Assembly: GCA_965232875.1 (NCBI GenBank) | Contig: OZ247431.1 | Coordinates: 1,110,273 to 1,174,272, forward strand | DNA: 64,000 nucleotides | Reading direction: 5' to 3' | From: Dehalococcoidia bacterium | Lineage (GTDB): Bacteria; Chloroflexota; Dehalococcoidia; Bin125 | Part shown: piece by piece, positions 1 through 64,000 of the stretch | Position numbering within the stretch: position 1 is the first letter of the stretch | Layout: each line of letters opens with the position of its first letter | The notes under the pieces: generated by a model | The model's database searches: none | What the model saw: the letters and a program-made list of their open reading frames with translations, nothing else | What the model was told of the DNA's origin: nothing | Translations under genes and position numbers: made by a program

Positions 1-46
1 GGTTGGTGCTGCGACTGACGATGTCGGGCATGATGGGGGCTTCAGC
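1..46 (-). pseudogene. Remnant duplicate of the GMC oxidoreductase 3' end; the minus-strand translation ...LHAEAPIMPDIVSRSTN resembles ...LRVADASIMPDIVSCNTN of the intact gene
   Basis: About 36 of 46 nt identical to positions 587-632 (the 3' end of the 540..2063 gene). In-frame continuation into 47..130 is not GMC-like and no long minus-strand ORF is present, so this is a fragment, not a paralog. Confidence 0.4.
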
Positions 47-523
47 ATGAAGCTTAGGTATTGGACCACTCTGTTTGGCGTCATCCTGGCAATCGGAGGG
101 TGCGCGATCGTGTGCCAAGGTGGGGATGAGGTGGAACCGGTGATCGGGCCGTTTCCGGAGCAGGCAGAAGATGTGGAACTCGAAGAGTTGATTGGTCCGA
201 AATACATCCGTGCCGCAGGAGGCGGCTCACTGTGTGGAAGCGATGTCTTTTCTACTTACGCTGGAGCCGCTGTGCCGCACGGCCTGTCCGCGACAAGTGT
301 GTTGCCGGCAGAACTGGTGCAAGTGGTTGAAGAGTTTGGTTGGACGATCGACCAATATCAGCACCGGTGGTTTGGAGAGTATCGTGTGGTACTACTATTG
401 ACTACGGTCGATGAATCAACACAGGCGCTGTTTGCGCATGCATTGGAGTTAAAGCGGCTAGCGCCGGAGGACGGAGATGAGTTCTGGTCGGTCCCAGAGC
501 GACAATTGGCGCGGTCGTGTTGA
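47..523 (+). CDS. Hypothetical lipoprotein (signal peptide with lipobox LAIGGC)
   Basis: 158-aa ORF. N-terminal hydrophobic segment followed by Cys (MKLRYWTTLFGVILAIGGCA). No recognisable family. Sits between the GMC 3'-end remnant and the intact GMC gene. Confidence 0.45.
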   Translation: MKLRYWTTLFGVILAIGGCAIVCQGGDEVEPVIGPFPEQAEDVELEELIGPKYIRAAGGGSLCGSDVFSTYAGAAVPHGLSATSVLPAELVQVVEEFGWTIDQYQHRWFGEYRVVLLLTTVDESTQALFAHALELKRLAPEDGDEFWSVPERQLARSC

Positions 524-539
524 CGGGTGATGTGGACTG

Positions 540-2063
540 TTATTGCAGATCCTCCGCCACGCGTTCGCCGATCATGATGGCGGTCAAGTTGGTGTTGCAG
601 CTGACGATGTCAGGCATGATTGAGGCGTCGGCGACTCTCAGGTGTTCGGTCTGATGGACTCGGCCTCTCTGATCGGTGACGGCCAGCGGGTCGGTCGAGC
701 GACCCATCCGCGCCGTGCCGCAGATATGCCAAGTCGTTGAGGTGGTTCGGCGGACGTAGTCTGCCAGGGCGTTGTCTGACTCCATCACCTCAGGTCTCGG
801 TGCAATCACGCGTTCGGTGAACTGCGCGATTTTGCCCGAGTGCATGATCTCCCAGCAGAGCCGCGCGCCGTCCATCAGCCGGCGCAGATCCTCGGGGTGC
901 GAGGCGTAGTTCATGTCGAGCTGCGGCTGCTCCGACGGGTCTGTCGAGCGCAGCGTCACTGAGCCGCGCGAGAGCGGACGCTGAATCACCGCGCCGATGC
1001 CAAACGACGGATGCTGCCGCGGCGCCTCCGTCAGGCCGCGCACCTGTTCCTCGTCCCAGATCGTCGAGATCGCGAGTTGCATGTCGTTGAACAGATCGGA
1101 GCCGGGCGCGGTGTATCGCACGCCGATCTCGGTGACCACGTCGGGGTCATGCACAACATCGGGCTTGGGGAACGCCTGCACGCCGGTACCGAAGTGATCG
1201 ATCAGGTTCTCGCCGACGCCCGGCAGGGCCACGCGTTGCTTGATTCCGTGAGGCGAGAGCTTCTCCGCCGGACCAATCCCGCTACGCATCAAGATTGCCG
1301 GCGACACTGCCGATCCAGCCGAGACGCAGACGCGGTCGCTGTTGATGACTTCGCTGTCGCTGAGGATCACGCCGTTGACGCGAGCGCCGGAGTCGCCGTC
1401 GAAACTCAGTTTGTCGACCAACACGCCGTGCCGAATGGTCAGATTCTCGCGGTCGCGGATTCCGAGCAGGTAGGCAATGTTGGTTGAGATGCGGTTGCCG
1501 TTGCTGCGATTGCGCGGCCACGGTCCGACGCCGGTCGCATCGGGCAGGTTGTGGTCCCAGACATCGTCGAATCCGTTGCCGCGGCAGGCGTCGTAGAAGG
1601 CGCGCTGCAGCGGTTGCCAGTTTCCGGATGGCTCACGTTCGATCGGAACGGGACCAGATTGCCCGTGGAAGTCGCCGCCTTCAGGATCAGATTCGAGGCG
1701 TCGGTAGTAGGGCAGGACATCCTCGAAGCGCCACTCGTCGCAGCCGTGCGCGACCCACGACTCGAAGTCGCCGGGTACGCCGCGCAGAGCGATCGTCCCG
1801 TTGACCGCCGACGAACCGCCCATCACCTTGCCCCGATGCAGCGGAAACTCGCGACCATGCCGGGCATTGGCCTGGAATCCCCAGTCGTGATCGCGCCACG
1901 AGACCCATGGCTTGAGCAGGTCACGAGGCATGTCCTCGACGCGGGTGTAATCCGGCCCAGCCTCAAGCAGCAATACCCTCCGATTCGGGTCCTCGGACAA
2001 CCGAGCCGCAATCACCGCTCCCGCCGATCCTGCGCCGATGATGATGTCGTCGTACGTTGCCAT
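540..2063 (-). CDS. GMC-family FAD-dependent oxidoreductase (choline/alcohol dehydrogenase-like)
   Basis: 507 aa. N-terminal Rossmann DIIIGAGSAGAVIAARLSE...VLLLEAG. Typical GMC C-terminal region with active-site His (HICGTARMG). Family-wide similarity. Confidence 0.9.
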   Translation of the reverse strand: MATYDDIIIGAGSAGAVIAARLSEDPNRRVLLLEAGPDYTRVEDMPRDLLKPWVSWRDHDWGFQANARHGREFPLHRGKVMGGSSAVNGTIALRGVPGDFESWVAHGCDEWRFEDVLPYYRRLESDPEGGDFHGQSGPVPIEREPSGNWQPLQRAFYDACRGNGFDDVWDHNLPDATGVGPWPRNRSNGNRISTNIAYLLGIRDRENLTIRHGVLVDKLSFDGDSGARVNGVILSDSEVINSDRVCVSAGSAVSPAILMRSGIGPAEKLSPHGIKQRVALPGVGENLIDHFGTGVQAFPKPDVVHDPDVVTEIGVRYTAPGSDLFNDMQLAISTIWDEEQVRGLTEAPRQHPSFGIGAVIQRPLSRGSVTLRSTDPSEQPQLDMNYASHPEDLRRLMDGARLCWEIMHSGKIAQFTERVIAPRPEVMESDNALADYVRRTTSTTWHICGTARMGRSTDPLAVTDQRGRVHQTEHLRVADASIMPDIVSCNTNLTAIMIGERVAEDLQ

Positions 2064-2183
2064 AGTGTCCCCTACTTGCGTCCCGATCCGTGGGCTGAGG
2101 ATACGTCAGCATTGCGCCGGAACTTGATCAGCGAGGCGAGATCATCCGATAACGTGACGCAGAGCAATACCAGCGTCCTCGCC

Positions 2184-2346
2184 TCCGTCATTCCTGCGAA
2201 GGCAGGAATCACGAAACACCCATGTCGTCAACGAGACTGGGCAATGACGTACCTCATCCTCAGCAAGCGGAGATCGGGGTACAGCGAGACGCTTTGCCGC
2301 TATCGATGAACCGAGGATCGTGATTCCTGCCTTCGCAGGAAAGACG
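2184..2346. repeat. MITE-like composite: two inverted copies of a ~29-bp hairpin unit (CCGTCATTCCTGCGAAGGCAGGAATCACG at 2184-2212; CGTGATTCCTGCCTTCGCAGGAAAGACG at 2319-2346) flanking ~100 bp
   Basis: Each unit is a perfect 8-bp stem hairpin, and the two units are reverse complements of each other. Same family recurs at 52752-52780 and 54584-54612. Located in the divergent intergenic region between the GMC gene and the CoA-transferase gene. Confidence 0.6.
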
Positions 2347-2382
2347 AAACAACGAGAAATCGGGGAAGTGTTGAGGACTTGA

Positions 2383-4830
2383 GTGAGCGACTCCATGCCT
2401 GACGATCTGGTCCCGGCGTATGAAGGCTTGGTCGTCGTCGATCTGTCGCGACGATTGTCCGGCGCCTTCGCAGCGCGACTCTTTGCCGATCACGGCGCCG
2501 ACGTCGTGATGCTGGAGCCGCCAGAGGGTCATCCCTTGCGGCATGAAGCGCCGTTCCTCAACGACGAACCGGGTGTGGAGCGTTCTGCGCTGCATGCCTA
2601 TGCCAACTGGAACAAGCGCTCGGCGATGATTGCCGATCCGTCCGAATCCGAGCCCTGGATTGCCGGCGCTGATGTCGTGATCACGACCGATGGCCCTGCG
2701 GCGCTCGCGGCCTGGCCGCTGTCGGGGATGCGATCCGACGCGGTGCATCTCTCGGTGACGCCCTTTGGACTGGATGGCCCGCTGGCCAACACCCCAGGAG
2801 GCAACCTGACGATCAATGCGCGCTGCGGCTGGGCCTACATCAATGCGATGCAGGACGACGCTCCGGTGACGCTGCCCTCTCGACAGACCGGCCTCGTTGG
2901 CGGTCTTGCTGCGTTCGTGGCAGGGTCGGCGGCGCTGAGACGCCGATGGGAATCGCAGCTGCCAGAGGTGTGCGATGTTCGTGAGATGGAGGCGCTGACC
3001 CACACTGGCTATCCGTGGTCAATCGGCGCGATTTACCAGGGCATTGGCTGGTCGCGCGGCGCAGCCGGCGGTCGTCCTCGCGGAGAGCCCGGTCCGCTGT
3101 TCGACGCCGCCGATGGACATATGAACTTCGGCTTCGGCGACTGGCACAACTGGCAGCAAGCGATGGAGCTGTTCAATCTGCCCGACCAGGCTGCGCGCGA
3201 AGAGCTGCATGCGCACGACGGCCGTTACTCGAAGGACCTCGAACCGGTCCGAGCTGGCGTCGCCCGTGAACTAGTCCAGATCGAAAAGTGGCCGCTGTTT
3301 CACAGCCTGGCCAAGCTGCGTTGCATCTCGGGCGTGCTGCAGACGATCCCTGAACTGGTCGAACACGAACAACTGCTATCGCGAGACTTCATCGTCGAGA
3401 CCGAGTTGGACGGCGAGACGGTCCGGGCGTCAGGCAATCCGCACCCGACTTCGCCACCGAGTTGGTCGCTGCGATCTCCGGCACCAGCACTGGGCTCCGA
3501 CACCGAAGGTCCGCTGAAATCCAATGCCGTGCCAACCGAGGTCGCTGCAACAGCAACGGGTCCGTTGGACGGCGTTCGCATCCTCACATTCACCCAGGCC
3601 TGGAGTGGCACCTTCTGCACGGAACTGTTGGGCTTCCTCGGCGCTGACGTCGTGCAGATTGAGGCTTTGCAACGGGTCGACATATGGCGCACGGTAGGTC
3701 CCCGGGTGCCGAACGCCATTCTGGACAACGCGAAGCCACAACACCCCCTCAACACTCAGGGCCTCTACAACGCGGTCAATCTGAACAAACGAGCAATCAC
3801 ACTGGACCTGCGCTCGGACGAGGGCAAAGAGCTGTTCTGGCGAATGGTTCCCCAATTTGATGTCGTCGCCGAAAACTTCCGCCCCGGCGTCCTCGATGGT
3901 TGGGGCATCACGCTGGACGCCCTGGCTGAACAGCGCCCCGACATCATCCTGGCCAGGATCTCCGGCTACGGTATCACCGGCCCCTATGCGCCATATCCCG
4001 CGAACGGCGCGACCACTGAGCCGATGTCTGGGTTGTCGTCGATTCACGGGTATGAAGACGAACCGGGCATGAACACCGGTGGTCTCTATCCCGATCCGAT
4101 CTCTGGATACTCGGCTGCGTCCGCAATCATCGCCGCCATCGCTCGGCGAGCACGCGTCGGTGGACCGCAGGAGATTGATGTCGCGATGCTCGAAGCGATG
4201 GGCATTGTGGTCGGCGATGCCATCGCCGAATACGATGCGACCGGCCGGACTCCAGGGCCGCTTGGCAATCACGACCGACAGCGGGCCCCGCACAATATCT
4301 ATCCCTGCACCGGCGACGATGAGTGGGTCGCCGTCTCCGTGGAATCGGACGACGAGTGGCGAAGTCTGTGCCTGGAAATGGACGCCGCCGGTCTCTCCGA
4401 GGATGCGCGATTCGCCGATGCCGCATCGCGCAAGGCGAATGAGTCGGCGCTGGATACGATCGTCGCGGAGTGGACCTCAGCGCAGGACTCAACGGACGTG
4501 GAGCGACGATTGCTCGGGATAGGCATCGACGCGGCGCGTGTGAATCCGATGTACGACCTGTTCGGTTCGCCTGATCCGTATCTGGAATCGAGTGGCTTCG
4601 TCCAGTCAGTCGATCACCCAGAGGTCGGCCCCTCGTGGTTGCCGGGAGCCCCATGGCGCTTCAGCGGATCGGAAGATCGCCTGCTGAGACCGGCGCCATG
4701 CGTGGGTGAGCACTCGTTCGAGGTGTTGTCGCAAGAGCTGGGCATCAGCGAAGCTGAGTATCGATCGTTGGTGGAGCGCCGCATCACAGGAACGCTGTAC
4801 GAGGCCGCGGAGGCAGCGACAGCAGACTGA
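2383..4830 (+). CDS. Fused tandem family-III CoA-transferase (two CaiB/BaiF domains in one 815-aa polypeptide)
   Basis: N-terminal half LEGLVVVDLSRRLSGAFAARLFADHGADVVMLEPP and second half GPLDGVRILTFTQAWSGTFCTELLGFLGADVVQIE. Both match the CaiB/BaiF/Frc N-terminal signature. GTG start with GAGGA 5 nt upstream. Confidence 0.85.
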   Translation: MSDSMPDDLVPAYEGLVVVDLSRRLSGAFAARLFADHGADVVMLEPPEGHPLRHEAPFLNDEPGVERSALHAYANWNKRSAMIADPSESEPWIAGADVVITTDGPAALAAWPLSGMRSDAVHLSVTPFGLDGPLANTPGGNLTINARCGWAYINAMQDDAPVTLPSRQTGLVGGLAAFVAGSAALRRRWESQLPEVCDVREMEALTHTGYPWSIGAIYQGIGWSRGAAGGRPRGEPGPLFDAADGHMNFGFGDWHNWQQAMELFNLPDQAAREELHAHDGRYSKDLEPVRAGVARELVQIEKWPLFHSLAKLRCISGVLQTIPELVEHEQLLSRDFIVETELDGETVRASGNPHPTSPPSWSLRSPAPALGSDTEGPLKSNAVPTEVAATATGPLDGVRILTFTQAWSGTFCTELLGFLGADVVQIEALQRVDIWRTVGPRVPNAILDNAKPQHPLNTQGLYNAVNLNKRAITLDLRSDEGKELFWRMVPQFDVVAENFRPGVLDGWGITLDALAEQRPDIILARISGYGITGPYAPYPANGATTEPMSGLSSIHGYEDEPGMNTGGLYPDPISGYSAASAIIAAIARRARVGGPQEIDVAMLEAMGIVVGDAIAEYDATGRTPGPLGNHDRQRAPHNIYPCTGDDEWVAVSVESDDEWRSLCLEMDAAGLSEDARFADAASRKANESALDTIVAEWTSAQDSTDVERRLLGIGIDAARVNPMYDLFGSPDPYLESSGFVQSVDHPEVGPSWLPGAPWRFSGSEDRLLRPAPCVGEHSFEVLSQELGISEAEYRSLVERRITGTLYEAAEAATAD

Positions 4831-4867
4831 ACCAGGGACCGGTATAGACCCCGGGCCCGTTTTACAT

Positions 4868-5082
4868 GATTCAGTCCCCGCTGTACGGAGACCCTTGCAA
4901 AACTTCCGAATCCCCTCTCCCCCCCTTGCGGGGGAGATGTCACGGAGTGACAGAGGGGGGGTCGGCTGATGATGACCAGGTGAGGCTCCCGAACAGCGCC
5001 CTCCCTGCCTTCGGCATCTCCCCCGCAAAGGGGGGAGAAGGGGAGTTATTCCAAGGTCTCCGTAGAGCGGGAACTGGAACTG
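4868..5082. repeat. Copy A of a ~200-bp long imperfect palindromic repeat element (nested hairpins)
   Basis: Inner arms CTCCCCCCCTTGCGGGGGAGATG / CATCTCCCCCGCAAAGGGGGGAGAAG. Central palindrome GTCACGGAGTGAC. Outer arms CAGTCCCCGCTGTACGGAGACC / GGTCTCCGTAGAGCGGGAACTG. Near-identical copies at 12352-12535 and 62893-63075. Sits immediately 3' of the CoA-transferase stop. Confidence 0.75.
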
Positions 5083-5169
5083 AAGCCCTTGAAGAACGAT
5101 GGCGCTGATATCGTAGCGACAGTTGACGAGACTGAATTCGCTTCGTCCCGACTAAATCTGGAGTGATGT

Positions 5170-8100
5170 ATGCCGCCGAGTGGATCTGTGTCGCCCGTTT
5201 CCAAGCTGTTGATTGCCAATCGTGGCGAGATTGCGATTCGTGTGGCTCGTGCGGCCTCCGATCTGGGCATTGCCACCGTCTCCGTCTACTCCAAGGACGA
5301 CGCCAGGTCTCTGCACGTTCACGCCGCCGATGAAGCGGTCGAGCTCGATGCGCTGGGCGTCCAGGCATACCTCGACATTGACGGCCTGATTGCGGCCGCG
5401 CAATCGACCGGCTGCGACGCGGTGCATCCCGGTTACGGATTCCTGTCAGAGTCGGCAGAGTTTGCCCGACGCTGCCGAGATGCAAGCATCACCTTCGTCG
5501 GTCCGACAGCGCATCTGCTCGATCTGTTCGGGGACAAGGTCCGCGCCAGGCAGGCTGCGAGAGAAGCCGGCGTGCCGGTGATTGAAGGCTCCGACCAGGC
5601 AGTCACCCTGAGCGAAGCGGTTGACTTCTTCGAGTCGCTGGGCGAAGACGCGGCGGTGATGCTCAAGGCGGTAGCAGGCGGCGGCGGACGAGGCTCGCGG
5701 GCAGTCACCGACATCAACGAAATGGAGGCCGCCTGGGAGCGCTGCGAGTCCGAGGCGCGCATGTCGTTCGGCTCCGGCGCGCTGTACATCGAGCAGCTCA
5801 TTCCCCGCGCCCGACACATCGAAGTGCAGGTGATTGGAGACTTGCACGGCGGTGTCGGTCACCTGTGGGAGCGCGAGTGCTCGGTCCAGCGGCGATTCCA
5901 GAAGATCGTGGAGATCGCGCCGGCGCCACACCTGGAAACATCCACGCGCGAAGCCATCGTCGAGGCGGCCGTACGTATCGCACGCGACGTGGGCTACTCG
6001 TCTCTGGGCACGTTCGAGTTCCTGTTGGACGCCTCAGACGGCTCGAATGACGCCTTCTTCTTCCTCGAGGCGAACGCGCGACTACAGGTCGAGCACACCG
6101 TGACCGAACAGGTCACCGGCGTCGACCTGGTCCAGTCGCAACTGCGAGCTGCGCAAGGCGCATCAATCTCCGACCTCGGCCTCGACGATCCGTCCTGGCT
6201 GCGTCCACGTGGGTTCGCGATTCAGACCCGCGTCAACATGGAAACACTCACGCCCGACGGCTCGGTGCGTCCGGCGTCAGGCACGCTCAAGGCTTATGAG
6301 GCGCCCTCTGGGCCGGGTGTGCGCACCGACGGCTTCGGCTACGTCGGCTACCAGACATCTACTTCGTTCGACTCGCTGCTGGCGAAGGTGATCGCGCACG
6401 CTCCGGCGCCAAGATTCGAGGATGCGTTGACGCGCTCGTTGCGCGCGCTGTCCGAGTTCCGGATTGAAGGCGTCGCGACGAACATCCCGTTCCTCACCAA
6501 CGTGCTGGAGCATGCCGACCTCGTCGAAGGTCGTGTCCACACTCGCTGGGTCGACGAGCAGATGGCCGAGTTGGCGACGTTCAATGGCGCGCAGCGCGTG
6601 CGCTATCTGCAAGCGGAAGCACCGACGGCCGACAGCGGGTTCGCCGGCGCGCGCGTTGATTCGCGTGATCCATTGGCGCTCTTTCAGCACGATCAGGAAG
6701 TCAAGCAGCAGCAGTCCTTGCAGGTCGTCGAGGAAGAGGCGCCGGACTTGACCGGTCCGGAAGGCTCAATCGGTCTGCCCGCGCCGATCCAGGGCACGAT
6801 CGTTTCGATCATGGTCGAAGAGGGTCAGGAAGTGCGGAAGGGCCAGGACCTCGTCGCGATGGAAGCGATGAAGATGGAGCATGTGATCTCCGCCGACCGC
6901 GACGGGATCGTCAAGGCGTTGGGCTGCTCCATCGGCGATGTGATCCGTGAAGGCTTCCCACTCGTCTTCATCCTCGAGGCGGAAGTCTCGGTCGAGGCGA
7001 TCGGTGACGACGACCTGATCGACCCCGATTTCATCCGACCCGACCTACAGGAAAACTACGACCGACACGCCTACACGCTGGACGAAAATCGGCCCATCGC
7101 TGTGTCCAAACGTCGCGGACGCGGCTACCGCATGCCGCGCGAGAACATTGAACAACTCGTCGATCCGGGTTCATTCCAGGAATACTGGCCGCTGATCGTG
7201 GCGCGTCAGCACCAGCGCAATACCGACGAGCAACTGAGAGAGAACACACCTGCCGACGGTCTGCTCGCCGGTACGGCGACGATCAATGGCGACCTGTTTG
7301 ACGATGAGCGGGACGCCCGCGCGATTGTCGTGCATTACGACTACACGGTGCTCGCGGGCACGCAGGGCGGTCGCAATCACTACAAGCAGGACCGCATGTT
7401 TGAAATGGCGCGCCGCTTCAACTTCCCCATTGTCTTCTACACCGAGGGTGGGGGCGGAAGGCCCGGCGACGACCGGACCGGTCCCGGCGTGGCGTTCGAT
7501 ACCTACACGTTCACGCAGTTTTCGAAGCTCTCGGGCCAGGTGCCGCTGGTCGGTGTGACCAATGGTCGCTGTTTCGCCGGCAACACGGCGCTGCTTGCCT
7601 GCTGCGACGTGATCATCGCCACTGAAGGCTCAACCGTCGCGATGGGCGGTCCGGCAATGATCGAGGGCGGCGGCCTCGGCATCTATACGCCGGAAGAGGT
7701 CGGACCGATGTCGTTCCAGGTCCCGAATGGTGTGGTCGACATCCTCTGCAAGGATGAGGAAGAGGCGACCGATATCGCCAAGAAGTATCTGAGCTACTTC
7801 CAGGGACCGATCAAGGAATGGACCGCGCCCGATCAGCGCCGTCTGCGCCACATCGTGCCTGAGAACCGGTTGCGTCTCTACGACATGAAAGAGATCATCC
7901 ACACGATCGCCGATGAAGGCTCGGTGCTGGAGATTCGCGAGAAGTTCGGGATCGGGATCATCACTGCGTTCATCCGCGTCGAGGGACATGCGATCGGCGT
8001 GATCGCGAACAACCCGCATCACCTGGCCGGCGCGATCGACTCTGACGGCTCGGACAAGGGCGCGAGATTCCTGCAGCTCTGCGACGCGTTCGATATCCCC

Positions 8101-8592
8101 GTGCTCAGTCTGATGGATTGCCCCGGCATGATGGTCGGCCCCGATGTCGAAGCGACGGCGCTGGTGCGTCACTGTGCACGGATGTTCAACACCGGGGCCA
8201 ACTTGAGTGTGCCGCTGTTCGGCGTGGTCGTGCGCAAGGCGTATGGACTCGGAGTCCAGGCGATGTGCGGGGCCAGCGCGCTGGTCGGATTCTTCACTGT
8301 CGCCTGGCCGACGGCCGAGTTCGCCGGCATGAACATCGAAGGTTCAGTGAAGCTTGGATATCGCAAAGAACTCATCGCGATCGAGGACCCCGAGGAGCGG
8401 ATCGAGACCTACGAGCACATGGTGGCGCGAGCGTACGACAACGCCAAAGCAGTCAACTCAGCCGCCGGCGGTGGTCTCGATGATGTGATCGATCCCGCAG
8501 ACACGCGCGAGTGGATTGCCAACGGCCTCAAGCGCCTCCCGCCAACGCCAGAGCGCACTGGCAAGAAGCGTCCCTACATCGATACGTGGTAA
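5170..8592 (+). CDS. Single-chain multidomain biotin-dependent acyl-CoA carboxylase (BC - BCCP - CT)
   Basis: 1140 aa. N-terminal biotin carboxylase (LIANRGEIAIRVARAASDLGI..., ATP-grasp). Biotinyl domain with the EAMKMEH biotinylation motif near residue 560. C-terminal ~520-aa carboxyltransferase domain (propionyl-CoA carboxylase beta-like, GGGRPGDD). RBS GGAGTGA precedes the start. Confidence 0.9.
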   Translation: MPPSGSVSPVSKLLIANRGEIAIRVARAASDLGIATVSVYSKDDARSLHVHAADEAVELDALGVQAYLDIDGLIAAAQSTGCDAVHPGYGFLSESAEFARRCRDASITFVGPTAHLLDLFGDKVRARQAAREAGVPVIEGSDQAVTLSEAVDFFESLGEDAAVMLKAVAGGGGRGSRAVTDINEMEAAWERCESEARMSFGSGALYIEQLIPRARHIEVQVIGDLHGGVGHLWERECSVQRRFQKIVEIAPAPHLETSTREAIVEAAVRIARDVGYSSLGTFEFLLDASDGSNDAFFFLEANARLQVEHTVTEQVTGVDLVQSQLRAAQGASISDLGLDDPSWLRPRGFAIQTRVNMETLTPDGSVRPASGTLKAYEAPSGPGVRTDGFGYVGYQTSTSFDSLLAKVIAHAPAPRFEDALTRSLRALSEFRIEGVATNIPFLTNVLEHADLVEGRVHTRWVDEQMAELATFNGAQRVRYLQAEAPTADSGFAGARVDSRDPLALFQHDQEVKQQQSLQVVEEEAPDLTGPEGSIGLPAPIQGTIVSIMVEEGQEVRKGQDLVAMEAMKMEHVISADRDGIVKALGCSIGDVIREGFPLVFILEAEVSVEAIGDDDLIDPDFIRPDLQENYDRHAYTLDENRPIAVSKRRGRGYRMPRENIEQLVDPGSFQEYWPLIVARQHQRNTDEQLRENTPADGLLAGTATINGDLFDDERDARAIVVHYDYTVLAGTQGGRNHYKQDRMFEMARRFNFPIVFYTEGGGGRPGDDRTGPGVAFDTYTFTQFSKLSGQVPLVGVTNGRCFAGNTALLACCDVIIATEGSTVAMGGPAMIEGGGLGIYTPEEVGPMSFQVPNGVVDILCKDEEEATDIAKKYLSYFQGPIKEWTAPDQRRLRHIVPENRLRLYDMKEIIHTIADEGSVLEIREKFGIGIITAFIRVEGHAIGVIANNPHHLAGAIDSDGSDKGARFLQLCDAFDIPVLSLMDCPGMMVGPDVEATALVRHCARMFNTGANLSVPLFGVVVRKAYGLGVQAMCGASALVGFFTVAWPTAEFAGMNIEGSVKLGYRKELIAIEDPEERIETYEHMVARAYDNAKAVNSAAGGGLDDVIDPADTREWIANGLKRLPPTPERTGKKRPYIDTW
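8541..8592. repeat. Left copy of a 52-bp imperfect direct repeat (last 17 codons plus stop of the carboxylase gene)
   Basis: GCCAACGCCAGAGCGCACTGGCAAGAAGCGTCCCTACATCGATACGTGGTAA. Matches 9654-9705 at 48/52 positions. Confidence 0.8.
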
Positions 8593-8596
8593 TCGC

Positions 8597-9649
8597 TACA
8601 TGCACTGGCTGGCATTTCTGGCGCTATTGACCACGATCATCTTCGGGGCTTGCGCCGACGATGAGCCGCCCGATGATTCGACCCCTCGTCCTGAGCGTCA
8701 AGAGACTGATTCCCCCAGTACCCCACCTACGATCGATGAGATCGAAGGTGAGACGCTCGCCGACATCATGCGCATACTCTATCGGCGCCAGATGAGATCG
8801 CATCCCACAGTCTGTGCGTATGTGCTGGGTACGGGCGTCTACGGTGTGAGCCAAGCGCTTGACCGAGACACGCACCCAGCGCAGATAGTGGCTGACCTTG
8901 TGGAGGGTTGGACAGGAAGCATCTGGATCGGCGAGTTTGGGGACTATGAACTCTCCTGGACGGAGCTGCAGCGAATTGTGCTGGTCGCTCCAGACGGGGT
9001 CTCCCTGCCGCATCAGGGCTTCTATGACACAATCGGCGACGCCCTGGAATTCAAGTACATCCGAGGTAAGTTTGAGCTGACTATGATCGGACGTCTCTTC
9101 GATTGTAGCGATCCGAACGGCGCCTATCCCGATGGAATCGGCGAACTCGCTCAGCGTCACAGCGAAGATGAGGGGTTGTTCGTCTATGACGTTGAGGAAG
9201 TGGTCGACATTGAACACGGTACAAATAGTCACGTTGATCAGAGGTACTCGATCCTGGAGGTCGCCGATCACAATGATTGGCCTCCTGCGGTTGATCTGCC
9301 TGTGTTGGCCGACCTGTTGACGGAAACGGCGCGCGAGCATTGGTCATCGGAATTCGTCTGTGTGAGTGTGACGAGGCGGCCGGTCGATTCGGGCGAAGCC
9401 GGGACTGGTTTGACGGCTGACTCGCCGCTGCCCGAAGCATTCCTGCGAATTTTCGACGAGCTCCGATTCGACCCTGAGCAGGCGACACTGCTGCTGATCG
9501 GGACACGCAACATTGTCCTCGCCTGGGTCGAGTCGTATAACGACGCCGGCAGAGTGACTGCAGCCGAGTTCGTCAAGAGCGAAGACGGCAATTGGTCCGA
9601 ACGGACTTGGGTGTCCATGTATGGATGTGGCCCACTGGGCAGTGAGTAG
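8597..9649 (+). CDS. Hypothetical lipoprotein (MHWLAFLALLTTIIFGAC lipobox), 350 aa
   Basis: ORF with signal peptide plus Cys. Start placed at the ATG just after the carboxylase stop; the track's upstream start overlaps the carboxylase frame. Appears somewhat less GC-rich by eye. Flanked by the 52-bp direct repeats. Confidence 0.6.
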   Translation, partial: YMHWLAFLALLTTIIFGACADDEPPDDSTPRPERQETDSPSTPPTIDEIEGETLADIMRILYRRQMRSHPTVCAYVLGTGVYGVSQALDRDTHPAQIVADLVEGWTGSIWIGEFGDYELSWTELQRIVLVAPDGVSLPHQGFYDTIGDALEFKYIRGKFELTMIGRLFDCSDPNGAYPDGIGELAQRHSEDEGLFVYDVEEVVDIEHGTNSHVDQRYSILEVADHNDWPPAVDLPVLADLLTETAREHWSSEFVCVSVTRRPVDSGEAGTGLTADSPLPEAFLRIFDELRFDPEQATLLLIGTRNIVLAWVESYNDAGRVTAAEFVKSEDGNWSERTWVSMYGCGPLGSE

Positions 9650-9653
9650 CGTC

Positions 9654-9705
9654 GCCAACGCCGGGGCGCACCGGCAAGAAGCGTCCCTACATCGATACGT
9701 GGTAA
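9654..9705. repeat. Right copy of the 52-bp direct repeat; encodes ...PTPGRTGKKRPYIDTW* in frame, i.e. a second copy of the carboxylase C-terminus
   Basis: GCCAACGCCGGGGCGCACCGGCAAGAAGCGTCCCTACATCGATACGTGGTAA. Confidence 0.8.
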
Positions 9706-9839
9706 CGAATTGTTCACCGCTGGCTATCGGCTGCCCTGTGGCTCTGCAATCTCTATAGAGTGAACCGACCACAGGAGAGTCCGGGAACTCGCCAGGGTTG
9801 GAGGGCTGATGGTCATGCAGAGCAATTGGCTACGAGATC

Positions 9840-10475
9840 GTGAAGGGTTGGGTCGGCTGGCTCGGCCGCAGCATTGGAGTTGCGGCGCTCCTGCTGGTGT
9901 TGGGGCTGACCCTGCCGCAACCCTCTAGCGACGCCGCGCAGGGCACGAAGTCGTGGGCGTCAAGCACGGTGTACTTCGAGCGCAAAGGAGACTGGTCCAG
10001 CGTTCCGAACAGCTATCGGAATGCCGTGCTTCGAGCGGACAACGAATGGGCCGACAACACCCGCTGGAATCCAATCATCACCGCGAGCCCGGCACACAAC
10101 GGCATCTACTGGGGTAATGACGAAGATCCATGGGCCTCTCGAAGTTGCACTCCGCCAGTTTCAACTTCCGATGCGTTCGGCAAGGAATGTAAGCGATTCG
10201 TCCCTGGGAGGATCACTAACTCGGAGATCATGTTGAATGCGGCCAGGTCATGGGATAGCGATCGTGTTCAGGGTGTCATGACTCACGAGCTTGGGCACTC
10301 AGGAGGCTTGACCCACGATCCGGTTTACACAGCAGAGATCCCGAGCACCTCGACCTGTCAGTCCACGAATCAGCATCGTTGGACGATGTGCTCGAAGTTC
10401 TTGGACGACAACGCATCCTGGGCGGCTAGCACCGAACGGCATGATCGCGATGATGCCGACGCGATGTACCCGTAG
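9840..10475 (+). CDS. Secreted metzincin-type zinc metalloprotease (snapalysin/M7-like small neutral protease)
   Basis: Signal peptide. Extended zinc-binding motif HELGHSGGLTHD (HExxHxxGxxH). C-terminal Met-turn-like ADAMYP. 211 aa. Confidence 0.75.
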   Translation: MKGWVGWLGRSIGVAALLLVLGLTLPQPSSDAAQGTKSWASSTVYFERKGDWSSVPNSYRNAVLRADNEWADNTRWNPIITASPAHNGIYWGNDEDPWASRSCTPPVSTSDAFGKECKRFVPGRITNSEIMLNAARSWDSDRVQGVMTHELGHSGGLTHDPVYTAEIPSTSTCQSTNQHRWTMCSKFLDDNASWAASTERHDRDDADAMYP

Positions 10476-10517
10476 CCGTCAGGCCCAACCTATGGCACTC
10501 AGAGAAAGAACAGAACC

Positions 10518-11060
10518 ATGTCTACCTCCAGACTCAACCGACTGACAGGAGCTAGGTGGCTTCGGATCGGGATCTTGGTGATCGTCGTTGCCGCGGCCAC
10601 GGCCGTCTGGCTGACTCGATCAGGGGAGCGCCCGGTGCTCGCGATCGCGCACATGTCGCTTAACGAGATCGAGTCGCAATTGTATGCGGAGCTCAAGGCG
10701 ATTCACGGCCGCGAAGTTTGCGGCATCGAGGAAACTTCAACGCCAGACGCCAGCGGCTACAGCAGCAACCTCGTCTCGGAGCACGAGAACGGCCTACCGT
10801 CCCAGCGAGTCATCGAATGGCTCGAAGAGTCTGAGCACAGCTTCGACCAGGTCGACGACTATCAATTGTCCGGGTCAAGCGTGGTGTTTCTCGCCTATGC
10901 AGAAGACCGCAATGAGGACAGCCTCGTCACGTTGGTTAACGGTGATCAGGTACATGCCAACGTCGTGGTGGTGCACGCTCTGTCGGGCGGGAACAGAGGC
11001 GAGGATCGCTGGGAGATCGTTCACGGTGCTTCGTACTGGATTTGCGATCCGTTGGAGTAA
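10518..11060 (+). CDS. Hypothetical N-terminally membrane-anchored protein
   Basis: 180-aa ORF with one N-terminal TM helix (WLRIGILVIVVAAATAVWL). No recognisable family. Confidence 0.5.
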   Translation: MSTSRLNRLTGARWLRIGILVIVVAAATAVWLTRSGERPVLAIAHMSLNEIESQLYAELKAIHGREVCGIEETSTPDASGYSSNLVSEHENGLPSQRVIEWLEESEHSFDQVDDYQLSGSSVVFLAYAEDRNEDSLVTLVNGDQVHANVVVVHALSGGNRGEDRWEIVHGASYWICDPLE

Positions 11061-11213
11061 CGAACCCAGCCCAAGCGGCCAGCGGCGAGGAGACTCGTTG
11101 CTGGGCGGTTATCGTTGAGAGCCGATCGGACATTCGACCGAAGTGTCGATCTCGTCCGAGGTGTCGGAGAAGATGCGGCGAACTGCCGCAGCGACTCCGC
11201 CTGTGTTGGAAGG

Positions 11214-11720
11214 ATGTCTTTCACGGTGCGCCGCCTGCTTGCTAGTTTGTTCGCGGGCGCAATCGTTGCAACTTTGAGCGCTGCCTGCGGCGCTGCCGAC
11301 GACCGAGGGCAGAACTCGGTCGACCAAGCCCAGTTCAGCTTGGTCGGCCTCGATGGACACGAGGCGACGCAAGCGGTCTACGAGCGCGTGGGCGAACGGT
11401 ACGGCCTCGATTGCGAGCAGAGTTGGGAAGCGTCGCTCGATGTCACCGGACTCGATCCCAACTACCCCGAAGCGAGCGGTCTAGCGGACGGTTCGGAGCC
11501 GACGCCGGAGATCCTCGACGCGATTCGAGAGGCGGGTAGCCATCCCGACTCCTTCGAGCACTGGTACGTGACATCGACACGTGCGGTGTTCGCGTCGTTC
11601 GAGATTGAAGAGGGCTGGAACGCGCTGCCGGAAGTGATTCAGGTCTTGTGGCTCGGCTACGACGCGGAAGGCACGCCGCGCTGGGGCGCCGATTACGGAG
11701 CGTTGCTGGGGCCATGTTGA
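11214..11720 (+). CDS. Hypothetical lipoprotein (MSFTVRRLLASLFAGAIVATLSAAC)
   Basis: ORF with lipoprotein signal. Start moved to the internal ATG that carries the signal peptide. No family assignment. Confidence 0.5.
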   Translation: MSFTVRRLLASLFAGAIVATLSAACGAADDRGQNSVDQAQFSLVGLDGHEATQAVYERVGERYGLDCEQSWEASLDVTGLDPNYPEASGLADGSEPTPEILDAIREAGSHPDSFEHWYVTSTRAVFASFEIEEGWNALPEVIQVLWLGYDAEGTPRWGADYGALLGPC

Positions 11721-11748
11721 TCGCGGATGCGTGGGACGAAGCGTTGAG

Positions 11749-11825
11749 TGGCGACCCCGAGCGGATTCGAACCGCCGGTCTCCACCTTGACAGGGTGGCG
11801 TGTTAGGCCGCTACACCACGGGGCC
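11749..11825 (-). tRNA. tRNA-Asp (anticodon GUC)
   Basis: Reverse complement GGCCCCGTGGTGTAGCGGCCTAACACGCCACCCTGTCAAGGTGGAGACCGGCGGTTCGAATCCGCTCGGGGTCGCCA folds as a cloverleaf: 7-bp acceptor stem, GTGT/ACAC D-stem, CCACC/GGTGG anticodon stem with loop CTGTCAA, T-arm GGTTCGAATCC, encoded CCA. Confidence 0.85.
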
Positions 11826-11901
11826 GTACGATTCAGTTTAGGCTGACTAGCCGGATTCGGCAACAGCGCATAAGGTGTAGGTAGAGCGTCGGAGGTTGCA
11901 A

Positions 11902-12282
11902 ATGGCTCGCGGATCACGACGGGGACGAGGCGGCTCGAATCGCGCGCAACAGGCTGGCCGGCCGCAGGGCCGGCGCGGTCAACGAGGCCGGGAAGACACG
12001 CTGCCGACTGCGCAGGCCGGCGCGGCGAATGCTCCGGTCGGGGCGTCCCTGAGTGGAAACATCCAGCAGCGGTCACGTGTGGGCGGCGCCAGTACGGCCA
12101 ATACGACAGGTGGGCCGCGCGCAGGCGCAGCCGGCGCACACGAGCGCCGAGACCGCCGCGCGCGCGCCGCCGCCGCGATGCACGACTTCCACTACGTCAG
12201 CGGAGATCTGCGCTGGGTCGCGATCACGACCGTCGCCAGCGTCGCCCTGGTGCTCGCGCTGTGGGCTGCGATCTCGTTCTAG
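11902..12282 (+). CDS. Hypothetical small protein: Arg/Gly-rich N-terminus and C-terminal TM anchor
   Basis: GGAGG RBS 8 nt upstream of the ATG. C-terminal WVAITTVASVALVLALWAAISF. Low complexity, so coding status uncertain. Confidence 0.4.
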   Translation: MARGSRRGRGGSNRAQQAGRPQGRRGQRGREDTLPTAQAGAANAPVGASLSGNIQQRSRVGGASTANTTGGPRAGAAGAHERRDRRARAAAAMHDFHYVSGDLRWVAITTVASVALVLALWAAISF

Positions 12283-12351
12283 CATTGCGCCCCTACCCCA
12301 CTTCACACACCCGATCCCAGCGCCTGCGTGAGTGTCGCAGGAGTCAGACTG

Positions 12352-12535
12352 TTTGGTTGATTCCCAGTCCCCGCTTCACGGAGGCCTCTGCAAAACTCCC
12401 CTTCTCCCCCCTTGCGGGGGAGATGTCACGGAGTGACAGAGGGGGGGCGGCTGATGACGACCAGATAGGGCTCCTGAACAGCGGACCCCCCTCTGCCTTC
12501 GGCATCTCCCCCGCAAGGGGGGAGAAGGGATTCGA
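12352..12535. repeat. Copy B of the ~200-bp palindromic repeat element (lacks the right outer arm)
   Basis: CAGTCCCCGCTTCACGGAGGCC...CCTTGCGGGGGAGATGTCACGGAGTGACAGAGGGGGGG...GGCATCTCCCCCGCAAGGGGGGAGAAGG. Confidence 0.75.
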
Positions 12536-12607
12536 GAGCGCTTGTTGGTGAGGAGCATTTCCTCGCGTGAAGCCAGTATCAGGCGATTTGCCTCTGTGTT
12601 GGCAAGA

Positions 12608-13072
12608 CTAGGTCTGCGGCGGCGGATCAACCAACGCAAACGTCAAGCGACCTTCCGCAGCGGTCTCCCCCTCGACTGTCGCTTTGGCGCTGGCTCGTCC
12701 GATGCCTCGGCGCAGACGATCCATTTCCACTTCGAGTCTCAGTTGATCTCCCGGCACGACCTGGCGTCGGAAACGGACGCCGTCTATTCCGGCGAAGAGA
12801 CCTAGCTTGCCCTTGAACTCGTCAGCCGACAGAGCCGCGACGGCGCCGGTCTGGGCGAGCGCTTCGATGATCAACACGCCGGGCATGATCGGATTGTCGG
12901 GGAAGTGACCCTCAAAGAACCACTCGTTGGTCGTCACGTTCTTGAGACCGACCGCGCGTTTGCCCGGCTGCAGTTCGACAATCCGGTCGACCAGCAGGAT
13001 TGGGTATCGGTGGGGGATGATGCGACGAATGTCTCGTACATCCAGCGGCAGTTCGTAGTCGGCCATGGTCAC
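12608..13072 (-). CDS. fabZ: 3-hydroxyacyl-ACP dehydratase FabZ
   Basis: Hot-dog fold signature [19 protein letters not shown], 154 aa. Confidence 0.9.
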
Positions 13073-13899
13073 AGGTCCTTCAGGATGTTGATGATCTGTT
13101 CGGCGGCATAGTCGGGCATCGGCACGTTCGCCGGACGAATCTCGTCGGGATGCAGTCCGTGATAATCGGAGCCAATGGTCGGCGTTAAGCCAAGCGTTCT
13201 GGCGAGCCGCTGGCCGTTCGCGATCTCGTCTGGTCCGTCGTTTCGGTAGTAGATTTCGAGACCGTCGCCGCCCGCGTCTGCAAAGGCAATTGTTGCGCTC
13301 GTCGGCTCGTCATAGCGGGTGGGATGCGCCAGGGAGGCGAATCCGCTGGCTGCGTGGATCATTGCCAACGAGTCGGTCAGACTCAACAGTGCCCGAGGAA
13401 TGTAAGCAGGGCCGTCGTTACGTAGGAATCGATTGAATGCATCCGGAACAGACTCGACATGCCCGGCCTCGACGAGCGCCCGCGCTATGTGGGGACGGCC
13501 AATCGATGCTCCGTCGGCGATCGCGGCGACCCGCTCGTAGTCAATCTCGAGTCCAAGTTCGCTCAATCGCTCCACGGTTCGCCTCGCCCGAGACTGGCGT
13601 TCATGACGGTAGTCGGCGAGTTGGCGCTCGAGGTCGGCAAGTGGGGCATTCGCCGCGAAATAGCCGAGCACATGCAACTCGCCGAGTACCGGGTCATTGA
13701 CGCCGATTTCGACTCCCGCGATCACTTCGACGCCTCGTCGGCGGCCTTCCGCCTGCGCAATCTCGACGCCTAACAGGGTGTCATGATCGGTGAGCGCCAA
13801 TAGTTCAGCGCCACGCTCGGCGGCTTGCTGCACAACCCACTCTGGCGGCTTCACGCCGTCGGAGTGAGTGCTGTGCGTATGCAGGTCGAGCCGCGCCAC
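13069..13899 (-). CDS. PHP-domain metal-dependent phosphoesterase (TrpH/YciV family)
   Basis: N-terminal [12 protein letters not shown]...ALTDHD motif. Confidence 0.8.
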
Positions 13900-13932
13900 A
13901 GGCCGCCTTGCACCTTCCAGCTAGCGGGCCAG

Positions 13933-15423
13933 CTAGCGGGCGTACTCGGCGGCGCGGGTTTCGCGCAGGACGGTGACGCGAATCTGGCCGGGGTATTGCA
14001 GCGATTCCTCGATCTGCTTCGAGATGTCCCGCGCCAGTCGCATCGCGCCGAGATCGTCAATCTCGCGCGGGTCAACGACGACGCGCACTTCACGGCCGGC
14101 CTGGATGGCGTACGCCTGTCCGACGCCTTCGAAGGACGTCGCGATGTCCTCTAGCGCGCGTAGTCGTTCGATATAGCGCTCGACAGATTCCCGTCGTGCG
14201 CCCGGGCGACCGCCCGAAATGGCGTCGGCCATCTGCACGATGATCGCCTCGACTGAGCGAATCTCGACTTCGTCGTGGTGAGCTTCGATGCAGTGCGCGA
14301 TGTTCTCAGACATCTTGAACCGGCGAGCCAGATCGCCACCGATGATGGCGTGCGTGCCTTCGACCTCATGGTCGATCGCCTTGCCCACGTCATGCAGCAG
14401 TGATCCGCGTCGCGTGACTTCGACGTCCGCGTGGATCTCTTGCGCGATCATCGCGCCGATGTGTGCGGTCTCGACCGCGTGTCGGAGCTGGTTCTGTCCG
14501 TAGCTGGTGCGGAAACGCAGGCGGCCGAAGATATCGAGCATTTCGCGCGGCAGCCCACTGCAGTGCGCCTCGATCGCCGCTTCGTCGCCCGATTCGCGAA
14601 TGATGCGGTCGACATCGCGCTGCGCCTTGGCGACGGTTTCCTCAATCCTTGTCGGGTGGATACGTCCGTCGGCGACGAGCCGGCTCAGCGACAAACGACC
14701 GATCTCACGACGTACCGGATCGAACCCGGACACTGTCACGACATCAGGTGTGTCGTCGATGATCAGATCGCAGCCGAGCGCAGATTCGAGAGCGCGGATG
14801 TTTCGGCCCTCTCGTCCGATGATGCGTCCCTTCATCTCGTCGGAGGGGATTTGCACCACCGAGACGGTTGATTCCGTCGTGACCTCTGAGGCGACACGCT
14901 GAATCGCCGTGGCGACAATCTTGCGTGCGCGGGTTTCGGCCTCGTCCTTCGCCTTTTGTTCGGCCTCACGGACGAGACGGCCGGCTTCATCGGAAACTTC
15001 CTGCTCGACTCGCTCGAACAGCACGGTGCGCGCTTCGTCACGGGTGAGGTTGGAGATTTCTTCCAGCCGCTGGTCGTGCTCGGCTTCGCGCTCGTCGAGC
15101 TGGGCGCCGCGACGCTGAAGTCGCTGGCTGTCGCGATTCAGCTTGGAATCGCGGTCGTCGAGCGATTTGACCCGGTCATCCAACGAAGCTTCGCGCCGGT
15201 CAAGGCGATCCACGGCTCGCTGTAGGTCGTCACGCGCCCCGCGAACATCCGCGAGGATCTGGTCTCGTTCAGCTTGCGCTTGTTCCCGCGCGTCTTCTAA
15301 CCGCTCACGCGCCTCCCGATCGGCCTGTTCCCGGGCCTGTTGGATGATGCGTTCGGCTTCGAGCGTGGCCTCGATCCGTGGATCTGGCCCGCCGCGCAGG
15401 AGCCGCATAATGGCTCCCCACAT
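13933..15423 (-). CDS. rny: Ribonuclease Y (KH + HD domains)
   Basis: KH region NDEMKGRIIGREGRNIRALE. HD region LLHDVGKAIDHEVEGTHA. C-terminus IRVTVLRETRAAEYAR matches RNase Y. No N-terminal TM helix appears in this ORF. Confidence 0.9.
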   Translation of the reverse strand: MWGAIMRLLRGGPDPRIEATLEAERIIQQAREQADREARERLEDAREQAQAERDQILADVRGARDDLQRAVDRLDRREASLDDRVKSLDDRDSKLNRDSQRLQRRGAQLDEREAEHDQRLEEISNLTRDEARTVLFERVEQEVSDEAGRLVREAEQKAKDEAETRARKIVATAIQRVASEVTTESTVSVVQIPSDEMKGRIIGREGRNIRALESALGCDLIIDDTPDVVTVSGFDPVRREIGRLSLSRLVADGRIHPTRIEETVAKAQRDVDRIIRESGDEAAIEAHCSGLPREMLDIFGRLRFRTSYGQNQLRHAVETAHIGAMIAQEIHADVEVTRRGSLLHDVGKAIDHEVEGTHAIIGGDLARRFKMSENIAHCIEAHHDEVEIRSVEAIIVQMADAISGGRPGARRESVERYIERLRALEDIATSFEGVGQAYAIQAGREVRVVVDPREIDDLGAMRLARDISKQIEESLQYPGQIRVTVLRETRAAEYAR

Positions 15424-15601
15424 GGTGTCCTCTGCTCAATTGGGTCGGCATTGCCGTTGCGTTGCCTGTTGTCACGTTGAATCTCGCTCTGCCGGGCCTG
15501 TCGTACCGGTTGAGGCTGCCCGGTTCCAACATGGGCAGGTCGTCGACAGGTGGTCAGTAGCACCCAGAGTACGCCCGTTGACGATCCAGCGCTAGTGACG
15601 A

Positions 15602-16129
15602 TTATTCGAGTTCGGACCACGCCTGTCGTAACGCTGCGTCGGTGTCCGCCATAGCGAATCCACGCAGCGAGAGGCGCCTGGTGTGCAAACGCCGATACCT
15701 GGCCCAGGTCAAGTCAGGGTCGCGTTCCAGCGTCAGACGAAGATTGCGGCGGGCAATCTCCAGCGCGACGGCGTAGTCGCTGAGGTCTCCCTGTGCTTCG
15801 AGCGTGTCCAGTGCAGTGTCTGCGTCCTGTTTCGCGATGCCGGCCATCTGCAGTTTGACCGCGATTTCCTGCCGGCTGTACCGATGCCTGGCTGCCAGAC
15901 GTTGGGCTTCGTGTATTGCGAGATCGTGAGACGCCGATTCGCGCAGCCGATCGATGAAGACTGGATCAATCTGCTGGCCACGCTCGATCCTCGAACGTTG
16001 AGCGAACTCGCGGGTGCAGCGAATGGAACTGCCGTCGTCAAAGTCGACCGTTGACAGTGCGCCGATGGGTCGGATTGAGACGACAGCAGTCATTGTTCGC
16101 TCCGCGTTGAGTCGCGTCTGGCTGCTCAA
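15602..16129 (-). CDS. recX: RecA regulator RecX
   Basis: 175 aa. Position immediately downstream of recA plus RecX-like helical repeats. Confidence 0.75.
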   Translation of the reverse strand: MSSQTRLNAERTMTAVVSIRPIGALSTVDFDDGSSIRCTREFAQRSRIERGQQIDPVFIDRLRESASHDLAIHEAQRLAARHRYSRQEIAVKLQMAGIAKQDADTALDTLEAQGDLSDYAVALEIARRNLRLTLERDPDLTWARYRRLHTRRLSLRGFAMADTDAALRQAWSELE

Positions 16130-16137
16130 TGAGCTCG

Positions 16138-17373
16138 TTAGCTAGCTCGTGCTCGGCCTTTCTTCTTGGGCGGGGGTTTGGTGATCGGTGTCGCCTTGGG
16201 AGCGCCTTCTGCAGCCATCAGCGACTTGGCGGTGGGTAGGCCGCGTTCTTCGCGGATGCGCGCTTCGATCTCCTCTGCCATGTCAGTGTGTTCGCGCAGG
16301 AAGGCCTTAGTCCGTTCGCGACCCTGGCCGAGTCGCGTTTCGCCATAGGAGTAGAAGGTGCCCTGCTTCTTGATCACCGACGGTGTGCCGGTCGGAGAAC
16401 CCGGCGTCGGTTCGATCCCAAGGTCGATCAGGCAGCCGGTCTTGGAGATGCCGTACTCGTTGGCCGTGAACATGAGATCAAACTCGGCCGTGCGGAACGG
16501 CGGCGCAACCTTGTTCTTGACGACTTTCGCCTTGACCCGCGAGCCAATCACGAGCTGTCCATCCTTCAGCGTCTCAGCGCGACGCAGTTCGATTCGGACC
16601 GAGGAGTAGAACTTGAGTGCGCGGCCGCCGGGTGTGGTCTCGGGGTTGCCGAACACGATGCCGACCTTTTCCCGCAACTGGTTGATGAAGATCAAGACTG
16701 TTTTGGAGCGTGCAACCACGCTGGTGAGTTTGCGCAGAGCCTGCGACATCAGACGCGCTTGCAGGCCGACCTGCACATCGCCCATTTCCCCTTCGATCTC
16801 AGCTCGCGGGACCAGCGCAGCTACCGAGTCGACGACGACGACATCGATTGCATTACTGCGAACCAGCGCTTCGGCAATCTCCAGCGCCTGCTCGCCCGTG
16901 TCCGGCTGGGCAATGAGCAATTGTGAGATATCGATTCCCAGCCGTCCGGCGAATTCAGGATCCAGCGCATGTTCGACGTCGACGTATGCAGCCTGACCGC
17001 CCAGGCGTTGCGCCTCGGCGATGACATGTTGGGCCACGGTTGACTTTCCGGCCGATTCCGGTCCGTAGACCTCAACGATGCGACCACGAGGTAGTCCGCC
17101 GATGCCAAGCGCGACATCAAGCGACAACGCGCCGGTTGGTATGCCGTCGACGACGAGACGTGAACCGGTGTCGCCGAGGCGCATCAGGGCGCCTTCGCCG
17201 AAGCGTCGTTCCATATCGCCGAGCAGCTCTTCAACCGCGGGCGGAGGTTCGTTTGCCGCTTCGTCCGACTTGTTGCTGGACTTGCTGTTGGTTGTGGTCA
17301 TGGGCAGTGGCTCTTGTGCATCTGTCGCCAGAGCGATGGGCTCGACGCCGTTGTCGGTCTTGCTAGGTGTCAT
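16138..17373 (-). CDS. recA: Recombinase RecA
   Basis: GPESAGKST Walker [53 protein letters not shown]- and C-terminal extensions with an acidic tail. The true start may be an internal Met. Confidence 0.95.
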
Positions 17374-17690
17374 AATATGCGCTCCTCCTCGTAGCTGAGT
17401 TTGGTCGGCGAGTGGCGTTCCTGAGAACGCCTGTGCTTCGTAAGTTACGAAAGACGCGCGCTAATGTCAAGCAAACGTTCGGCGTTAGTTGTGTTGGGAT
17501 TCGGAGAGGAAATTTGAGGCCGAAACCACGGATTCGGCGGTGTGGGCTGCGAAATGGGCCGCGGACTGTTCAGATTTGTCCAGATCAGTCCAGATTTCTC
17601 CAGATTCGGACAGTATCTGAATAGATTCGGCCAGCTTTCGTTGTGCTTTCAGCATGATTTCTCGGCTGGAGTCGGAATGGCCGGTTGAGA

Positions 17691-17957
17691 TCAGGTGCTG
17701 GTGAGCAGCGCTCTACTGATGATTTGCAGGACGATCAGCGCAACCAGAGGCGAGAGGTCCATCATCCCGATGACCAGGAAGCGGCGCAGCGGTGCCAGCA
17801 CCGGCTCCGTGACGTCGAGTAGGACCTTGACGAGCGGATTGGACGGATCGAGCGGCCGGTTGGTGAACATCGGCACCCAGCTCATCAACACTCGCGCGAG
17901 CAGGATGAAGGAGTAGATCTGGATCGTGATACCCAGGATGCGCAGGACTTCGGTCAT
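17691..17957 (-). CDS. YggT-family membrane protein
   Basis: 88 aa, two TM segments. Conserved position next to proC/yggS. Confidence 0.75.
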   Translation of the reverse strand: MTEVLRILGITIQIYSFILLARVLMSWVPMFTNRPLDPSNPLVKVLLDVTEPVLAPLRRFLVIGMMDLSPLVALIVLQIISRALLTST

Positions 17958-18754
17958 TGCCGTCCCAGCTCTTCCGCTCGTTGATGTGCCGCAGCCACTG
18001 CGTCGATGAACGCTGCGCGCACCCCCTGTTGTTCCAGCACTCTCAGACCGGCAGCGGTCGTGCCGCCGGGAGAAGTCACCATATCCTTCAGCACCGCCGG
18101 ATGTTGCCCCGACTGCGACGCAAACTCGCCCGAACCGATCACAGTCTGTAACACCATCCGCCGCGCGTCGTCAGGACGCAGACCAATATGCACCGCAGCA
18201 TTGATCATCGCTTCGATGACCAGAAACACATACGCCGGACCGCTGCCAGAAACAGCCGTGATCTTGTCAATCGCCGACTCGTCCACGACATAGAGTTGCT
18301 CACCCATCGTGTCGAGTAGTTGGCTGACCAACGCCAGCTCATCCTCTGTCACGCCTTCGGTGGCCGTCCAGGCGGTGAATCCCTTGCCAACCTGAGCCGG
18401 AGTGTTAGGCATCGCCCGAACCACACGGTCGGTGCCGGTTGACGCCTGCACGTCGGCAATCGTGGAGCCGGCCAGGATCGAGATCACCAGCTTGGCGTGC
18501 GTGCCTCCCGTGCTGTTCAGCGAGCGAAGATCCTGCGGTTTGACCGAGAGATAGACAACCTCACCACCGTTGACCGCTGTGGCCTGGTCGCCGGTCACCG
18601 AGATACCGCTGAATTCGCCTTCCAGCCAATCCCGGCGCTCGGGCAGGACTTCGCAGACGGTGAGATCGCTCATCGAGACCAGGCCTGCGCTGGTTACGGC
18701 GCGTACAAAGGTCGCGCCCATCGTGCCGCCGCCGATCACGGCAATCTTGGTCAT
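17954..18754 (-). CDS. proC: Pyrroline-5-carboxylate reductase
   Basis: IAVIGGGTMGATF Rossmann motif; P5CR family similarity. Confidence 0.9.
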   Translation of the reverse strand: MTKIAVIGGGTMGATFVRAVTSAGLVSMSDLTVCEVLPERRDWLEGEFSGISVTGDQATAVNGGEVVYLSVKPQDLRSLNSTGGTHAKLVISILAGSTIADVQASTGTDRVVRAMPNTPAQVGKGFTAWTATEGVTEDELALVSQLLDTMGEQLYVVDESAIDKITAVSGSGPAYVFLVIEAMINAAVHIGLRPDDARRMVLQTVIGSGEFASQSGQHPAVLKDMVTSPGGTTAAGLRVLEQQGVRAAFIDAVAAAHQRAEELGRQ

Positions 18755-19443
18755 GCCGGACCTCCGGCCTGAGTCTCTCGTTGGCCGAAAATCGCGCGTC
18801 CGATTCGGACCATTGTGGAACCTTCCGCGATGGCTACAGCGTAATCGTTGGACATACCCATGCTGAGTTCAGGAAGCGTCAACTCTTCGGCAAGCGCTCG
18901 CAGTTTGCGAAAGATGGGACGCACCTCTTCCGCGTCCGAGACCTCGGGCGCCACAGTCATCAGTCCAACTACTCTCAAATTTGAGAGTAGTTGGATGCTT
19001 GCCAGTGCATCCCTCACTTCTTCGAGCTTGAACCCATACTTTGACGGCTCTTCCGCCACATTCACTTCCAACATCACTCTCAAGTCACTCTCAAGCCTAC
19101 TCGAAACTGCCTGCGCTAGACGCACACTGTCGACCGATTGCACCGTCGCAAAACGACCGGCAAATCGCGCCTTGTTGCGCTGCAAGTGACCGATCAAGTG
19201 GATTTCAGCTTCGACGCCAAGATCGGGCAACTGGTCGAGTTTGGCCAGACCTTCCTGCACTCGATTCTCGCCGAAGTGCCGCTGTCCGGCCGCTGCCGCC
19301 TCGGCGATGGCTTCAACCGGAAACGTCTTCGAGACAGCGATCAGTTGCACATCGGACGGGTCGCGACCGGCTCGTGCGCAGGCGCTGTCGATCTGCTCAT
19401 GGACTCGACGCAGATTGTCCGCGATCGACACCTCAGACTCCAA
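18751..19443 (-). CDS. yggS: YggS-family PLP-binding protein (PLP homeostasis)
   Basis: VSKTFPVEAIAEAAAAGQRHFGENRVQE signature. Confidence 0.85.
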   Translation of the reverse strand: MESEVSIADNLRRVHEQIDSACARAGRDPSDVQLIAVSKTFPVEAIAEAAAAGQRHFGENRVQEGLAKLDQLPDLGVEAEIHLIGHLQRNKARFAGRFATVQSVDSVRLAQAVSSRLESDLRVMLEVNVAEEPSKYGFKLEEVRDALASIQLLSNLRVVGLMTVAPEVSDAEEVRPIFRKLRALAEELTLPELSMGMSNDYAVAIAEGSTMVRIGRAIFGQRETQAGGPA

Positions 19444-21196
19444 CGACAGCTTCCGCAGTTACGGTTTCCAGCGGCACGATGGTTGGAGAGTAGGAGGGAA
19501 TCTCGTTGCCGCCGCAGACGCCGCACATGTTGCAGCCAATCTCGGGCGGCGGGCAGGCGATGGTCGCTTTCTCGCGCAGGTGCTTGGACAGCTCGCGCTC
19601 GAAAAAACGAGCGGTGATGCCCGTTTCCACAGCCGACCACGGACCAGGACCACCACCCCAGGGCAACGGACCGTCGAGATTCCATTCCCCGGCGGCTCGC
19701 ATCCACTCGCGAGCCGAAGGCGCTTCCATCTCGAGGATTGCGTGCGCCAGACGTTGGTCGGAGCGAGAGCAGATGTCGTCGATCCGTGCCCAGGTCGGAC
19801 TGTCGCCGCGCAGCCGGATGCCGGTCTTGCGGAAGGCGTTCTGCAGAATCTGTTGGCGATGCTTGACCAGCCCGGCTTCGGACTGGACAAGTTCCTGGTA
19901 AGCGGTCGCCGGTTTGGGAACGAGCGGACCGACCGACATCACCAATTCGGTTCCGTGACCGTGGGCGTCGAGCCGTTCCTTGACGGCAAGTCCGAGATTG
20001 GCCATCGCCTCCACATCTTCGTCCTCTTCGTCGGGCAGCCCGATCATGAAGTAGAGCTTGAGCCGATTTATCGCCGCCGCGCCGACTTTGTCGGCCGCCT
20101 CGATGATCTGGTCTTCCGAGACGGCCTTGTTGATCCGCTGGCGCATCCGCTCCGATCCAGCCTCGGGCGCGAGCGTGACGGTCCGCGTGCCACCACGCGA
20201 GAGCACGTCCAGCAGCTCGGGCGCGAGATTGTCGACGCGCAGCGACGATACCGACACACGACCGCCGAGCTTGTCCGCCTTGATGGCGAGCTCGGCCAAT
20301 TGCGGATGGTCGGCGACGGCTGCGCCCAGCAGTCCAACCCGATCGGTGCGCTTCAGGCCTTCTTGTACCTGGTTCATCAGCGATTCAAGCGGTCGGTATC
20401 GAGGCGGTCGGAAGACATAGCCGGCGATGCAGAATCGGCAACCACGTCCGCAACCGCGCGCGGCTTCGATCAAGGTCATCTGGTTGAACTCGGTCTCGTC
20501 GGTGAGCACCAACGACATCGCCTCGGTCGTTGAGATGTCGCGCACCCATTGTCGCTCGACACCGTCGCCCGACCCCAGGGCCGGCACAAACACGCCGGGA
20601 ATCCTGGCCAGCGCCTCGATCTGATCGGCGCGCGGACTGTATGCGTACTCCTGCAGCGTGTCGATCAACTCTTCGAGAATCGGCTCCGCTTCGCCGATCA
20701 CGAATGCATCAAAGCAGTCCGCTAGCGGCAACGGGTTGGTAATGACGGCAGCGCCGCCGGCAATGATCAGCGGATCGCCGTCGTCGCGGTTGATGCTGAG
20801 CGGCTCAATCTGCGCTGCCTGCAGAGATCGCACGACGTGGTAGTAGTCGATCTCATAGGTCAGCGTGTAGGCGACCACGGGAAAGTCGGCCAGGGGTCGC
20901 TGCGACTCAATCGTCACCGGACCCAGTAACGGGTCGTCGCCGCGTTCGGACTTGTGCGGCGGATCGTAGAAAGCGCGTTCGCAGACAATGTCGCTGCGAT
21001 TGTTCAGCAGGCCATACAGGGTCTGCAACCCCAGATTCGACATGCCCAGGTAGTAGCTATTGGGATAGACCAGCGCCAAAGGCAGCCGGCCGCCCCAGTC
21101 CTTGACTACGGCACCCTGTTCGGCGTCCAGACGTTGACGAGCCAGCGAGATCGTGCGCGAGAGATTGCGTTTAGCCATTGTCGCCAGTGTAGGCAT
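19433..21196 (-). CDS. B12-binding-domain radical SAM protein (TIGR03960-like)
   Basis: CxxxCxxC motif CGRGCRFCIAGY. N-terminal B12-binding-like region. 587 aa. Confidence 0.8.
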   Translation of the reverse strand: MPTLATMAKRNLSRTISLARQRLDAEQGAVVKDWGGRLPLALVYPNSYYLGMSNLGLQTLYGLLNNRSDIVCERAFYDPPHKSERGDDPLLGPVTIESQRPLADFPVVAYTLTYEIDYYHVVRSLQAAQIEPLSINRDDGDPLIIAGGAAVITNPLPLADCFDAFVIGEAEPILEELIDTLQEYAYSPRADQIEALARIPGVFVPALGSGDGVERQWVRDISTTEAMSLVLTDETEFNQMTLIEAARGCGRGCRFCIAGYVFRPPRYRPLESLMNQVQEGLKRTDRVGLLGAAVADHPQLAELAIKADKLGGRVSVSSLRVDNLAPELLDVLSRGGTRTVTLAPEAGSERMRQRINKAVSEDQIIEAADKVGAAAINRLKLYFMIGLPDEEDEDVEAMANLGLAVKERLDAHGHGTELVMSVGPLVPKPATAYQELVQSEAGLVKHRQQILQNAFRKTGIRLRGDSPTWARIDDICSRSDQRLAHAILEMEAPSAREWMRAAGEWNLDGPLPWGGGPGPWSAVETGITARFFERELSKHLREKATIACPPPEIGCNMCGVCGGNEIPSYSPTIVPLETVTAEAVVGV

Positions 21197-21314
21197 GTGA
21201 TCCGTTGCAACGTTGTTCCAACAATGTCAGACCAGCAGATCGCACCGACCTTCAGGCGGCAATCTCTGTCACACCTCCCGCCGACCACCGTCATACCACT
21301 ACCAACCACCGTCA

Positions 21315-21327
21315 CCCCCCCCCCCCC
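21315..21327. repeat. Homopolymeric C13 tract in the moaB/radical-SAM intergenic region, adjacent to CCGTCAT-type hairpin repeats
   Basis: GTCACCCCCCCCCCCCCGCC. Flanked by ACCACCGTCA direct repeats and the hairpin CCGTCATACCCGCGCTTGCCGCGGGTATCTCG (21328-21359). Confidence 0.7.
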
Positions 21328-21473
21328 GCCGACCACCGTCATACCCGCGCTTGCCGCGGGTATCTCGCCGCGTTCTCTACGACCGTTGAGCACACGTCGA
21401 GATTGCCGCGCCGGAGCGCGGCAATGACGGATCCTGCTGGCCTTGTCTCAACAGCCGCTTGTTTATCGCTGCG

Positions 21474-21971
21474 TCAGTGCTCAGTGTCGCCACCGATGAG
21501 TTGCAGCGCGTGAGGCAGGACTGGCGCCAGCGCGTCCAGATTCTCCCGAACTGCTCGCTCGGAGCCGGGCAGATTGACAATCAACGTTCGACCCGCGATC
21601 CCACAGAGGCCACGCGACAACGCAGCCATCGGCGTATTGCGTAGACCCTCGGCCCGCATCAGTTCGGCCAGGCCGGGCGCGTCCCGCTCGATCACACGAC
21701 GCGTCGCCTCGGGCGTGTTGTCGCGGGGGCCGAAGCCGGTGCCTCCCGTGGTCACGATCAGGCTGATTCCATCGGCGACCCATTGACGAAGCCGCCCCAC
21801 GGTTGCGTCCGGGTCGTCCGACTGGATGGCATGGTCACTGACCGTGATGCCCATGTCCGCCAATCGCTCTCGGATGGCAGGTCCTGAGGTGTCCTCCCGC
21901 CGGCCCGCAGCGCCCTGATCGGAGAGGGTGAGGACAGCAGCCTTGAAATTCCGTGGACTGGTTTGCGACAT
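21474..21971 (-). CDS. moaB: Molybdenum cofactor biosynthesis protein MoaB/MogA family
   Basis: LIVTTGGTGFGPRD motif, 165 aa. Confidence 0.8.
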   Translation of the reverse strand: MSQTSPRNFKAAVLTLSDQGAAGRREDTSGPAIRERLADMGITVSDHAIQSDDPDATVGRLRQWVADGISLIVTTGGTGFGPRDNTPEATRRVIERDAPGLAELMRAEGLRNTPMAALSRGLCGIAGRTLIVNLPGSERAVRENLDALAPVLPHALQLIGGDTEH

Positions 21972-22231
21972 GTCGGCTGTTCTATCTGGTTGTTCTGAGT
22001 TTCTCAGTCGAAGTTATCCACATTATCCACCACTGGTGACATCTCTTGAGGGCCTGATCCGCCAATTTTGTGGACCAATTTCGTTCCCATTCGGGAACTG
22101 GGATCGATTTCCCTGAGTTTGGCCTTGAAATCTCTTCCATAATGTGCATACAGTGCGTTATCGGCAGACAGATGGGGACAAATGGGAATCGCGGCATAAC
22201 GTGAACAGGAAGGGCACACAGGGCTTCAATC

Positions 22232-22702
22232 GTGGCGACGATCGACTTCACAGGGGAGTACGAACATCGGCTGGACGACAGAGGTCGTCTGGCGATTCCG
22301 TCCCCGTATCGGGGTCTGTTCGAGCACGGTGGATTCCTGTTGCCGGGACCGGACGGGCAGATCGAGCTCTACACCCCCGAGGCATACGCCGCAGAGAAGC
22401 AAGTGCGGACCGTGGACGACAAGCTGAGCGCCTCGGCCAGACGACTGGCGCGCAGCTTCTTCGGACGAGTGCGACGAGTGGAAACCGACCGCCAGGGACG
22501 GATCCTGATTCCGCCGCAGATGCGCCAGGAACGCGATCTCAACGGCGACACCGTGATCATCGGCATGGGCGACTACCTGGAAATCTGGAATTCCGAGGCC
22601 TGGCACAGCGAACAGGCAGAAATCGAGGAGGGCTACGCGGAACTGCTCCAGCAGCTCGCCGAGGCAGCCGCAGCTCCCAACAGTTCAGAGGAGTCAGCGT
22701 GA
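22232..22702 (+). CDS. mraZ: Transcriptional regulator MraZ
   Basis: Duplicated DxxGR motif (DDRGRLAIP...DRQGRILIP). First gene of the dcw cluster. Confidence 0.9.
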   Translation: MATIDFTGEYEHRLDDRGRLAIPSPYRGLFEHGGFLLPGPDGQIELYTPEAYAAEKQVRTVDDKLSASARRLARSFFGRVRRVETDRQGRILIPPQMRQERDLNGDTVIIGMGDYLEIWNSEAWHSEQAEIEEGYAELLQQLAEAAAAPNSSEESA

Positions 22703-23616
22703 CTTCTCAGCATCAGCACATCTCTGTCATGGTGGACGAAGTCTTGGCCGCGCTCGACGTCAAGTCGGGCGGTCGCTACCTCGACGCTACGGTCGGACTG
22801 GGCGGCCACGCCGAAGCATTGCTGAACGCTTCCGGCGCTGATGGCCGATTGCTTGGCTGCGACGCCGACCCAAACGCGATTGCCGCAGCTTCGAAGCGTC
22901 TGGCTCCGTTCGGCGATCGCGTCAGCCTCCAGCAGTGTTGGCTGGATGACGCCGCGAACGCCGCAACCGATGCTTCGATTGCGCCATTGGACGGCGTGCT
23001 CTGCGACCTCGGCGTCTCTTCACTACAACTTGATACGCCGGAACGGGGATTCTCCTTCCAAACTGAGGGTCCGTTGGATATGCAGTTGGGCCCGTCCGAG
23101 ATTGCCGGCGCTTTCGACACTTCTGACCGCGCGACTGCCGACGAGATCGTCAACGAGTGGTCATCCGACGACCTGGCCAACCTGATCTACGAATACGGCG
23201 AAGAGCGCCGCTCTCGCCGAATTGCGCGAACGATTGTGGCGCGACGCCCAATCGCGACGACTACCGAACTAGCTCAGGCCGTGGTCGATGCCGTCGGCAT
23301 CCGACCGGGCGCGAGGATTCATCCCGCGACACGCGTCTTCCAGGCAATCCGCCTTGAGGTCAACCGCGAACTCGAACACCTGGCGACGTTCCTGTCGCAG
23401 GTGCGCGGCGTGATGCGTCTGGGCGGGCGGCTGGTCGTAATCGCGTTCCACTCGCTCGAGGACCGCATTGTCAAGCGATTCCTGCGGGAACAGCCGTCGA
23501 GCGCTACGCCGGCGTTCCGCACCTTGACTCGACGAGTACTACGGCCAACAACGGCTGAAGTCGAACGAAATCCACGGGCGCGCAGCGCGCGCCTACGAGC
23601 AGCGGAGGCAATCTGA
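22699..23616 (+). CDS. rsmH: 16S rRNA m4C1402 methyltransferase RsmH (MraW)
   Basis: GTG start overlapping the mraZ stop, with GAGGAG 6 nt upstream. HISVMVDEVL...DATVGLGGHAE signature. The track ORF 22144..23616 is a 5' over-extension. Confidence 0.9.
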   Translation: MTSQHQHISVMVDEVLAALDVKSGGRYLDATVGLGGHAEALLNASGADGRLLGCDADPNAIAAASKRLAPFGDRVSLQQCWLDDAANAATDASIAPLDGVLCDLGVSSLQLDTPERGFSFQTEGPLDMQLGPSEIAGAFDTSDRATADEIVNEWSSDDLANLIYEYGEERRSRRIARTIVARRPIATTTELAQAVVDAVGIRPGARIHPATRVFQAIRLEVNRELEHLATFLSQVRGVMRLGGRLVVIAFHSLEDRIVKRFLREQPSSATPAFRTLTRRVLRPTTAEVERNPRARSARLRAAEAI

Positions 23617-24067
23617 TGCCACGGCTGCAATACCAGGCAAGTACGGAACGAGAAGAACAGGAGCGACCGGAGCGTCGGGAGCACGCTCGGAAATCGTTGA
23701 GCGGATCGTGTGCAGGGGACTACCTAACAGTCACTACAGTGAAGGAGAAGCCCCGCCGCCAAACCACTGGATCACGGTTGCGCGTGGCCCTGGGCCATGA
23801 CGATCGTGGACCACGTCCCCCCGTCTGCGCGCACGATCCGCTCAACGATTTCCGAGCGCTTTCACACCAGAGGCTGGTGTGTGCATCCCACTTTACGTCG
23901 AATTGGCGTCACCGACGCCGAAAACTCCGAACTTTCCGTAACCAATCCAATGCTCCGACGTTGACGCCACTGACTGGCTCAATCGAGCACGTCCCTTGCC
24001 TACGCGGCGTCCCCTTCATTGGCGACTCCGAGTCGCGCGGAACTTCCCGACGCCGAACGGCGTTTCG

Positions 24068-24580
24068 ATGACAACGGCGAAACCCAGCACGACGCTCGAT
24101 GCGTCCTTGCCCACCTCGGCGGCGAGTGACTCTCACCATGCGCTTCCCCGGCCCGTCCTGCCGCGCCGGCCTCGCTATACGGGCCGCATGCCCGCCTGGG
24201 CCTGGCTGGCCGTCTTCGGACTTTGCATCGCGGCAACGTTACCGGTCATCCGCACGTCGGGTGTAACCGAAAGCGGAAGCGAACTGCGAATCCTGGAAGC
24301 GGAACGCGAGCGCCTGAACTCTGAAATCCGATCCCTCGCGGCGCATGTCGGGCAACTTGGCTCGTTGGCGCGAGTCAAGCACCAGGCGGAGGAGCGACTC
24401 AACATGGTTCCCGCCCGCCCGACCTCCGTGCTGGAAGTCGAACAACCACCGCCCGCTCGCACGTTGCCGTCGCGATTCTTACCGCCATCGGACACGGCCA
24501 ACGCTGGGCTCACCGACTCCACGCCTATGGCCGACCAGTCAATCTGGGGCGCGATCTTTGACGTGCTGATCTTCGAGTAA
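24068..24580 (+). CDS. ftsL: FtsL-like cell division protein (single TM plus coiled coil)
   Basis: TM WAWLAVFGLCIAATLPVI followed by a leucine-rich coiled coil. Sits at the FtsL position between rsmH and ftsI. Start uncertain (24068 or 24188). Confidence 0.45.
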   Translation: MTTAKPSTTLDASLPTSAASDSHHALPRPVLPRRPRYTGRMPAWAWLAVFGLCIAATLPVIRTSGVTESGSELRILEAERERLNSEIRSLAAHVGQLGSLARVKHQAEERLNMVPARPTSVLEVEQPPPARTLPSRFLPPSDTANAGLTDSTPMADQSIWGAIFDVLIFE

Positions 24581-24605
24581 GTGGTGATGCGGAAAGGACA
24601 GGGCA

Positions 24606-26534
24606 GTGGCGAGTCCGTCCTCGGGCAGCGGATTTGAGTCTGTTTCCACGTGGCGGATGGGCGTGGTCATTGCCCTGCTGGTTGGACTTGCGGTCGTCGT
24701 CGTAGTCCGCCTCGTGATGATCCAGGTGATCGATCACGAGCAACACGAAGCCTTCGCCGACCGGACATGGGCGATCGAAACTAAGGGGCCACGCGGAGCA
24801 ATCCTTGACCGCAACGGCTTCCCGCTGGCGACTTCAATCGACGCCTGGGAAGTACACGTCGATACGCGACTCTGGGCCCGCTCGCAGTTCCAACCGACAG
24901 ATGCTTCACGACGCCTGGCCGAGTTACTCCGCGCACCAGAGGCGGTCGTCCTGTCGCTGGCCGCGCAAGCAGCCGCCGAGGGCGGCCACGACGCCCTGAT
25001 CGCATATGGGCTGTCAAACGCCCTCGGCGCACAGATACACGCCGAGGCCCTGCACGGGGTGCAGGTTCGCAAGAACTCGTCCCGTCGCTACATCGAAGGT
25101 TCAATGGCCGCGCCCGTGATCGGTCTGGTCGGACGTGACGAGCAAGGTCTGGCCGGCATCGAGTACGAACTGGATGGCCTACTGGCCGGAGAAGCAGGCT
25201 TACTCGTCCAGGAAGTGGACGGCCTGGGACAGCCGATCCCGTTTGGCCCCCGCGCTGAACTGCCCTACGAGCAAGGCGCATCGGTGGTGCTGAGCATCGA
25301 CCGCAACCTGCAGTGGATCGCGGAAACCACGTTGCTCCATGCCGTCGAGCAGTGGGACGCGCGAGGTGGTCACATCATCATGATGGACCCGCGCAACGGC
25401 GACATCCTCGCGCTGGCCTCGTTACCGACCTACAACCCGTCAACCATCGACCTTGACTTGCCGGAGTCGATGGCACTGCTCCGTTCGCGCGCTGCCTCAG
25501 ATATCTACGAGCCCGGCTCGACCATGAAGGTCATCACGATGGCCGCGGCCATCGATGCGGGCATCGTCTCTCCCAATACAACGTTTGTCGATACCGGCGC
25601 TGTGGTGGTCGGCGACCGCACGATTCAAAACTTCGACCTCTCGTGGCACGGCGAACAGACCATGACTCAGGTGTTGCAGCGGTCGCTCAACACGGGAACC
25701 GTCTGGGTCGTGCAACAGCTCGGCGCCCGCACCTATTACGAATACCTGTACAAGTTTGGGTTCGGAGAGACGACCCATTCCGGACTGCCAGGCGAAATCG
25801 GCGGCGTTGTGACTGATTCGACCGACATCACCTGGTCGCCGGCGCAATTGGCGACAAACTCCTTCGGCCAGGGCATCGCCGTGACGCCCCTGCAGGTCGT
25901 GCAGGCCTATGCGACTATTGCCCGAGGCGGCGTCCCGATCCGTCCACGCCTGGTCACTGCGGTGATCACTAACGACGGCGTCGAGCTGATCGAGCCGCAT
26001 ACCGAACCACGCGCCATCAGCCGTGAGACGGCTGCCACGATGACCTGGATGATGCAGGCCGTCGTCGACGGCGTCACCTGGCACCCCGCACAGGTGGATG
26101 GATGGCCGGTCGCGGGCAAGTCGGGCACCTCGGACGTCGTTGAGGGTGGTCAGTACCTGGAGAACGAATCCCTGGCGTCGTTTGCCGGATTCGCACCCGC
26201 CAACGATCCCCGAGTCGTGGTCCTCGTCCGCATCGACCGACCGCAGGGTGAGATCTACGGCGGAATCGTCGCGGCGCCCATTTTCTCTGACTTAATGGCT
26301 CAGGTCCTGCCATATCTTGGTGTGCCTCCGACGGCCTACATCGCCGATGCCGATGCCTGGAACACCGCCCCCAATCCCGCCTCCGACAGCGACACCGCAG
26401 CAGTGGACGACAACGGCGATCAAGGCGCACTGACGGCAAGCTTGGACGAAGAATCCGAGGACTCAGAAGACGCCTCCCCTGTGACATACCTCCAGGAGGA
26501 TGCCGAGGATGAAGACGAGGAGGATGACGAGTGA
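24606..26534 (+). CDS. ftsI: Penicillin-binding protein / peptidoglycan transpeptidase FtsI
   Basis: N-terminal TM, STMK (SxxK), SLN, KSGT motifs. Acidic C-terminal tail. Confidence 0.9.
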   Translation: MASPSSGSGFESVSTWRMGVVIALLVGLAVVVVVRLVMIQVIDHEQHEAFADRTWAIETKGPRGAILDRNGFPLATSIDAWEVHVDTRLWARSQFQPTDASRRLAELLRAPEAVVLSLAAQAAAEGGHDALIAYGLSNALGAQIHAEALHGVQVRKNSSRRYIEGSMAAPVIGLVGRDEQGLAGIEYELDGLLAGEAGLLVQEVDGLGQPIPFGPRAELPYEQGASVVLSIDRNLQWIAETTLLHAVEQWDARGGHIIMMDPRNGDILALASLPTYNPSTIDLDLPESMALLRSRAASDIYEPGSTMKVITMAAAIDAGIVSPNTTFVDTGAVVVGDRTIQNFDLSWHGEQTMTQVLQRSLNTGTVWVVQQLGARTYYEYLYKFGFGETTHSGLPGEIGGVVTDSTDITWSPAQLATNSFGQGIAVTPLQVVQAYATIARGGVPIRPRLVTAVITNDGVELIEPHTEPRAISRETAATMTWMMQAVVDGVTWHPAQVDGWPVAGKSGTSDVVEGGQYLENESLASFAGFAPANDPRVVVLVRIDRPQGEIYGGIVAAPIFSDLMAQVLPYLGVPPTAYIADADAWNTAPNPASDSDTAAVDDNGDQGALTASLDEESEDSEDASPVTYLQEDAEDEDEEDDE

Positions 26535-27895
26535 TCTCCTCCAGCGACCTCGCCCGTCTCCTCTCGGAACGCCTGCTCAATGAGCCTCAGGTCAGCGACG
26601 AGTCCTTCTCGGAGATCGTCGCTGACTCGCGAGAGGCCGGCCGGGGATCACTCTTTGTCGCGCTGCGCGGTGAGACACAGGACGGCCACCAATTCGTCGA
26701 AGATGCGCTCCGTCGCGGAGCCTCAGCCGCGCTCGTCTCAAAAGCATCGGGACTGCGTGGTGGGTCGTTGTTCGTCGTCGAGGACCCGCTGTCTGCATTG
26801 CAAGAGGCCGGTCGCCGTTGGCGAACGCAGTGCTCGGCGCAGGTGATCGGCATCACCGGCAGCGTGGGCAAGACGACTGTCCGCGAGTCCACGTACCAGC
26901 TCCTGTCGCAACACTTCCCCACGCACCAGTCTCCGCGCAACTTCAATGGCGACATCGGCCTGCCCATCGCTCTACTCGGTATCGCCCCCGAGGATCGATG
27001 GGCGGTCATTGAGATCGGACCGTACTCCCAGGAAGAAATGGAGCTGCTGGTCTCGTCGGCTAGGGCCGACATTGGAATCGTCACCAACGTGGGGCCGACC
27101 CATCTCGAACGGTTCGGCACGCTGGACGACACTGAACGGATCAAGGGGCTGCTGCCCGAGTCCATTCCCTCGGAAGGCCTGGTCATCCTCAACGGAGACG
27201 ATCCGCGAGTCCGCCGCATGTCGCTCCGAACCCAGGCCGATGTCGTCACATTTGGATTCAACCAACACTGCGACCTGCGCGTGTCTGACGTACAGGTTCG
27301 TGGGTTCGACGGCCTCAATTTCTTGCTCCAAGACACGCGTAACAACAAACAGGCGAGGGTCAGCACGCCCCTGATCGGCGCGCACCAGGCGATGACCGCG
27401 CTGGCCGCTACCGCTGTTGGTTTGCGCGCTGGTCTCTCGCTCGACCATCTCGCCGAGTCATTGGGTCGCCTCCAGCCAGGTTCCCGACTGGCCCGACGTA
27501 CCGCCTGGAATGGCGCAACGATCATCGACGACGCCTACAACGCCGCGCCACTCTCGATGCAAGCAGCTCTCGATCTGCTGTCCGCCAGCAAGCCGCGGCG
27601 CATCGCCCTGCTCGGCGACATGTACGAACTGGGCACACAAGAGCGCCAGGCGCATAGGGAACTCGGTGCATACGCCGCCGAGAAATGCGACTGGCTGATC
27701 GGCGTCGGAGAGCGATCGCGCGACGTGGTCGAGGCGGCTCGACTGGCCGGACACTCCGAGGCCTGCTGGGTCGCCGAGGCGGAGCAGGCGGCCGACATCA
27801 TGCGGCACTCGCTCGAACCTACCGACACCTTGCTAGTCAAAGCCTCGCACGCGATGCGCCTCGAACGAGTCGTGGAGAGGTTGGCCCAACAGTGA
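26531..27895 (+). CDS. murF: UDP-MurNAc-tripeptide--D-Ala-D-Ala ligase MurF
   Basis: ITGSVGKTT, NGDIGLPIALL, DDAYNAA, GDMYELG and C-terminal LVKASH match MurF rather than MurE. 454 aa. Confidence 0.85.
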   Translation: MISSSDLARLLSERLLNEPQVSDESFSEIVADSREAGRGSLFVALRGETQDGHQFVEDALRRGASAALVSKASGLRGGSLFVVEDPLSALQEAGRRWRTQCSAQVIGITGSVGKTTVRESTYQLLSQHFPTHQSPRNFNGDIGLPIALLGIAPEDRWAVIEIGPYSQEEMELLVSSARADIGIVTNVGPTHLERFGTLDDTERIKGLLPESIPSEGLVILNGDDPRVRRMSLRTQADVVTFGFNQHCDLRVSDVQVRGFDGLNFLLQDTRNNKQARVSTPLIGAHQAMTALAATAVGLRAGLSLDHLAESLGRLQPGSRLARRTAWNGATIIDDAYNAAPLSMQAALDLLSASKPRRIALLGDMYELGTQERQAHRELGAYAAEKCDWLIGVGERSRDVVEAARLAGHSEACWVAEAEQAADIMRHSLEPTDTLLVKASHAMRLERVVERLAQQ

Positions 27896-28881
27896 CCACC
27901 TTCTCCCTGGGCACCGCCGGCATCGCCTTCGTCCTGGCTCTGCTGGTGGGGCCGTTCATCATTCGCTGGCTGGAGAGTCGCAGCGCCGGAAAATCGATCT
28001 CCGACGAGGGCCCGTCTTCACATCAGGTCAAGGCAGGGACTCCGACGATGGGCGGGCTGATCTTCCTGATTCCCATCGTCGTATTGACCATCGTGGCCAA
28101 CCTCGTCGAAGGCGACCGCTGGTCGATTCTTCTGCCATTGGTCGGAGTCATTGCGCTGGGCGCGATGGGCTACTTCGACGACCTCGGCACGCTGATTGGC
28201 CGAGCGCAGACCGGGCTGACCTGGAAGCTCAAGTTCAGTCTGCTGGCGCTCTTCTCAATCGCGGTCGGTCTGGTGCTCTACTTCGCGCTCGATGTGGAGT
28301 CGCTCAACGTGCCCTGGGCGGGGCAGTACTCGCTCGGTCCGATCTACGTCCTGATCGCCGCTGTCACCGTGTTTGCCACCGTGATCTCCGTCGCCATCTC
28401 CGATGGCCTCGACACGCTCTGTGGAGGCACGGGCGCGATTGCGATCGCATCCTTCGCCGTTATCGCCGTCGGACAGGAACAGGATTTCCTCGTGCGATTC
28501 GGCTTCACCACCGTTGGCGCGCTATTGGGATTCCTCTGGTTCAACGCGCACCCGGCCAAGGTCTTCATGGGCGACACCGGCGCGATGGCGCTAGGCGGCA
28601 CGCTGGCAATCATCGCCTTGATGACCGGGCATTGGCTGTTGCTGCCGGTGATCGGCATCGTCTTCGTACTCGAAGCCGCCTCCGACATCGTGCAGGTTGG
28701 CTGGTTCAAATGGACGCGCCATCGCACCGGCGAGGGCCGGCGCATCTTCCGCATGGCGCCGCTGCACAACCATTTTGAGATGGGCGGCTGGTCCGAGCCG
28801 CAGATTGTGACACGGTTCTGGTTGATCGGAATGGCCGGAGGCATTCTCGGAATCGCCCTGGCATTGCAGGTGCCCAAATGA
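27892..28881 (+). CDS. mraY: Phospho-N-acetylmuramoyl-pentapeptide transferase MraY
   Basis: GTG start overlapping the murF stop (GGAGAGG upstream). GTPTMGG and multiple TM helices. Track start 27685 is an over-extension. Confidence 0.9.
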   Translation: MTTFSLGTAGIAFVLALLVGPFIIRWLESRSAGKSISDEGPSSHQVKAGTPTMGGLIFLIPIVVLTIVANLVEGDRWSILLPLVGVIALGAMGYFDDLGTLIGRAQTGLTWKLKFSLLALFSIAVGLVLYFALDVESLNVPWAGQYSLGPIYVLIAAVTVFATVISVAISDGLDTLCGGTGAIAIASFAVIAVGQEQDFLVRFGFTTVGALLGFLWFNAHPAKVFMGDTGAMALGGTLAIIALMTGHWLLLPVIGIVFVLEAASDIVQVGWFKWTRHRTGEGRRIFRMAPLHNHFEMGGWSEPQIVTRFWLIGMAGGILGIALALQVPK

Positions 28882-30230
28882 CCCTCCCACTGCCAGTCGA
28901 AGCGCCCGACAGCTTTAGCGACCAGACCATCGCCGTGCTCGGCATGGGCATCGAAGGCCGTGATGCTGTGCGCTTCGCAACGCGCGACGGGGCCAGCGTG
29001 ATCACGGTCGACCAGCATTCCGAGCGAGCTGATCGAACCCAGGACGACCTCAACCTCCTGGGCGAAGTCGACGGCATCATCGCCAGCCAGGGAGTCCCCT
29101 ACAACATTCCGCTTCTCGCCGAAGCGAACCGCAGGGGCCTGCCGGTCTACGGGCCCTTGCAGATTTTCCTCGAGCGCTGTCCTGCACCCGTCATTGGAAT
29201 CACCGGCAGCGCCGGTAAGACAACCACGACCACACTGGTCTACGAGATGCTGTCGTCCGCCGGCGTGCCCTGCATTGTCGGAGGCAACATCGGACAGGGA
29301 TTACTCGGTCAACTGCCGGAAATCGGCCTCGACACCACCGTTGTGGCCGAAATCTCGCATTCCCAGCTACTGCGAACGACGCGCAGTCCGCATCTGGCGG
29401 CGATTACCAACATCACACCAAACCATCTAGACCAATTCAGTTGGGCTGACTACCAGGCGCTCAAACTCCGCATCGTCAGGTACCAGTCCTCGCTCGATAC
29501 GGTCGTGCTGCCCTTCGAAGATGAACTGGCTCGCAGCGCAGCGGACTTCACCGAGGCTAGCCAGCGTTGGTTCGGTCTCGGACGACCGTCTGTGCCCTGG
29601 TTCTGCGCCGTCTGGAGCGATGGCCGCGACATCTTGCACAACGAGCATCACGTGATGACCGTCGATGAGTTGCTAATTCCCGGCGAGCACAATCTGCTCA
29701 ACGCGCTCGCCGCACTGGCGATCGTCGCCGACCGCGTCCCTCGCGACGTCGCCGCGCAAGTCTTGCGTTCCTTCAATGGAGTCCCTCACCGCCTCGAACT
29801 CGTCGCGGAAGTCGAGGGAGTCCGATTCATCAACGACTCGATCGCCACCACGCCCGAGCGCACGCTGGCAGGCCTACGTGCGACAACGGGGGAGATCGTG
29901 CTTATGCTCGGTGGTCGCGACAAGAATCTGCCTCTCGATCCCCTCATGACTGAGCTGGAGCGTCACGTCTCACAGGTCGTGCTGTTTGGCGATGCCGCAT
30001 CCGAGTGGACAGCGTGGCTGTCGCGACGAGGCATCAATGCAGTTGACGCCGGCATGTTCGATTCGGCCTTCTCCTGCGCGGCTCGAACGGCGAGATCGGG
30101 GCAAGCAGTGCTGATGTCGCCCGGTGGCACGTCGTTCGACGCCTATCCAAACTTCGAGGCCCGCGGACAGCACTTCCGCGACTTGGTCGCCCAGTGGGCG
30201 AAGGACAGGAGCGCGGACGATGACCGTTAG
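28878..30230 (+). CDS. murD: UDP-MurNAc-L-Ala--D-Glu ligase MurD
   Basis: GITGSAGKTTTTTL motif; Mur ligase fold. Confidence 0.9.
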   Translation: MTLPLPVEAPDSFSDQTIAVLGMGIEGRDAVRFATRDGASVITVDQHSERADRTQDDLNLLGEVDGIIASQGVPYNIPLLAEANRRGLPVYGPLQIFLERCPAPVIGITGSAGKTTTTTLVYEMLSSAGVPCIVGGNIGQGLLGQLPEIGLDTTVVAEISHSQLLRTTRSPHLAAITNITPNHLDQFSWADYQALKLRIVRYQSSLDTVVLPFEDELARSAADFTEASQRWFGLGRPSVPWFCAVWSDGRDILHNEHHVMTVDELLIPGEHNLLNALAALAIVADRVPRDVAAQVLRSFNGVPHRLELVAEVEGVRFINDSIATTPERTLAGLRATTGEIVLMLGGRDKNLPLDPLMTELERHVSQVVLFGDAASEWTAWLSRRGINAVDAGMFDSAFSCAARTARSGQAVLMSPGGTSFDAYPNFEARGQHFRDLVAQWAKDRSADDDR

Positions 30231-31590
30231 TCGAGCAGCCGTGCCTGAGGCAGGAGCTGAGAGTGGCGGAGTACTCGGACGCGTCCGCGTCCCGAATCCT
30301 CGTTCTACACGAGAGCTGATCGAAGGAGGACGATTCACCGTCGGCCGGCGCATCATCCACCGGCTGCGTCGTCCCGCGTCACCGCCCGACTGGGTGCTGG
30401 TCGTCTCGGTCATGGCGCTGGTCTTCATCGGACTGATTTTCGTCTTCTCTAGCTCATTCGCGATATCGCAAGAGTTGCACGGCAACACCCGCTATTTCGC
30501 CCTCAGACAATTGATCGGCGCAGGCATCGGACTGGTTGCCTTCTTTCTGCTCGCCCGGATCGACTACCGCATCTGGCAACGACTCTCGTCGCCGATCATC
30601 TGGGTGTCTCTGCTGTTACTCGCCGCTGTGCTCGTGCCCGGCATCGGTCACGAAGAAAACGGCGCGACACGCTGGATTCAGTTTGGCTCGCTGCCCGCGC
30701 TGCAGCCGTCCGAGTTCGCCAAGCTGGCAATCTGCATCTACGTTGCGGCCTGGCTCGCCGCCAAGGGCGACGAGATCAAGCGCATCCCGCTCGGACTCGC
30801 GCCGTTCTGCATGATCATCGGAGTCATCGGCGGACTGCTCATGCTTGAGCCCGACCTCGGCACCTTCGCCGCCATCGCCTGCACGGGCGTGGTCATGTTC
30901 TTCCTCGCCGGCGCAGCGCTCCGACACATGGTGATGCTCCTAGTCGGCGGCTCGGCGGTGCTGTTCGCCATCGTCGCCGGCGCTGGCTACGGCATGGAAC
31001 GCATCCGCACGTTCTTCAACGCCGAGGACGTCGCGCAGGAGGCCGGCTTCCAGATCATCAATCTCGTCTCGACCCTGGGCTCCGGCGGCCTGACCGGCGT
31101 TGGACTCGGCGCGTCGCGGCAGAAGTTCTTCTACGTTCCCTCGGCCCATACCGATGGCGTCTTCGCGATCATCGGCGAGGAGACCGGCATGCTCGGTGCG
31201 ATGATCGTGCTGACAATCTTTGCGGTGCTGATCTATCGCGGAATCCGCGCGGGCATGCGAGCCGAGGATCGCTTCGGCACCCTGCTTGCCTTTGGCATCG
31301 TTGCCTGGTTTGCGCTCCAGGCATTCTTCAACGTTGCCGGCGTCATGCGCACGATCGTCCTGACCGGCATTCCCTTGCCATTCCTCAGCTTCGGTTCCTC
31401 GGCCCTCATTTCATCCATGGCTGCCGCCGGCATCCTGGTGTCCATCTCCAGACACGGCCGAGGCAGAATGCCCGACCTGGCCGACCCACCGCTCTACGAT
31501 GCAGCGCCAACGCGCGACGTCGCGCCCATGCGCGAGACGAAACAACCCGGACCTTCACCGTTCCACAGCGGACGCGGAGACGGCAACTGA
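30220..31590 (+). CDS. ftsW: SEDS peptidoglycan glycosyltransferase FtsW
   Basis: ATG overlapping the murD stop with AGGAG upstream. Multi-TM FtsW/RodA signatures. Confidence 0.9.
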   Translation: MTVSRAAVPEAGAESGGVLGRVRVPNPRSTRELIEGGRFTVGRRIIHRLRRPASPPDWVLVVSVMALVFIGLIFVFSSSFAISQELHGNTRYFALRQLIGAGIGLVAFFLLARIDYRIWQRLSSPIIWVSLLLLAAVLVPGIGHEENGATRWIQFGSLPALQPSEFAKLAICIYVAAWLAAKGDEIKRIPLGLAPFCMIIGVIGGLLMLEPDLGTFAAIACTGVVMFFLAGAALRHMVMLLVGGSAVLFAIVAGAGYGMERIRTFFNAEDVAQEAGFQIINLVSTLGSGGLTGVGLGASRQKFFYVPSAHTDGVFAIIGEETGMLGAMIVLTIFAVLIYRGIRAGMRAEDRFGTLLAFGIVAWFALQAFFNVAGVMRTIVLTGIPLPFLSFGSSALISSMAAAGILVSISRHGRGRMPDLADPPLYDAAPTRDVAPMRETKQPGPSPFHSGRGDGN

Positions 31591-32717
31591 TGCCTATGGA
31601 GGGAGACGCCAGGAGATTTCGAATCCTGCTCTCCGGCGGAGGTTCAGGCGGGCACGTGTTTCCCGCATTCGCCGTATCCGATGCCCTCCGCCAACTGATC
31701 GGGGAACGGGGCAGCGCCGTCGAGTTCCGCTTCGCCGGCACCGCCGACGGCGTCGAGTCGGAGCTTGCCGCCGAGGCTGGGCTGCCCTACGCCACGATCG
31801 CCGCACGAGCCCTACGCGGTCGAAACATCCTCTCCAAGATGCTCTCAGTTGGGGCAACAGCGACCGGAGTGCTTGATGCCCTCTCCCTGATGCTGCGCTA
31901 CCGACCGCATGCCGTCTTCCTTACCGGCGGCTATGTCTCCGCACCAGTCGGCATCGCCGCCTGGTTGGCCCGGCGACCGATCGTGCTGCTCCAACCCGAC
32001 ATCGAGCCTGGCTGGACGTTGCGCGCGTTGACTCCGTTCGCCAGCAAGATCTGCGTTACCCACGAGCGCTCGACCGAGCGCTACGCAGAGGGGAAGTCGG
32101 TGGTCACTGGCTATCCTCTGCGCCCCGGTTTCGAGGACCTGGACAAGCCACTGGCTCGCGCACATTTCCAACTTAATGGCGGACCGGCATTGTTGGTCAC
32201 GGGAGCCGTTCGTGGTGCGCACCGAATCAACGATTGCATCGCCAATCAGCTTGAACAGTGGCTTGAGCGCACGCAGTTGATTCACATCTCGGGAGTAAAC
32301 GACTACCAGCGCCTGTCGAGTCTGCGCGAATCACTTCCTGCCAAACTGCAGTCTCGGTACCGCCTCTACACCTACATGGCCGAAGAGATGCCGCTGGCCA
32401 TGGCCGCCTGCGATCTCGCGGTGTCGCGTGCCGGCGCGTCGGTGATGGGCGAGTACCCCGCCGCTGGACTGCCAGCCGTACTCGCTCCGCTGGGCGAGGC
32501 CGGTGGACATCAACGCTACAACGCCGAACTGCTGGCCGACGCCGGTGGCGCCGTCGTGCTCGAGAACGATCGTGTGTCCGACGAGCTATATGAGACCACA
32601 ACACAGCTATTGGCCGACCACCAACGGCTTCAATCGATGCGTGAGTCCATGCTCAACCTGCGTCGCATTGACGCGGCCCGACGCATTGCCGAAGTGATCC
32701 TTGGTGTGGCAAAGTGA
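31590..32717 (+). CDS. murG: UDP-GlcNAc:lipid I GlcNAc transferase MurG
   Basis: GGGSGGHVFPA motif. Confidence 0.9.
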   Translation: MPMEGDARRFRILLSGGGSGGHVFPAFAVSDALRQLIGERGSAVEFRFAGTADGVESELAAEAGLPYATIAARALRGRNILSKMLSVGATATGVLDALSLMLRYRPHAVFLTGGYVSAPVGIAAWLARRPIVLLQPDIEPGWTLRALTPFASKICVTHERSTERYAEGKSVVTGYPLRPGFEDLDKPLARAHFQLNGGPALLVTGAVRGAHRINDCIANQLEQWLERTQLIHISGVNDYQRLSSLRESLPAKLQSRYRLYTYMAEEMPLAMAACDLAVSRAGASVMGEYPAAGLPAVLAPLGEAGGHQRYNAELLADAGGAVVLENDRVSDELYETTTQLLADHQRLQSMRESMLNLRRIDAARRIAEVILGVAK

Positions 32718-32724
32718 CGTAACG

Positions 32725-34083
32725 ATGACATTGAACGTTCACTTCGTCGGAATTGGTGGGATTCATATGTCCGCCCTCGCCCACATTCTGTTGGATGACG
32801 GGCTTGTTGTATCTGGTTGCGACCGTGTCGATGCTCCAATCTTGCAATCGCTCCGCGACCGAGGCGCGCGGATTGTCATTGGTCATAACGAACACCACGT
32901 CACGACGGCCACGCAAGTTGTGCGCACCGCAGCCGTCCCCGAGTCGCATCCTGAGATTTCCAGAGCCATCGAACTGGGCATTCCGCTACAAACTCGAGCA
33001 GAGCTGCTGTCCGAGATTGCGTCATCGAGAGACGTGATTGCCGTCGGCGGCTCGCACGGCAAGACCACTACCACCGCGATGATCGCGCACGCCATGCGAG
33101 CCTCGGGCCGCGACGCCGGCTATGTGATCGGCGGCGAAGCGCCAGACTTCTGCATCCACGCCCGACGCGGAACCGATCCCTGGCTGGTGCTAGAGGCCGA
33201 CGAATACGGCCGGGCCTTCCATCACTACACACCGTCAGTCGCGATCCTGACCAACTGCGAGCCTGACCACCTCGACTACTACGGTTCGCAGGCTGCGTTG
33301 GAAGAAGCGTTTCTGCAGTACGTCCGGACCGTGAAGCAAGGCGGCGCGCTCGTGGTTGGTATCGATTCAGCATTGGCCGACCAGATTGCCTCGACCCTTC
33401 ATGCCGAGCGCCCTGACGTACAACTCATTACTTGCTCATCACAATCGTCGGCCGACTACCGGATAGACGGAACTGACGATTCCTACGAACTGACAACACC
33501 TGTCGCGACAGTCGCTGGATCTCTCGTCCAGCCGGGTGAGTACCAACGTCAGAACGCCGCGATCGCATTGGCAGCCCTCGTCACCGCCGGGTTCGACCTG
33601 TCGGATTCAGTAGATGCTCTGAAGACGTTCAACGGCGTCAATCGAAGATTTCAATTGCACGGCGAGTGCAATGACATCGTCGTCCTCGATGACTACGCGC
33701 ACCACCCAACCGAGGTCGCGGCAGCGATTGCGGCAGCTCGCCAGCGCTGGCCTGATCGTCGCATGGTCGTATTGTTCCAGCCGCACACATACACGCGCAC
33801 GTCCTACCTGATTGACGGCTTCCGCACCTGTTTCTCGGCGGCAGATGTCGTCTACACCGTCGACACGTACGCTGCCCGCGCCATGACCGGCGAAGAAATG
33901 ACATCAGAGCAACTGGCCAGCGAAATCGTCGCTCCCGACGCGATTTACGCCGGCTCAGTTGAAGACTCGGGAAGGCTGGCGGCGGCCAACGCGCAGCCTG
34001 GCGATTTGCTGATCACCATGGGCGCCGGCGACATCGACGGCGCGGGCCCAATCATTCTCTCAGCGTTGGAAGCCGCGACATGA
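32725..34083 (+). CDS. murC: UDP-MurNAc--L-Ala ligase MurC
   Basis: HFVGIGGIHMSALA, GSHGKTTTT. Start taken at the ATG; track start 32701 is TTG. Confidence 0.9.
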   Translation: MTLNVHFVGIGGIHMSALAHILLDDGLVVSGCDRVDAPILQSLRDRGARIVIGHNEHHVTTATQVVRTAAVPESHPEISRAIELGIPLQTRAELLSEIASSRDVIAVGGSHGKTTTTAMIAHAMRASGRDAGYVIGGEAPDFCIHARRGTDPWLVLEADEYGRAFHHYTPSVAILTNCEPDHLDYYGSQAALEEAFLQYVRTVKQGGALVVGIDSALADQIASTLHAERPDVQLITCSSQSSADYRIDGTDDSYELTTPVATVAGSLVQPGEYQRQNAAIALAALVTAGFDLSDSVDALKTFNGVNRRFQLHGECNDIVVLDDYAHHPTEVAAAIAAARQRWPDRRMVVLFQPHTYTRTSYLIDGFRTCFSAADVVYTVDTYAARAMTGEEMTSEQLASEIVAPDAIYAGSVEDSGRLAAANAQPGDLLITMGAGDIDGAGPIILSALEAAT

Positions 34084-35015
34084 CTCGGACACGAATTCTT
34101 CAGGCGCTGATGCAGGAGCTGGGTGCGCTCGGTGCAGAGCCGCTGAGTCGTCACACCTTCGTCCAGGTCGGCGGACCGGCCGACTGGTTCGTCGTCGCGC
34201 GCGACAGCAAGGCCCTGATCGCGGCAGTCAGAACCGCGCACTGCGCCGGAACCCCACTGACCGTCCTGGGATCAGGCTCAAACGTCTTGATCCGCGACGG
34301 CGGCATTCGCGGCGTCGTCTTGCGCAACGAATCGAAGCGTTGCCGCAAAGTTGGCGATGCAATGATCGAGGTCGAGTCGGGCTACCGATTCGCCGCCCTC
34401 GCGCGCTCGACCGCTCGTGCCGGACTGGCCGGGTTGGAATGGGCCGCCGGCATCCCCGGAGCGATCGGCGGTGGATTACCCACAAACGCCGGCGCCTACG
34501 GCTCCGACCTGTCCGATGTGCTGGTCTCGATCCGTACGGTCTCGCCCGACGGCGAGTCTTGCCATTTCGAGGCCGACGAACTCGGACTCGGGTACCGAGA
34601 CTCCAGCCTGCGCAGCGGCTCGCTCGCCGGCCACATGATCACGACCGTCACACTGCAACTCCAACACGGCGATGTCTTTGCTTCGCTCGCCGAGATCGAC
34701 AGGGTCGAGTCGCTACGCAAGCAGAATGCGCCGACTGGACCATCGTTGGGCTCGACCTTCAAGAACCCGACAGATGACATCCGTAGCGCCGGACAGCTCA
34801 TTGAAGCTGCCGGACTCAAAGGCGCAAGAATCGGAGCGGCGCAGGTCTCGGATTTGCACGCCAACTACATACGCAACGTTGACGTAGCCCACGCACGCGC
34901 CGCCGATTTCCTCGCACTGATTTCGCAAATCCAGGAGCAAGTGGAAGATCGGTTCGCCGTCAGGCTCGAACCCGAGATCGCCATCATCGGTGAGGAGCCG
35001 CACGATGGCGAGTGA
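34080..35015 (+). CDS. murB: UDP-N-acetylenolpyruvoylglucosamine reductase MurB
   Basis: FAD-binding MurB family. ATGA overlap with murC. Confidence 0.9.
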   Translation: MTRTRILQALMQELGALGAEPLSRHTFVQVGGPADWFVVARDSKALIAAVRTAHCAGTPLTVLGSGSNVLIRDGGIRGVVLRNESKRCRKVGDAMIEVESGYRFAALARSTARAGLAGLEWAAGIPGAIGGGLPTNAGAYGSDLSDVLVSIRTVSPDGESCHFEADELGLGYRDSSLRSGSLAGHMITTVTLQLQHGDVFASLAEIDRVESLRKQNAPTGPSLGSTFKNPTDDIRSAGQLIEAAGLKGARIGAAQVSDLHANYIRNVDVAHARAADFLALISQIQEQVEDRFAVRLEPEIAIIGEEPHDGE

Positions 35016-36114
35016 GCCTCGGACTCTGGGAATTGTCCTGGGCGGCGCATCCGTCGAGCACACCATCTCGGTGCGCTCGGCCCGCGCAGTGATGTTGGCG
35101 GCCAGTCCCGAGCGATGGCGAACGGTACCGTTTGCCGTCACTCGCGAGGGTCGCTGGTTGACCCCTGATGAGTCACGCTTGCGTCTCGAAGCTATTGAGT
35201 CCGGCGCGCCGGAAGAGATCACGCAGTCATACATCAGTCGCGCTCAATACATCAGCGCAGAGACAACGACGGCACTGGCGGCGTGCGATGCCGTCTTCCC
35301 GCTCATTCATGGCACAACTGGCGAGGACGGCACGCTCCAGGGATTCTTGGAAACGCTGGGTGTTCCATACGTCGGACCCGGCGTCGCCGCCTCGGCGATC
35401 GCCATGGACAAAGCCCGCTGCAAGCAGATTCTCCGCGAGGCCGGCATTCCCGTCGCGCCGTCCATCGCGATCACCTGCGACGAATGGCGCGCCGACCCCA
35501 TCGCTGTCACGCGCCGTGCTGCCGAGCTTGGCTACCCCTACTTCGTCAAACCTTCTCGCGGCGGTTCGAGCATCGGTATCAGCCGGGTCAGCTCGCGTGA
35601 AGACTCCAGCGAAGCGATCACAGCGGCATTCGCGTGCGATTCGGAAGTACTGATCGAAGAGGCTATGCCCTCGCCCCGCGAAATCGAATGCGGTGTGCTG
35701 GGTGGCCTGGGAAGCGATCCACCTATCGTCTCGCCGCTCGGTGAAATACGCACGAACCGAGAGTTCTACGACTACGAAGCCAAGTACGAGGACCCTCAGA
35801 CCCAGTTGATCGCTCCAGCAGACGTTGACACTGAGATTGCAGAGCGCATGCAACGTATCGCGCTCCAGGCGTATCGCGCCATTGGCGCGGAAGGCATGGT
35901 CCGCGCCGATTTCCTGCTTGGACGCGACGGACAGATGTGGTTGGGCGAGCTCAACACCATCCCCGGATTCACTTCAGCGTCGATGTATCCCCGATTGTTC
36001 GAAGTCGCTGGCATCCCGCTCTCCGAGCTGGTTGATCGTCTGGTCGAACTGGGAATCGACCGCCATCGGCGCAGTCGTCCGGCCTTTCGAGTGGATCGCG
36101 AGCATCGCCAATGA
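35005..36114 (+). CDS. ddl: D-alanine--D-alanine ligase
   Basis: ATP-grasp. VLGGASVEHTISVRSA, HGTTGEDGTLQGFLE. GAGGAG RBS before the ATG at 35005. Confidence 0.9.
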   Translation: MASEPRTLGIVLGGASVEHTISVRSARAVMLAASPERWRTVPFAVTREGRWLTPDESRLRLEAIESGAPEEITQSYISRAQYISAETTTALAACDAVFPLIHGTTGEDGTLQGFLETLGVPYVGPGVAASAIAMDKARCKQILREAGIPVAPSIAITCDEWRADPIAVTRRAAELGYPYFVKPSRGGSSIGISRVSSREDSSEAITAAFACDSEVLIEEAMPSPREIECGVLGGLGSDPPIVSPLGEIRTNREFYDYEAKYEDPQTQLIAPADVDTEIAERMQRIALQAYRAIGAEGMVRADFLLGRDGQMWLGELNTIPGFTSASMYPRLFEVAGIPLSELVDRLVELGIDRHRRSRPAFRVDREHRQ

Positions 36115-37016
36115 GCGACACTCCAACAACTCCAGAGACTGAAGGTTCCGTCAGCAATGATGTGGTCGTTCAGCCTGTTCCACTCACTCGACGCCAACGC
36201 GTTGGCCAGCGCATCTCATCGCTACCAGCCTTGTCCTGGTTGCCTCGGTTGAGAGTCGCCTGGCCGAGATTTGCGCTGGCGGCCATCGTGATTTCGGTCT
36301 CCTCGCTCGCAGTGATGCTGGCGCTGCTCAATTCGCCCCTGCTGGTGATTGAGACAGTTGAGGTTGAAGGAGCCGACGTGATCTCGGCCGCCTCGGTCAA
36401 ACAACTCGCCGGACTCAAGGGCGAACACGTCTTGTTGGCCGATTTCGAAGCTGCCGAACGCCGGATCGCCGCGCTGCCGATGGTCAAAGAAGTCAATATC
36501 GGTCGGGACTGGCCGAATGGCGTCCGAGTCGTCATAGTAGAACGGACACCGTGGGGCCGGTGGCGGGCCAACGACACAGTGTGGGCATTTGATTCTGAGG
36601 GTGTGATCCTCGAAGGCGCTGCGCCTGCGTTCAACGGACCGATCGTCACGCAGACCTCAGCCTTGCCGGCGATTCGTGCCGGTGCGCAGGTCGATATGAC
36701 CGCCGTCGCGATGGTCGCCGAGCTACACAAGCGTGGCGCTCCACTAACGCTACCCAGCGTGCTCGCTTACGAGTGGTCGTTGACCGACGGACTCGTGGTG
36801 GTCACTGAACACGGACACATCATCTTTGGCGATGCTGATGGACTCGACTTCAAATACGCCGTCTGGGATCTCCTCGAGCGGGAGGCCCTGGGACGCGGTG
36901 AGCCGCTGATTCTGGCCGACCTGCGATTCGGTCTCCGACCCCGGGTCGAGATCGGATTGAATGTCGGTCGAGGCATTCGGATCCAGGACCACTCGACCGC
37001 AAGCATCCCCGAATAG
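36111..37016 (+). CDS. ftsQ: Cell division protein FtsQ/DivIB (POTRA)
   Basis: TM plus POTRA-like domain; position in the dcw cluster. Confidence 0.8.
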   Translation: MSDTPTTPETEGSVSNDVVVQPVPLTRRQRVGQRISSLPALSWLPRLRVAWPRFALAAIVISVSSLAVMLALLNSPLLVIETVEVEGADVISAASVKQLAGLKGEHVLLADFEAAERRIAALPMVKEVNIGRDWPNGVRVVIVERTPWGRWRANDTVWAFDSEGVILEGAAPAFNGPIVTQTSALPAIRAGAQVDMTAVAMVAELHKRGAPLTLPSVLAYEWSLTDGLVVVTEHGHIIFGDADGLDFKYAVWDLLEREALGRGEPLILADLRFGLRPRVEIGLNVGRGIRIQDHSTASIPE

Positions 37017-37057
37017 CTCACGAGCGAAATCAACGAACGACGAAGCCTGGAGCAGTT

Positions 37058-38338
37058 ATGCCGCCAACCTCTACCGCCAGTGTCGCCATCGATCTTGGGT
37101 CGTCGGTCATCACCACGGTCGTCGGTGAGCGCCACGAACTCGGTCACTTGCACATCCTCGGTGTCGGCCAGTCGCCGTCGGTCGGCATCGAAGCCGGGCA
37201 AATCACGCATGTCTCCCGTGCCGCCGCGGCCATTCGCAATTCGCTCGACCAGGCCGAGGCCTCCTCTGCGCGTGAGATTCTCTCCGTCGGGATCGCCGTC
37301 TCTGGACCGCACCTACAGAGCATGAACAATCGCGGCGCGGTCGCGCTGCCATCCTTCGGCGAACCGATCCGCGACTCCGACCTGATTCGAGCCATCGACT
37401 CCGGCCGAGCGGTCACGATCAACACGGCAAGCACGTTGCTCCACGCCATTCCACGCTTCTACGTCGTCGACTCCGAGCGTCGGTCCTTTGATCCGCGCGG
37501 GCAGCATGGTCAACGGCTCGATGTCTCAATGCACCTCGTCACGGCCTCGCAGAGCGCCATCCAAAATTCGGCGCACTGCGTCCAGAATGCTGGCGTCGAT
37601 GTCGAACTGATCGCCGCCAAGCCGGTCGTCGCGGCAGAGCGCGCCATTCGATCGGACGAGAAAGAGTTCGGCGGACTGGTCATCGGACTCGACGCCGGCG
37701 TGACCAGTCTCACCGCATATGAGGATGGCGCCATCTCGCACACATCGGCAATGCAGATTGGCACAAGTCACATTGCTCGTGACCTCTCGATCGGTCTGCA
37801 CTGCACCAACGATGAAGCTCGGCGTGTGATGCAATCACACGGCTACGCCATTCCACAGCTCGTCCCTGAATCGGCGCCGGACATTGAGCTAAACGGCTTT
37901 TCGCCCGATTCCGACCAGGCGCAAGTCATCGCGCCTGGTTTCGTTGCTGAGATCATCTACGCCCGCGTCTGCGAGATCATCACCATGATCGCGAACAGGG
38001 TCACCGAGCACCAACTGCAGCACGCTGTCAACGGCGGAGTCATCTTGACCGGGGCCGGAGCGCTACTCAACGGCGTCGACCTGCTCTTCAGCAAGGGCCT
38101 CGAGACACCAGCGAGGGTAGCGAGCGTCGGCGATGTCTATGGACTGACGGACAAACTCAGCAGACCCGACTCGTTCGGCGCGGTCGGCATGCTGGACTGG
38201 ATGCTCGATTCCGGCGATGCCATGCGGGCCAACCAGACCAGCAACCTGCGCAGACAAGCGGAAGGCACGGGATCCATGTTTGCCTCGCTCGCTTCGGGCG
38301 TGGCCGGACTGGCCCGGGTCTTTAGTCCCAACTCATGA
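37058..38338 (+). CDS. ftsA: Cell division protein FtsA
   Basis: Actin-like ATPase; AIDLGSSVITTVVGE N-terminus. Confidence 0.9.
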   Translation: MPPTSTASVAIDLGSSVITTVVGERHELGHLHILGVGQSPSVGIEAGQITHVSRAAAAIRNSLDQAEASSAREILSVGIAVSGPHLQSMNNRGAVALPSFGEPIRDSDLIRAIDSGRAVTINTASTLLHAIPRFYVVDSERRSFDPRGQHGQRLDVSMHLVTASQSAIQNSAHCVQNAGVDVELIAAKPVVAAERAIRSDEKEFGGLVIGLDAGVTSLTAYEDGAISHTSAMQIGTSHIARDLSIGLHCTNDEARRVMQSHGYAIPQLVPESAPDIELNGFSPDSDQAQVIAPGFVAEIIYARVCEIITMIANRVTEHQLQHAVNGGVILTGAGALLNGVDLLFSKGLETPARVASVGDVYGLTDKLSRPDSFGAVGMLDWMLDSGDAMRANQTSNLRRQAEGTGSMFASLASGVAGLARVFSPNS

Positions 38339-38435
38339 ACCCGTCACCGGCGCGACCGTCCAATGTGCGGACGGCGGCCACCAGCACATCGATTGACGAA
38401 CGCAGCAACGACCGACGAACGAGAGGATCGCGCAG

Positions 38436-39701
38436 ATGACCAGACGAACTTCCAACAGCCGGAACGTAGGTATCCCCCCCATCACCGTTGTTGGTGTCGG
38501 CGGCGGCGGATGCAACGCGGTCAACCGGATGATCACCGACAAGATTCGAGGCGTCGAGTTTGTCGCGGTCAACACCGACAACCAGCAGCTCTCCGATTCC
38601 AAGGCGGAGACGATCATTCGTATCGCCGACGCCGAGTCGGACGGCCTCGGCGTCGGCGGCGACCCTGAGCGTGGCGCTCGCGCGGCAGAAAACAGCCGCG
38701 ACGAGATTCGCGGTCTTTTCGCCGACATCGACATGGCCTTCATTACCGCCGGCATGGGCGGCGGCACCGGGACCGGCGCGGCCCCAATCGTGGCCGAGAT
38801 GGCGCGACAGGCAGGTGCGCTGACGATCGCGGTCGTCACTCGGCCGTTCGAGTTCGAGGGTGTGCCCCGCGCGTCGGCAGCCCAGGAAGGCATCGACCGC
38901 CTCAATGATGTCGCCGATACCGTCATTGTGATCCCCAACCAGCGGCTGGTCGACAAGAATGACCGCAGCCTGACCGTGACCCAGGCCTTCAATCGGGCCG
39001 ACGACGTGCTGCGCCAGGCAGTGCGCGGCATCTCCGACGTGCTGACGGTGCCAGGTGAGATCAACCTCGACTTCAATGACGTCAAGAAAGTCATGGGCGG
39101 CGGTGGACACGCGCTGATGGCGTTGGGCCACGGCTCCGGTGATAACCGAGCACTCGACGCGGTCGAAGAAGCGATCCACTCGCCGCTGCTCGAGAACAGC
39201 ATTCACGGCGCGACACGAGTGCTCTACAACGTCACATCCGCCGGTGACCTCGGCATGCTCGAGCTCCAGCAGGTGGCCGACTTCGTCCGCGAGAAGGTCC
39301 ATCCCAACGCCGAGATCATCATGGGCACCGTGATCGACGACTCGCTCGACGGCGACATCCAGATGACACTGATCGCCACCGGCTTCGTCGAGGCGAGCGA
39401 GCAACCCCACGGACAATCCATGCCGAGTTTCGCAGCGGCAGGCGCCCCGCCAGCCCCCGCCTACAACGAGCCGGCTCCCACGCCACGCTCGCGTGAGGAC
39501 ATCCTCGAGAGCCTGACGTTCAAACCCGCCGAACCGCGCAGCCCTGAGGAACTGGCCACGCCGGCATTCCTGCATCGGCGACAAAGCGTTGCCAGCACCA
39601 ACGGCGCACCAGCCAGCAGTTCCAGCAATGGCGGCAACGCTGGCAATGGCAGCCGCGGCAGTCGTCGCTGGGACCCGAACGACATCTTCGGGCGCGAATG
39701 A
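38436..39701 (+). CDS. ftsZ: Cell division GTPase FtsZ
   Basis: [13 protein letters not shown] and [14 protein letters not shown] tubulin signature. Confidence 0.95.
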
Positions 39702-40438
39702 GAATCGACGTCGTCACAATCTTTCCGCCGCTACTCGCGGGCGCGTTTGAGCACAGCATCATCAAGCGCGCTCGCGACCGAGGCATCGTCGATATTCGGA
39801 TACACGATCTGCGCGAGCACACCGACGACCGGCACAGAACCGTCGACGACTATCCCTACGGCGGAGGTGCCGGCATGGTGATGAAGCCTGAGCCCTGGTT
39901 TCGAGCTGTCGAATCGCTGCGCGATCACGGCGAACCAGGCGATCCGGGCGATCCGGGCGATCCGGGCGATCCGGGGCGTGCGATCCTGCTCACTCCGCAG
40001 GGCAAGCGCTTGAATCAGAGTCTTGTCCAAAGACTGGCCTCCGAGGATCGACTGATCATCCTCTGCGGTCGCTACGAAGGCGTCGATGAGCGTGTGCGCG
40101 AACATCTTGTCGACGAAGAAGTCTCGATCGGCGACTACGTACTCTCCGGCGGCGAGCCTGCTGCCGTCGTCCTCGTGGATGCAGTCGTGCGCCTGCAGCC
40201 GGGCGCATTGGGCTCTGCCGAGTCCACGGTCGAGGAGTCGTTCGCCGACGGCTTGCTCGAGTATCCGCAATACACCAGGCCGCCCGAGTTCCGAGGCTGG
40301 CGCGTTCCCGACATCCTGTTCAGCGGCGACCACGGTGCTGTGGAGCGCTGGCGTCGCGAGCAACAAATCGAGCGAACCCGTCAGCGCCGTCCCGACCTCC
40401 TGGATGCGTCCGATGATGTGTCAGGGGCAACGACTTGA
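39698..40438 (+). CDS. trmD: tRNA (guanine37-N1)-methyltransferase TrmD, carrying an internal (GDP)n repeat insertion
   Basis: [10 protein letters not shown]...[15 protein letters not shown] signature. Followed by rplS as is usual. Confidence 0.9.
39932..39976. repeat. In-frame 9-bp tandem repeat (GATCCGGGC x4 plus a partial unit) inside trmD, encoding [17 protein letters not shown]
   Basis: GGCGATCCGGGCGATCCGGGCGATCCGGGCGATCCGGGG. Confidence 0.85.
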
Positions 40439-40537
40439 GCAACAAATCACTGCCCGATTCGGCTAGTCCAAAGGCCGTTTGCTGGCCTAAGCTGAGTTAA
40501 CAAGTTCTCATCCCATCCTTCTGTTCCGGAGCTGATC

Positions 40538-40906
40538 ATGGACCGCAGCGATCTCCTGACCCTTGAACGCAATCCGGACATCGAAGAATTTCAACCCGGC
40601 GATACCGTTCGCGTCCACGCCGTCATCGTCGAGGGCGACCGCGAGCGAACCCAGGTCTTTGAGGGTGTCGTCATCCGCCGCAAGAAGCAGGGTTCATCCT
40701 CGAACTTCACGGTCCGCCGGGTGACCAAGGGCATCGGTGTCGAGCGCACCTTCCTCTACCACTCGCCCAGAATCGAAAAGGTCGAGGTCACCCGCCGAGG
40801 CAGAGTCCGACGCTCACGTCTCTACTACCTCCGAGACCGAACCGGCCGAGCTGCCAGAATCCCTCAGCGTCCCCGAAACGCCAAGCGCGCCGTCCACTCG
40901 TACTAG
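40538..40906 (+). CDS. rplS: 50S ribosomal protein L19
   Basis: Family-wide similarity, 122 aa. Confidence 0.95.
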
Positions 40907-40935
40907 ACCTTCGCGGTACCCCCGTCTTGCAGATC

Positions 40936-41297
40936 CGTCATACCCGCGCTTGACGCGGGTATCTCGTAGCGTCCAGCAAAGCGGTTGTTCAACCGACTCC
41001 GCTCCCCCCTTTGGGAGACCTACCCATAATCCTGTTTCCGGTCGTTCTGAGCTTCTGTAGGGGCGACCCTTGTGGTCGCCCGCGTTGGAGATCCCAAGGC
41101 TGACCAGATAGGAGCTACACAGCGGGTGACCAAAGGGGTCGCCCCTACGAGGTGGCCGAAAGCACGCCGGGCGAATCAGGCGCAGGTCTCCACTGGGAAA
41201 GATCCCACAGAGCATCAACTCCGTGATTGTCGCACTCAGCGCAGACATCCGTGCTCGAATCAGCGAAGTACCCGCGACAGGCGCGGGTATGACGAAC
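40936..41297. repeat. ~360-bp MITE-like element bounded by inverted palindromic terminal units (CCGTCATACCCGCGCTTGACGCGGGTATCTCG ... CGAAGTACCCGCGACAGGCGCGGGTATGACGA) with an internal long inverted repeat
   Basis: The terminal units are reverse-complementary members of the CCGTCAT hairpin family. Internal GTAGGGGCGACCC (41055-41067) pairs with GGGTCGCCCCTAC (41139-41151). Local hairpin GGGCGACC-CTTGT-GGTCGCCC. Confidence 0.5.
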
Positions 41298-41302
41298 TTG
41301 GC

Positions 41303-41671
41303 TCAAGAAGCCCCATGCAACGACACCGCGTCCGACACCAACGACCTTATCGACTCCGCTGGAAACTCCCGATCACACCAGACCTTCAAATGCCGCATCC
41401 CTTTCCCCGTTCCCTCCAACCGTGACTCCGTCTGCGGCAATTCTGCGCCCCGGAAGAATTGCAGTCGAACGTATCCGTTAGCGCCCATGATGCTGCACAT
41501 ATTGCCGTTCTTGCCCTCATGCACCCAGGCGGGATAGTTCCACTTTGTCGTCTCCGTAATCTTTGGATTCTCGCCGACCGCCTCCCTGACCGCATCGCGA
41601 ACGGCAAGCGCGACCCGACGCTCAGCCTCTTCGAGGCCGTCGAAGTACAGATCGAACTTGGACTCACTCAT
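41303..41671 (-). CDS. DUF1801 (YdhG-like) domain protein
   Basis: 122-aa ORF, family-like similarity. Confidence 0.65.
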   Translation of the reverse strand: MSESKFDLYFDGLEEAERRVALAVRDAVREAVGENPKITETTKWNYPAWVHEGKNGNMCSIMGANGYVRLQFFRGAELPQTESRLEGTGKGMRHLKVWCDREFPAESIRSLVSDAVSLHGAS

Positions 41672-43022
41672 CTGCGTCCTCTGGAGGTTCCGTCGATTCC
41701 ACGATCGCCGTCAGACCCTCCATCCCGACCACTTTGATCGATGCCCCTTCGCCGATCTCCACACCGCCGGCAGACCGCGCCGACCACAACTCCGCTTCCA
41801 CCATCACTGTGCCTCCGGGAGCCAGCGCAATGTGGGCCACGCCCTCTTTGCCGACGATGCCCTGAGACGCCTGGAACGACCATTTCGGTCTGCGCCGATC
41901 GACCGCGACCAATGTGCCTAGCCCAAACACGACCACACCGACCAATCCTGCGCCTACAATCAGCGCCCAGATCGACACCTTCTCCGCGTCTACCGACGCA
42001 TCTCCGATCAGTAACAATCCGCCCAGGATCATTGCAATGATCCCGCCAATGCCCAGGAACCCGAATCCGGCGACAAACACTTCTGCAATCAACAGCACCA
42101 GGGCCAACACGAGCAATGCAATCCCCGCAGGATTCGTGTCCAACGGGCCCAACGCGAAGAAGCCGAAGATCAGCATGATCACGCCGAACACGCCCGGCCC
42201 GACCAATCCAGGCGAAAACGCCTCGACCAACAGCAACAGGCTGCCAATCGACGTGAAGATGAAGGCGATGTTCGGGTCGGCGATCACATCAAGGATCGAC
42301 TCGGCCAGGTTGTAGTTGGTCTCTACGATCGGGGCGCCCGCGAGATCCAGCGTGATCGTCTCCCCATCCGGATCGAGCAGAATCTCGCGCCCGTCGATCA
42401 GGTCGATCAGATCATTCAGGTCGTCGGCGGTCAGGTCGACGACATTCAGTTCCACAGCTTCCTCGCCGGTGATCGAAACGGATTCCCGAACCGCCTCCTC
42501 AGCCCACTCCTCGTTGCGCCCACGGTGCTTCGCAATGCCTCTGATGTCTGCAGCAGCGTCATTGGTCACTTTCTCGCGCAGGTCACCGTCAATGTCGCCC
42601 CCGCTTCCGGAGATCGGATGGGCCGCACCGATTTGAGTGTTCGGCGCCATCGCCGCGATGTGCGCCGCCATCGTGATGAACGTCCCCGCCGACGCTGCCC
42701 GCGCGCCGGCCGGACTGACGAAGATGATCACGGGAATTTCGGCAGCCAGGATCCGTTGGACAATGTCGTCGGTCGACGAAATCAATCCGCCCGGCGTGTC
42801 CATCATCAGGATCCAGGCCGCAGCATCCTCACGTTCAGCGCGATCAAGCGCGCGGGTGACGAAGTTGGCCGACACTGGCCCGATTTCCTGCGCCATGCTT
42901 GAGACGTGGACCGCGCCGGGCGGATGGTCCGAACCGCAGCCCGAGAGCAACGCAGAGCCCAAGCCGAGGCCCAGCAGGACCAGAGCCAGCGCTCGCATTG
43001 GACGGTGAAGCAACCACCTCAT
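41664..43022 (-). CDS. NfeD-family membrane-bound ClpP-class serine protease
   Basis: N-terminal lipoprotein-like signal, ClpP-fold region (GGLISSTDDIV...ASAGTFITMAAH), C-terminal multi-TM plus OB domain. Confidence 0.8.
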   Translation of the reverse strand: MRWLLHRPMRALALVLLGLGLGSALLSGCGSDHPPGAVHVSSMAQEIGPVSANFVTRALDRAEREDAAAWILMMDTPGGLISSTDDIVQRILAAEIPVIIFVSPAGARAASAGTFITMAAHIAAMAPNTQIGAAHPISGSGGDIDGDLREKVTNDAAADIRGIAKHRGRNEEWAEEAVRESVSITGEEAVELNVVDLTADDLNDLIDLIDGREILLDPDGETITLDLAGAPIVETNYNLAESILDVIADPNIAFIFTSIGSLLLLVEAFSPGLVGPGVFGVIMLIFGFFALGPLDTNPAGIALLVLALVLLIAEVFVAGFGFLGIGGIIAMILGGLLLIGDASVDAEKVSIWALIVGAGLVGVVVFGLGTLVAVDRRRPKWSFQASQGIVGKEGVAHIALAPGGTVMVEAELWSARSAGGVEIGEGASIKVVGMEGLTAIVESTEPPEDADE

Positions 43023-43057
43023 ACGTCAAGAATACGCAGTCGCGATAAACTCCGGTC

Positions 43058-43822
43058 ATGCCTCCACTGGTCACCCACATGATTGCCGCCGTCCGCGCGG
43101 GTGGACAGATCGGCGCGGAAGACCCAGCACTCGATTTCAAGAACGGCGACTACCTGCTCGGCGCAACGACGCCCGATATCCGCGTGCTCACCCGTTGGGA
43201 TCGCGAGCGCACCCACTTCTTCGACATTTACGACGACGGCCACCAGGACTGTGTCGAGAAATTCTTCGACGCCCACCGCACGTTTCGGGACCCGTCCAAC
43301 TTGTCTGCGCAGACCCGCGCTTGGGTAGCCGGATACCTCACGCACGTGATCATGGACCAGGAATACGTCCTAAAGATCTACCGACCATTCTTCGGCAGCC
43401 GATCCGTGCTCGGAGGCAGTTCACACGCCAACCTGCTCGACCGCGTCCTGCAATACGAAATGGATCGCCGCGAGCGGGAATCGGGCGATCAAATGCACCA
43501 AATCAGGCAGTCACTGTTTGGCTCGGCCGTCGAGATTGACGCCGGCTTCGTCGACCGTCCCTTGCTCACGAAATGGCGAGACACCACCGCAGCCATGACC
43601 GAGCACCCGCCCGACTGGGAACGGTTCTCATTCATCGCCTCACGGCACTTGAAGAGCGCCGGGATTGAAAGCGAGTCCGGACTACGGGACTTCATGGACA
43701 ACATCCCACAACTGCTCGACGACACCATGTCACACGTCGATCAACGCGCCCTCGACGGCTTCTTCGAATCAACGGCGGAACTTACGGCAAGCGTTCTCCG
43801 CGACTGGCTGGGCACAGACTGA
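43058..43822 (+). CDS. Hypothetical protein, possibly a metal-dependent hydrolase (zinc phospholipase C-like fold)
   Basis: 254-aa ORF with N-terminal VTHMIAA and several His/Asp. Assignment tentative. Confidence 0.45.
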   Translation: MPPLVTHMIAAVRAGGQIGAEDPALDFKNGDYLLGATTPDIRVLTRWDRERTHFFDIYDDGHQDCVEKFFDAHRTFRDPSNLSAQTRAWVAGYLTHVIMDQEYVLKIYRPFFGSRSVLGGSSHANLLDRVLQYEMDRRERESGDQMHQIRQSLFGSAVEIDAGFVDRPLLTKWRDTTAAMTEHPPDWERFSFIASRHLKSAGIESESGLRDFMDNIPQLLDDTMSHVDQRALDGFFESTAELTASVLRDWLGTD

Positions 43823-45192
43823 TGGTCAGCGCCACCGACAAGGTTGAAACGCAAATCCCGATCTGGCGAGGCGCAGCGGAAGCGCGTGAGCAGTTGCTCT
43901 CACGCAGACGTCCCGATGACGACGAACTGAGCGATGTCGAGCGAACCATTCTGCGTCGCCTCTTCGACGACGAGCCGGAGTTCGAGGAAGCTGTGCGCCG
44001 GATCATCGAGGGCGTCCGAACCGGAGGCGATGAAGCCGTCCGTCAAATCGCCGAAGCGATTGACGGCGCCGCGCCGGATTCGATCGTCGTCACGGAGGAA
44101 GAGTTTGCCCAGGCTCGCCGCGAGGTCTCGCCTGAGTTGGTCTCAGCGCTCCAGCACGCCGCCGAGCGTGTTCGCCGATACCACGAAATGCAACTCGAGC
44201 ACGCGGCCAGGTCCTTCTCCAGCGACGGTCTCGGCCAGGTCGTGCGGCCGCTCGCGCGCGTCGGGCTCTACGTGCCGGGCACAGCCGCTGTGTATCCGTC
44301 AACGGTGCTGCACACCGCCATTCCAGCCCAGGTTGCAGGAGTGCCCGAAGTCGTCATCGCCTCGCCGGCCGTGCCGGCCCAAGACGGTACCGCTACTGTC
44401 AACGCGCTCAAGCTCGTCGCTGCAGAAATCGCCGGCGTCGACACGGTCTACAAAGTCGGTGGCGCGCAGGCCATCGCGGCGCTGGCCTACGGCACTGAGT
44501 CAATCGGCGCAGTCGACAAAATCTTCGGACCGGGCAACCGTTTCGTCACAGCGGCCAAGCGACGCCTCTACGGAGTCGTCGGCATCGACGCAATCTACGG
44601 TCCCACCGAAACCCTGATCGTCGCCGACGACACGGCTAACCCAGAACTCGTCGCAGCCGACCTCCTCGCCCAGGCTGAGCACGACAATCTCGCCGCGCCG
44701 ATTCTGATCGCGACCAGTGAATCGTTCGCCGAGTCCGTCGTCGCGCAACTGATTGAACAGACCATCGACCTGCCCCGCCGCGAGATCGCCCTCAACGCTG
44801 TCCGCAATCGAGGTGGGCTCGCCTTCGTTCCCGACCTCGAAGAAGCGCTGGCCATTGCCAACGAGTACGCACCCGAGCATCTCGCGCTCGTCGTCAAGGA
44901 TGCCCACCAACGCATCGGCGATGTGCGAAACGCTGGCGGTTTGTTCGTCGGCGAAGCCTCGCCCGAGGCGCTGGGCGACTATGTCGCCGGACCCTCGCAC
45001 GTCATGCCCACCGGTGGCTCGGCACGATTCGCCTCGGCGCTGAATGTCGGCGAGTTCATGAAGATCACAACGGTTGTCCAGGTCACTGACGACCTGCTCG
45101 ACGAAATCGCCGGCGACGCGGAACTGATCGCCCACGCCGAGCACCTCGATGCCCACGCCCGCTCACTCGAACGGCGACGCCGAGACCGATGA
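43822..45192 (+). CDS. hisD: Histidinol dehydrogenase
   Basis: IDAIYGPTETLIVADD...AQAEHD signature. Confidence 0.9.
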   Translation: MVSATDKVETQIPIWRGAAEAREQLLSRRRPDDDELSDVERTILRRLFDDEPEFEEAVRRIIEGVRTGGDEAVRQIAEAIDGAAPDSIVVTEEEFAQARREVSPELVSALQHAAERVRRYHEMQLEHAARSFSSDGLGQVVRPLARVGLYVPGTAAVYPSTVLHTAIPAQVAGVPEVVIASPAVPAQDGTATVNALKLVAAEIAGVDTVYKVGGAQAIAALAYGTESIGAVDKIFGPGNRFVTAAKRRLYGVVGIDAIYGPTETLIVADDTANPELVAADLLAQAEHDNLAAPILIATSESFAESVVAQLIEQTIDLPRREIALNAVRNRGGLAFVPDLEEALAIANEYAPEHLALVVKDAHQRIGDVRNAGGLFVGEASPEALGDYVAGPSHVMPTGGSARFASALNVGEFMKITTVVQVTDDLLDEIAGDAELIAHAEHLDAHARSLERRRRDR

Positions 45193-46304
45193 GTTCCACA
45201 CCACCATCGATTCGTCCGCATCTCGCCCAACTGCCTGGCTACGCGCCGGTTGTCCCGCTCGCCGAACGCGCACGCCAGGCCGGTCTCGAACCCGAGGACT
45301 GTCTCAAGCTCGACGCCAACGAGAATCCCTACGGGATGCATCCAAGAGTCCGCGAAGCGCTGGCCACAGCGTTGTCCGACCCCAACTTCGGCTCCATCTA
45401 TCCCGATCCCAACCAGGCGACGCTCAGAGCGGCGCTGGCCCGATACACCGGCATCGACGCTTCGATGATCGTCGCCGGCGCCGGCGCCGACGAGCTGTTG
45501 GATCTCACCTTGCGAGCATTGCTGAGCCCCGGCGCTTCAATCATTACTTGCTCACCCTCGTTCGGGATGTATCCCTTTCTCGCCGATCTGAACGAACTCA
45601 ACCTCATCGACATCCCTCGAGACCACGACTTCGCGCTTCCAACCGACGAGCTGTTGGATGCGGTCCGCCAGAGCAAAGGCGATTCCGTCGTCGTTCTCAC
45701 GTCGCCCAATAATCCCAGCGGCGATCTAGTCCCAGTAGAGGTGATCCGAGCACTCCTGACTTCGGGCGCAACGCTGATGTTGGACGAGGCGTACATCGAA
45801 TTCGCCGGGCTCGAGATGTCGGCGCAATACCTGCTCTCCGAGTTCCCGCGCCTGATCATCATGCGCACCTTCAGCAAATGGGCCGGGATCGCCGGTTTGC
45901 GGCTCGGTTATGCGCTGGCCCATCCCGAACTCATTGCCAACCTGATCAAGGTCAAGCAGCCGTACAACCTCAATCAGGCGGCGGAAGTCGCCGGCATCGC
46001 AGCGATCGATGCGGCGGAAGAAATCGGCGAGCAGATCGACGCCATCCGCCAGACCCGTGATTCCCTGTACGAAACACTTCAGAGCAACGAGAGCCTAAAG
46101 CCACTGCCCTCGCAATCCAACTTCATCCTGATCGAAGTCGATCCGGCGATCGGAACCGGACGAGAGCTGCACGATCAACTGGCCAATCTCGGAGTCTTCA
46201 CGAGAACCTACAGCGATCCGGCTCTCGCCTCCTACCTGCGAATCTCGATGCCAAGACACGATCAGTTGAACACGCTGATTGAGCGTCTCAACAGCTTGGT
46301 CTGA
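45189..46304 (+). CDS. hisC: Histidinol-phosphate aminotransferase
   Basis: LDANENPYG N-terminal motif; class II aminotransferase; 371 aa. Confidence 0.9.
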   Translation: MSSTPPSIRPHLAQLPGYAPVVPLAERARQAGLEPEDCLKLDANENPYGMHPRVREALATALSDPNFGSIYPDPNQATLRAALARYTGIDASMIVAGAGADELLDLTLRALLSPGASIITCSPSFGMYPFLADLNELNLIDIPRDHDFALPTDELLDAVRQSKGDSVVVLTSPNNPSGDLVPVEVIRALLTSGATLMLDEAYIEFAGLEMSAQYLLSEFPRLIIMRTFSKWAGIAGLRLGYALAHPELIANLIKVKQPYNLNQAAEVAGIAAIDAAEEIGEQIDAIRQTRDSLYETLQSNESLKPLPSQSNFILIEVDPAIGTGRELHDQLANLGVFTRTYSDPALASYLRISMPRHDQLNTLIERLNSLV

Positions 46305-46344
46305 CGCTCTATCCTGCGCACGCTCAATCTTGACTTGAGCAGCG

Positions 46345-46920
46345 ATGCAGGAGGATGCGATGCGGCTCTCGGAACCACGATTACCACCACTGACGATTGA
46401 GACGGCGGAAGGCGAGTCCAAGGCGCAACTGGAGCGCGCCGAGGCTCGCGGCGGACGGGTGCTCAATATCACCCGCACCCTGGCGCACTATCCCGAGCTC
46501 TCCTCCGCCTGGGGTCGCTTCGCCCGACACGTCTTGGCCGGATCGTCGCTGCCCGAGCGCGAACGCGAACTGATCATCCTGCGCATGGGCTGGAACTGTC
46601 AGTCCGGCTACGAGTTTGGCCAGCATCGGCGCATGGGCCAGGAAGCCGGACTCAGCCTCGACGAAGTTGAGCGGGTCAAGGAGGGACCCGGGCACGACGC
46701 CTGGACCTCGCACGAAGCTGCTCTGCTGCAGGCCGCCGACGAATTGCATTCTGACGCGTTCGTCAGCGACGCAACCTGGAACAAACTGGCCGAGCGCTAC
46801 AACACCCATCAGATGATGGATGTGGTCTTCGCCGCCGGACAGTACAACCTCGTCTCGATGGCGCTGAACACACTCGGCGTGCAACTCGAACCGGGCACGC
46901 CCGGCCTCGAACTCGACTAG
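46345..46920 (+). CDS. Carboxymuconolactone decarboxylase (AhpD-like) family protein
   Basis: CMD-family similarity. Confidence 0.75.
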   Translation: MQEDAMRLSEPRLPPLTIETAEGESKAQLERAEARGGRVLNITRTLAHYPELSSAWGRFARHVLAGSSLPERERELIILRMGWNCQSGYEFGQHRRMGQEAGLSLDEVERVKEGPGHDAWTSHEAALLQAADELHSDAFVSDATWNKLAERYNTHQMMDVVFAAGQYNLVSMALNTLGVQLEPGTPGLELD

Positions 46921-46937
46921 ACGAGTCAGGAGCCACC

Positions 46938-48149
46938 ATGCCCGGTCCGCTTGACGGCTTACGAGTGCTCGATTTCACCTGGGCTCTGGCCGGTCCCTAC
47001 GGTTCGATGATCCTCACCGACCTCGGCGCCGAGGTCTACAAGGTCGAACATGTCGACACCAACGAGCGCCATCGCGGCGCCGGACCGTATGTACACGGCG
47101 TCTCGACTTACTTCTTCAGCGTCAATCGGGGCAAGAAGTCGGTCACGCTCGACCTCAAGCATCCTGAGGCAGTGCAGATCATCAAAGATCTGATCGACCC
47201 TGCATCCGGTGGCATCAATGTTCTGACCGAAAACTTCCGACCAGGCGCGATGGAGCGCCTCGGCCTCGGCTACGACGAGCTCTCTGCCATCAATCCGGGT
47301 CTGATCTACGCATCAACCTCAGGCTTCGGACACACCGGGCCCTACCAGCACCGACCCGCCGTAGATGTGATCGTGCAGGGCATGGGCGGTGTGATGAGCA
47401 TCACCGGACACCCGGACGGACCGCCCGCGCGACCTGGCTACAGCATCGGCGACATGGCCGGCGGGATGTATACGGCAATCGGAGTGCTGGCTGCCTTGCA
47501 CGAGCGACATTCGTCTGGTCTGGGACAGCACGTCGACGTCGCCATGCTCGACGCGCAAGTCGCGCTGCTCGAAAATGCTGTCGTCCGCGCCGCCAACACC
47601 GACGAGGTGCCCGGTCCAATCGGCACCCGGCACCCGCTGGTCACGCCGTTCCAGGCGCTGCCGACCGCCGACGGCTGGATGGTGATCGCCGGCGTCAAGG
47701 ACTGGCAGCTCTTCTGTGTCAAGATCGAGCGCGACGACCTGCTTCACGACGAACGCTTTCAGACCAATCCCGACCGCACCGAGCATCACGCCGACCTCGA
47801 ACCGATCCTGTTTGAGGCCTTCAAGAAGCGAACTACTGCTGAGTGGGAGGCCGAACTCGAAGGCGTCTGCATCGCCGCCCCGATGAATACGATCCCGGAG
47901 ATCATCAACGATCCACACATCGCCGCCCGAGGCATGATCGCCGACCTCCCTGTCGCCAAGTCTCAGAAATCAATCAAAGTCTCCGGTTCCCCCGTCCACC
48001 TCTCCCGAACCCCTATCCAACTCCGTCGAGGAGCCAGCGCCATCGGCGAGCACACCAGAGAAGCCCTGGAACTAATCGGCCGCTCGCCCGAGCAGGTCAC
48101 CGAACTCGTCGAGTCCGGCGTGATCTCAGTCGACGAACCGACTACGTGA
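46938..48149 (+). CDS. Family-III CoA-transferase (CaiB/BaiF)
   Basis: LDGLRVLDFTWALAGPYGSMILTDLGAEVYKVE signature, 403 aa. Confidence 0.85.
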   Translation: MPGPLDGLRVLDFTWALAGPYGSMILTDLGAEVYKVEHVDTNERHRGAGPYVHGVSTYFFSVNRGKKSVTLDLKHPEAVQIIKDLIDPASGGINVLTENFRPGAMERLGLGYDELSAINPGLIYASTSGFGHTGPYQHRPAVDVIVQGMGGVMSITGHPDGPPARPGYSIGDMAGGMYTAIGVLAALHERHSSGLGQHVDVAMLDAQVALLENAVVRAANTDEVPGPIGTRHPLVTPFQALPTADGWMVIAGVKDWQLFCVKIERDDLLHDERFQTNPDRTEHHADLEPILFEAFKKRTTAEWEAELEGVCIAAPMNTIPEIINDPHIAARGMIADLPVAKSQKSIKVSGSPVHLSRTPIQLRRGASAIGEHTREALELIGRSPEQVTELVESGVISVDEPTT

Positions 48150-48340
48150 GCCTGATCCGGAATTTGAACACCGCCTGCTTGCGCAGGCGGTCACCCCTCC
48201 CCGCTGCTCCTCGATTCACTCGGGGAACAGCGGGGCGGCAATGTTGCGGCGTGCTCTCGCACAAGTGAGACAAAATCGTCGATATGGCACTGAAGCCGAC
48301 ATGGCACTGAACCGGCGCCGAACGACGCCTGTTGCGTCCC

Positions 48341-48541
48341 TTACAGATTCGCGTTGTCGTAGACTTCCGCGTTCTGCTGGTTAGCAGAACTCTGCCACTG
48401 AGATCCTTGGCTGCCGCCGAGGAATTGTTGGCCCGCGTCACGCTGACCGCCGGCAACCTTGGCCAACTCGTCAGCGCTGAGCTCGTCGCCCTCGTTCTGA
48501 GCTTCGACCTGGTCCGCGGACGTATCTGTTTGTTCTGGCAT
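48341..48541 (-). CDS. Candidate double-glycine-leader peptide precursor (RiPP/bacteriocin-like), 66 aa
   Basis: MPEQTDTSADQVEAQNEGDELSADELAKVAGG | QRDAGQQFLGGSQGSQWQSSANQQNAEVYDNANL. LSADELAKVAGG fits LSxxELxxIxGG. SD-like GGGGTGA 5 nt upstream of the ATG. Confidence 0.45.
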   Translation of the reverse strand: MPEQTDTSADQVEAQNEGDELSADELAKVAGGQRDAGQQFLGGSQGSQWQSSANQQNAEVYDNANL

Positions 48542-48660
48542 ATGTCACCCCGTTTCTGCTTCTAAACTAGCAAATCAGAATCTCCTTCGCAATCGGCACT
48601 CGACGGCCCGCTTACCATTCTCAAGTGATCTCCTCCCCCGACCGCTCAAGGACCATTCCG

Positions 48661-49518
48661 ATGACCAATCGAGCCAGCTTCGCCGACCTCGTCCGCTCCG
48701 GAGAACCGATCCTTGCTCCCGTCGCCCTTGACCCGCTCTCTGCGCGGCTGGTCGAATCGCTCGGCTTTGAGGCGGCTTACCTCTCCGGCGGCGGCTTCGG
48801 CTTCCAACTCTCCGTCTCCGAGGCGCTGCTCACGATCACCGAGGTTGCCAACCTCACTCGACAGATCACCGCTCGCTCCGACGTCCCGCTGATCGTAGAC
48901 GGCGGCGTTGGCTTCGGCGACCCGCTGCACACCTGGCGCGCCGTACGCGAGATTGAGGCGGCGGGCGCGGCGGCGATTGAGATCGAGGACCAGGTCGCGC
49001 CCAAGCGTGCGCACCACCACAAGGGTGTCGAGCACCTGGTGCCGATGGAGATGATGGTCGACAAGGTGCGCGAAGCCGTCGACGCGCGCCGCGATGAGGA
49101 CTTCATCATCATTGCCCGCACCGGTGCAGTCCGGAATGAGTCCTTCGAGCGAGCGCTAGAACGCTGCGCCGCCTATCGAGAGGCAGGCGCCGATGTGCTG
49201 ATGCTGTTTACAAGCGATGAAGCTCAGATCGCCGAAGCAGGCAGGGTCTTGGGCGGACCGCTGTCGATGATGGCTCCCGCCGACCGGCTTGATCGTGAGT
49301 CTCTGGCGAGTCACGGCTTCAACGTTCTGATCGACCCCTTCACCGGCCAAGTTGCCGCCTTTGGCGCGATGCGCGACGCCTACCGAAACATCGCCGAGGT
49401 CGGAGCCTCAGGCCGAGAGGTCGATGACCTGATGTCACTGTATCGCGAAGTTCAGGACATGGCCGGAATGGATGATCTCTACGCGATCGAAGAGCGCACG
49501 ACAGAACGCCCCAGCTAG
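48661..49518 (+). CDS. Isocitrate lyase/PEP mutase superfamily enzyme of uncertain specificity
   Basis: YLSGGG, DGGVGFG, IEDQVAPKRAHHH. The K(K/R)CGH catalytic-Cys loop is replaced by KRAHH. Start at the ATG 48661 with AAGGA upstream; the track GTG 48625 is possibly over-extended. Confidence 0.8.
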   Translation: MTNRASFADLVRSGEPILAPVALDPLSARLVESLGFEAAYLSGGGFGFQLSVSEALLTITEVANLTRQITARSDVPLIVDGGVGFGDPLHTWRAVREIEAAGAAAIEIEDQVAPKRAHHHKGVEHLVPMEMMVDKVREAVDARRDEDFIIIARTGAVRNESFERALERCAAYREAGADVLMLFTSDEAQIAEAGRVLGGPLSMMAPADRLDRESLASHGFNVLIDPFTGQVAAFGAMRDAYRNIAEVGASGREVDDLMSLYREVQDMAGMDDLYAIEERTTERPS

Positions 49519-49554
49519 AGCGCCAGGCCCCGCTTCAACGAAACCCTCGCAATC

Positions 49555-49665
49555 GTCCCCATTCCGTCATTGCCGCGCTCCAACGCGGCAATCTCGCTGC
49601 ATCCGGTACCGACGTTTGTGCTCGAATCAGCGAGATACCCGCGACAAGCGCGGGTATGACGGAGT
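49555..49665. repeat. Two adjacent CCGTCAT-type hairpin units (CCGTCATTGCCGCGCTCCAACGCGGCAATCTCG and CGAGATACCCGCGACAAGCGCGGGTATGACGG) 3' of the PEPM-family gene
   Basis: Shares the GTGCTCGAATCAGCGA-TACCCGCGACA-GCGCGGGTATGACG block with 41242-41297. Confidence 0.6.
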
Positions 49666-49717
49666 TGCCCGCGCGCACTTGTCTCTTTCCGAAGGTCTCT
49701 TTCACGCCTAGTGCGGA

Positions 49718-50146
49718 TCAGTCAGTCGTCCAGTGGCGCAGGATTGCTTCGGTTTCCTCGACGTGCGTGGATTCGTCGCGGATGAAGTCTTCCAGCGTGA
49801 TCTTGAGTCCAATGTCGCCGTATTCCTCGGCTTGTCGAGAACGCGTGACGTAGCGGCTGGCTGCGTCACGTTCCATCTCCAGGACGCACTCGAGCATCGC
49901 GCGATTGCCCTTGGGCAACGGAATCTCCGCCGGAGTCGTCGTCGGTTCTCCGCCCAGCGTCACGATCTTGTTAGCCAGGTAGGCCGCGTGGATCTGCTCG
50001 CCGTTGACTTCCGATGAGAAAAACGTCGAAAGCTGGGGTCGATGCGGTCCGTCAACGCGAGCTGCGTATGTGATGTAGGTGATGATCGCCGCCAGCTCGG
50101 AAGCCAGGTCCTCGTTCAATAGTCCGATCAACGTGTCCCGATCCAT
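49718..50146 (-). CDS. Ferritin-like (bacterioferritin/Dps-superfamily) protein
   Basis: 142 aa. Four-helix-bundle pattern LNEDLASELAAI..Y...A....E..HA..L...I..LGG.P. AGGAGA RBS. Confidence 0.6.
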   Translation of the reverse strand: MDRDTLIGLLNEDLASELAAIITYITYAARVDGPHRPQLSTFFSSEVNGEQIHAAYLANKIVTLGGEPTTTPAEIPLPKGNRAMLECVLEMERDAASRYVTRSRQAEEYGDIGLKITLEDFIRDESTHVEETEAILRHWTTD

Positions 50147-50259
50147 CGCCGCCTCGTCTCCTGTGGCCTCGCGCTGACATTGATGATGAAGAGCGCATGA
50201 GCGTGGCGCAACCTACTCCGACACTGGACATCGCCGCGCGCGTGCGACAGAGTGGACGC

Positions 50260-50847
50260 ATGCGCAACGCGACCGTCACTCGTGAAACTGGCGAGACATC
50301 AATCACGGTCAAGCTGAACCTCGACGGCTCCGGCAACGCACACGTGTCCACCGGAGTCGGCATGCTCGACCACATGCTGCACCAACTGGCGCGCCACGGT
50401 GGATTCGATCTGACCGTACAAGCATCAGGCGACCTATACGTTGACGCGCACCACACCTCTGAGGATGTCGCCATATCAGTCGGTCGAGCGCTCAACGAAG
50501 CGCTCGGCGACCGGGTTGGAATCGCACGCTTCGCCGACCGCACGGTCCCGCTGGACGAAGCGCTGATTCACGTCGCGCTCGACCTGAGCGGCCGACCCTA
50601 CGCAGCAATCGATCTGCACTTCCCCGCGCCAATGATCGGCGAACTGCCGTCCTCAATGGCCAAGCACATCCTCGAGACCATCGCCTACGAAGGCCGCCTC
50701 GCGCTGCACGTCAGGCAACTGGCCGGTGAGAACGAGCATCACATCATCGAAGCAACGTTCAAGTCGCTAGCCCGCTGCCTGCGGGACGCAGTGCGAATCG
50801 TCGACGGATCAGGCGCTCCGAGCACCAAGGGCACACTCAGTTCGTAG
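50260..50847 (+). CDS. hisB: Imidazoleglycerol-phosphate dehydratase
   Basis: MRNATVTRETGETSI...DAHHTSEDV IGPD motifs. Start moved to the internal ATG by alignment logic. Confidence 0.9.
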   Translation: MRNATVTRETGETSITVKLNLDGSGNAHVSTGVGMLDHMLHQLARHGGFDLTVQASGDLYVDAHHTSEDVAISVGRALNEALGDRVGIARFADRTVPLDEALIHVALDLSGRPYAAIDLHFPAPMIGELPSSMAKHILETIAYEGRLALHVRQLAGENEHHIIEATFKSLARCLRDAVRIVDGSGAPSTKGTLSS

Positions 50848-50860
50848 CCAAACGCAGCCG

Positions 50861-50978
50861 GCCCTCACCCCAGCCCTCTCCCAGAGGGAGAGGGAGTAGA
50901 GTCGATGGTTCCCCTCCGGGTCCCCTCTCCCTTCGGGTCCCCTCTCCCTTTGGGAGAGGGTTAGGGTGAGGGGTCTCC
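50861..50978. terminator. Palindromic element between convergent hisB and purS: candidate bidirectional terminator / REP-like repeat
   Basis: Outer GCCCTCACCC ... GGGTGAGGGG. Inner CCCTCTCCCAGAGGGAGAGGG hairpin. Tandem GGGTCCCCTCTCCCTT x2. Overlaps the last codons of purS. Confidence 0.5.
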
Positions 50979-51224
50979 CTCGACGACACTGACCGAATAT
51001 TGCTCAATCACCGGATTTGCCAGCAACTGATCCGACATCTCCTTCGCCTGACGCTCAGCCTCGCTGGCCGACTCCGCCTCAATCCAGACCTCGATGAACT
51101 TGCCGGCGCGTACAGCCTCGACACTCTCGTAGCCGAGCGAGTGCAGGCCTCCGCGAATCGCCAGACCCTGGGGATCGTTGACTGTTCGTTTCAGCGTGAC
51201 GTGAATCTCGGCCTTGAACTGCAT
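50961..51224 (-). CDS. purS: Phosphoribosylformylglycinamidine synthase subunit PurS
   Basis: 87 aa, PurS family. Confidence 0.9.
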   Translation of the reverse strand: MQFKAEIHVTLKRTVNDPQGLAIRGGLHSLGYESVEAVRAGKFIEVWIEAESASEAERQAKEMSDQLLANPVIEQYSVSVVEGDPSP

Positions 51225-51229
51225 CTCAG

Positions 51230-52141
51230 CTAACCGGCCGTGATCAGTTCGCGGCCGGTCACACGCTCGAAGGCCGTGCGATAGCGCCCGCTGATGTTTT
51301 CGACCACGTCATCGGGCAGCGGCGGGCCGGGCGGTTCTTTGTCCCAGCCCGTCGACGTGAGCCAGTCACGCAGCGGCTGCTTGTCGTACGACGGCTGCGA
51401 CTGACCCGGCTTGTAAATCTCGGCATCCCAGAATCGGGAAGAATCGGGCGTCAGCGCCTCGTCGATCAGGATCACCTCGTCCTCGCCCTGCTCGTTCTGG
51501 ACGACGCCAAACTCGAACTTGGTGTCGGCGAGGAAGAATCCCGCCTCGTGCGCCCGTGACAGGCCGTAGGTGTAGAGCGCCATCGAACGGACCTTGACCG
51601 TGTTGGCGACGTCTTCGCCCACGATTCCCACTGCCTGCTCGTAGGTGATGTTTTCGTCGTGTTCGCCAATCTCGGCCTTGGTCGAGGGCGTGAAGATCGG
51701 ATTGGGCAGCGGCTCCGACTCCGTCAGGCCGGCCGGCAGCGGAATTCCGCAGACAGTGGAACTGCGCTGATACTCGGCCCAGCCCGAACCGGCCAGGTAG
51801 CCGCGCACGATCGCCTCAAGGTTGACCGGCTGCGCCTTCTTGACCAGCATCGAGCGACCGATATATTCCGGTCCAAGCGCAACCGGAATGTCGGGGTTGT
51901 CGGTCGAGTCAATCACGCGGATCATGTGGTTGGGCACCACAGATTCCGTCGCGTCAAACCAGAATGCCGACATCTGCGTCAACACGCAGCCCTTGTCGGG
52001 AATCGCCGTCGGCAGGACCACATCAAACGCCGAGACGCGATCGGTCGTGACCAGCAACAGCCGGTCGTTGAGGTCATAGATGTCCCGAACCTTGCCCGAG
52101 TGCTTGGGAAGGTCAAGGTTGGATTCGATCATCACACTCAT
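51230..52141 (-). CDS. purC: SAICAR synthetase
   Basis: Start MSVMIESN with GAGGAG RBS. PurC family similarity throughout. The track ORF 51230..53038 is a 5' over-extension through a Pro/Arg-rich frame. Confidence 0.9.
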   Translation of the reverse strand: MSVMIESNLDLPKHSGKVRDIYDLNDRLLLVTTDRVSAFDVVLPTAIPDKGCVLTQMSAFWFDATESVVPNHMIRVIDSTDNPDIPVALGPEYIGRSMLVKKAQPVNLEAIVRGYLAGSGWAEYQRSSTVCGIPLPAGLTESEPLPNPIFTPSTKAEIGEHDENITYEQAVGIVGEDVANTVKVRSMALYTYGLSRAHEAGFFLADTKFEFGVVQNEQGEDEVILIDEALTPDSSRFWDAEIYKPGQSQPSYDKQPLRDWLTSTGWDKEPPGPPLPDDVVENISGRYRTAFERVTGRELITAG

Positions 52142-52191
52142 CGCAAACTCCTCTGCGTTGAGCATATAGGTGAGACTGGTTCGAGCACTGT

Positions 52192-53850
52192 TCAATCTGG
52201 TCTCCAGCGGGCGTCTTGGCCTCTGGGTTTGGCGACGATCTGGAGGCGCCCGGTTGACCTGGTGGGTGTGGGGACTTGTTGGAGGAGTTCGTGCATGTAG
52301 CGGTCGGCGTCGAGGAGGTCGTCGTTCCGTTTGCGGGGTTTGGGATCGGGATCGTCGCCGGTTTGCCAGACGTACTCTTGCATGCGCTTGGGGAAACAGG
52401 TGAGGTTCTCGGTGTAGAACGATGCGGGCGGGTCGGCGGCGAGCGGTTCGTGGACGAGGTTGACGCCGTAGAGCACGGAGCCGGGGTTGCCGGCGGCGGG
52501 GACGACGTGGATGCCCTGTCGTCGTTGGTGGTCGATCCAGGCGGATTGGGAGCGGTCGGCGGCCCAGCGGATGGGACCGAACTTGCGCTGGCATTGACGC
52601 TGCCATTGTTCGAGTCGCTGGATGACGCCGGGGCCTCGGTCTTCGAACTCGGCGAGTCGGATCAGGGTGAAAGGGTGTTGGGAGGAGGTGGGAGGTGTGC
52701 TGCGGCTGGGGGACGGCTGGCGGGTGGTGTCGTTGATGGGCTTGGGCGGTTCGTGATTCCTGCCTGCGCAGGAATGACGGAGGGGGGAGACCCCCCCCCC
52801 TCTGCCTGCGGCATCTCCCCCCGCAAGGGGGGGAGAGAGGAATGGGGGGTGGGTGAGGCCTGCGATGATGCCGGCGGTGTGGTGGGCGGTGTCGGTTTGG
52901 CCGCCGAAGTCGAGGCCGCCGATGATGTGGGTGAACGGTGGGAGGGGGCCTGACCAGCAGTGGCGGTCGGGGTCGAAGTCGGGGTAGACGCGGCCCATGA
53001 GGGCGTTCCAGCGGCCGTCGATGAAGCGGTCGCGCCATTGTGGGGGCAGGAGGGCGTGGTTGAGCTGGGCGTAGTTGTCGGGCAGGTGGGGGTTGTCGGC
53101 GATTTTGGCGGGGATGAAGGCGACCTGTCCGCTGGCTTCGTGGAGGGCGTCTTCGGGTAGTTCACGGTGCAGGAACCAGCGCTGGAACCAGCCGGGCCAG
53201 GGGTTGGAGGCGGCGACGAACCAGCGCTGCGGCTGGGCCGGGTGGCGCAGGCGGGTGAGCAGCATCAGGGCGGCGTCCTCGTCGACCTGACCGGCTTCGT
53301 CGATCAGGACGGCGCCGTACTGCTGGGAGCCGAGGCCCTGCCAGTCGGAGAGGTGGCGGAAGTTGACGGTTGAGTGTTGGTCGCGGGGCCAGCCGGGTAG
53401 CCGCAGCTGGACGAGCGAGGTCGGGGCCTGCTGGCGTCGCTGGATCAGTTCGGGCGGGCAGACCTGGAAGAACTCTTTCATGGTGGTGGAGGAGAGGTCG
53501 GAGAGGTGGTGTCGGGCGACGAGGATGTTGTCGCCGGGGTGCATGAGCGCGGCGTCGATGGCGAGTTCGGCGATGGCGCGGGTTTTGCCCCCGCCCATGG
53601 CGCCGCCGTAACCGAGCAGGGTGAGGCCGGGATCCGGAGCATCGATCAGCGCTTCGTACAGCTCGTGCTGCCGCTCCGTCGGTCGAAAACTCCGACCTGC
53701 GCGCAAATCCGCCAGCCGCCTCAACGTTCGTCTCCGCATAGTCACTGCTCGCATCGCATCAGATCCTCTCTCGCCACGGCGAACGCCCGTCGCTTCGTTC
53801 AGATCAGCAACAGTACATATGAGCGGATACCCTTCGCCACTCCTCCTCAC
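52192..53850 (-). CDS. Phage terminase large subunit-like protein (ATPase plus RNase-H-like nuclease) with an in-frame repeat-element insertion
   Basis: Walker A GYGGAMGGGKT. Walker B AVLIDEAGQV. Nuclease motifs HIIGGLDFGG and RKRNDDLLDADRYMHE. Residues ~335-395 (PFLSPPLAGGDAAGRGGGVSPLRHSCAGRNHEPPKPINDTTRQPSPSRS) are encoded by repeat DNA at 52752-52850. Confidence 0.75.
   Translation of the reverse strand: MRRSGEGYPLICTVADLNEATGVRRGERGSDAMRAVTMRRRTLRRLADLRAGRSFRPTERQHELYEALIDAPDPGLTLLGYGGAMGGGKTRAIAELAIDAALMHPGDNILVARHHLSDLSSTTMKEFFQVCPPELIQRRQQAPTSLVQLRLPGWPRDQHSTVNFRHLSDWQGLGSQQYGAVLIDEAGQVDEDAALMLLTRLRHPAQPQRWFVAASNPWPGWFQRWFLHRELPEDALHEASGQVAFIPAKIADNPHLPDNYAQLNHALLPPQWRDRFIDGRWNALMGRVYPDFDPDRHCWSGPLPPFTHIIGGLDFGGQTDTAHHTAGIIAGLTHPPFLSPPLAGGDAAGRGGGVSPLRHSCAGRNHEPPKPINDTTRQPSPSRSTPPTSSQHPFTLIRLAEFEDRGPGVIQRLEQWQRQCQRKFGPIRWAADRSQSAWIDHQRRQGIHVVPAAGNPGSVLYGVNLVHEPLAADPPASFYTENLTCFPKRMQEYVWQTGDDPDPKPRKRNDDLLDADRYMHELLQQVPTPTRSTGRLQIVAKPRGQDARWRPD
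52752..52850. repeat. Chimeric repeat inside the terminase ORF: CGTGATTCCTGCCTGCGCAGGAATGACGG hairpin unit fused to the right half of the ~200-bp palindromic element (GCCTGCGGCATCTCCCCCCGCAAGGGGGGGAGAG); includes C10 and G7 homopolymers
   Basis: Direct comparison with 4868-5082 and 2184-2346. Confidence 0.7.
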
Positions 53851-53948
53851 CCCCCATCATGCGGACCTCCGTCAACTCAGCTACTGAAAAAGAATATGTG
53901 TTCGCATACAGTCAACCTCAGAGACGCGACCACCGAACGGATCAACCC

Positions 53949-54398
53949 ATGACCATCCCGCAAACCGCCCCTCAACCCATCCATCAGGCCTCCCCGCAGG
54001 CCCCACCTCAGGCCTCCCCGCAGGCCATACCTCAGGCCTCCCCGCAGGCCTCCCCGCAGGCCATCCATCAGCGCTATTGGCAGATCGCCAACAACCCCGA
54101 GGAACGTGGCTACGTCCAGGTCCGCGCTCTCGATTCCCTCGCCCGGCTCCTCGACCTCTTCCCCCGTCCCGCCCACCCCGGCTTCTTCGCCTGCGACCCC
54201 GAACCCCCGCCTCCCGCGATCCCGAACGGCCCCTACGCGGTCGCCAGCATGAGCGACGAAGACCTCGATGCCCTGATCGACAGAGAAGAAGCCGCCGCCA
54301 ACACCCAGGCCGACAAAGAAGCGGAAGCCAACACTGAATCCGAGCCCGATGACGAAGACGAGGAAGGATCCGGCCGGGATGAGGACGAACCTCCCTAA
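53949..54398 (+). CDS. Hypothetical protein with (A/I)(S/P)PQA tandem repeats and an acidic C-terminal tail
   Basis: ORF divergent from the terminase gene. Start chosen at MTIPQTAPQ; the track gives 53859. The repeat is encoded by ~24-bp tandem units at 53975-54069. C-terminus EPDDEDEEGSGRDEDEPP. Coding status uncertain. Confidence 0.4.
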   Translation: MTIPQTAPQPIHQASPQAPPQASPQAIPQASPQASPQAIHQRYWQIANNPEERGYVQVRALDSLARLLDLFPRPAHPGFFACDPEPPPPAIPNGPYAVASMSDEDLDALIDREEAAANTQADKEAEANTESEPDDEDEEGSGRDEDEPP

Positions 54399-54583
54399 TA
54401 CCCCAGCGGCGCCCGTTTTTTTCGTGCGAGCATTCCCAATCCCCGACCAGCGCGGGGACCGGCCCCGCACACCCGCAACCAGCCCCCAAACCCAGACAGG
54501 GGCCGGATCCCCCTGCAAGAGAGGGGAAGCCATTGTGGCTGGGCTTGGGTGGGACGCCTGACAAGTGTCGCTGCGGCTGTCGG

Positions 54584-54612
54584 TTGGCTGGTTCGTGATT
54601 CCTGCCTGCGCA
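54584..54612. repeat. Hairpin repeat unit CGTGATTCCTGCCTGCGCAGGAATGACGG (same as 52752-52780) 3' of purB
   Basis: Exact 29-bp match to the copy inside the terminase gene. Confidence 0.7.
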
Positions 54613-54653
54613 GGAATGACGGAGTGGGGGGATCGCGGGTGGTAGGGCTCTTG

Positions 54654-55946
54654 TTAGAGACCGAGCCTTGCGAAGGATTCGGTTACGTAGCGGGTGTAGT
54701 AGCGCGGATCGAAGACGGCGTCCATCGCTTCTTCGTCGAGCGCTCCGGTGATCACTTCGTCCTTTGAAATCAGGTCGCGGAACTGGATGCCTTCGTCCCA
54801 GGCTTGCATTGCGTAGGACTGGACTCGCTTGTAGGCGTCGTCGCGACGGACTCCCGCCTCGGTCAGAGCGAGCAGGACTCGCTGGCTGTAGATGAGGCCG
54901 TAGGACGACTCCATGTTCTTCTGCATACGATCGGCATCGATCACGAGGCCGTCGATGATCCAGGCCGACATGTCGGTGATGTAGTCGAGCGCGAAGCAGG
55001 CGTCAGGAATCGCGATCCGCTCGGCCGAGGTGTGTGAGATGTCCCGCTCATGCCAGAGCGCGACATTCTCGAACGCGGTCATCGCGTTGGCTCGGATAGT
55101 TCGCGCCAGACCGCAGACGCGTTCAGCTTTCTCCGGATTGCGCTTGTGCGGCATCGCCGATGAACCGGCCTGACCCTCGGCGAATGGTTCGCGCACCTCT
55201 CGCACTTCGGTCCGTTGCAAGTGCCGGATTTCGGTCGCAAAGCGCTCGAGCGAGGCGGCAATCACGGCCAACGTCGAGAGGAATTGCGCATGCCGGTCGC
55301 GCTGGACCACCTGCGTAGAAATGGCTTCCACGCCGAGCCCGAGCTCGCGGCAGACTCGTTCCTCGATGTGCGGCGGCACCGTCGCGTGCGTGCCCACGGC
55401 GCCGGAGATCTTGCCGACCGCGATCGCCTCGATCGCGTCGGCGAGGCGGTGCCGATTGCGACGCGTCTCATCGACCCATCCGGCCAGCTTGAGACCAAAC
55501 GTCGTTGGTTCGCCGTGGATGCCGTGCGAGCGGCCGATGCAGAGTGTGTACTTGTGCTCGACGGCGCGCCTTGTGATCGAGGCCTCGAGCCGTTCCAGAT
55601 CGTCTTCGATGATTCGCGCTGCGTCGCGAATCTGCAGCGCCAGCGCGGTGTCCCAGACGTCGTTGGTTGTGAGGCCGTGATGCACCCAGCGCGACTCCGG
55701 TCCGAGCGTGTCGGAGACCGAACGCAGAAACGCCAACGTGTCGTGATGCACCTCGATCTGGTAGCGGTCGATGTCGGCGACGTTGTAGCTGGCGTTGGCT
55801 GCAATCAGTTCGGCGTCCTCTCGCGGGACGACGCCTTCGTCGGCCCAGGCGTTGGTCACGGCGATTTCGACATCGAGCCAGCGCCGCCACTTGGCGTCAT
55901 CCGTCCAGAGCGCGGCCATTTCCGCGCGTTGGTAGCGGGGGATCAT
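54654..55946 (-). CDS. purB: Adenylosuccinate lyase
   Basis: MIPRYQRAEMAALWTDDAKW...; fumarate-lyase family; 430 aa. Confidence 0.9.
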   Translation of the reverse strand: MIPRYQRAEMAALWTDDAKWRRWLDVEIAVTNAWADEGVVPREDAELIAANASYNVADIDRYQIEVHHDTLAFLRSVSDTLGPESRWVHHGLTTNDVWDTALALQIRDAARIIEDDLERLEASITRRAVEHKYTLCIGRSHGIHGEPTTFGLKLAGWVDETRRNRHRLADAIEAIAVGKISGAVGTHATVPPHIEERVCRELGLGVEAISTQVVQRDRHAQFLSTLAVIAASLERFATEIRHLQRTEVREVREPFAEGQAGSSAMPHKRNPEKAERVCGLARTIRANAMTAFENVALWHERDISHTSAERIAIPDACFALDYITDMSAWIIDGLVIDADRMQKNMESSYGLIYSQRVLLALTEAGVRRDDAYKRVQSYAMQAWDEGIQFRDLISKDEVITGALDEEAMDAVFDPRYYTRYVTESFARLGL

Positions 55947-56293
55947 TAGGGGATGTACTCCTCGCGAGCCGGAGCAAAGATGTCGATCGCGACGGCGTCT
56001 TCGAGCGCGGTCACTTCATGCGGAATCTCCGAGGGAATGACCCAGGAGTCGCCGGCGCTCAGTTCCTTGGTCTCGTCGCCGAGCTCGAACTTGACCCGGC
56101 CTTTGGCCAGGTAACCGATCTGCTCGTGTGGATGCGTGTGCATCGGCACAACGCAACCTGCGGCGATCTCAATCTCGTGGATCGAGGTGTGTTCGCCGGC
56201 GTTCAGCGTGCGTCGTGCGACGCCGGGAAACATCTCGATGCGTAGAGCCTCGTCGTGCGCTTGCAAGTTTGGCTTGATCGTGCGAGTGGTCAT
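55946..56293 (-). CDS. Cupin-domain protein
   Basis: HTHPHEQIGYLAKG cupin motif. Confidence 0.75.
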   Translation of the reverse strand: MTTRTIKPNLQAHDEALRIEMFPGVARRTLNAGEHTSIHEIEIAAGCVVPMHTHPHEQIGYLAKGRVKFELGDETKELSAGDSWVIPSEIPHEVTALEDAVAIDIFAPAREEYIP

Positions 56294-56306
56294 GTCTGCA
56301 CCTCTC

Positions 56307-57572
56307 TCATGACAGTTCTCTCTGGGCTATGTCTGTGCGGTAAAACGATTCGTCGAACGTGATGCGTTGGACGTTGTCGTATGCGATTCCGCGTGCTTCC
56401 GTCAGCGTATCGGCGACGGCGGTGACGGCCAGGACACGGCCGCCAGAGGTGACGGTGCGTCCGTCATCGTCGATGGCCGTGCCGGCGTGGAAGACGTCAA
56501 CGGCGGCGTCGACGGCGTCGAGGCCGTGGATCGCCTTCCCGGTGACGTACGGTCCTGGGTAGCCGCCGCTCACGATTGCCACACTGACCGACGCGCGGCC
56601 GCTATGCGAGATGACGTCACGAGGCAGCGATTCGCCTCGTGCCGACGCCGCAAGAACAGGCAACAGATCGCCGTCGAGCAATGGCAGCACCGCCTGGGTC
56701 TCCGGATCGCCGAATCGAGCGTTGAACTCCAGCACATTGAGCGCGCCGTCGTCGACCATCAGGCCGGCGTAGAGCAGCCCTCGGAACTCGCAGCCTTGGG
56801 CGGCCATCTGTTCCGCTACTGGCTGATGGACATCGCCGAACACGCTGTCGGCGTCGCCGACAAATCCGGGTGGAGCGTAGACGCCCATTCCGCCGGTGTT
56901 GGGTCCCAGGTCGTTGTCCATGATCCGCTTGTAGTCGCAGCTCAGCGGGAGCGGCAGTATGTCGGTCCCGGAGACGATGGCCATTGCGGATGCTTCCATC
57001 CCCGACAATCGATCTTCGATTACGACCCGTTCGCCGGCAGAGCCGAACGCTCCCGCGAACATCTCATCGATGGCGGCGTGCGCGTCGTCGATGTGGTCGG
57101 GGACGATCACACCTTTGCCAGCGGCGAGACCGTCGGCTTTGAGGACGGGCAAATCGTCGGGTCCGAGGATTTCCAGCCATTTGTGCGCTGCCTGCGCTGT
57201 CTCGAACAACTCTCCGCCCGCGTGAGGCACGCCGGCCGACTGCATCACCGACTTGGCGAACCATTTCGACGACTCAATCTGTGCGGCTGCCTTCGATGGT
57301 CCGAATGCGAGGATGCCTCGCTCGGTCAGCGCGTCTACCAGACCGGCGGCGAGCGGGGCTTCCGGTCCGACGACGACGAGATCAATGCGGCGTTCTGCGG
57401 CTGCCGTGCAGATGGCGTCGGTGTCGGAATCATGGACGGCGAGATTCTCGCCCAACTCCGCAGTGCCGGCGTTTCCCGGTGCCGCGAACAGTGCCTCGCA
57501 GATGGGCGACTGCGCCAGCTTCCAGGCCAGCGCGTGTTCGCGTCCTCCACCGCCAACGATCAGGACTCGCAT
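56307..57572 (-). CDS. purD: Phosphoribosylamine--glycine ligase
   Basis: MRVLIVGGGGREHALAWKL N-terminus; ATP-grasp. Confidence 0.9.
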   Translation of the reverse strand: MRVLIVGGGGREHALAWKLAQSPICEALFAAPGNAGTAELGENLAVHDSDTDAICTAAAERRIDLVVVGPEAPLAAGLVDALTERGILAFGPSKAAAQIESSKWFAKSVMQSAGVPHAGGELFETAQAAHKWLEILGPDDLPVLKADGLAAGKGVIVPDHIDDAHAAIDEMFAGAFGSAGERVVIEDRLSGMEASAMAIVSGTDILPLPLSCDYKRIMDNDLGPNTGGMGVYAPPGFVGDADSVFGDVHQPVAEQMAAQGCEFRGLLYAGLMVDDGALNVLEFNARFGDPETQAVLPLLDGDLLPVLAASARGESLPRDVISHSGRASVSVAIVSGGYPGPYVTGKAIHGLDAVDAAVDVFHAGTAIDDDGRTVTSGGRVLAVTAVADTLTEARGIAYDNVQRITFDESFYRTDIAQRELS

Positions 57573-57581
57573 GACTTGAGG

Positions 57582-58043
57582 CTATCCGACGGCCGCGGGA
57601 TGTTCAGTTGACAAGTCCGCCGGAATACGGCGCAGATCGCCGTCGATCACAATCGGGTCCATGGCCAGCATTTCGGAGCGATAGTTGGAGTCGGGCACGT
57701 CCTGCATCAGGTAGATGGGGATGCGAAGGACGTGAGCGAAGCCCATCTCCAGGAAGCTGTTGCCGCCGATGTAGTTCGGCCGATCGGGCAGGTCCTCGTT
57801 GAGGACGAGAATGGCGTCGGAAATCTTGATCTTCTCGTAGTGCGTGCGGATCAGGTCCTTGTCCCGCTTGAGTTCGGCGCGCTCATGGTCGTTGGCGCTC
57901 TCATAGTTGAACTCACGGGTGTCAACCGGAGTCAGAACCTCGTGGCCAGCGCCTTCAAGCATCCGGCAAATCTCCGGCAACCGATGCCGCAGCGACATGC
58001 TCATACATACGGTGATCAGCACGGGACCGTTACTCCCATTCAA
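57582..58043 (-). CDS. Nucleoside 2-deoxyribosyltransferase-like (YtoQ-type) protein
   Basis: ILVLNEDLPDRPNYIGGNSFLEMGFAHVLRIPIYLM resembles the Nuc_deoxyrib_tr family core. Tentative. Confidence 0.45.
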   Translation of the reverse strand: MNGSNGPVLITVCMSMSLRHRLPEICRMLEGAGHEVLTPVDTREFNYESANDHERAELKRDKDLIRTHYEKIKISDAILVLNEDLPDRPNYIGGNSFLEMGFAHVLRIPIYLMQDVPDSNYRSEMLAMDPIVIDGDLRRIPADLSTEHPAAVG

Positions 58044-59631
58044 TCGTGCCCGGCGGCTTTGATGTGATGTCGTAGACCACTCGGTTGATCTCCGGAATCT
58101 CGTTGACGATCCGGTTGGCGATGGTTCCCAGAACGTCGTAGGGAATCCGCGCCCAGTCGGCGGTCATCGCGTCGTCGGCGGTGACGGCGCGGAGGGCGCA
58201 GACCCAACCGTAGGTTCGGGCGTCTCCCTGGACTCCGACCGTTCTGGTGTCGGTCAGGATGGCGAACGATTGCCAGAGGTCGTCGTACAGGTCGGCGTTA
58301 CGGATTTCTTCCATCACGACAGCGTCGGCAAGTTGCAGGACTCGGACTTTCTCATGCGTGACCGGACCGATGATGCGGATCGCCAGACCGGGACCGGGAT
58401 ACGGTTGCCTGCCGACAATCTCTTCGGGTAGGCCGAGTTCTCGGCCGACCTCGCGGACTTCATCCTTGAACAGGTGACGCAGTGGCTCGATCAGCTTGAA
58501 GCGCAGATCATCCGGCAATCCGCCGACGTTGTGGTGCGACTTGATCATCGCCGTCGCCGACCCGTGACCCGAACCGGCGCTCTCGACGACATCGGGGTAT
58601 GTGGTGCCCTGCACGAGATAATCGACGCCGTGGTCGTCCTTCGCGATCTCGATGGCTGTTTCTTCAAAGACGGCGATGAAGGTCTCGCCGATCCGCTTGC
58701 GCTTTGTCTCCGGATCGTCGACGCCGGCCAATTCTTCCAGGAACTGGTTGCCAGCGTCGACCGCGCGCAGATTCATGTGCATGTTGCGATCGAACGTGTC
58801 GACGACCTGTTCGGTCTCGCCCAGACGCATCAGTCCGTTGTCGACGTAGATGCAGGTCAACTGGTCGCCGACGGCTCGATGCACCAGCGCAGCAGCGACC
58901 GAGGAATCCACGCCGCCGGACAGGCCGCAGATCACATGGTCGTCGCCGACCTGTTCGCGAATCTCTGCAACGGTCTCGGTGACGAAGTGTGCGGCGTCCC
59001 AATCGCCCGAGCAATCGCAAATGTCAAAGACGAAGTTGCTGAGCAGATGCAGTCCGTGCGGAGTGTGCACGACCTCAGGATGGAACTGGATGCCGAAGCG
59101 ACGCACGTCGTCGCCCATCGCCGCGATCGGGATGCTGTCGGTCCCGGCCAGCGCGTGGAACCCGTCAGGCATGTCGTCGACGCGGTCGCCGTGCGACATC
59201 CAGACAGGCATGGGCCGAGGCAGGTTGTCGAGCAGCGCCGAGTCGCCGCGCGGATAGATGTGCGCCGCGCCGAATTCTCGCTCACGCCCTGCTTCGACGC
59301 GTCCGCCAAGCTGGTTCGCCATCGTCTGCATGCCATAACAGATGCCCAGGACCGGCAAGCGACCATCAAGCGACCAGTCGGGCGCGAGCGGCGCGCCGTC
59401 GTCGTGGACGCTCGCGGGGCCACCGCTGAGAATGACGCCGCGAGGATTGAGCTGGCGCACTCGCTCCCAGTCAGCCGTCGGAGGCACGAGTTCGCAATAC
59501 ACGTTGAGTTCGCGGACGCGCCGGGCGATCAGCATCGCCGTCTGCGATCCGAGGTCGACAATGACGATCGATTCGTGCGAAGAAGCGCCCTGTGATGCGT
59601 GGTTGTTCACGTCATAATGATACGGGCGCAC
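58030..59631 (-). CDS. guaA: GMP synthase (glutamine-hydrolysing)
   Basis: GATase I plus ATP-PPase (SGGVDSSV). C-terminal PPGTIEWE. Confidence 0.9.
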   Translation of the reverse strand: MRPYHYDVNNHASQGASSHESIVIVDLGSQTAMLIARRVRELNVYCELVPPTADWERVRQLNPRGVILSGGPASVHDDGAPLAPDWSLDGRLPVLGICYGMQTMANQLGGRVEAGREREFGAAHIYPRGDSALLDNLPRPMPVWMSHGDRVDDMPDGFHALAGTDSIPIAAMGDDVRRFGIQFHPEVVHTPHGLHLLSNFVFDICDCSGDWDAAHFVTETVAEIREQVGDDHVICGLSGGVDSSVAAALVHRAVGDQLTCIYVDNGLMRLGETEQVVDTFDRNMHMNLRAVDAGNQFLEELAGVDDPETKRKRIGETFIAVFEETAIEIAKDDHGVDYLVQGTTYPDVVESAGSGHGSATAMIKSHHNVGGLPDDLRFKLIEPLRHLFKDEVREVGRELGLPEEIVGRQPYPGPGLAIRIIGPVTHEKVRVLQLADAVVMEEIRNADLYDDLWQSFAILTDTRTVGVQGDARTYGWVCALRAVTADDAMTADWARIPYDVLGTIANRIVNEIPEINRVVYDITSKPPGTIEWE

Positions 59632-59643
59632 TAGAATAGGTCT

Positions 59644-60312
59644 GTGTCATTCGATGAACTTGCTCAGGCAGTTGATCATTTGCGAAACAGCGGTGCGGTC
59701 GCCATGCCGACCGACACCCAGTACGCGCTGAGCGCCGTTGCCAACGACGACCAGGCAGTGGCAGCCGTGTTCCGGCTCAAACAACGACCCGGCGGAGAGA
59801 ACCTGCCGGTCTTCCTGCCACCGGCGCGCTGGCGCGAGCATATGGAGCAGATCGCGGAACCACTCGACTCGCGCATCCAGTCGTTGGCCGAGTCGGCCTG
59901 GCCGGGCGCATTGACGCTGATCGTGAACAAACGCGACGACTGGCCGACCAGAGCCGTTGACGGCTCAACCATCGCGCTACGTATCCCCGATCATCCCGTC
60001 GCCACCTCCGTGCTCGACCTGCTGGATGAGCCGCTCACTGGCACGTCGGCCAATATCCACGGCATGGAGGCCGCGTTGACGGCCGAGGATGTGCGGCAAC
60101 AGTTCGGGTCCAATGTGCCTTCAACGGGGCATAGTGATTCACTTCACATACTTGGTGAAGAAGAGGTGATGCCAGCGGGCACTGCCTCTACTATCTTGGA
60201 TTGCACGGGTCGGGTGCCGCGCGTCTTGCGTCGTGGCCCAATGCTCAGTGCGAAAGTCGGAGAGCTGCTCATGCAGCACTGGGGACTCTCCGATTTAGAC
60301 TCGGTCTCCTAA
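59644..60312 (+). CDS. tsaC: L-threonylcarbamoyladenylate synthase (YrdC/Sua5 family)
   Basis: YrdC-like domain; 222 aa. Confidence 0.8.
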   Translation: MSFDELAQAVDHLRNSGAVAMPTDTQYALSAVANDDQAVAAVFRLKQRPGGENLPVFLPPARWREHMEQIAEPLDSRIQSLAESAWPGALTLIVNKRDDWPTRAVDGSTIALRIPDHPVATSVLDLLDEPLTGTSANIHGMEAALTAEDVRQQFGSNVPSTGHSDSLHILGEEEVMPAGTASTILDCTGRVPRVLRRGPMLSAKVGELLMQHWGLSDLDSVS

Positions 60313-60321
60313 GTCCAAGGA

Positions 60322-60852
60322 ATGGGGCAACAACACGTGCGTATCGCGATTGGCAGCGACCATGCCGGGTTCGAGCTGAAAGAGCGTCTTCGAAATCGTC
60401 TGATAGACCAGGGTCATAGCGTCCGAGATTTCGGACCAACAGCCCCCGATCCGACTGACTATGCCGACATCGCTGCTCCTCTGGCCGAAGCCGTCGTTGA
60501 CGGACAACATCAGCTCGGCATCGTGGTCTGTTCCAACGGCGTCGGCGTGAGCATTGCCGCCAACAAAGTTCGCGGGGCCCGAGCCGCACTCTGCACTGAC
60601 ACCTGGTCGGCGCGACGCTCCCGCGAACACACCGACTGCAACATCCTCGCGCTCGGTTCCTACGTGACCGGCCATGCGCTGGCCGGCGAGGTCGTGGACG
60701 CCTTCATCGAGGCGGAGTTCGAAGGCGGACGCCACGTACGACGCCTGGCCAAGTTGGCGGCCGTCGAAGCCAAGCACAGCGACATTGCCGAGCCCCCCGC
60801 CGAGAGCGTCATCGAATACCGCGGCGCGCCCGAACTCTCGCCGATGGCCTGA
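60322..60852 (+). CDS. rpiB: Ribose-5-phosphate isomerase B
   Basis: RIAIGSDHAGFELKE...GIVVCSNGVGVSIAANK. Start may be the GTG at 60337. Confidence 0.9.
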   Translation: MGQQHVRIAIGSDHAGFELKERLRNRLIDQGHSVRDFGPTAPDPTDYADIAAPLAEAVVDGQHQLGIVVCSNGVGVSIAANKVRGARAALCTDTWSARRSREHTDCNILALGSYVTGHALAGEVVDAFIEAEFEGGRHVRRLAKLAAVEAKHSDIAEPPAESVIEYRGAPELSPMA

Positions 60853-60907
60853 TCGGACACATTCGACCCGACTGACGAGGCTCGCGCCGACTCTGGATTG
60901 AATCAAG

Positions 60908-62137
60908 ATGAGCAAAGTTTCGATTCGCGACCTCGACCTGGCCGGGAAGCGGGTGCTATTGCGGTTGGACCTTAACGTCCCGATGGATGGCGCAACGGTC
61001 GTGGACGACACCCGCATCCGCGCCGCTGCGCCGACCGTCAAGTACGCGCTCGAACAGGGCGCGTCGGTTGTCATCGGCTCGCACCTGGGACGTCCTGGGG
61101 GCGAGCGCAATCCACAATTCGACCTCACACCTGTCGCAGTCAGACTGGCCCGATCACTACGCATGAACGTGCGCATGGCCCCCGACTGCATTGGCGATGT
61201 CGCCACGCAGATGTCGAGCGAACTCAAGCCGGGCGAAGTGCTGGTCCTGCAAAATCTGCGCTTCCATGAAGAAGAAGAAGAGAACGACGAAGTCTTCGCT
61301 TCGCAGCTCGCTGATCTGGCCGATGTCTACGTCAACGACGCGTTCGGTGCTGCCCATCGGGCGCACGCATCTACGCAGTCCGTGGCGACGATGATGCCGT
61401 CCGCCGGTGGTTTGTTGCTGGACCGCGAGATCGCAGCGCTCGACCCGATCCGCAACGGCGAGGCGGGCAAACTGGGATTCATTAGCGGCGGCGCCAAAGT
61501 CTCAGACAAGCTGGGACTGCTGGAGCGGCTCGCAGCGATCTCGGAGGTCATCGCGATCGGCGGTGCGATGGCGAACACCTTCCTGCTCGCACGCGGCCTG
61601 CCGACCGGCGCATCGTTGCTCGAACAAAACATGGTCGAAGCCGCTAACGAAATCACGGCAATCGCGGCCGAAGAGCACTGCAATCTGTTGATCCCGACCG
61701 ACTGCGTCATCGCGCATGGCGCAGACGAGCCTCCGCGTGCCAAGCCGCTGGTCTTTGGCGAAGAGGACTTGCCCGAGGACTGGCAGATTCTCGATGTCGG
61801 ACCGGCAACCGTTGAGGCCTTCTCCGAGTCGATCAAGGACTGCGACACAGTCGTCTGGAACGGTCCGCTGGGACTGTTCGAGCGCGAAGCATTCTCGGGT
61901 GGAACCCGCGCGATGGCCGAGGCGTTATCCAAGTTGGAAGACACGACCACCGTCATTTGCGGCGGTGAGACCGCGGCGGCGGTCGCTCGATTCCGTCTGA
62001 CGCCGAAGATGTCCCACGTTTCCACCGGCGGCGGCGCGGCGCTCGAATACCTGCAGGGACTCGATCTTCCGGGCATTGCCGTGCTGCCCGATGCCGAGCC
62101 CGATGACCGTGAAGAGAGCGAAGAGGACGACGCATGA
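60908..62137 (+). CDS. pgk: Phosphoglycerate kinase
   Basis: Family-wide similarity; 409 aa. Confidence 0.95.
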   Translation: MSKVSIRDLDLAGKRVLLRLDLNVPMDGATVVDDTRIRAAAPTVKYALEQGASVVIGSHLGRPGGERNPQFDLTPVAVRLARSLRMNVRMAPDCIGDVATQMSSELKPGEVLVLQNLRFHEEEEENDEVFASQLADLADVYVNDAFGAAHRAHASTQSVATMMPSAGGLLLDREIAALDPIRNGEAGKLGFISGGAKVSDKLGLLERLAAISEVIAIGGAMANTFLLARGLPTGASLLEQNMVEAANEITAIAAEEHCNLLIPTDCVIAHGADEPPRAKPLVFGEEDLPEDWQILDVGPATVEAFSESIKDCDTVVWNGPLGLFEREAFSGGTRAMAEALSKLEDTTTVICGGETAAAVARFRLTPKMSHVSTGGGAALEYLQGLDLPGIAVLPDAEPDDREESEEDDA

Positions 62138-62886
62138 GCCGAACTCCAATTGCGGCCGGCAACTGGAAGATGAACGGTACTAACGCCGAAGCGCGCGCGT
62201 TGTGTCGCGGTCTGGCCGGAATCGACGCGATTGCGGGTGTCGATGTCGTCCTCTCGCCCTCGTTCACGCAACTCGGTCTGGTCTGGGACTTCTGGTGCGG
62301 CACCGATGTCCATATCGCCGGACAGAACATGCACACCCAGCCCTCAGGCGCGTACACGGGCGAAGTCTCGCCGGTGCAGCTCGCGGAGGTCTCCGATTGG
62401 GTCATACTGGGACACTCCGAGCGCCGTCAGTTCTTCTGCGAGGACGACCAGGCGCTGGCGCTCAAGCTGCGAACCGCTGAAACGTACGGTTTGACGCCGA
62501 TCCTCTGCGTCGGCGAATCGGACGCAGAACGCGAGAACAAGCGAACCGCCAACGTGCTGACACGACAGGTCAGTATCGCCCTCGGCGACGATCCAGCGCC
62601 CAACGGCCTGGTGGTTGCCTACGAACCGGTCTGGGCGATTGGTACGGGCAAGGCCGCAACGCCCGACGAAGCACAGTCCGCCTGCGCCCACATTCGGTCA
62701 GTGCTGTCGGACAAGCTCGGAGCAGAAGCAGCCGACGGGGTGCGCATACTCTACGGCGGCTCGGTCAAGCCCGACAACATCGCCGACTTCATGGCTCAAC
62801 CCGATGTCGACGGCGCACTCGTCGGCGGAGCCGCCCTGGACGCCGATGCCTTCCTCGCCATCACCCGTGCCATCGCCGCCAGCTAA
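62134..62886 (+). CDS. tpiA: Triosephosphate isomerase
   Basis: IAAGNWKMNGT, AYEPVWAIGTGK signatures. Confidence 0.95.
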   Translation: MSRTPIAAGNWKMNGTNAEARALCRGLAGIDAIAGVDVVLSPSFTQLGLVWDFWCGTDVHIAGQNMHTQPSGAYTGEVSPVQLAEVSDWVILGHSERRQFFCEDDQALALKLRTAETYGLTPILCVGESDAERENKRTANVLTRQVSIALGDDPAPNGLVVAYEPVWAIGTGKAATPDEAQSACAHIRSVLSDKLGAEAADGVRILYGGSVKPDNIADFMAQPDVDGALVGGAALDADAFLAITRAIAAS

Positions 62887-62892
62887 CGAGCC

Positions 62893-63075
62893 ACTCCTCA
62901 TCCCGAGTCCCCTCTCCCCCCTAACGGGGGGAGATGTCACGGAGTGACAGAGGGGGGGTCGGCTGATGATGACCAGATCGGGCTCCCGAACAGCGGACCC
63001 CCCCTCTGCCTTCGGCATCTCCCCCGCAAGGGGGGAGAAGGAGAGTTCTTCAAGGGTCTCCGCTGAGCGGGGACT
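62893..63075. repeat. Copy C of the ~200-bp palindromic repeat element, immediately 3' of tpiA
   Basis: CTCTCCCCCCTAACGGGGGGAGATGTCACGGAGTGACAGAGGGGGGGTCGGCTGATGATGACCAG...GGCATCTCCCCCGCAAGGGGGGAGAAGG...GGGTCTCCGCTGAGCGGGGACTGG. Confidence 0.75.
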
Positions 63076-63102
63076 GGGAGATTCGATTCTTGGGAAACCA
63101 TC

Positions 63103-63993
63103 ATGAGCGTGGGTACTCACGAGAAGGCGCCGCTGATCGCAGTTGTCGGACTCACAGCCTCAGGCAAATCCCAGTGGGCCATGGAGATCGCTCGCCATCT
63201 CGACGGCGAGATCGTCTCGCTCGATTCCCGACAAATCTACCGACGCCTCGACATCGGCACGGCCAAGCCCACCCTAGCAATGCAAGCGGAAATCCCGCAC
63301 TGGTGCATCGATATCGCCGATCCGACCGATAGATACTCGCTTGGCGAGTATCTCAAGACGGCGAGATCGGCAATTGACGACATCCGATCACAAGGCAAGC
63401 GCGTCATCGCTGTCGGCGGCAGCGGACAGCACATGAGAGCCTTGCTCGAAGGTTGGGTGATTCCTCCAGTTTCGGAAGATGCTGAACTGCGGCGCAGGCT
63501 CGAGTCGCAGTCCACACCGTTCCTGCACGAGCAGTTGCAAGCGGTCGATCCCCTGGCAGCCGAACGGATCGGTCCGACCAATGCCCGACGAATCATACGC
63601 GCATTGGAAGTCCAACAACTCACCGGCAGACCGATTTCTGAGTGGCAGGCGCAGCGAGTACCCGTCTCATATCAGGCCTGTGCGCCCGACATCGACCTGA
63701 ACAACCTTGACGAGCGCATTACGGAACGCACGGCGACGATGTTCGCCGACGGCTTCGTCGATGAGGTGCGTACGCTGCTGCAGGACGGCATGTCCGAGGA
63801 CGCGCCCGGCTTTGACTCCATCGGCTACCGCGAAGTGCTCGCCCATGTGCGCGGCGAAACGACGCTAGAGGAAGCGCAATCGGGAGTTGCACAGGCCACG
63901 CGACGCCTGGCGCGTCGACAGCAAACATGGTTTCGGCGCGATGATCCGGCGATTTGTTGGGCGGCTGATGTTCCGCTAGAAATGCTTGAGTAA
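63103..63993 (+). CDS. miaA: tRNA dimethylallyltransferase
   Basis: P-loop GLTASGKS plus DSRQIYRRLDIGTAKP. Confidence 0.9.
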   Translation: MSVGTHEKAPLIAVVGLTASGKSQWAMEIARHLDGEIVSLDSRQIYRRLDIGTAKPTLAMQAEIPHWCIDIADPTDRYSLGEYLKTARSAIDDIRSQGKRVIAVGGSGQHMRALLEGWVIPPVSEDAELRRRLESQSTPFLHEQLQAVDPLAAERIGPTNARRIIRALEVQQLTGRPISEWQAQRVPVSYQACAPDIDLNNLDERITERTATMFADGFVDEVRTLLQDGMSEDAPGFDSIGYREVLAHVRGETTLEEAQSGVAQATRRLARRQQTWFRRDDPAICWAADVPLEMLE

Positions 63994-64000
63994 GATGCAA

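Follow-up and report, generated by a model that had tools for sequence, protein, structure and literature searches.

What are the four genes that separate a core carboxylase gene from tRNA-Asp in this Dehalococcoidia genome, and how did they come to lie there? The original prediction, made from the sequence of the window (the whole stretch of 64,000 nucleotides analysed here), regarded them as a small accessory segment, possibly a decayed island, encoding a secreted snapalysin-like metalloprotease and three lipoproteins or membrane proteins. Our analysis demonstrates that the islet between carboxylase and tRNA-Asp is real, accessory and strain-variable, and that its general kind is already known. 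The identity of the protease, the role of its neighbour and the origin of the islet are addressed below.

Results

Borders and gene content of the locus

The gap between carboxylase and tRNA-Asp(GTC) contains four consecutive plus-strand ORFs (8600–9649, 9840–10475, 10518–11060 and 11214–11720), as had been predicted. On the left it is bordered by a plus-strand gene for a fused biotin carboxylase of 1140 aa (5170–8592; BC-BCCP-carboxyltransferase according to its Pfam domains), whose 3' end with the stop at 8592 marks where the variable site begins on the left. On the right, tRNA-Asp(GTC) occupies positions 11749–11825 of the minus strand (ARAGORN; Rfam RF00005, 62.7 bits). Its 3' end points towards the islet, and the two border genes form a convergent junction. 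The carboxylase is kept at 77–98% in 36 related Dehalococcoidia loci with a dN/dS of 0.03–0.06. For ORF1–ORF4, dN/dS values of 0.14–0.36 against their orthologues identify all four as real coding genes, and judging from these ratios the selection acting on them appears purifying yet relaxed.

The predicted export features were likewise recovered, namely a lipobox in ORF1 and ORF4, an N-terminal anchor in ORF3 and a signal peptide in the metzincin ORF2; these calls are predictions drawn from sequence pattern, hydrophobicity and the conservation of Cys pairs. In agreement with the expected absence of an integrase or transposase, no such Pfam or NCBIfam match was found in the four ORFs, and the ten neighbours scanned are core genes on both sides. 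The Pfam scan of window ORFs mostly extended up to about 23.6 kb. Rfam returned the tRNA as the sole match in positions 4500–13000, and a promoter and terminator scan of positions 8400–12400 gave nothing exceeding shuffled expectation.

A scan of GC content and codon usage had been suggested as a check for an island. GC contents of ORF1–ORF4 are 0.579, 0.593, 0.589 and 0.639, compared with a mean of 0.624 (sd 0.022) for the window, which places ORF1–ORF3 about 1.4–2 sd under the gene mean while ORF4 is not deviant; GC3 of all four ORFs stays within about 1.2 sd. Composition is thus nearly uniform with the flanks and weakly deviant at most, and it lends no independent support to the islet. This near uniformity renders the test uninformative and is likely due to donors from the same lineage.

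Variability of the site among relatives

We compared the carboxylase loci of the 36 relatives, whose metagenome-assembled genomes (MAGs) come largely from sponge metagenomes. The site is empty in 24 of them, with tRNA-Asp following 24–99 nt (usually about 24–27 nt) past the carboxylase stop, and filled with differing cassette sets in the other 12; within the window's own clade, six genomes exhibit five configurations. Conservation of all four genes at this locus across the lineage, which would have contradicted an accessory segment, is therefore not what we observed. Cassettes are distributed patchily on the carboxylase tree, and L016 hints at a gain in a lineage with exclusively empty sisters. 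In addition, the synonymous divergence of cassettes departs from that of the core gene: dS between window and L003 is 0.86 for ORF4 compared to 0.41 for the carboxylase, and dS between window and L034 is 0.91 for ORF1 compared to 0.34. The larger inserts of relatives (4.6–6.8 kb) carry as extra genes an ATP-grasp/transglutaminase/alpha-E cluster, and the insert of L029 contains a 17-nt carboxylase fragment.

ORF1, ORF4 and the scars at the site

ORF1 (8600–9649, plus strand) encodes a predicted lipoprotein of 349 aa that belongs to an orphan family (dN/dS 0.30–0.36). It starts with ATG at 8600 rather than at 8597, 8 nt past the carboxylase stop. Its N-terminus, MHWLAFLALLTTIIFGAC, matches the PROSITE-type lipobox pattern with Cys18, and the lipobox Cys is kept in all four orthologues with an N-terminus. 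We detected 11 homologues among 5.8 billion proteins, no Pfam match and no similarity to anything known; orthologues occupy the same site in L003, L004, L016 and L034.

ORF1 is bracketed by two direct repeats on the plus strand. DR1 comprises the final 53 nt of the carboxylase gene, stop codon included (8540–8592), and DR2, found by repeat search, is a non-coding second copy of this 3' end (9653–9705). The two copies agree at 50 of 53 positions and share an exact core of 33 nt, for which 0 matches were expected in shuffles. All sequence to the right of DR2 matches the sequence directly 3' of the carboxylase in L002, the arrangement without ORF1. In L003 a corresponding DR2 stands at the identical junction (14487–14539) with different downstream cassettes, and in both genomes DR2 is slightly nearer to its own DR1 (50 and 49 of 53 in window and L003, respectively) than to the DR2 of the other genome (47 of 53). 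DR2 is also the exact starting point of homology to the mobile-element copies in L001 and L082. Such direct repeats of the target 3' end flank the ORF1 unit only. Of the 13 occupied loci, just 4 carry repeats of their own flanks, and the proposition that every cassette is bracketed by flank repeats was rejected.

ORF4 (11214–11720, plus strand, ATG start) encodes a predicted lipoprotein of 168 aa from another orphan family (dN/dS 0.22–0.23), with the lipobox LSAAC and a Cys25, counted from ATG 11214, that is invariant in the family alignment. Nothing known matched this protein. ORF4 orthologues precede ORF3 in L003 and L041, the order in the window being ORF3–ORF4, and in L029 and L036 the ORF4 domain forms the C-terminal part of a fusion. 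The edges of the ORF4 cassette display 10-nt microhomology alone, which points to illegitimate joining. Sequence searches with ORF1, ORF3 and ORF4 profiles against the PDB found no match, nor did searches of PHROGs and NCBIfam. BLAST single linkage joined these three ORFs, but a common origin is not supported, with profile-profile probabilities of only 0.4–11%.

ORF2 is a matrixin-related metzincin

ORF2 (9840–10475, plus strand, GTG start) encodes a predicted secreted minimal metzincin of 211 aa, consisting of a signal peptide and a catalytic domain of ~178 aa without prodomain. The N-terminus exhibits an n-region and a hydrophobic stretch followed by SDA|AQ. The first catalytic strand begins at residue 43 and the catalytic domain ~10 residues past the signal peptide; PRCG of the cysteine-switch propeptide (PRCGxPD) is absent from the sequence. 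The zinc site HELGHSGGLTHD, the Met-turn RWTMC and four Cys are retained without change in paralogues of 42–43% identity. The zinc motif HExxHxxGxxH/D is present as H149-E150-L-G-H153-S-G-G156-L-T-H159-D160, and none of H149, E150, H153, G156, H159 and D160 varies among the 10 sequences of the close family (at least 42% identity). In a wider alignment of 20 sequences, E150 and H153 are the only invariant zinc-motif positions; H149 and G156 are conserved in at least 90%, and distant members carry another residue in place of H159. Residues T182, M183 and C184 of the Met-turn (R-W-T-M183-C) are invariant in this alignment as well. Together with the metzincin catalytic-domain fold (sheet, active-site helix and C-terminal helix), the zinc motif and the Met-turn identify ORF2 as a member of clan MA(M).

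Classification within the clan as M7 or M10 had been proposed as a check. ORF2 scored 20.7 bits against PF00413, under the 24-bit Pfam cut-off, and its family profile reached matrix metalloproteinases in the PDB at an E value of 1.5e-4. No match was obtained with the snapalysin model PF02031, and the reprolysin/adamalysin models of M12B (PF13688 and related) stayed below the gathering threshold. By fold and profile, the matrixins (M10) are closest and snapalysin (M7) comes second, with no Pfam threshold reached. The description as snapalysin-like hence stands only insofar as snapalysin is the next-best match: the matrixins fit better and the third zinc ligand is His instead of the snapalysin-type Asp. 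The family is rare: a search of 5.8 billion proteins yielded 8 matches, and 40 cluster representatives out of 1.84 billion matched at E ≤ 0.001. Its members appear to be restricted to a limited number of MAGs and metagenome contigs, many with sponge-derived names, and one contig originates from a TARA sample. A phage origin was considered and rejected, as IMG/VR contained no relative and JGI metagenomes contained distant metzincins only.

Alignment with L001, L082 and L083 locates the ancestral translation start of ORF2 at 9800–9839 on the plus strand, with the Shine-Dalgarno sequence GGAGGG at 9800–9805 and ATG at 9815. In the window, a 14-nt deletion puts this ATG out of frame with ORF2, and the frame from 9815 stops at TAG 9926–9928. 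Having lost the ancestral start codon, ORF2 of the window may be poorly expressed or non-functional.

ORF3 is a constant companion of the protease

ORF3 (10518–11060, plus strand) begins 42 nt 3' of ORF2 and encodes a protein of 180 aa with a predicted N-terminal membrane anchor and extracytoplasmic alpha+beta domain. Its single hydrophobic helix is N-terminal (H6-34 in the model). The AF2 model (pLDDT 80; about 90 over residues 45–180) places a helix against an antiparallel sheet. We found 21 homologues of ORF3 and no Pfam match, and the model had no fold match in the PDB, known inhibitor folds included.

In line with the suggestion that ORF3 could be a partner of the protease, the gene immediately 3' of the protease belongs to the ORF3 family wherever the protease is full-length (15 of 15 loci). 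The proposed test of co-variation gave the same picture: the paired identities of protease and ORF3 drop together (86/79, 84/74, 81/82, 80/69, 81/68, 72/49 and 40/29%). ORF2 and ORF3 form a fixed bicistronic module whose members co-diverge. Orphan ORF3-family copies without protease exist, while a protease without ORF3 was never encountered, which makes a role in inhibition or immunity the most likely one. ORF3 would then be the cognate partner of the protease on the outside of the membrane, most likely as a self-protecting inhibitor or immunity protein and less likely as a docking or maturation factor.

The module occurs on mobile elements

In L001 the module has TraG, TrbL, a pilin, Toprim, Rad52 and SSB as neighbours, and in L082 a large serine recombinase of 544 aa adjoins tRNA-Met next to a copy of the locus. 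Further contexts include an IstB_IS21 helper and type II restriction-modification genes, and in two cases elsewhere a remnant of the carboxylase 3' end accompanies the module. The locus copy in L082 is 87–92% identical to the window clade and 75–78% to the native empty locus of its host (L007). These data demonstrate that the protease-ORF3 module circulates between related genomes on mobile elements, namely on a type IV secretion element and on a serine-recombinase element at tRNA-Met, and that a whole copy of the locus moved between species.

Discussion

We consider it probable that the locus forms a recombination hotspot occupied by a strain-variable islet, a mosaic of exchanged cassettes with a protease-partner core. 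The cassettes, of one or two genes each, would be exchanged independently and would all encode lineage-restricted cell-surface or secreted proteins. The functional core would be formed by ORF2, a predicted Sec-exported zinc endopeptidase, with membrane-anchored ORF3. Cassettes would enter and leave through recombination for which the conserved flanks serve as anchors, and occasional illegitimate or Campbell-type joins would add to the turnover; one such join may have brought in ORF1 and given rise to the 53-nt duplicate of the carboxylase 3' end. No recombinase, circular form or excised form was observed at the locus, so this route is read from scars only.

The decayed island of the original prediction would be a tyrosine-integrase element at the tRNA-Asp 3' end that later lost its integrase and most of its genes. 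The segment does lie at this 3' end; a 21-nt tRNA-Asp 3' fragment is found between cassettes in the insert of L041 alone and two tRNA-Asp copies follow the larger inserts of L029, L030 and L036. However, all 13 occupied loci lack an integrase, including those with inserts of 4.6–6.8 kb, no tRNA-Asp fragment was found in the window insert and its clear repeat copies the carboxylase end instead of the tRNA. Since single cassettes vary independently and change their order, other descriptions fit better than a decayed island, which appears improbable to us. Quite unlikely is also a cluster of exported-protein genes in the common ancestor followed by repeated deletion. It would require many independent clean deletions down to a spacer of 24–99 nt and leaves several observations unexplained, namely the order changes, the 53-nt duplication, dS values of ORF4 and L034 ORF1 that are 2–3 times those of the core, the presence of the module on mobile elements and the foreign second locus copy in L082. 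Still, the distant clade of L029, L030 and L036 (77–79% carboxylase identity) has genes resembling the protease, ORF3 and ORF4 in this position, and the protease-like and ORF3-like genes of L030 (79%) indicate that part of the islet content could be old rather than recently acquired. The dS of ORF3 between window and L003 (0.42) equals that of the core (0.41), and the truncated protease of L002 and the start-codon lesion in the window show decay in progress.

A third possibility is that att-like copies of the target bound each unit and that a serine recombinase encoded elsewhere inserts and excises them in trans. The DR2 junction shared by window and L003 despite different downstream cassettes, the greater similarity of each DR2 to its own DR1, the 544-aa recombinase beside the locus copy in L082 and the integrase-less tandem islands at ssrA of Dehalococcoides, a precedent from the same class (PMC3146451), are consistent with such a mechanism. 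We nevertheless regard it as unlikely because most occupied loci lack repeats of their own flanks and the ORF4 unit has microhomology only. Moreover, the L082 recombinase adjoins tRNA-Met rather than the carboxylase/tRNA-Asp site, and tblastn found no homologue of it across the whole 64-kb window, nor at the other carboxylase loci. An extended version would be a dedicated cassette-capture site at which serine recombinases of conjugative elements shuttle single genes for exported proteins, each tagged with an att-like copy of the target 3' end, in trans between symbiont species. It would be an integrase-less, integron-like diversification of the cell surface with a hitherto unannotated matrix metalloproteinase-like enzyme and its membrane immunity partner as flagship, acting on the sponge extracellular matrix. 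This scenario is rather doubtful.

Whatever the route, the locus is a clean natural case in which cassettes the size of single genes turn over at one defined position on the chromosomes of uncultured bacteria, and for which empty-site, filled-site and mobile-element copies are all on hand for comparison. If the protease is active on host matrix or neighbouring cells, the module would represent a mobile, strain-variable trait in host interaction or competition. Annotation-based surveys of sponge-symbiont genomes have reported no collagenase genes (PMC8163846). The ORF2 family remains below all Pfam thresholds and is therefore invisible to such surveys, although structurally its nearest counterparts are matrix metalloproteinases of animals.

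Among known proteases, the matrixins (M10A, PF00413) including bacterial matrixin-like metzincins are closest to ORF2. ORF2 differs from them in lacking a cysteine-switch prodomain and a haemopexin or other extra domain, in two family-specific disulfide candidates and in an Asp (D160) after the third His. An Asp following the third His is a reprolysin-type feature. In snapalysin (MEROPS M7), the small neutral protease of Streptomyces, the third ligand is Asp (HExxHxxGxxD), whereas ORF2 has His. In serralysin systems of the AprA-AprI or Inh type, the metzincin gene is followed by a gene for a small exported inhibitor that is retained in the envelope. The order of ORF2 and ORF3, a metzincin gene followed by one for a small exported envelope protein, resembles this arrangement, which by analogy offers an architectural precedent for ORF3 as a cognate inhibitor. 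However, ORF3 is membrane-anchored and combines a helix with a sheet, in contrast to the small beta-barrel of AprI/Inh, with which it shares no sequence or structure match, and ORF2 is predicted to be exported via a Sec signal peptide whereas serralysin uses type I secretion.

As regards the site, the tandem islands at ssrA of Dehalococcoides provide the nearest comparison. There, units without an integrase of their own have been proposed to be cis-mobilisable, and the associated integrases are large serine recombinases of about 540 aa (PMC3146451). The targets differ, being the 3' end of a protein-coding gene plus tRNA-Asp here and ssrA in Dehalococcoides, and so do the units, which are single genes of about 0.6–1.1 kb here and multi-gene islands at ssrA. 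In contrast to the ssrA islands, our site has no integration module and repeats are found in a minority of occupied loci. The cargo consists of exported proteins instead of dehalogenases. Both systems nonetheless belong to the same bacterial class and share a hypervariable site that directly follows a single-copy essential gene, direct repeats of the target 3' end and integrase-less units, and with L082 one carrier of the locus also possesses a large serine recombinase of 544 aa.

Results

The 3156 nt between the stop codon of the fused biotin carboxylase gene (5170-8592, plus strand; 1140 aa with BC, BCCP and carboxyltransferase domains in Pfam) and tRNA-Asp(GTC), the right border on the minus strand (11749-11825), hold four plus-strand genes. 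ORF1 (ATG, 8600-9649; 349 aa), which starts 8 nt past the carboxylase stop, and ORF4 (ATG, 11214-11720; 168 aa) carry the lipoboxes IIFGAC and LSAAC, respectively. The N-terminus of the protease ORF2 (GTG, 9840-10475; 211 aa) resembles a signal peptide, and the protein carries the motifs HELGHSGGLTHD and RWTMC; its partner ORF3 (10518-11060; 180 aa) has a single hydrophobic helix at the N-terminus. The original prediction of a four-gene exported-protein segment at this position was correct apart from a start that was off by 3 nt. Judged by their dN/dS against orthologues (0.14-0.36; 0.03-0.06 for the carboxylase and FabZ), ORF1-ORF4 are real genes. ORF1, ORF3 and ORF4 match no Pfam, NCBIfam, PHROGs or PDB family, and each is rare: searches gave 11 homologues for ORF1, 21 for ORF3 and a handful for ORF4. 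A conserved small ORF adjoining tRNA-Asp (11896-12282; 128 aa) belongs to the backbone in most relatives; its N-terminal half is Arg/Gly-rich, a hydrophobic helix is C-terminal, and Pfam and PHROGs gave no match.

The carboxylase-query scan with one genome per species returned 80 loci, of which 36 related ones, titled Dehalococcoidia, Chloroflexota or Chloroflexi, could be scored. Their common gene order is carboxylase - tRNA-Asp - small ORF - FabZ - PHP - RNase Y. The site is empty in 24 of them, with 24-99 nt from carboxylase stop to tRNA start, and the other 12 hold inserts of 0.76-6.8 kb. These comprise ORF1 only (L004, L016, L034), ORF1-ORF4-ORF3 (L003), ORF4-ORF3 (L041), a truncated protease gene with ORF3 (L002), an ORF3-like gene (L025), an unrelated protein of 354-358 aa (L008, L014) or several ORF3-like genes together with an ATP-grasp/transglutaminase/alpha-E cluster and, in some cases, a protease-like or ORF4-like gene (L029, L030, L036). 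On the neighbour-joining carboxylase tree, where occupancy was scored for all but the two outgroups, occupied sites are patchy, and the window's own clade shows five configurations among six genomes. The predicted accessory status is therefore borne out by synteny, since the four genes are clearly not conserved together at this locus. Composition does not tell whether the segment is accessory: GC is 0.579, 0.593, 0.589 and 0.639 for ORF1 to ORF4 (window gene mean 0.624, sd 0.022), and GC3 lies within about 1.2 sd of window genes.

In the more distant relatives L029, L030 and L036 the site holds a circularly permuted ATP-grasp/transglutaminase/alpha-E cluster, and two tRNA-Asp(GTC) genes of 76 and 77 nt, which are about 92% similar, lie 140-300 nt apart at the insert's right edge (L029 20245-20604, L030 19034-19407, L036 18085-18303). 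Counterparts of the carboxylase itself in Pseudomonadales, Azotimanducaceae and Myxococcota MAGs (L038-L040, L047-L049 and others) are 68-72% identical to it, an unusually high value for such distant phyla that may reflect lateral transfer of this gene.

The protease family is very small: a search of 5.8 billion proteins gave 8 matches, and one of 1.84 billion gave 40 cluster representatives at E<=0.001; IMG/VR yielded none and JGI metagenomes no close member. The close family, which reaches down to 42-43% identity, keeps the zinc-motif residues H149, E150, H153, G156, H159 and D160 without exception, as it does the Met-turn and four Cys. In a wider 20-sequence alignment the third zinc ligand varies and is Asp in a few distant members. 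All Pfam matches of ORF2 stay below threshold (Reprolysin_5 23.6 vs 27, Peptidase_M10 20.7 vs 24), although more distant library matches pass PF00413. A PDB search with the family profile returned MMP catalytic domains only (best E 1.5e-4), and ORF2 has no cysteine-switch motif and no prodomain. On these grounds we classify ORF2 as a minimal metzincin nearest M10. Of the original snapalysin-like assignment, the metzincin zinc motif and Met-turn stand, but membership in M7 does not. Compared with L001 and L082, the window has a 14-nt deletion that cuts the protease body off from the start codon it ancestrally used, ATG 9815, which follows the Shine-Dalgarno sequence GGAGGG (9800-9805). This ATG now yields an out-of-frame 37-codon peptide ending at TAG 9926-9928, and the protease can be read in frame no earlier than GTG 9840, where no obvious ribosome-binding site is present. 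Expression of the protease in this genome is doubtful. A paralogue (P0007; 235 aa, 43% identical) is recorded outside the window on the same 3.33-Mb contig.

An ORF3-family gene lies directly downstream in 15 of 15 loci with a full-length protease of either subfamily, in agreement with the suggested partnership; the spacing is 42-50 nt in the loci with gene calls listed. The copy in L030 is divergent and is linked through L108 and L029. Identities of protease and ORF3 to the window copies drop in parallel across loci, and five loci hold ORF3-family genes without a full protease. Serralysin-inhibitor gene pairs are a precedent for reading ORF3 as an inhibitor. From this precedent, the gene order and the 'orphan partner' pattern, we infer that ORF3 may be a cognate inhibitor or immunity protein. 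P0008 (L108), a close relative of P0007, also has an ORF3-like gene downstream.

Insertion scars are visible within the site. A second copy of the carboxylase gene's final 53 nt (8540-8592) lies at 9653-9705; the two agree at 50/53 positions, with an exact 33-nt core for which 0 matches are expected by chance, and they bracket exactly ORF1. L003 has the second copy at the identical junction, but followed by ORF4 instead of the protease. In L002 the carboxylase is directly adjoined by sequence that in the window comes after the second copy; therefore the carboxylase-protease order is probably older, and ORF1 with 53 nt was added later. Between ORF4 and ORF3, L041 carries 21 nt of the tRNA-Asp 3' end, and the L029 insert contains a 17-nt carboxylase fragment. 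At the ORF4 cassette edges in the window there is only a 10-nt identity, CGTTGCTGGG (11096-11105 and 11701-11710), which, noticed post hoc, is only suggestive of microhomology-mediated joining. CGTTGAG also occurs near these edges (11113-11119 and 11742-11748). A 27-nt G+C-rich palindromic repeat, CCCTTCTCCCCCCTTGCGGGGGAGATG, has four window copies with <=3 mismatches (0 expected by chance): one upstream of the carboxylase (4913-4939), two beyond the 3' end of the small ORF that are perfect inverted copies of each other with 77 nt between them (12399-12425, 12503-12529) and one at 63016-63042. The repeat appears to represent a REP- or MITE-like family of intergenic elements.

The protease-ORF3 module also occurs outside the site. 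In L001 it has type IV secretion genes on one side and genes for primase, Rad52 and SSB on the other. In L082 it lies beside a large serine recombinase (544 aa) whose 3' end abuts or overlaps tRNA-Met, and on other contigs its neighbours are IstB_IS21 or genes for type II restriction-modification. In L110 (VXOT01000069.1), binned as Acidobacteriia, protease and ORF3 are 84% and 74% identical to those of the window, amid numerous small ORFs together with an IS21 helper gene and a pair of type II restriction-modification genes; either the module was transferred across phyla or a mobile element was mis-binned. Immediately 5' of the protease, L001 and L082 each retain a relic of the carboxylase 3' end, about 100 nt long, so these copies were picked up from a chromosome with the layout of the window's ancestor. 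L082 9754-15309 (OZ219765.1, about 1.289-1.294 Mb) is a foreign duplicate of the entire locus segment, with carboxylase relic, protease, two ORF3 copies, its own tRNA-Asp, small ORF, FabZ and part of PHP. Because it is 87-92% identical to the window's clade and 75-78% to the native, empty locus of its own genome (L007), we take it as direct evidence of transfer between species.

Discussion

The islet is real and accessory and of a known general kind; it contains a new small family of metzincins as well as three exported proteins that are orphans. We consider it likely that the islet is a strain-variable segment in a recombination hotspot, where cassettes for exported proteins would be exchanged one by one and a mobile metzincin-partner module would form the core. 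An integrase island that has decayed explains part of the data but was weakened by the tests; the ten neighbour genes scanned on both sides are core (GMC oxidoreductase, CoA transferase, FabZ, PHP, RNase Y, RecA, P5C reductase and others) and include no integrase or transposase. An ancestral cluster with losses likewise accounts for part of the observations and lost ground in the tests. Cassettes bounded by att sites and mobilised in trans would also fit in part, but repeats of their own flanks are present in only 4 of 13 occupied loci, and a uniform att-based mechanism is therefore not established.

Many related MAGs are named as sponge metagenome bins, and we take the RHO, IRC and COS bins to come from one sponge-MAG study. 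That study reports no collagenase genes in sponge MAGs (PMC8163846). Since the protease family reaches no Pfam threshold, a survey of this kind would miss it. As an enzyme, ORF2 has its analogues in matrixins and snapalysin, and the architecture of the module resembles that of serralysin with its adjacent inhibitor. The locus itself is similar to ssrA in Dehalococcoides with its tandem islands, which partly lack integrases (PMC3146451).

Follow-up and report, generated by a model that had tools for sequence, protein, structure and literature searches.

A probably old, layered hisC-hisB interval with a CoA-transferase and a PEP-mutase-fold enzyme in an uncultured Dehalococcoidia-class Chloroflexota

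We analyzed a 64-kb stretch of genomic DNA (hereafter the window) in which the histidine genes hisD (histidinol dehydrogenase, 43822..45192, + strand; PF00815, 487.8 bits, E 3.6e-146) and hisC (histidinol-phosphate aminotransferase, 45189..46304, +; PF00155, and TIGR01141 at 273.3 bits, just short of its 276.55 cut-off) are separated from hisB (imidazoleglycerol-phosphate dehydratase, 50197..50847, +; PF00475, 196.9 bits; NF002116, 268.6 bits). Between them lie genes for a CMD-like protein, a CaiB-type CoA-transferase, a 66-aa ORF with a double-glycine (GG) leader, a PEPM-fold protein whose loop reads KRAHH and a ferritin-like protein; all the features described by the first-pass annotation are present, where it placed them or a few bases off. 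The his genes are indeed interrupted relative to outgroups, hisD-hisC-hisB being contiguous in four Coriobacteriia-type loci (L034-L037). A composition scan of the window gave the same base composition for 46-50 kb as for its flanks. As context outside the hisC-hisB interval, the conserved block begins with an ORF for a 254-aa ZnPLC-like protein (43058..43822, +; weak PF00882 match, E 2.5e-5, below cut-off), whose stop overlaps the hisD start and which is found 5' of hisD in every related locus and in the more distant relative L083.

The CMD/AhpD-fold protein (46345..46920, +; PF02627, 35.8 bits vs a cut-off of 23) lacks the CxxC peroxidase motif; it reads NCQSGYEFGQH, and alignment to 2oyo showed that CxxC is not conserved. 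It is followed by a family III (CaiB/BaiF) CoA-transferase of the dicarboxylate-type branch (46938..48149, +; PF02515, 390.7 bits), which scores under every NCBIfam equivalog cut-off, its best sub-threshold matches being mesaconate, glutarate and oxalate transferases; the closest solved structures are YfdE (oxalate) and SUGCT (dicarboxylates). A second CoA-transferase paralogue is present in the window at 2383-4830.

Downstream of CaiB, the junction with the PEPM-like gene holds a strain-specific filling of 508 bp (48150..48657), similar among the related loci only to that of the near-identical genome L078; in other relatives the position of the peptide gene is empty or occupied by other single-gene cargo. 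Two GC-rich hairpins (48170..48235) in the convergent CaiB/peptide gap, where 48150-48340 folds with -82.9 kcal/mol (z = -3.4), are likely to act as a bidirectional terminator; the terminator scan did not call them, and there is no T-run. The peptide gene follows on the - strand (48341..48541), with the leader ...DELSADELAKVAGG and a core of 34 residues.

Double-glycine leaders follow the consensus LSxxELxxIxGG, and the peptides bearing them (class II bacteriocins, competence pheromones and some RiPP precursors) are exported by peptidase-containing ABC transporters. The window leader, ...ELSADELAKVAGG, fits this consensus and was the sole match of a GG-leader regex over the whole 64 kb, while the core differs from those peptides in being acidic and Q/N/S-rich rather than hydrophobic, with no Cys and no Lys. 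Only three relatives were found in about 15 billion proteins, giving a family of four known members, and within the related loci the gene is confined to the window and L078. Relatives with 45% identity (P0123 and P0125) keep the leader and a C-terminal QQN..Y...N motif, and upstream of P0123 stand a GAAGGAGG ribosome-binding site and a -10 element resembling TGnTAnAAT. A Peptidase_C39-ABC exporter gene pair is found 3.7 kb away from P0123; this exporter link is seen in one species (L084-L086), with IS fragments between exporter and peptide gene. Such conservation and signals, together with a gene-like codon-position GC, argue against a fortuitous or degenerating ORF in junk sequence, which we consider improbable even though the family is so small, profile searches gave no Pfam or PHROG match, and codon differences between the window and L078 are 6 nonsynonymous to 1 synonymous in the peptide ORF, compared with 15 to 57 in CaiB. 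Those changes would fit fast evolution and also weak constraint; between L085 and L087 the DELSTEELAE(L/I)AGG motif shows four synonymous differences and one conservative one, the whole ORF diverging roughly 4-fold faster than the flanking sequence. The first-pass call of a GG-leader peptide is borne out. Its RiPP-like, peptide-modification role is not: the relatives adjoin a PCAT exporter, no RiPP maturase, exporter or immunity gene lies near the peptide, and neither maturase nor PCAT is found within the 64-kb window. The product appears to be an orphan double-glycine export peptide and not a substrate of the neighboring genes; its cleavage and export would fall to a C39-peptidase ABC transporter whose genes lie elsewhere.

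The next gene encodes a PEP-mutase/ICL-fold enzyme of an uncharacterised subfamily (PF13714, 139.6 bits); its ORF spans 48625-49518 (+), and homologues of 285-286 aa indicate that translation begins with the ATG at 48658 (48658..49518). The loop EDQVAPKRAHHHKG, kept in 118 of 120 homologues, stands in place of K(K/R)CGH, KRAHH lining up with the methylisocitrate lyase sequence KRCGH and with the KKCGH found in petal death protein. With residue roles taken from bioRxiv 10.1101/2025.01.06.631558 and in C. burnetii PrpB numbering, Y, D81, E110, H120 and R152 are kept and D54 is replaced by Glu, D83 by Gly and the catalytic-acid C118 by Ala. The predicted structure (AF2 pLDDT 92) gave Foldseek TM values of 0.83-0.88 to MICL, DMML, PPH, PDP and OAH at 25-29% identity, and was equally distant from all characterised branches.

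Like the K(K/R)CGH lyases of the superfamily, the enzyme has the PF13714 TIM-barrel, and it keeps EDQ, the oxyanion motif YLSGG, the leading Asp of DxD, the ARTx Arg and the loop His. It differs from them in the Cys to Ala change followed by His, in the Gly at the second Asp of DxD, in succinate/propionate-binding regions that are not conserved, in a prpB-model score (180 bits) about half the equivalog cut-off of 354, and in having CoA-transferase and crotonase genes as partners instead of prp genes. Judged by these residues, it seems to retain the Mg/2-oxyacid site, and the catalytic Cys is lost; without the lyase Cys it is not an isocitrate or methylisocitrate lyase, an assignment that the first-pass annotation had called unlikely from KRAHH.

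Just this combination, a lost catalytic acid and a kept Mg/oxalate-binding core, would suit a PA4872-type decarboxylase of free 2-oxoacids, which needs no such acid and would act on oxaloacetate or 3-methyloxaloacetate without a CoA ester, the CoA-transferase working on the same acid pool. PA4872 is an oxaloacetate decarboxylase of the superfamily that works on a Mg-bound 2-oxo acid without the lyase Cys, and its reported orthologues come from pseudomonads and a small number of Gram-negatives, with none from Chloroflexota (PMC8100219). Sequence comparison does recover the solved PA4872 structure (3b8i, E 3e-25), but the sequence is nearer to methylisocitrate lyases (E 4e-32), the fold favors no branch, and the coupling to CaiB and the CaiB-crotonase-PEPM trios described below would be left unexplained. 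We regard this reading as rather unlikely, though the strongest of the alternatives.

The last gene before hisB, antisense to the operon, encodes a ferritin-like four-helix-bundle protein (49718..50146, -; PF00210, 89.7 bits) whose closest solved structure is 2qqy, a 'Sigma B operon' protein (E 2e-27). The convergent PEPM/ferritin gap contains an inverted REP-like pair, CCGTCAT[T/A][G/C]CCGCG... (49561..49665), with units at 49564-49577(+) and 49649-49662(-) that fold as one composite hairpin (-77.2 kcal/mol, z = -3.4). The CCGTCAT repeat has 12 matches in the window vs 4.25 expected, with further pairs at 21336/21417 and 40935/41282; at this junction the pair is shared with relatives L003 and L078 only. 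As in REP/BIME palindromes, the units are short, imperfect, intergenic and often inverted pairs in convergent gaps, but their sequence differs and they occur here only in genomes of the closest sub-clade. The hairpins, earlier taken for the right-hand border of an insert, lie inside the interval and are a dispersed REP-like repeat, not a border.

The order hisD-hisC-CMD-CaiB-PEPM-hisB was found in 29/29 related Dehalococcoidia loci that reach from hisC to hisB, even where hisC is as little as 66% identical. Identities to the window were 82-99% for CMD, 86-96% for CaiB and 80-95% for PEPM, as compared with 66-94% for hisC; by this measure the three appear to be long-standing residents of the operon, conserved more than hisC itself. 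In L083 the order is hisD-hisC-PEPM-hisB, with PEPM alone in the interval. CMD and CaiB are clade-wide, the ferritin-like gene is present in 21/29 loci and the peptide gene in 2 genomes, a distribution suggesting four different histories for the five genes. The first-pass annotation had instead seen a five-gene insert splitting the operon, whose genes could form a small-molecule or peptide-modification module; on this reading the five would be one horizontally acquired, recent cassette. One can see why: the genes have no part in making histidine, they lie in mixed orientation, and they include a GG-leader peptide whose leader weakly matches TIGR04497 (19.3 bits, sub-threshold against a cut-off of 32). 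That proposal is now scarcely credible, because it is already contradicted by the synteny, an outcome which that annotation had itself counted as a refutation; in addition, the composition is normal, there is no integrase and no border repeat, the peptide is missing from 29 loci and the ferritin-like gene from 8, and the relatives of the peptide do not adjoin these enzymes.

What survives of the module idea is its enzymatic part. The CaiB|PEPM junction measures 9-50 bp in 15 relatives, and in most the stop codon of CaiB shares bases with the start codon of PEPM (ATGA); the two enzymes are probably a functional pair, which would be translationally coupled where the junction is unfilled. Among 49 metagenomic loci of the PEPM subfamily, counted where at least 1.3 kb was available on both sides and not all independent, a family III CoA-transferase is directly adjacent in 14 and one gene away in 9. 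These associations come in at least five arrangements, with transferases 33-65% identical to the window CaiB; in several lineages ECH_1 crotonases lie between or beside CoA-transferase and PEPM, and in L098/L099/L103 a homologue of the CMD-like protein (27% identical) adjoins CaiB-ECH-PEPM. Some adjacency is expected by chance because these genomes commonly carry CoA-transferase paralogues. A small-molecule module of CoA-transferase and PEPM-like enzyme, to which the CMD-like protein probably belongs as well, can be upheld, then, whereas nothing ties the peptide or the ferritin-like protein to the enzymes in function.

Its position between hisC and hisB, alone in L083 and kept throughout the clade, would be explained if the PEPM-like enzyme had a role in histidine metabolism, be it as the histidinol-phosphate phosphatase or in the conversion of an imidazole 2-oxo acid. 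No HisJ-type phosphatase is found within the 64-kb window, where the PHP protein at 13069-13899 best matches a nucleoside bisphosphate phosphatase, below cut-off, but only these 64 kb of the genome are in view. None of the 49 loci is next to any his gene, against 23 near CoA-transferases, the ZnPLC-like gene overlapping hisD is a more natural phosphatase candidate, and we know of no phosphomonoesterase precedent in the ICL/PEPM superfamily. A histidine role is accordingly very unlikely.

Our best guess for the CaiB-PEPM pair is a CoA-dependent organic-acid module, which would handle a di- or tricarboxylic acid via its CoA thioester. The family III transferase would load CoA on the acid, a crotonase would hydrate the ester in other lineages, and the PEPM-like enzyme, with its Mg2+/2-oxy-acid core kept and Ala-His-His at the catalytic-acid Cys, would carry out C-C cleavage or decarboxylation with release of a 2-oxo acid; the CMD-like protein may play a supporting part as decarboxylase or isomerase. 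C4-C5 dicarboxylates (itaconate, mesaconate, malate) are processed by the Ict-Ich-Ccl route and by SmtAB-Mcl of the Chloroflexus 3-hydroxypropionate bi-cycle. The relatives share the logic of these routes, a family III CoA-transferase, a crotonase-type hydratase and a Mg-dependent PEP/pyruvate-binding barrel enzyme, and the sub-threshold CaiB matches point the same way; the known lyases of those routes, however, are CitE/HpcH-type and not ICL/PEPM-type, and the window cluster has a CMD-like protein in place of a hydratase. The lack of a crotonase in the cluster of the window's clade counts against this reading, and to our knowledge no ICL/PEPM superfamily member uses CoA thioesters; adjacency to CoA-transferases could instead mean that the PEPM-like enzyme works on the acid in its free form, either ahead of the CoA transfer or following it.

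On balance, we consider it probable that the hisC-hisB interval of these uncultured Dehalococcoidia-class Chloroflexota is an old, vertically inherited, layered locus, whose core, (ZnPLC-like)-hisD-hisC-CMD-CaiB-PEPM-hisB, would be co-transcribed as one operon. Three later, separate additions would have been made at operon junctions: the antisense ferritin-like gene, the REP-like pair and, in this strain, the GG-leader peptide. The CoA-transferase/lyase-like module is clade-wide and has long been part of the his operon, to which ferritin-like gene, peptide gene and repeats were added separately.

Five open reading frames lie between hisD-hisC and hisB, and ORF calling together with family scans agreed with the gene list of the first-pass annotation. 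hisD (43822-45192, + strand; PF00815) and hisC (45189-46304, +; PF00155, TIGR01141) are followed by a CMD-fold protein (46345-46920, +; PF02627), the family III CoA-transferase CaiB (46938-48149, +; PF02515), a 66-aa ORF without family match (48341-48541, - strand), a PEP-mutase/ICL-fold protein, here PEPM (48658-49518, +; PF13714), and a ferritin-like protein (49718-50146, -; PF00210); hisB comes next (50197-50847, +; PF00475), with purS and purC downstream of it on the opposite strand. The PEPM ORF reaches back to 48625, the ATG at 48658 being set as its start by homologues of 285-286 aa. The interval has the same GC content as its flanks (0.59-0.66), and the remaining genes of the window are housekeeping ones (dcw cluster, recA, rny, pur genes, pgk, tpi).

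An Rfam search of 43-54 kb at a permissive threshold gave no leader, riboswitch or T-box; its sole match, a miRNA model on the palindrome at 50857-50975, was taken as chance. Promoter and terminator scans returned counts at or below shuffled expectation. This palindrome, a composite GC-rich structure in the convergent hisB|purS gap, contains the only two CCCTCTCCCnnnGGGAGAGGG units of the window, its arms (50862-50894 and 50940-50972) are 91% complementary, and it is probably a bidirectional terminator.

The interval had been described as a single insertion of five genes splitting the histidine operon, a reading that was not borne out by synteny. A hisC scan taking one genome per species yielded 33 related loci from Dehalococcoidia-class Chloroflexota MAGs, several of which, judging by their labels, presumably come from sponge metagenomes, and their gene content was read by tblastn with the proteins of the window. 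The order hisD-hisC-CMD-CaiB-PEPM-(ferritin)-hisB-purS-purC was found in all 29 loci spanning the interval, so that CMD, CaiB and PEPM lie between hisC and hisB in every one of them, and CMD was again the next gene in three truncated loci reaching beyond hisC. Such a common order in the relatives is what the annotation itself had named as refuting an insertion. Nor does the interval resemble a recently acquired island or cassette: the genes are not absent from relatives, composition is not unusual, border repeats are missing and no integrase figures in the ORF list of the window. Identity to the window across relatives is 82-99% for CMD, 86-96% for CaiB and 80-95% for PEPM, against 66-94% for hisC, indicating that these three genes are constrained at least as much as the his genes.

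hisD, hisC and hisB are contiguous in four Coriobacteriia-type outgroup loci, and thus the interrupted arrangement is derived, yet old. The five genes have differing histories. In the more distant relative L083 the order is hisD-hisC-PEPM-hisB in the same flanking context, without CMD or CaiB (PEPM 62% and hisC 49% identical to the window); the CMD-CaiB pair is clade-wide, and PEPM was probably the first arrival in the operon. Separately, in three unrelated Coriobacteriia-type outgroups (L038, L039 and L041) hisC and hisB are also apart, by 1.4-3.8 kb, which suggests that this junction was broken independently in further lineages.

The junctions between these genes are themselves variable. CaiB and PEPM are separated by 9-50 bp in 15 relatives; in most of them the PEPM start overlaps the stop codon of CaiB (…CAATGA…), and several have a GGAG motif within the end of CaiB, features that indicate translational coupling. 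Other cargo occupies this junction in 14 relatives: a secreted protein of 750-990 aa, a DNA methyltransferase-like ORF with a second ORF, or a 451-aa ORF without known family. Cargo was also seen at the hisC|CMD junction in 9 loci and at CMD|CaiB in 2. The CaiB|PEPM junction of the window holds 508 bp of sequence that recurs only in the near-identical genome L078, and blastn and tblastn detected no remnants of the relatives' cargo genes in it. No common repeats or hairpins were seen at the cargo ends in 12 filled loci; a 28-nt inverted pair in the window (46015-46042 and 49986-50013), considered as a border, falls inside the hisC and ferritin coding sequences and was treated as chance.

The secreted-protein family occurs at CaiB|PEPM in L001 (12978-15524), L004, L005, L006, L008, L011, L020 (two copies), L022, L024 and L030, and in L005 and L006 also at CMD|CaiB on the opposite strand. 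Its members have a hydrophobic, signal-peptide-like N-terminus followed by TTTLYPGWNLIGW, a HEYxHxxQ motif with a weak Peptidase_MA match, and CarboxypepD_reg repeats; they diverge far faster than their flanks (~69% nucleotide identity against ~90% protein identity of the neighbours) and are mosaic, the 95% identity between L004 and L005 being limited to the first 659 bp. At hisC|CMD, a 255-274-aa protein starting MKDQYAGxIGDxGKYGLLR and without Pfam match was found in L004, L005, L006, L029 (11157-11927), L032 and L078, and a ~290-aa protein, which has a poly-Asp tail and is hydrophobic over an N-terminal stretch, in L010, L020 and L025. The methyltransferase-like ORF, recognized by eye, and its companion of 236-248 aa are the CaiB|PEPM cargo of L007, L019 and L026, while L078 has an N6_N4_Mtase-HNH gene (947-2398) at purC|purB. 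Core-operon junctions in these genomes are hot spots that repeatedly take up single-gene cargo, including the fast-evolving secreted proteins.

The ferritin-like gene is present in 21 of the 29 spanning loci; where it is absent (L004-L007, L009, L023, L026 and L027), hisB starts 5-40 bp after PEPM. Its identity follows that of its neighbours, which suggests that most of the clade had it ancestrally and that losses came later. The protein (PF00210, 89.7 bits) has two ExxH di-iron motifs visible in its sequence, GEQIH and DESTH; its nearest solved structure is 2qqy, a Bacillus “Sigma B operon” protein, and it scores below the bacterioferritin equivalog (25.4 against a cut-off of 125.6). Nothing was found tying it to the enzymes as the proposed partner.

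The CCGTCAT hairpins that had been taken to border the insert (49564-49577, +, and 49649-49662, -) belong instead to a dispersed REP-like element, with 12 copies in the window (4.25 expected) and exact inverted pairs at 21336/21417, 40935/41282 and 49564/49649. The last pair, located in the gap where PEPM and the ferritin-like gene converge, folds into a single composite hairpin, and among the relatives only L003 and L078 have it there. A variant of the repeat (52767) also lies within a lone phage terminase-large-subunit-like ORF between purC and purB (52192-53850, -; phrog_2, E 3e-28), which sits in strong positive GC skew and near which no other phage genes were seen.

PEPM is a member of the superfamily of PEP mutase and isocitrate lyase (PF13714, 139.6 bits against a gathering threshold of 31.5). 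Structure prediction confirmed the superfamily's swapped-helix TIM-barrel fold (AF2 model, pLDDT 92) and placed the protein nearest to no single characterised branch, with TM scores of 0.83-0.88 to solved members; likewise, it is roughly equidistant, at 25-29% identity, from methylisocitrate lyase, dimethylmalate lyase, phosphonopyruvate hydrolase, petal death protein and oxaloacetate acetylhydrolase. All NCBIfam equivalog cut-offs were missed: prpB TIGR02317 (180.2 bits, cut-off 354.4), ICL TIGR01346 (31.5, cut-off 275.9), PEP mutase (95.8, cut-off 319.6), carboxy-PEP mutase (128, cut-off 420) and phosphonopyruvate hydrolase (96.5, cut-off 374). Its KRAHH loop aligns with the KRCGH/KKCGH of solved lyases, Ala replacing Cys in comparison with 3eoo, 1zlp and 9hra. 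The loop without its catalytic-acid Cys and the missed prpB and ICL cut-offs indicate that this is not an isocitrate or methylisocitrate lyase, an assignment that the annotation had already judged unlikely.

Of the 120 best homologues, which reach down to 55% identity, 118 share the loop form EDQ(V/I)xPKR(A/V)(H/S)HH(K/R)G, and the subfamily is abundant, with more than 5,000 database relatives. We mapped its residues by alignment onto C. burnetii PrpB, in which C118 is the catalytic acid of the K(K/R)CGH mobile loop, the C118S mutant is inactive, D54 and D81 are Mg2+ ligands, and Y40, E110, H120 and R152 are candidate base or substrate-contact residues (bioRxiv 10.1101/2025.01.06.631558). Y40, E110, H120, R152 and D81 are kept in PEPM; D54 is Glu, invariant across the subfamily, D83, the second Asp of the DxD, is Gly, and C118 is Ala followed by His. 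From this residue pattern PEPM should still bind a Mg-chelated 2-oxy acid and is predicted to be unable to protonate the carbanion by the route of the lyases.

CaiB matches PF02515 over its full length (390.7 bits; residues 5-373, profile 1-366 of 366), and its nearest solved structures are YfdE and SUGCT. Its best scores are with the mesaconate, glutarate and oxalate transferases, all below the equivalog cut-offs: succinyl-CoA:mesaconate (297 against 700), succinate-glutarate (291 against 750), CoA:oxalate (290 against 522), formyl-CoA (218 against 504) and carnitine transferase (110 against 413). The CMD-like protein matches the Pfam CMD domain with 35.8 bits and lacks the AhpD CxxC redox motif; it has one Cys only, and the C-l-Y-C of 2oyo aligns to q-s-g-y. 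A literature search for a module of CMD, CaiB and PEPM returned nothing relevant.

A metagenome scan with the PEPM-subfamily alignment gave 80 further, partly redundant loci, 49 of them flanked by 1.3 kb or more on each side. A family III CoA-transferase is directly beside PEPM in 14 of these 49 and one gene away in 9; no his gene is beside PEPM in any of the 49. The partner transferases represent several subfamilies, 33-65% identical to the CaiB of the window, and lie upstream, downstream or divergently. ECH_1 crotonases are interposed or adjacent to CaiB/PEPM in several lineages: CaiB-ECH-PEPM with a divergent homologue of the window's CMD-like protein (L098, L099, L103), divergent CaiB-ECH | PEPM (L110 and relatives) and PEPM-ECH-CaiB (L172). 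Further members are solitary or beside an enolase-superfamily gene. Elsewhere in the window, an 815-aa protein with two CoA_transf_3 matches (2383-4830, +) adjoins a 1140-aa fusion of biotin carboxylase, biotinyl domain and carboxyltransferase (5170-8592, +), and this pair is a second CoA-linked organic-acid locus.

The arrangement in L083 raised the alternative that PEPM supplies the histidinol-phosphate phosphatase, which we downgraded as no other locus of the subfamily is his-linked; a role of PEPM in histidine synthesis is unlikely because the linkage is confined to the lineage of the window. For the same step, a PHP protein (13069-13899) was considered as a HisJ-type phosphatase and set aside, its best score, below cut-off, being with nucleoside bisphosphate phosphatase or RNase RNM. 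A candidate for this phosphatase is the 254-aa product of a gene (43058-43822, +) that overlaps the hisD start codon and is conserved 5' of hisD in L083 as well as in all related loci; the protein matches Zn-dependent phospholipase C weakly, and no solved relative of it was found by sequence.

The 66-aa ORF had been regarded as a RiPP-like precursor. Its leader ELSADELAKVAGG, immediately 5' of the core, matches the double-glycine consensus LSxxELxxIxGG, and no other ORF of 30-150 aa matched this pattern when the six frames of the window were scanned. When 1.8 billion cluster representatives were searched exhaustively with HMMER, alongside word-indexed searches, three relatives were retrieved, namely P0121 (92% identical, from L078) and P0123 and P0125 (~45%, 69 aa), all keeping the double-glycine leader, the latter two as DELSTEELAE[L/I]AGG together with the C-terminal QQN..Y...N motif; the sole further hits, P0122 and P0124 (1505 and 2026 aa), highly repetitive and with 21 and 8 matched stretches, were judged spurious. 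Within the his operon the ORF is restricted to the window and L078 (~95% DNA identity), at the same place, and two strong hairpins lie in the convergent gap between it and CaiB. A Peptidase_C39-ABC transporter gene and another ABC gene lie upstream of P0123, 3.7 kb away and separated from it by IS fragments (L084-L086, one species), and the CaiB|PEPM junction of that MAG holds a secreted-protein gene instead. No such exporter was found within the 64-kb window. The precursor claim was not sustained: there is no adjacent maturase in the window, L078 or L085 (the P0123 locus), and no curated precursor family scored above cut-off, the leader-only match to TIGR04497, 'ATP-grasp target RiPP' (19.3 bits, cut-off 32), not being counted as membership.

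In the peptide ORF, 6 codons differ nonsynonymously and 1 synonymously between L078 and the window, against 15 and 57 in CaiB. Between L085 and L087 the peptide ORF differs at 8% of bases and the next 600 bp downstream at 2%, with four synonymous and one conservative differences within the GG motif. We read the 66-aa ORF as a real, fast-evolving export peptide, orphan in the window, and take it and its relatives as a new and very small family of such double-glycine peptides. P0123 and P0125 are followed, after about 700 bp, by a conserved ORF of 173 aa that is hydrophobic in its N-terminal half (L084/L085:8909-9430; L087:1143-1664); it has no homologue in the window and could encode an immunity or accessory protein.

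The best-supported reading of the interval is that the CMD-like protein, CaiB and PEPM form a CoA-dependent organic-acid module fixed inside the his operon of the clade, to which the ferritin-like gene, the REP pair and, in the strain of the window, the orphan export-peptide gene would have been added at junctions. Two chemistries are suggested by the missing Cys acid taken together with the CoA-transferases and crotonases that recur as partners: PEPM may cleave a hydroxyacyl-CoA, the thioester stabilising the carbanion, or it may act by decarboxylation, as does PA4872, described as an oxaloacetate decarboxylase of the PEPM/ICL superfamily (PMC8100219), to which PEPM has overall similarity only (3b8i, E 3e-25). 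A bolder proposal, which we consider rather improbable as it stands, is that PEPM, with a His-rich mobile loop in place of the Cys acid, acts on a hydroxyacyl-CoA thioester, cleaving or forming a C-C bond, as a non-orthologous analogue of malyl-/citramalyl-CoA lyase, and that together with the family III CoA-transferase and a crotonase or CMD-like protein it constitutes an unrecognised organic-acid route. If true, marine Chloroflexota would carry this PEPM-CaiB route widely, and one clade would have it hard-wired into its histidine operon.

Rather than a mobile cassette or a RiPP cluster, the split operon is an arrangement that is old, stable and specific to the clade. Judged by its residues and gene neighbours, PEPM represents an uncharacterised enzyme subfamily with a predicted 2-oxy-acid/Mg core, a lost catalytic Cys and CoA-transferase or crotonase company, and this subfamily offers a testable lead on organic-acid processing in uncultured marine and sponge-associated Chloroflexota.

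Follow-up and report, generated by a model that had tools for sequence, protein, structure and literature searches.

A putative orphan precursor peptide with a double-glycine leader on a small insert in a Dehalococcoidia genome

A 66-residue open reading frame (ORF) with an apparent double-glycine (GG) leader lies on the minus strand among the his genes of a Dehalococcoidia bacterium. The cleavage of GG leaders and the export of the released core are textbook mechanisms. No exporter gene accompanies this ORF. Three questions are treated here: is it a gene, what would export its product, and how did it come to stand here? A sequence-only reading of the window (the whole 64-kb stretch of DNA analyzed) had proposed an orphan precursor served by a transporter elsewhere. 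Our preferred reading, with a probability of about 0.68, is that the 66-mer would be recognized by the NHLP-type Peptidase_C39-ABC exporter (PCAT) of this clade, cut after Gly32, and exported as an unmodified 34-mer.

The precursor gene and its homologues

The ORF translates to MPEQTDTSADQVEAQNEGDELSADELAKVAGGQRDAGQQFLGGSQGSQWQSSANQQNAEVYDNANL. Its Shine-Dalgarno-like site (Table 1) reads GAGGTGA at the same place in L001, the only syntenic locus of a related species that also carries the peptide. ORF and site are present as first described, apart from a minor slip in the distance to the ATG, given as 5 nt and actually 3 nt. The leader motif segment, DELSADELAKVAGG, agrees with the GG-leader consensus LSxxELxxIxGG at −12 to −1 (LSADELAKVAGG). 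The pattern LSxxELxx[IVLMA]xGG has a single match in the six translated frames of the window. Its chance expectation was 0.0067 per window in 300 first-order Markov simulations, which reproduces an earlier estimate of 0.006. A looser GG pattern, with 0.29 matches expected by chance, gave one additional match in the window that was judged not credible. The leader is acidic. The predicted core has a pI of 4.05, a GRAVY of −1.24, a net charge of −2 and zero Cys, and its first description as Cys-free and neutral to acidic holds.

Table 1. Positions of the precursor gene, its parts and the adjoining features in the window
Feature	Position	Strand	Basis or remark
Family III CoA-transferase, upstream half of the split pair	46938..48149	+	CoA_transf_3, E = 8.8e-117
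Lineage-specific insert, 511 bp, with the peptide gene	48150..48660	.	Between CoA-transferase stop and PEPM start
Two adjoining GC-rich hairpins, terminator-like, without U-tract	48170..48238 (48170-48191 and 48196-48238)	.	Inverted repeats I4, I1
Precursor peptide gene, 66 aa	48341..48541, stop codon included	-	ORF list and translation
Predicted core, 34 aa, QRDAGQQFLGGSQGSQWQSSANQQNAEVYDNANL	48344..48445	-	Cys-free, acidic, 59% Q/N/S/T/G
Leader, 32 aa, MPEQTDTSADQVEAQNEGDELSADELAKVAGG, double glycine at end	48446..48541	-	Motif and homology
Shine-Dalgarno-like GGGGTGA	48545..48551	-	3 nt before ATG, spacer CAT
Sigma-70-like promoter candidate, weak, TTGCGA-17 nt-TAGTTT	48564..48592	-	By eye only
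PEP-mutase/ICL-family gene (PEPM), downstream half of the split pair	48661..49518	+	PEP_mutase, E = 1.7e-40; start by homology

A scan of the peptide locus for consensus promoters and terminators returned no qualifying site. The promoter candidate in Table 1 has a counterpart in L001, TTGTCA-17-TAGTTT, also found by eye. The two hairpins sit between the convergent CoA-transferase and peptide genes, and both stems are kept in L001. The 3′ region folds with −88.8 kcal/mol (z = −3.5). An Rfam scan of 48000-48800 gave no match at E ≤ 1, so no known RNA element was recognized there.

Relatives of the peptide are very few. The recorded protein P0129 is identical to it. An indexed search of 5.8 billion proteins found a single relative, P0001, at 92% identity. 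An exhaustive HMMER search of 1.84 billion cluster representatives found P0003 (69 aa, 47% identity, E = 3.4e-5); P0002 and P0004 from the same search are long repetitive proteins and were taken as compositional matches. A later profile search found P0005, which is 43-45% identical to the window peptide. Among about 15 billion proteins, only four distinct sequences of the window-type subfamily turned up, and a JGI metagenome scan with the family alignment gave 600 pattern matches, 0 of them confirmed.

The residues invariant in the window peptide, P0001 and P0003 are M1-P2, N16-E17, D19-E20-L21-S22, E25-L26-A27 and A30-G31-G32 in the leader, and A36-G37-Q38, Q55-Q56-N57, Y61 and N65 in the core. 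P0003 thus keeps MP, DELS.EELA..AGG and the core motifs, of which [WF]Q-x-[ST], QQN, Y and N-L are common to the window peptide, P0003 and P0005. Across 11 family members, E20, L21, S22, E25 and L26 are invariant and the GG (or AG) is kept.

These comparisons bear on whether the ORF is a gene at all. High-GC genomes yield many spurious ORFs and the peptide passes no curated family cut-off, and the GG motif could accordingly be a coincidence, in a small cytoplasmic protein or in an ORF that arose by chance in GC-rich DNA. Against this, the motif has the low chance expectation given above, homologous leaders stand beside PCATs in four genomes, and at 47% identity, with synonymous sites saturated, the frame, the length and the motifs are still conserved. 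Between the window ORF and that of P0003 (locus L057), pN is 0.42 and pS is 0.79, with synonymous sites saturated, and the flanking DNA of the two loci has no homology beyond the ORF. Between P0003 and P0005 (locus L059), dN/dS is 0.33. This protein-level constraint rules out a chance ORF, and we consider the coincidence reading as a whole highly improbable. The 66-aa ORF is, on comparative grounds, a real gene, and its leader is homologous to the leaders of relatives. The sequence-only reading had named as grounds against it the lack of homologues with a conserved GG position and the lack of purifying selection; homologues that conserve the GG position and the leader motif exist, and the frame is constrained at the protein level.

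The P0003/P0005 ORF (L057 10001-10210 against L059 235-444) is 90-94% identical with 16 substitutions. It is the most diverged 200 nt within an otherwise 97-100% identical stretch of 1.9 kb, and the differences fall mostly in the N-terminal part of the leader. The divergence suggests that the precursor gene evolves faster or has undergone gene conversion. A 173-aa membrane-like ORF beside P0003 was considered as an immunity gene and rejected; it has 7 non-synonymous changes against 1 synonymous change and is without coding constraint.

The window peptide falls below every curated cut-off in Pfam and NCBIfam, and all of its weak family matches cover the leader. The scores are 14.7 bits for the Pfam model Bacteriocin_IIc (E = 0.031, cut-off 27.1), 13.4 bits for L_biotic_typeA (cut-off 21.7) and 19.3 bits for the graspetide-type model TIGR04497 (E = 8.8e-4, cut-off 32, leader only). 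TIGR01847 is touched by P0005 only, with 14.5 bits against a cut-off of 15.7. The NHLP/Nif11 leader models TIGR03793 and TIGR03798 are not matched by the window peptide; P0005 matches TIGR03793 at positions 57-77 only, the cleavage end, with 13.3 bits against a cut-off of 50.9. Of the two kinds of leader model suggested earlier as a check, the window peptide has weak, sub-threshold matches to those for GG leaders and no match to those for NHLP/Nif11 leaders.

Membership of the established classes was judged in the same way. A class II bacteriocin would be expected to have a cationic, amphiphilic or hydrophobic mature peptide and an adjacent immunity gene; the core here is acidic and very hydrophilic, and the insert holds no second gene. 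The leader is not of the long NHLP/Nif11 type (about 70-80 aa, with homology to nitrile hydratase alpha or Nif11). The peptide lacks the Cys of a lanthipeptide, and no LanB/C, LanM, LanKC or LanL was found among the genes examined nearby. No ATP-grasp gene, as for a graspetide, lies near the window gene or is conserved at the exporter clusters described below. By sequence, the window peptide belongs to a new precursor family that is very small, unannotated and of a known kind.

The insert and its neighborhood

The order of genes is hisD, hisC, CMD-family, CoA-transferase, peptide, PEP-mutase/ICL (PEPM), ferritin-like and hisB. The first placement of the peptide among his genes was accurate, with hisD and hisC upstream and hisB downstream. 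The insert contains the opposite-strand peptide gene, 119 bp of upstream DNA, and a 190-bp tail with two strong hairpins. In 38 related species, the genes for CoA-transferase and PEPM are found together. In many relatives they abut or overlap (...CAATGACC; the TGA stop and ATG start share ATGA), and the pair is there, as judged from this arrangement, translationally coupled. The peptide was absent by tblastn from all of 38 syntenic loci except L001, and the insert is found only in the window and L001; a conserved synteny with the PEPM gene, which had been suggested for checking, is thus not observed.

The start of the PEPM gene was placed by homology at the ATG at 48661, which makes the divergent spacer 119 bp. 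The spacer of about 120 bp described earlier therefore stands. The functional pairing of the two divergent genes does not, since their arrangement is an accident of recent insertion. The PEPM-family protein scores 180 bits against the prpB cut-off of 354. It reads KRAHHH where methylisocitrate lyases have KRCGH, and the first description of an enzyme without the catalytic Cys was correct.

The CMD-family, family III CoA-transferase and Cys-less PEPM/ICL genes (46345-49518) form a trio conserved between hisC and hisB across the clade. The best matches of the CoA-transferase are succinyl-CoA:mesaconate and succinate-glutarate transferases, far below their cut-offs. The CoA-transferase/PEPM junction (window 48147-48663) is a variable spot. 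In other relatives (loci L002-L039, around position 6000) it holds a secreted HExxH protein of about 530-920 aa. This protein evolves fast and is 25-39% identical between species, against 75-95% for the flanking genes. We considered the insert as a remnant of a gene for a secreted protein of about 850 aa at the same junction and found no similarity. Hallmarks of a mobile element were also looked for, and its ends show neither terminal inverted repeats nor a target-site duplication. No second copy of the insert was found in the window or in 60 loci.

The window and L001 differ at housekeeping genes with dS of 0.23-0.93, and at the peptide ORF with dS of 0.05. Sliding identity shows a tract of 90-100% at about 46900-49000 in a background of 75-88%. 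The low dS of the peptide and this tract place the insert in a recent homologous-recombination tract. From 43000 to 53000 the two sequences are mosaic, with tracts of 93-100% at about 46900-49000, 49500-49800 and 51200-51700 in a background of 70-88%, which implies frequent homologous recombination between the two lineages. Both the insertion and the surrounding mosaic of identity are directly observed.

Displaced by recombination, the gene could be a stray copy in decay, drifting and with expression and export lost. The insert is limited to two lineages, and the window holds no partner gene, no consensus promoter and no exporter. The ORF has 7 non-synonymous and 2 synonymous changes against L001, among them the change of the last residue from L to Q, giving a dN/dS of about 0.9. 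This ratio carries little information because the insert lies in a recent recombination tract, and nine substitutions are too few for measuring selection. The ORF is intact, and start, Shine-Dalgarno-like site, GG and length are the same in both lineages. The leader keeps all its motif positions; D24E affects one of the unconstrained x residues. Against L001, 4.5% of the sites in the ORF differ, compared with 8-9% in the non-coding flanks of the same insert. The orphan copy may be under relaxed constraint, and we regard outright decay as improbable.

Several other features of the region were observed. L001 carries one more gene, of 274 aa, between hisC and the CMD gene. In the window, a lone ORF resembling a phage terminase large subunit (52192-53850, minus strand; Terminase_3, E = 1.4e-9) lies between purC and purB. 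L001 has an HNH and N6_N4 methyltransferase gene there, which makes this position a second variable spot. Intergenic DNA at 50837-51007 (minus strand) and about 52600-53000 translates to strings like PLPKGEG...GEGWGEG, and Pro/Arg-rich ORF extensions lie upstream of purC. The PLPKGEG-like DNA looks like a short dispersed repeat element.

Exporter clusters in related genomes

A tblastn search of the 64-kb window for a PCAT or a partner ABC exporter gave no match, in agreement with the initial statement that none is nearby. The window ends 15 kb beyond the peptide gene, and the genes within about 15 kb of it are housekeeping genes and one terminase-like ORF. In two relatives (OZ219805.1 and OZ244071.1) the coordinates place the exporter about 90-110 kb from the syntenic locus.

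Homologues of the peptide are linked to exporter genes. P0003 lies in L057, a locus of the Chloroflexota MAG JAPPNI01 (RHO3_bin_68), 3.7 kb downstream of exporter genes on the same strand, with an IS element between. It is the only strict GG-motif ORF on the plus strand within 10 kb on either side. The PCAT of this locus scores 908 bits against the TIGR03796 cut-off of 853, and a second ABC exporter scores 733 bits against the TIGR03797 cut-off of 709.

Homologues of the L057 PCAT are common in the clade, and three such loci were examined. L061 lies on OZ219805.1, the chromosome of the nearest species found (PEPM 95% identical), together with syntenic locus L002. L063 shares OZ244071.1 with syntenic locus L011, and L062 comes from a third genome. 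The same module recurs at all three loci: three or four tandem small precursors, an HlyD-like protein of 178-186 aa, the PCAT and the second ABC exporter. The C39 domains of the clade carry the canonical motifs QxxxxECG, NHFLVL and NDP, which contain the catalytic residues of the C39 family.

The clustered precursors have leaders of the form MP[EK]QTD...ELSAEEL..VSGG and short, Cys-free, polar cores. Three conserved types can be distinguished among them. In the a-type, the leader is MP[EK]QTDA..(K/E)(D/E)E(A/T)EE....VR...EELSAEELEDV(S/G)GG and the core SG.GKR.(A/S)(Y/F)(N/K).(A/S)QQ(P/S)WQ(A/S)T... The b-type reads MA[EK]QTD..PTKD.AE.....VDELSTEEL.QISAAG, followed by the core KAGSSASSH......GMGSSSNK., and the c-type ...RELS.EELDQVSGG, followed by GH...TATPGQNTAGSPPTPLGTGPANL. 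The window leader aligns end to end with the a-type leader (MPEQTD...DELSADELAKVAGG against MPEQTD...EELSAEELEDVSGG; BLASTP E = 7e-7 as a single comparison). The family HMM finds the peptide ORF in the window at E = 5.6e-26 and nothing else better than E = 1. BLAST gives no alignment between the window core and the cluster cores. They are alike in composition, and short motifs are shared, namely Q-x-W-Q-[SA]-[ST] by the window and a-type cores and a terminal A-N-L by the window and c-type cores. The proposal of an orphan GG-leader peptide with its transporter elsewhere is thus supported at the level of sequence: homologues and leader-homologous paralogues adjoin C39-ABC exporters.

The short HlyD-like protein, or mini-HlyD (170-186 aa), is encoded at L057 610-1122, L061 9399-9935, L062 9435-9995 and L063 5387-5935. 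That of L057 matches only the N-terminal membrane segment of the 421-residue model TIGR03794. Its length is conserved across species, and it is therefore not a truncation artefact. A further GG-leader ORF lies upstream of the mini-HlyD in L057 (158-481, minus strand), reading ...ELKPEELAEVSGG up to the GG and SRTAPPSGTAGQYVSSDTRVYDNPG... after it. It runs to about 100 aa and has the motif VYDN in common with the window core.

The flanks of the three clusters differ between genomes: L061 has a PPDK_N/Calx-beta giant, L062 an unrelated protein of 626 aa, and L063 a DEAD/MZB helicase. The giant (L061 3065-8308) has 1747 aa with PPDK_N ATP-binding and Calx-beta domains and lies directly upstream of the tandem precursors. 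It and the 582-aa and 698-aa proteins of L061 were considered as conserved maturases and rejected, as they are missing from the other two clusters. No maturase is conserved around the three clusters, so the conserved unit is precursors plus exporter.

The absence of a conserved maturase bears on a second use of the same exporter, in which the Q/S/N/T-rich core would belong to a RiPP precursor. An enzyme with a distant gene, perhaps representing a new class, would then modify the core before cleavage and export by the PCAT. Exporters of the NHLP type have a classical association with modified peptides (PMC3140520). Between species the cluster paralogues conserve their cores, and Ser, Thr, Asp and Glu residues could form cross-links. 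The ATP-grasp-target model TIGR04497 is weakly matched, and a PPDK_N domain of ATP-grasp type stands just upstream of the L061 precursors. The TIGR04497 match, however, covers the leader only, and the PPDK_N protein, like all other flanking genes of L061, does not recur in the other two clusters. Cys is absent from the core. The genes examined near the window gene include no LanM/LanB, YcaO, radical-SAM or ATP-grasp gene, as had been noted for the first four. We consider modification unlikely, if somewhat less so than decay of the copy, and the suggested new modification class finds no support at the clusters.

We return to unmodified export. The leader would be recognized by an NHLP-type C39-peptidase ABC exporter (TIGR03796) whose gene lies at another place on the chromosome and which would act together with TIGR03797 and a short HlyD-like protein. 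Cleavage after Gly32 would free the 34-aa core, polar, acidic and Cys-free, for export, most likely in unmodified form. The window gene would be a dispersed (orphan) member of a small precursor family whose members stand in tandem upstream of the exporter in relatives. This copy would have arrived as the 511-bp insert, splitting the formerly coupled CoA-transferase/PEPM pair, and is shared with one lineage in a recombination tract. The acidity and hydrophilicity of the core argue against a pore-forming bacteriocin and lean towards a signaling or interaction role, and the core may be a signal or interaction peptide.

A more far-reaching version is doubtful, and we offer it as speculation: that Cys-free Q/N/S-rich cores ([WF]Q-x-[ST], QQN...Y, VYDN) form, in sponge symbionts, a new functional class among the cargoes of PCATs and are not antimicrobials. 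Such cores could be substrates of an unlinked, undescribed modifying enzyme, unmodified signal or host-interaction peptides, or self-associating peptides. The NQQN..Y stretch presumably recalls Q/N-rich steric-zipper segments. Homologous recombination would carry new variants of them from population to population as small cassettes.

Significance and comparison with known systems

The results extend the catalogued PCAT/NHLP-type export systems by an unannotated precursor family from an uncultured, sponge-associated clade of Dehalococcoidia. They give an example of how GG-precursor genes escape cluster-based genome mining, here as a single 0.5-kb cassette in a housekeeping operon, and of the transfer of a peptide cassette from one lineage to another within a recombination tract. 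The nature of the cores, hydrophilic and acidic, suggests that the exporters of this clade carry cargo other than classical bacteriocins. If so, this would bear on communication between symbionts or between symbiont and host. The orphan location of the precursor is a known phenomenon, and no new mechanism is involved. In the published case, GG precursors are linked to a transport cluster of three genes; many precursors are unclassified, and some are encoded far from the cluster (PMC3140520). The NHLP/Nif11 system with its transport cluster TIGR03794/TIGR03796/TIGR03797 goes back to Haft et al. 2010, as cited in PMC3140520.

The family shares with the GG-leader peptides of PCAT/AMS systems (class II bacteriocins, competence and quorum pheromones) the consensus LSxxELxxIxGG and an acidic leader, and homologues of the window peptide likewise adjoin a C39-ABC exporter with Cys, His and Asp motifs. 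It differs in its core, which is acidic, very hydrophilic, Q/N/S-rich and Cys-free instead of cationic or amphiphilic. There is no immunity gene or two-component sensor near the window gene, the Bacteriocin_IIc and TIGR01847 scores stay below their cut-offs, and the host is a Dehalococcoidia bacterium.

With the NHLP/Nif11 system it shares an exporter pair that passes TIGR03796 and TIGR03797 (in L057) and several diverse precursors per genome, some of them far from the transporter, like prochlorosin genes. In contrast to that system, the window leader has 32 aa and no nitrile hydratase or Nif11 homology, apart from the faint match of P0005 to the final 20 residues of TIGR03793. LanM and other maturases were not found, and the HlyD protein of the clade is a 'mini' form of 170-186 aa.

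The unclassified cyanobacterial GG precursors and the CTB family bacteriocins (NF038167) are also short and stand in tandem arrays beside C39 ABC transporters. The leaders are weakly similar to NF038167 (E = 0.005-0.2, below the cut-off of 32 bits), and phylum and core composition differ. Many members are unannotated in both cases.
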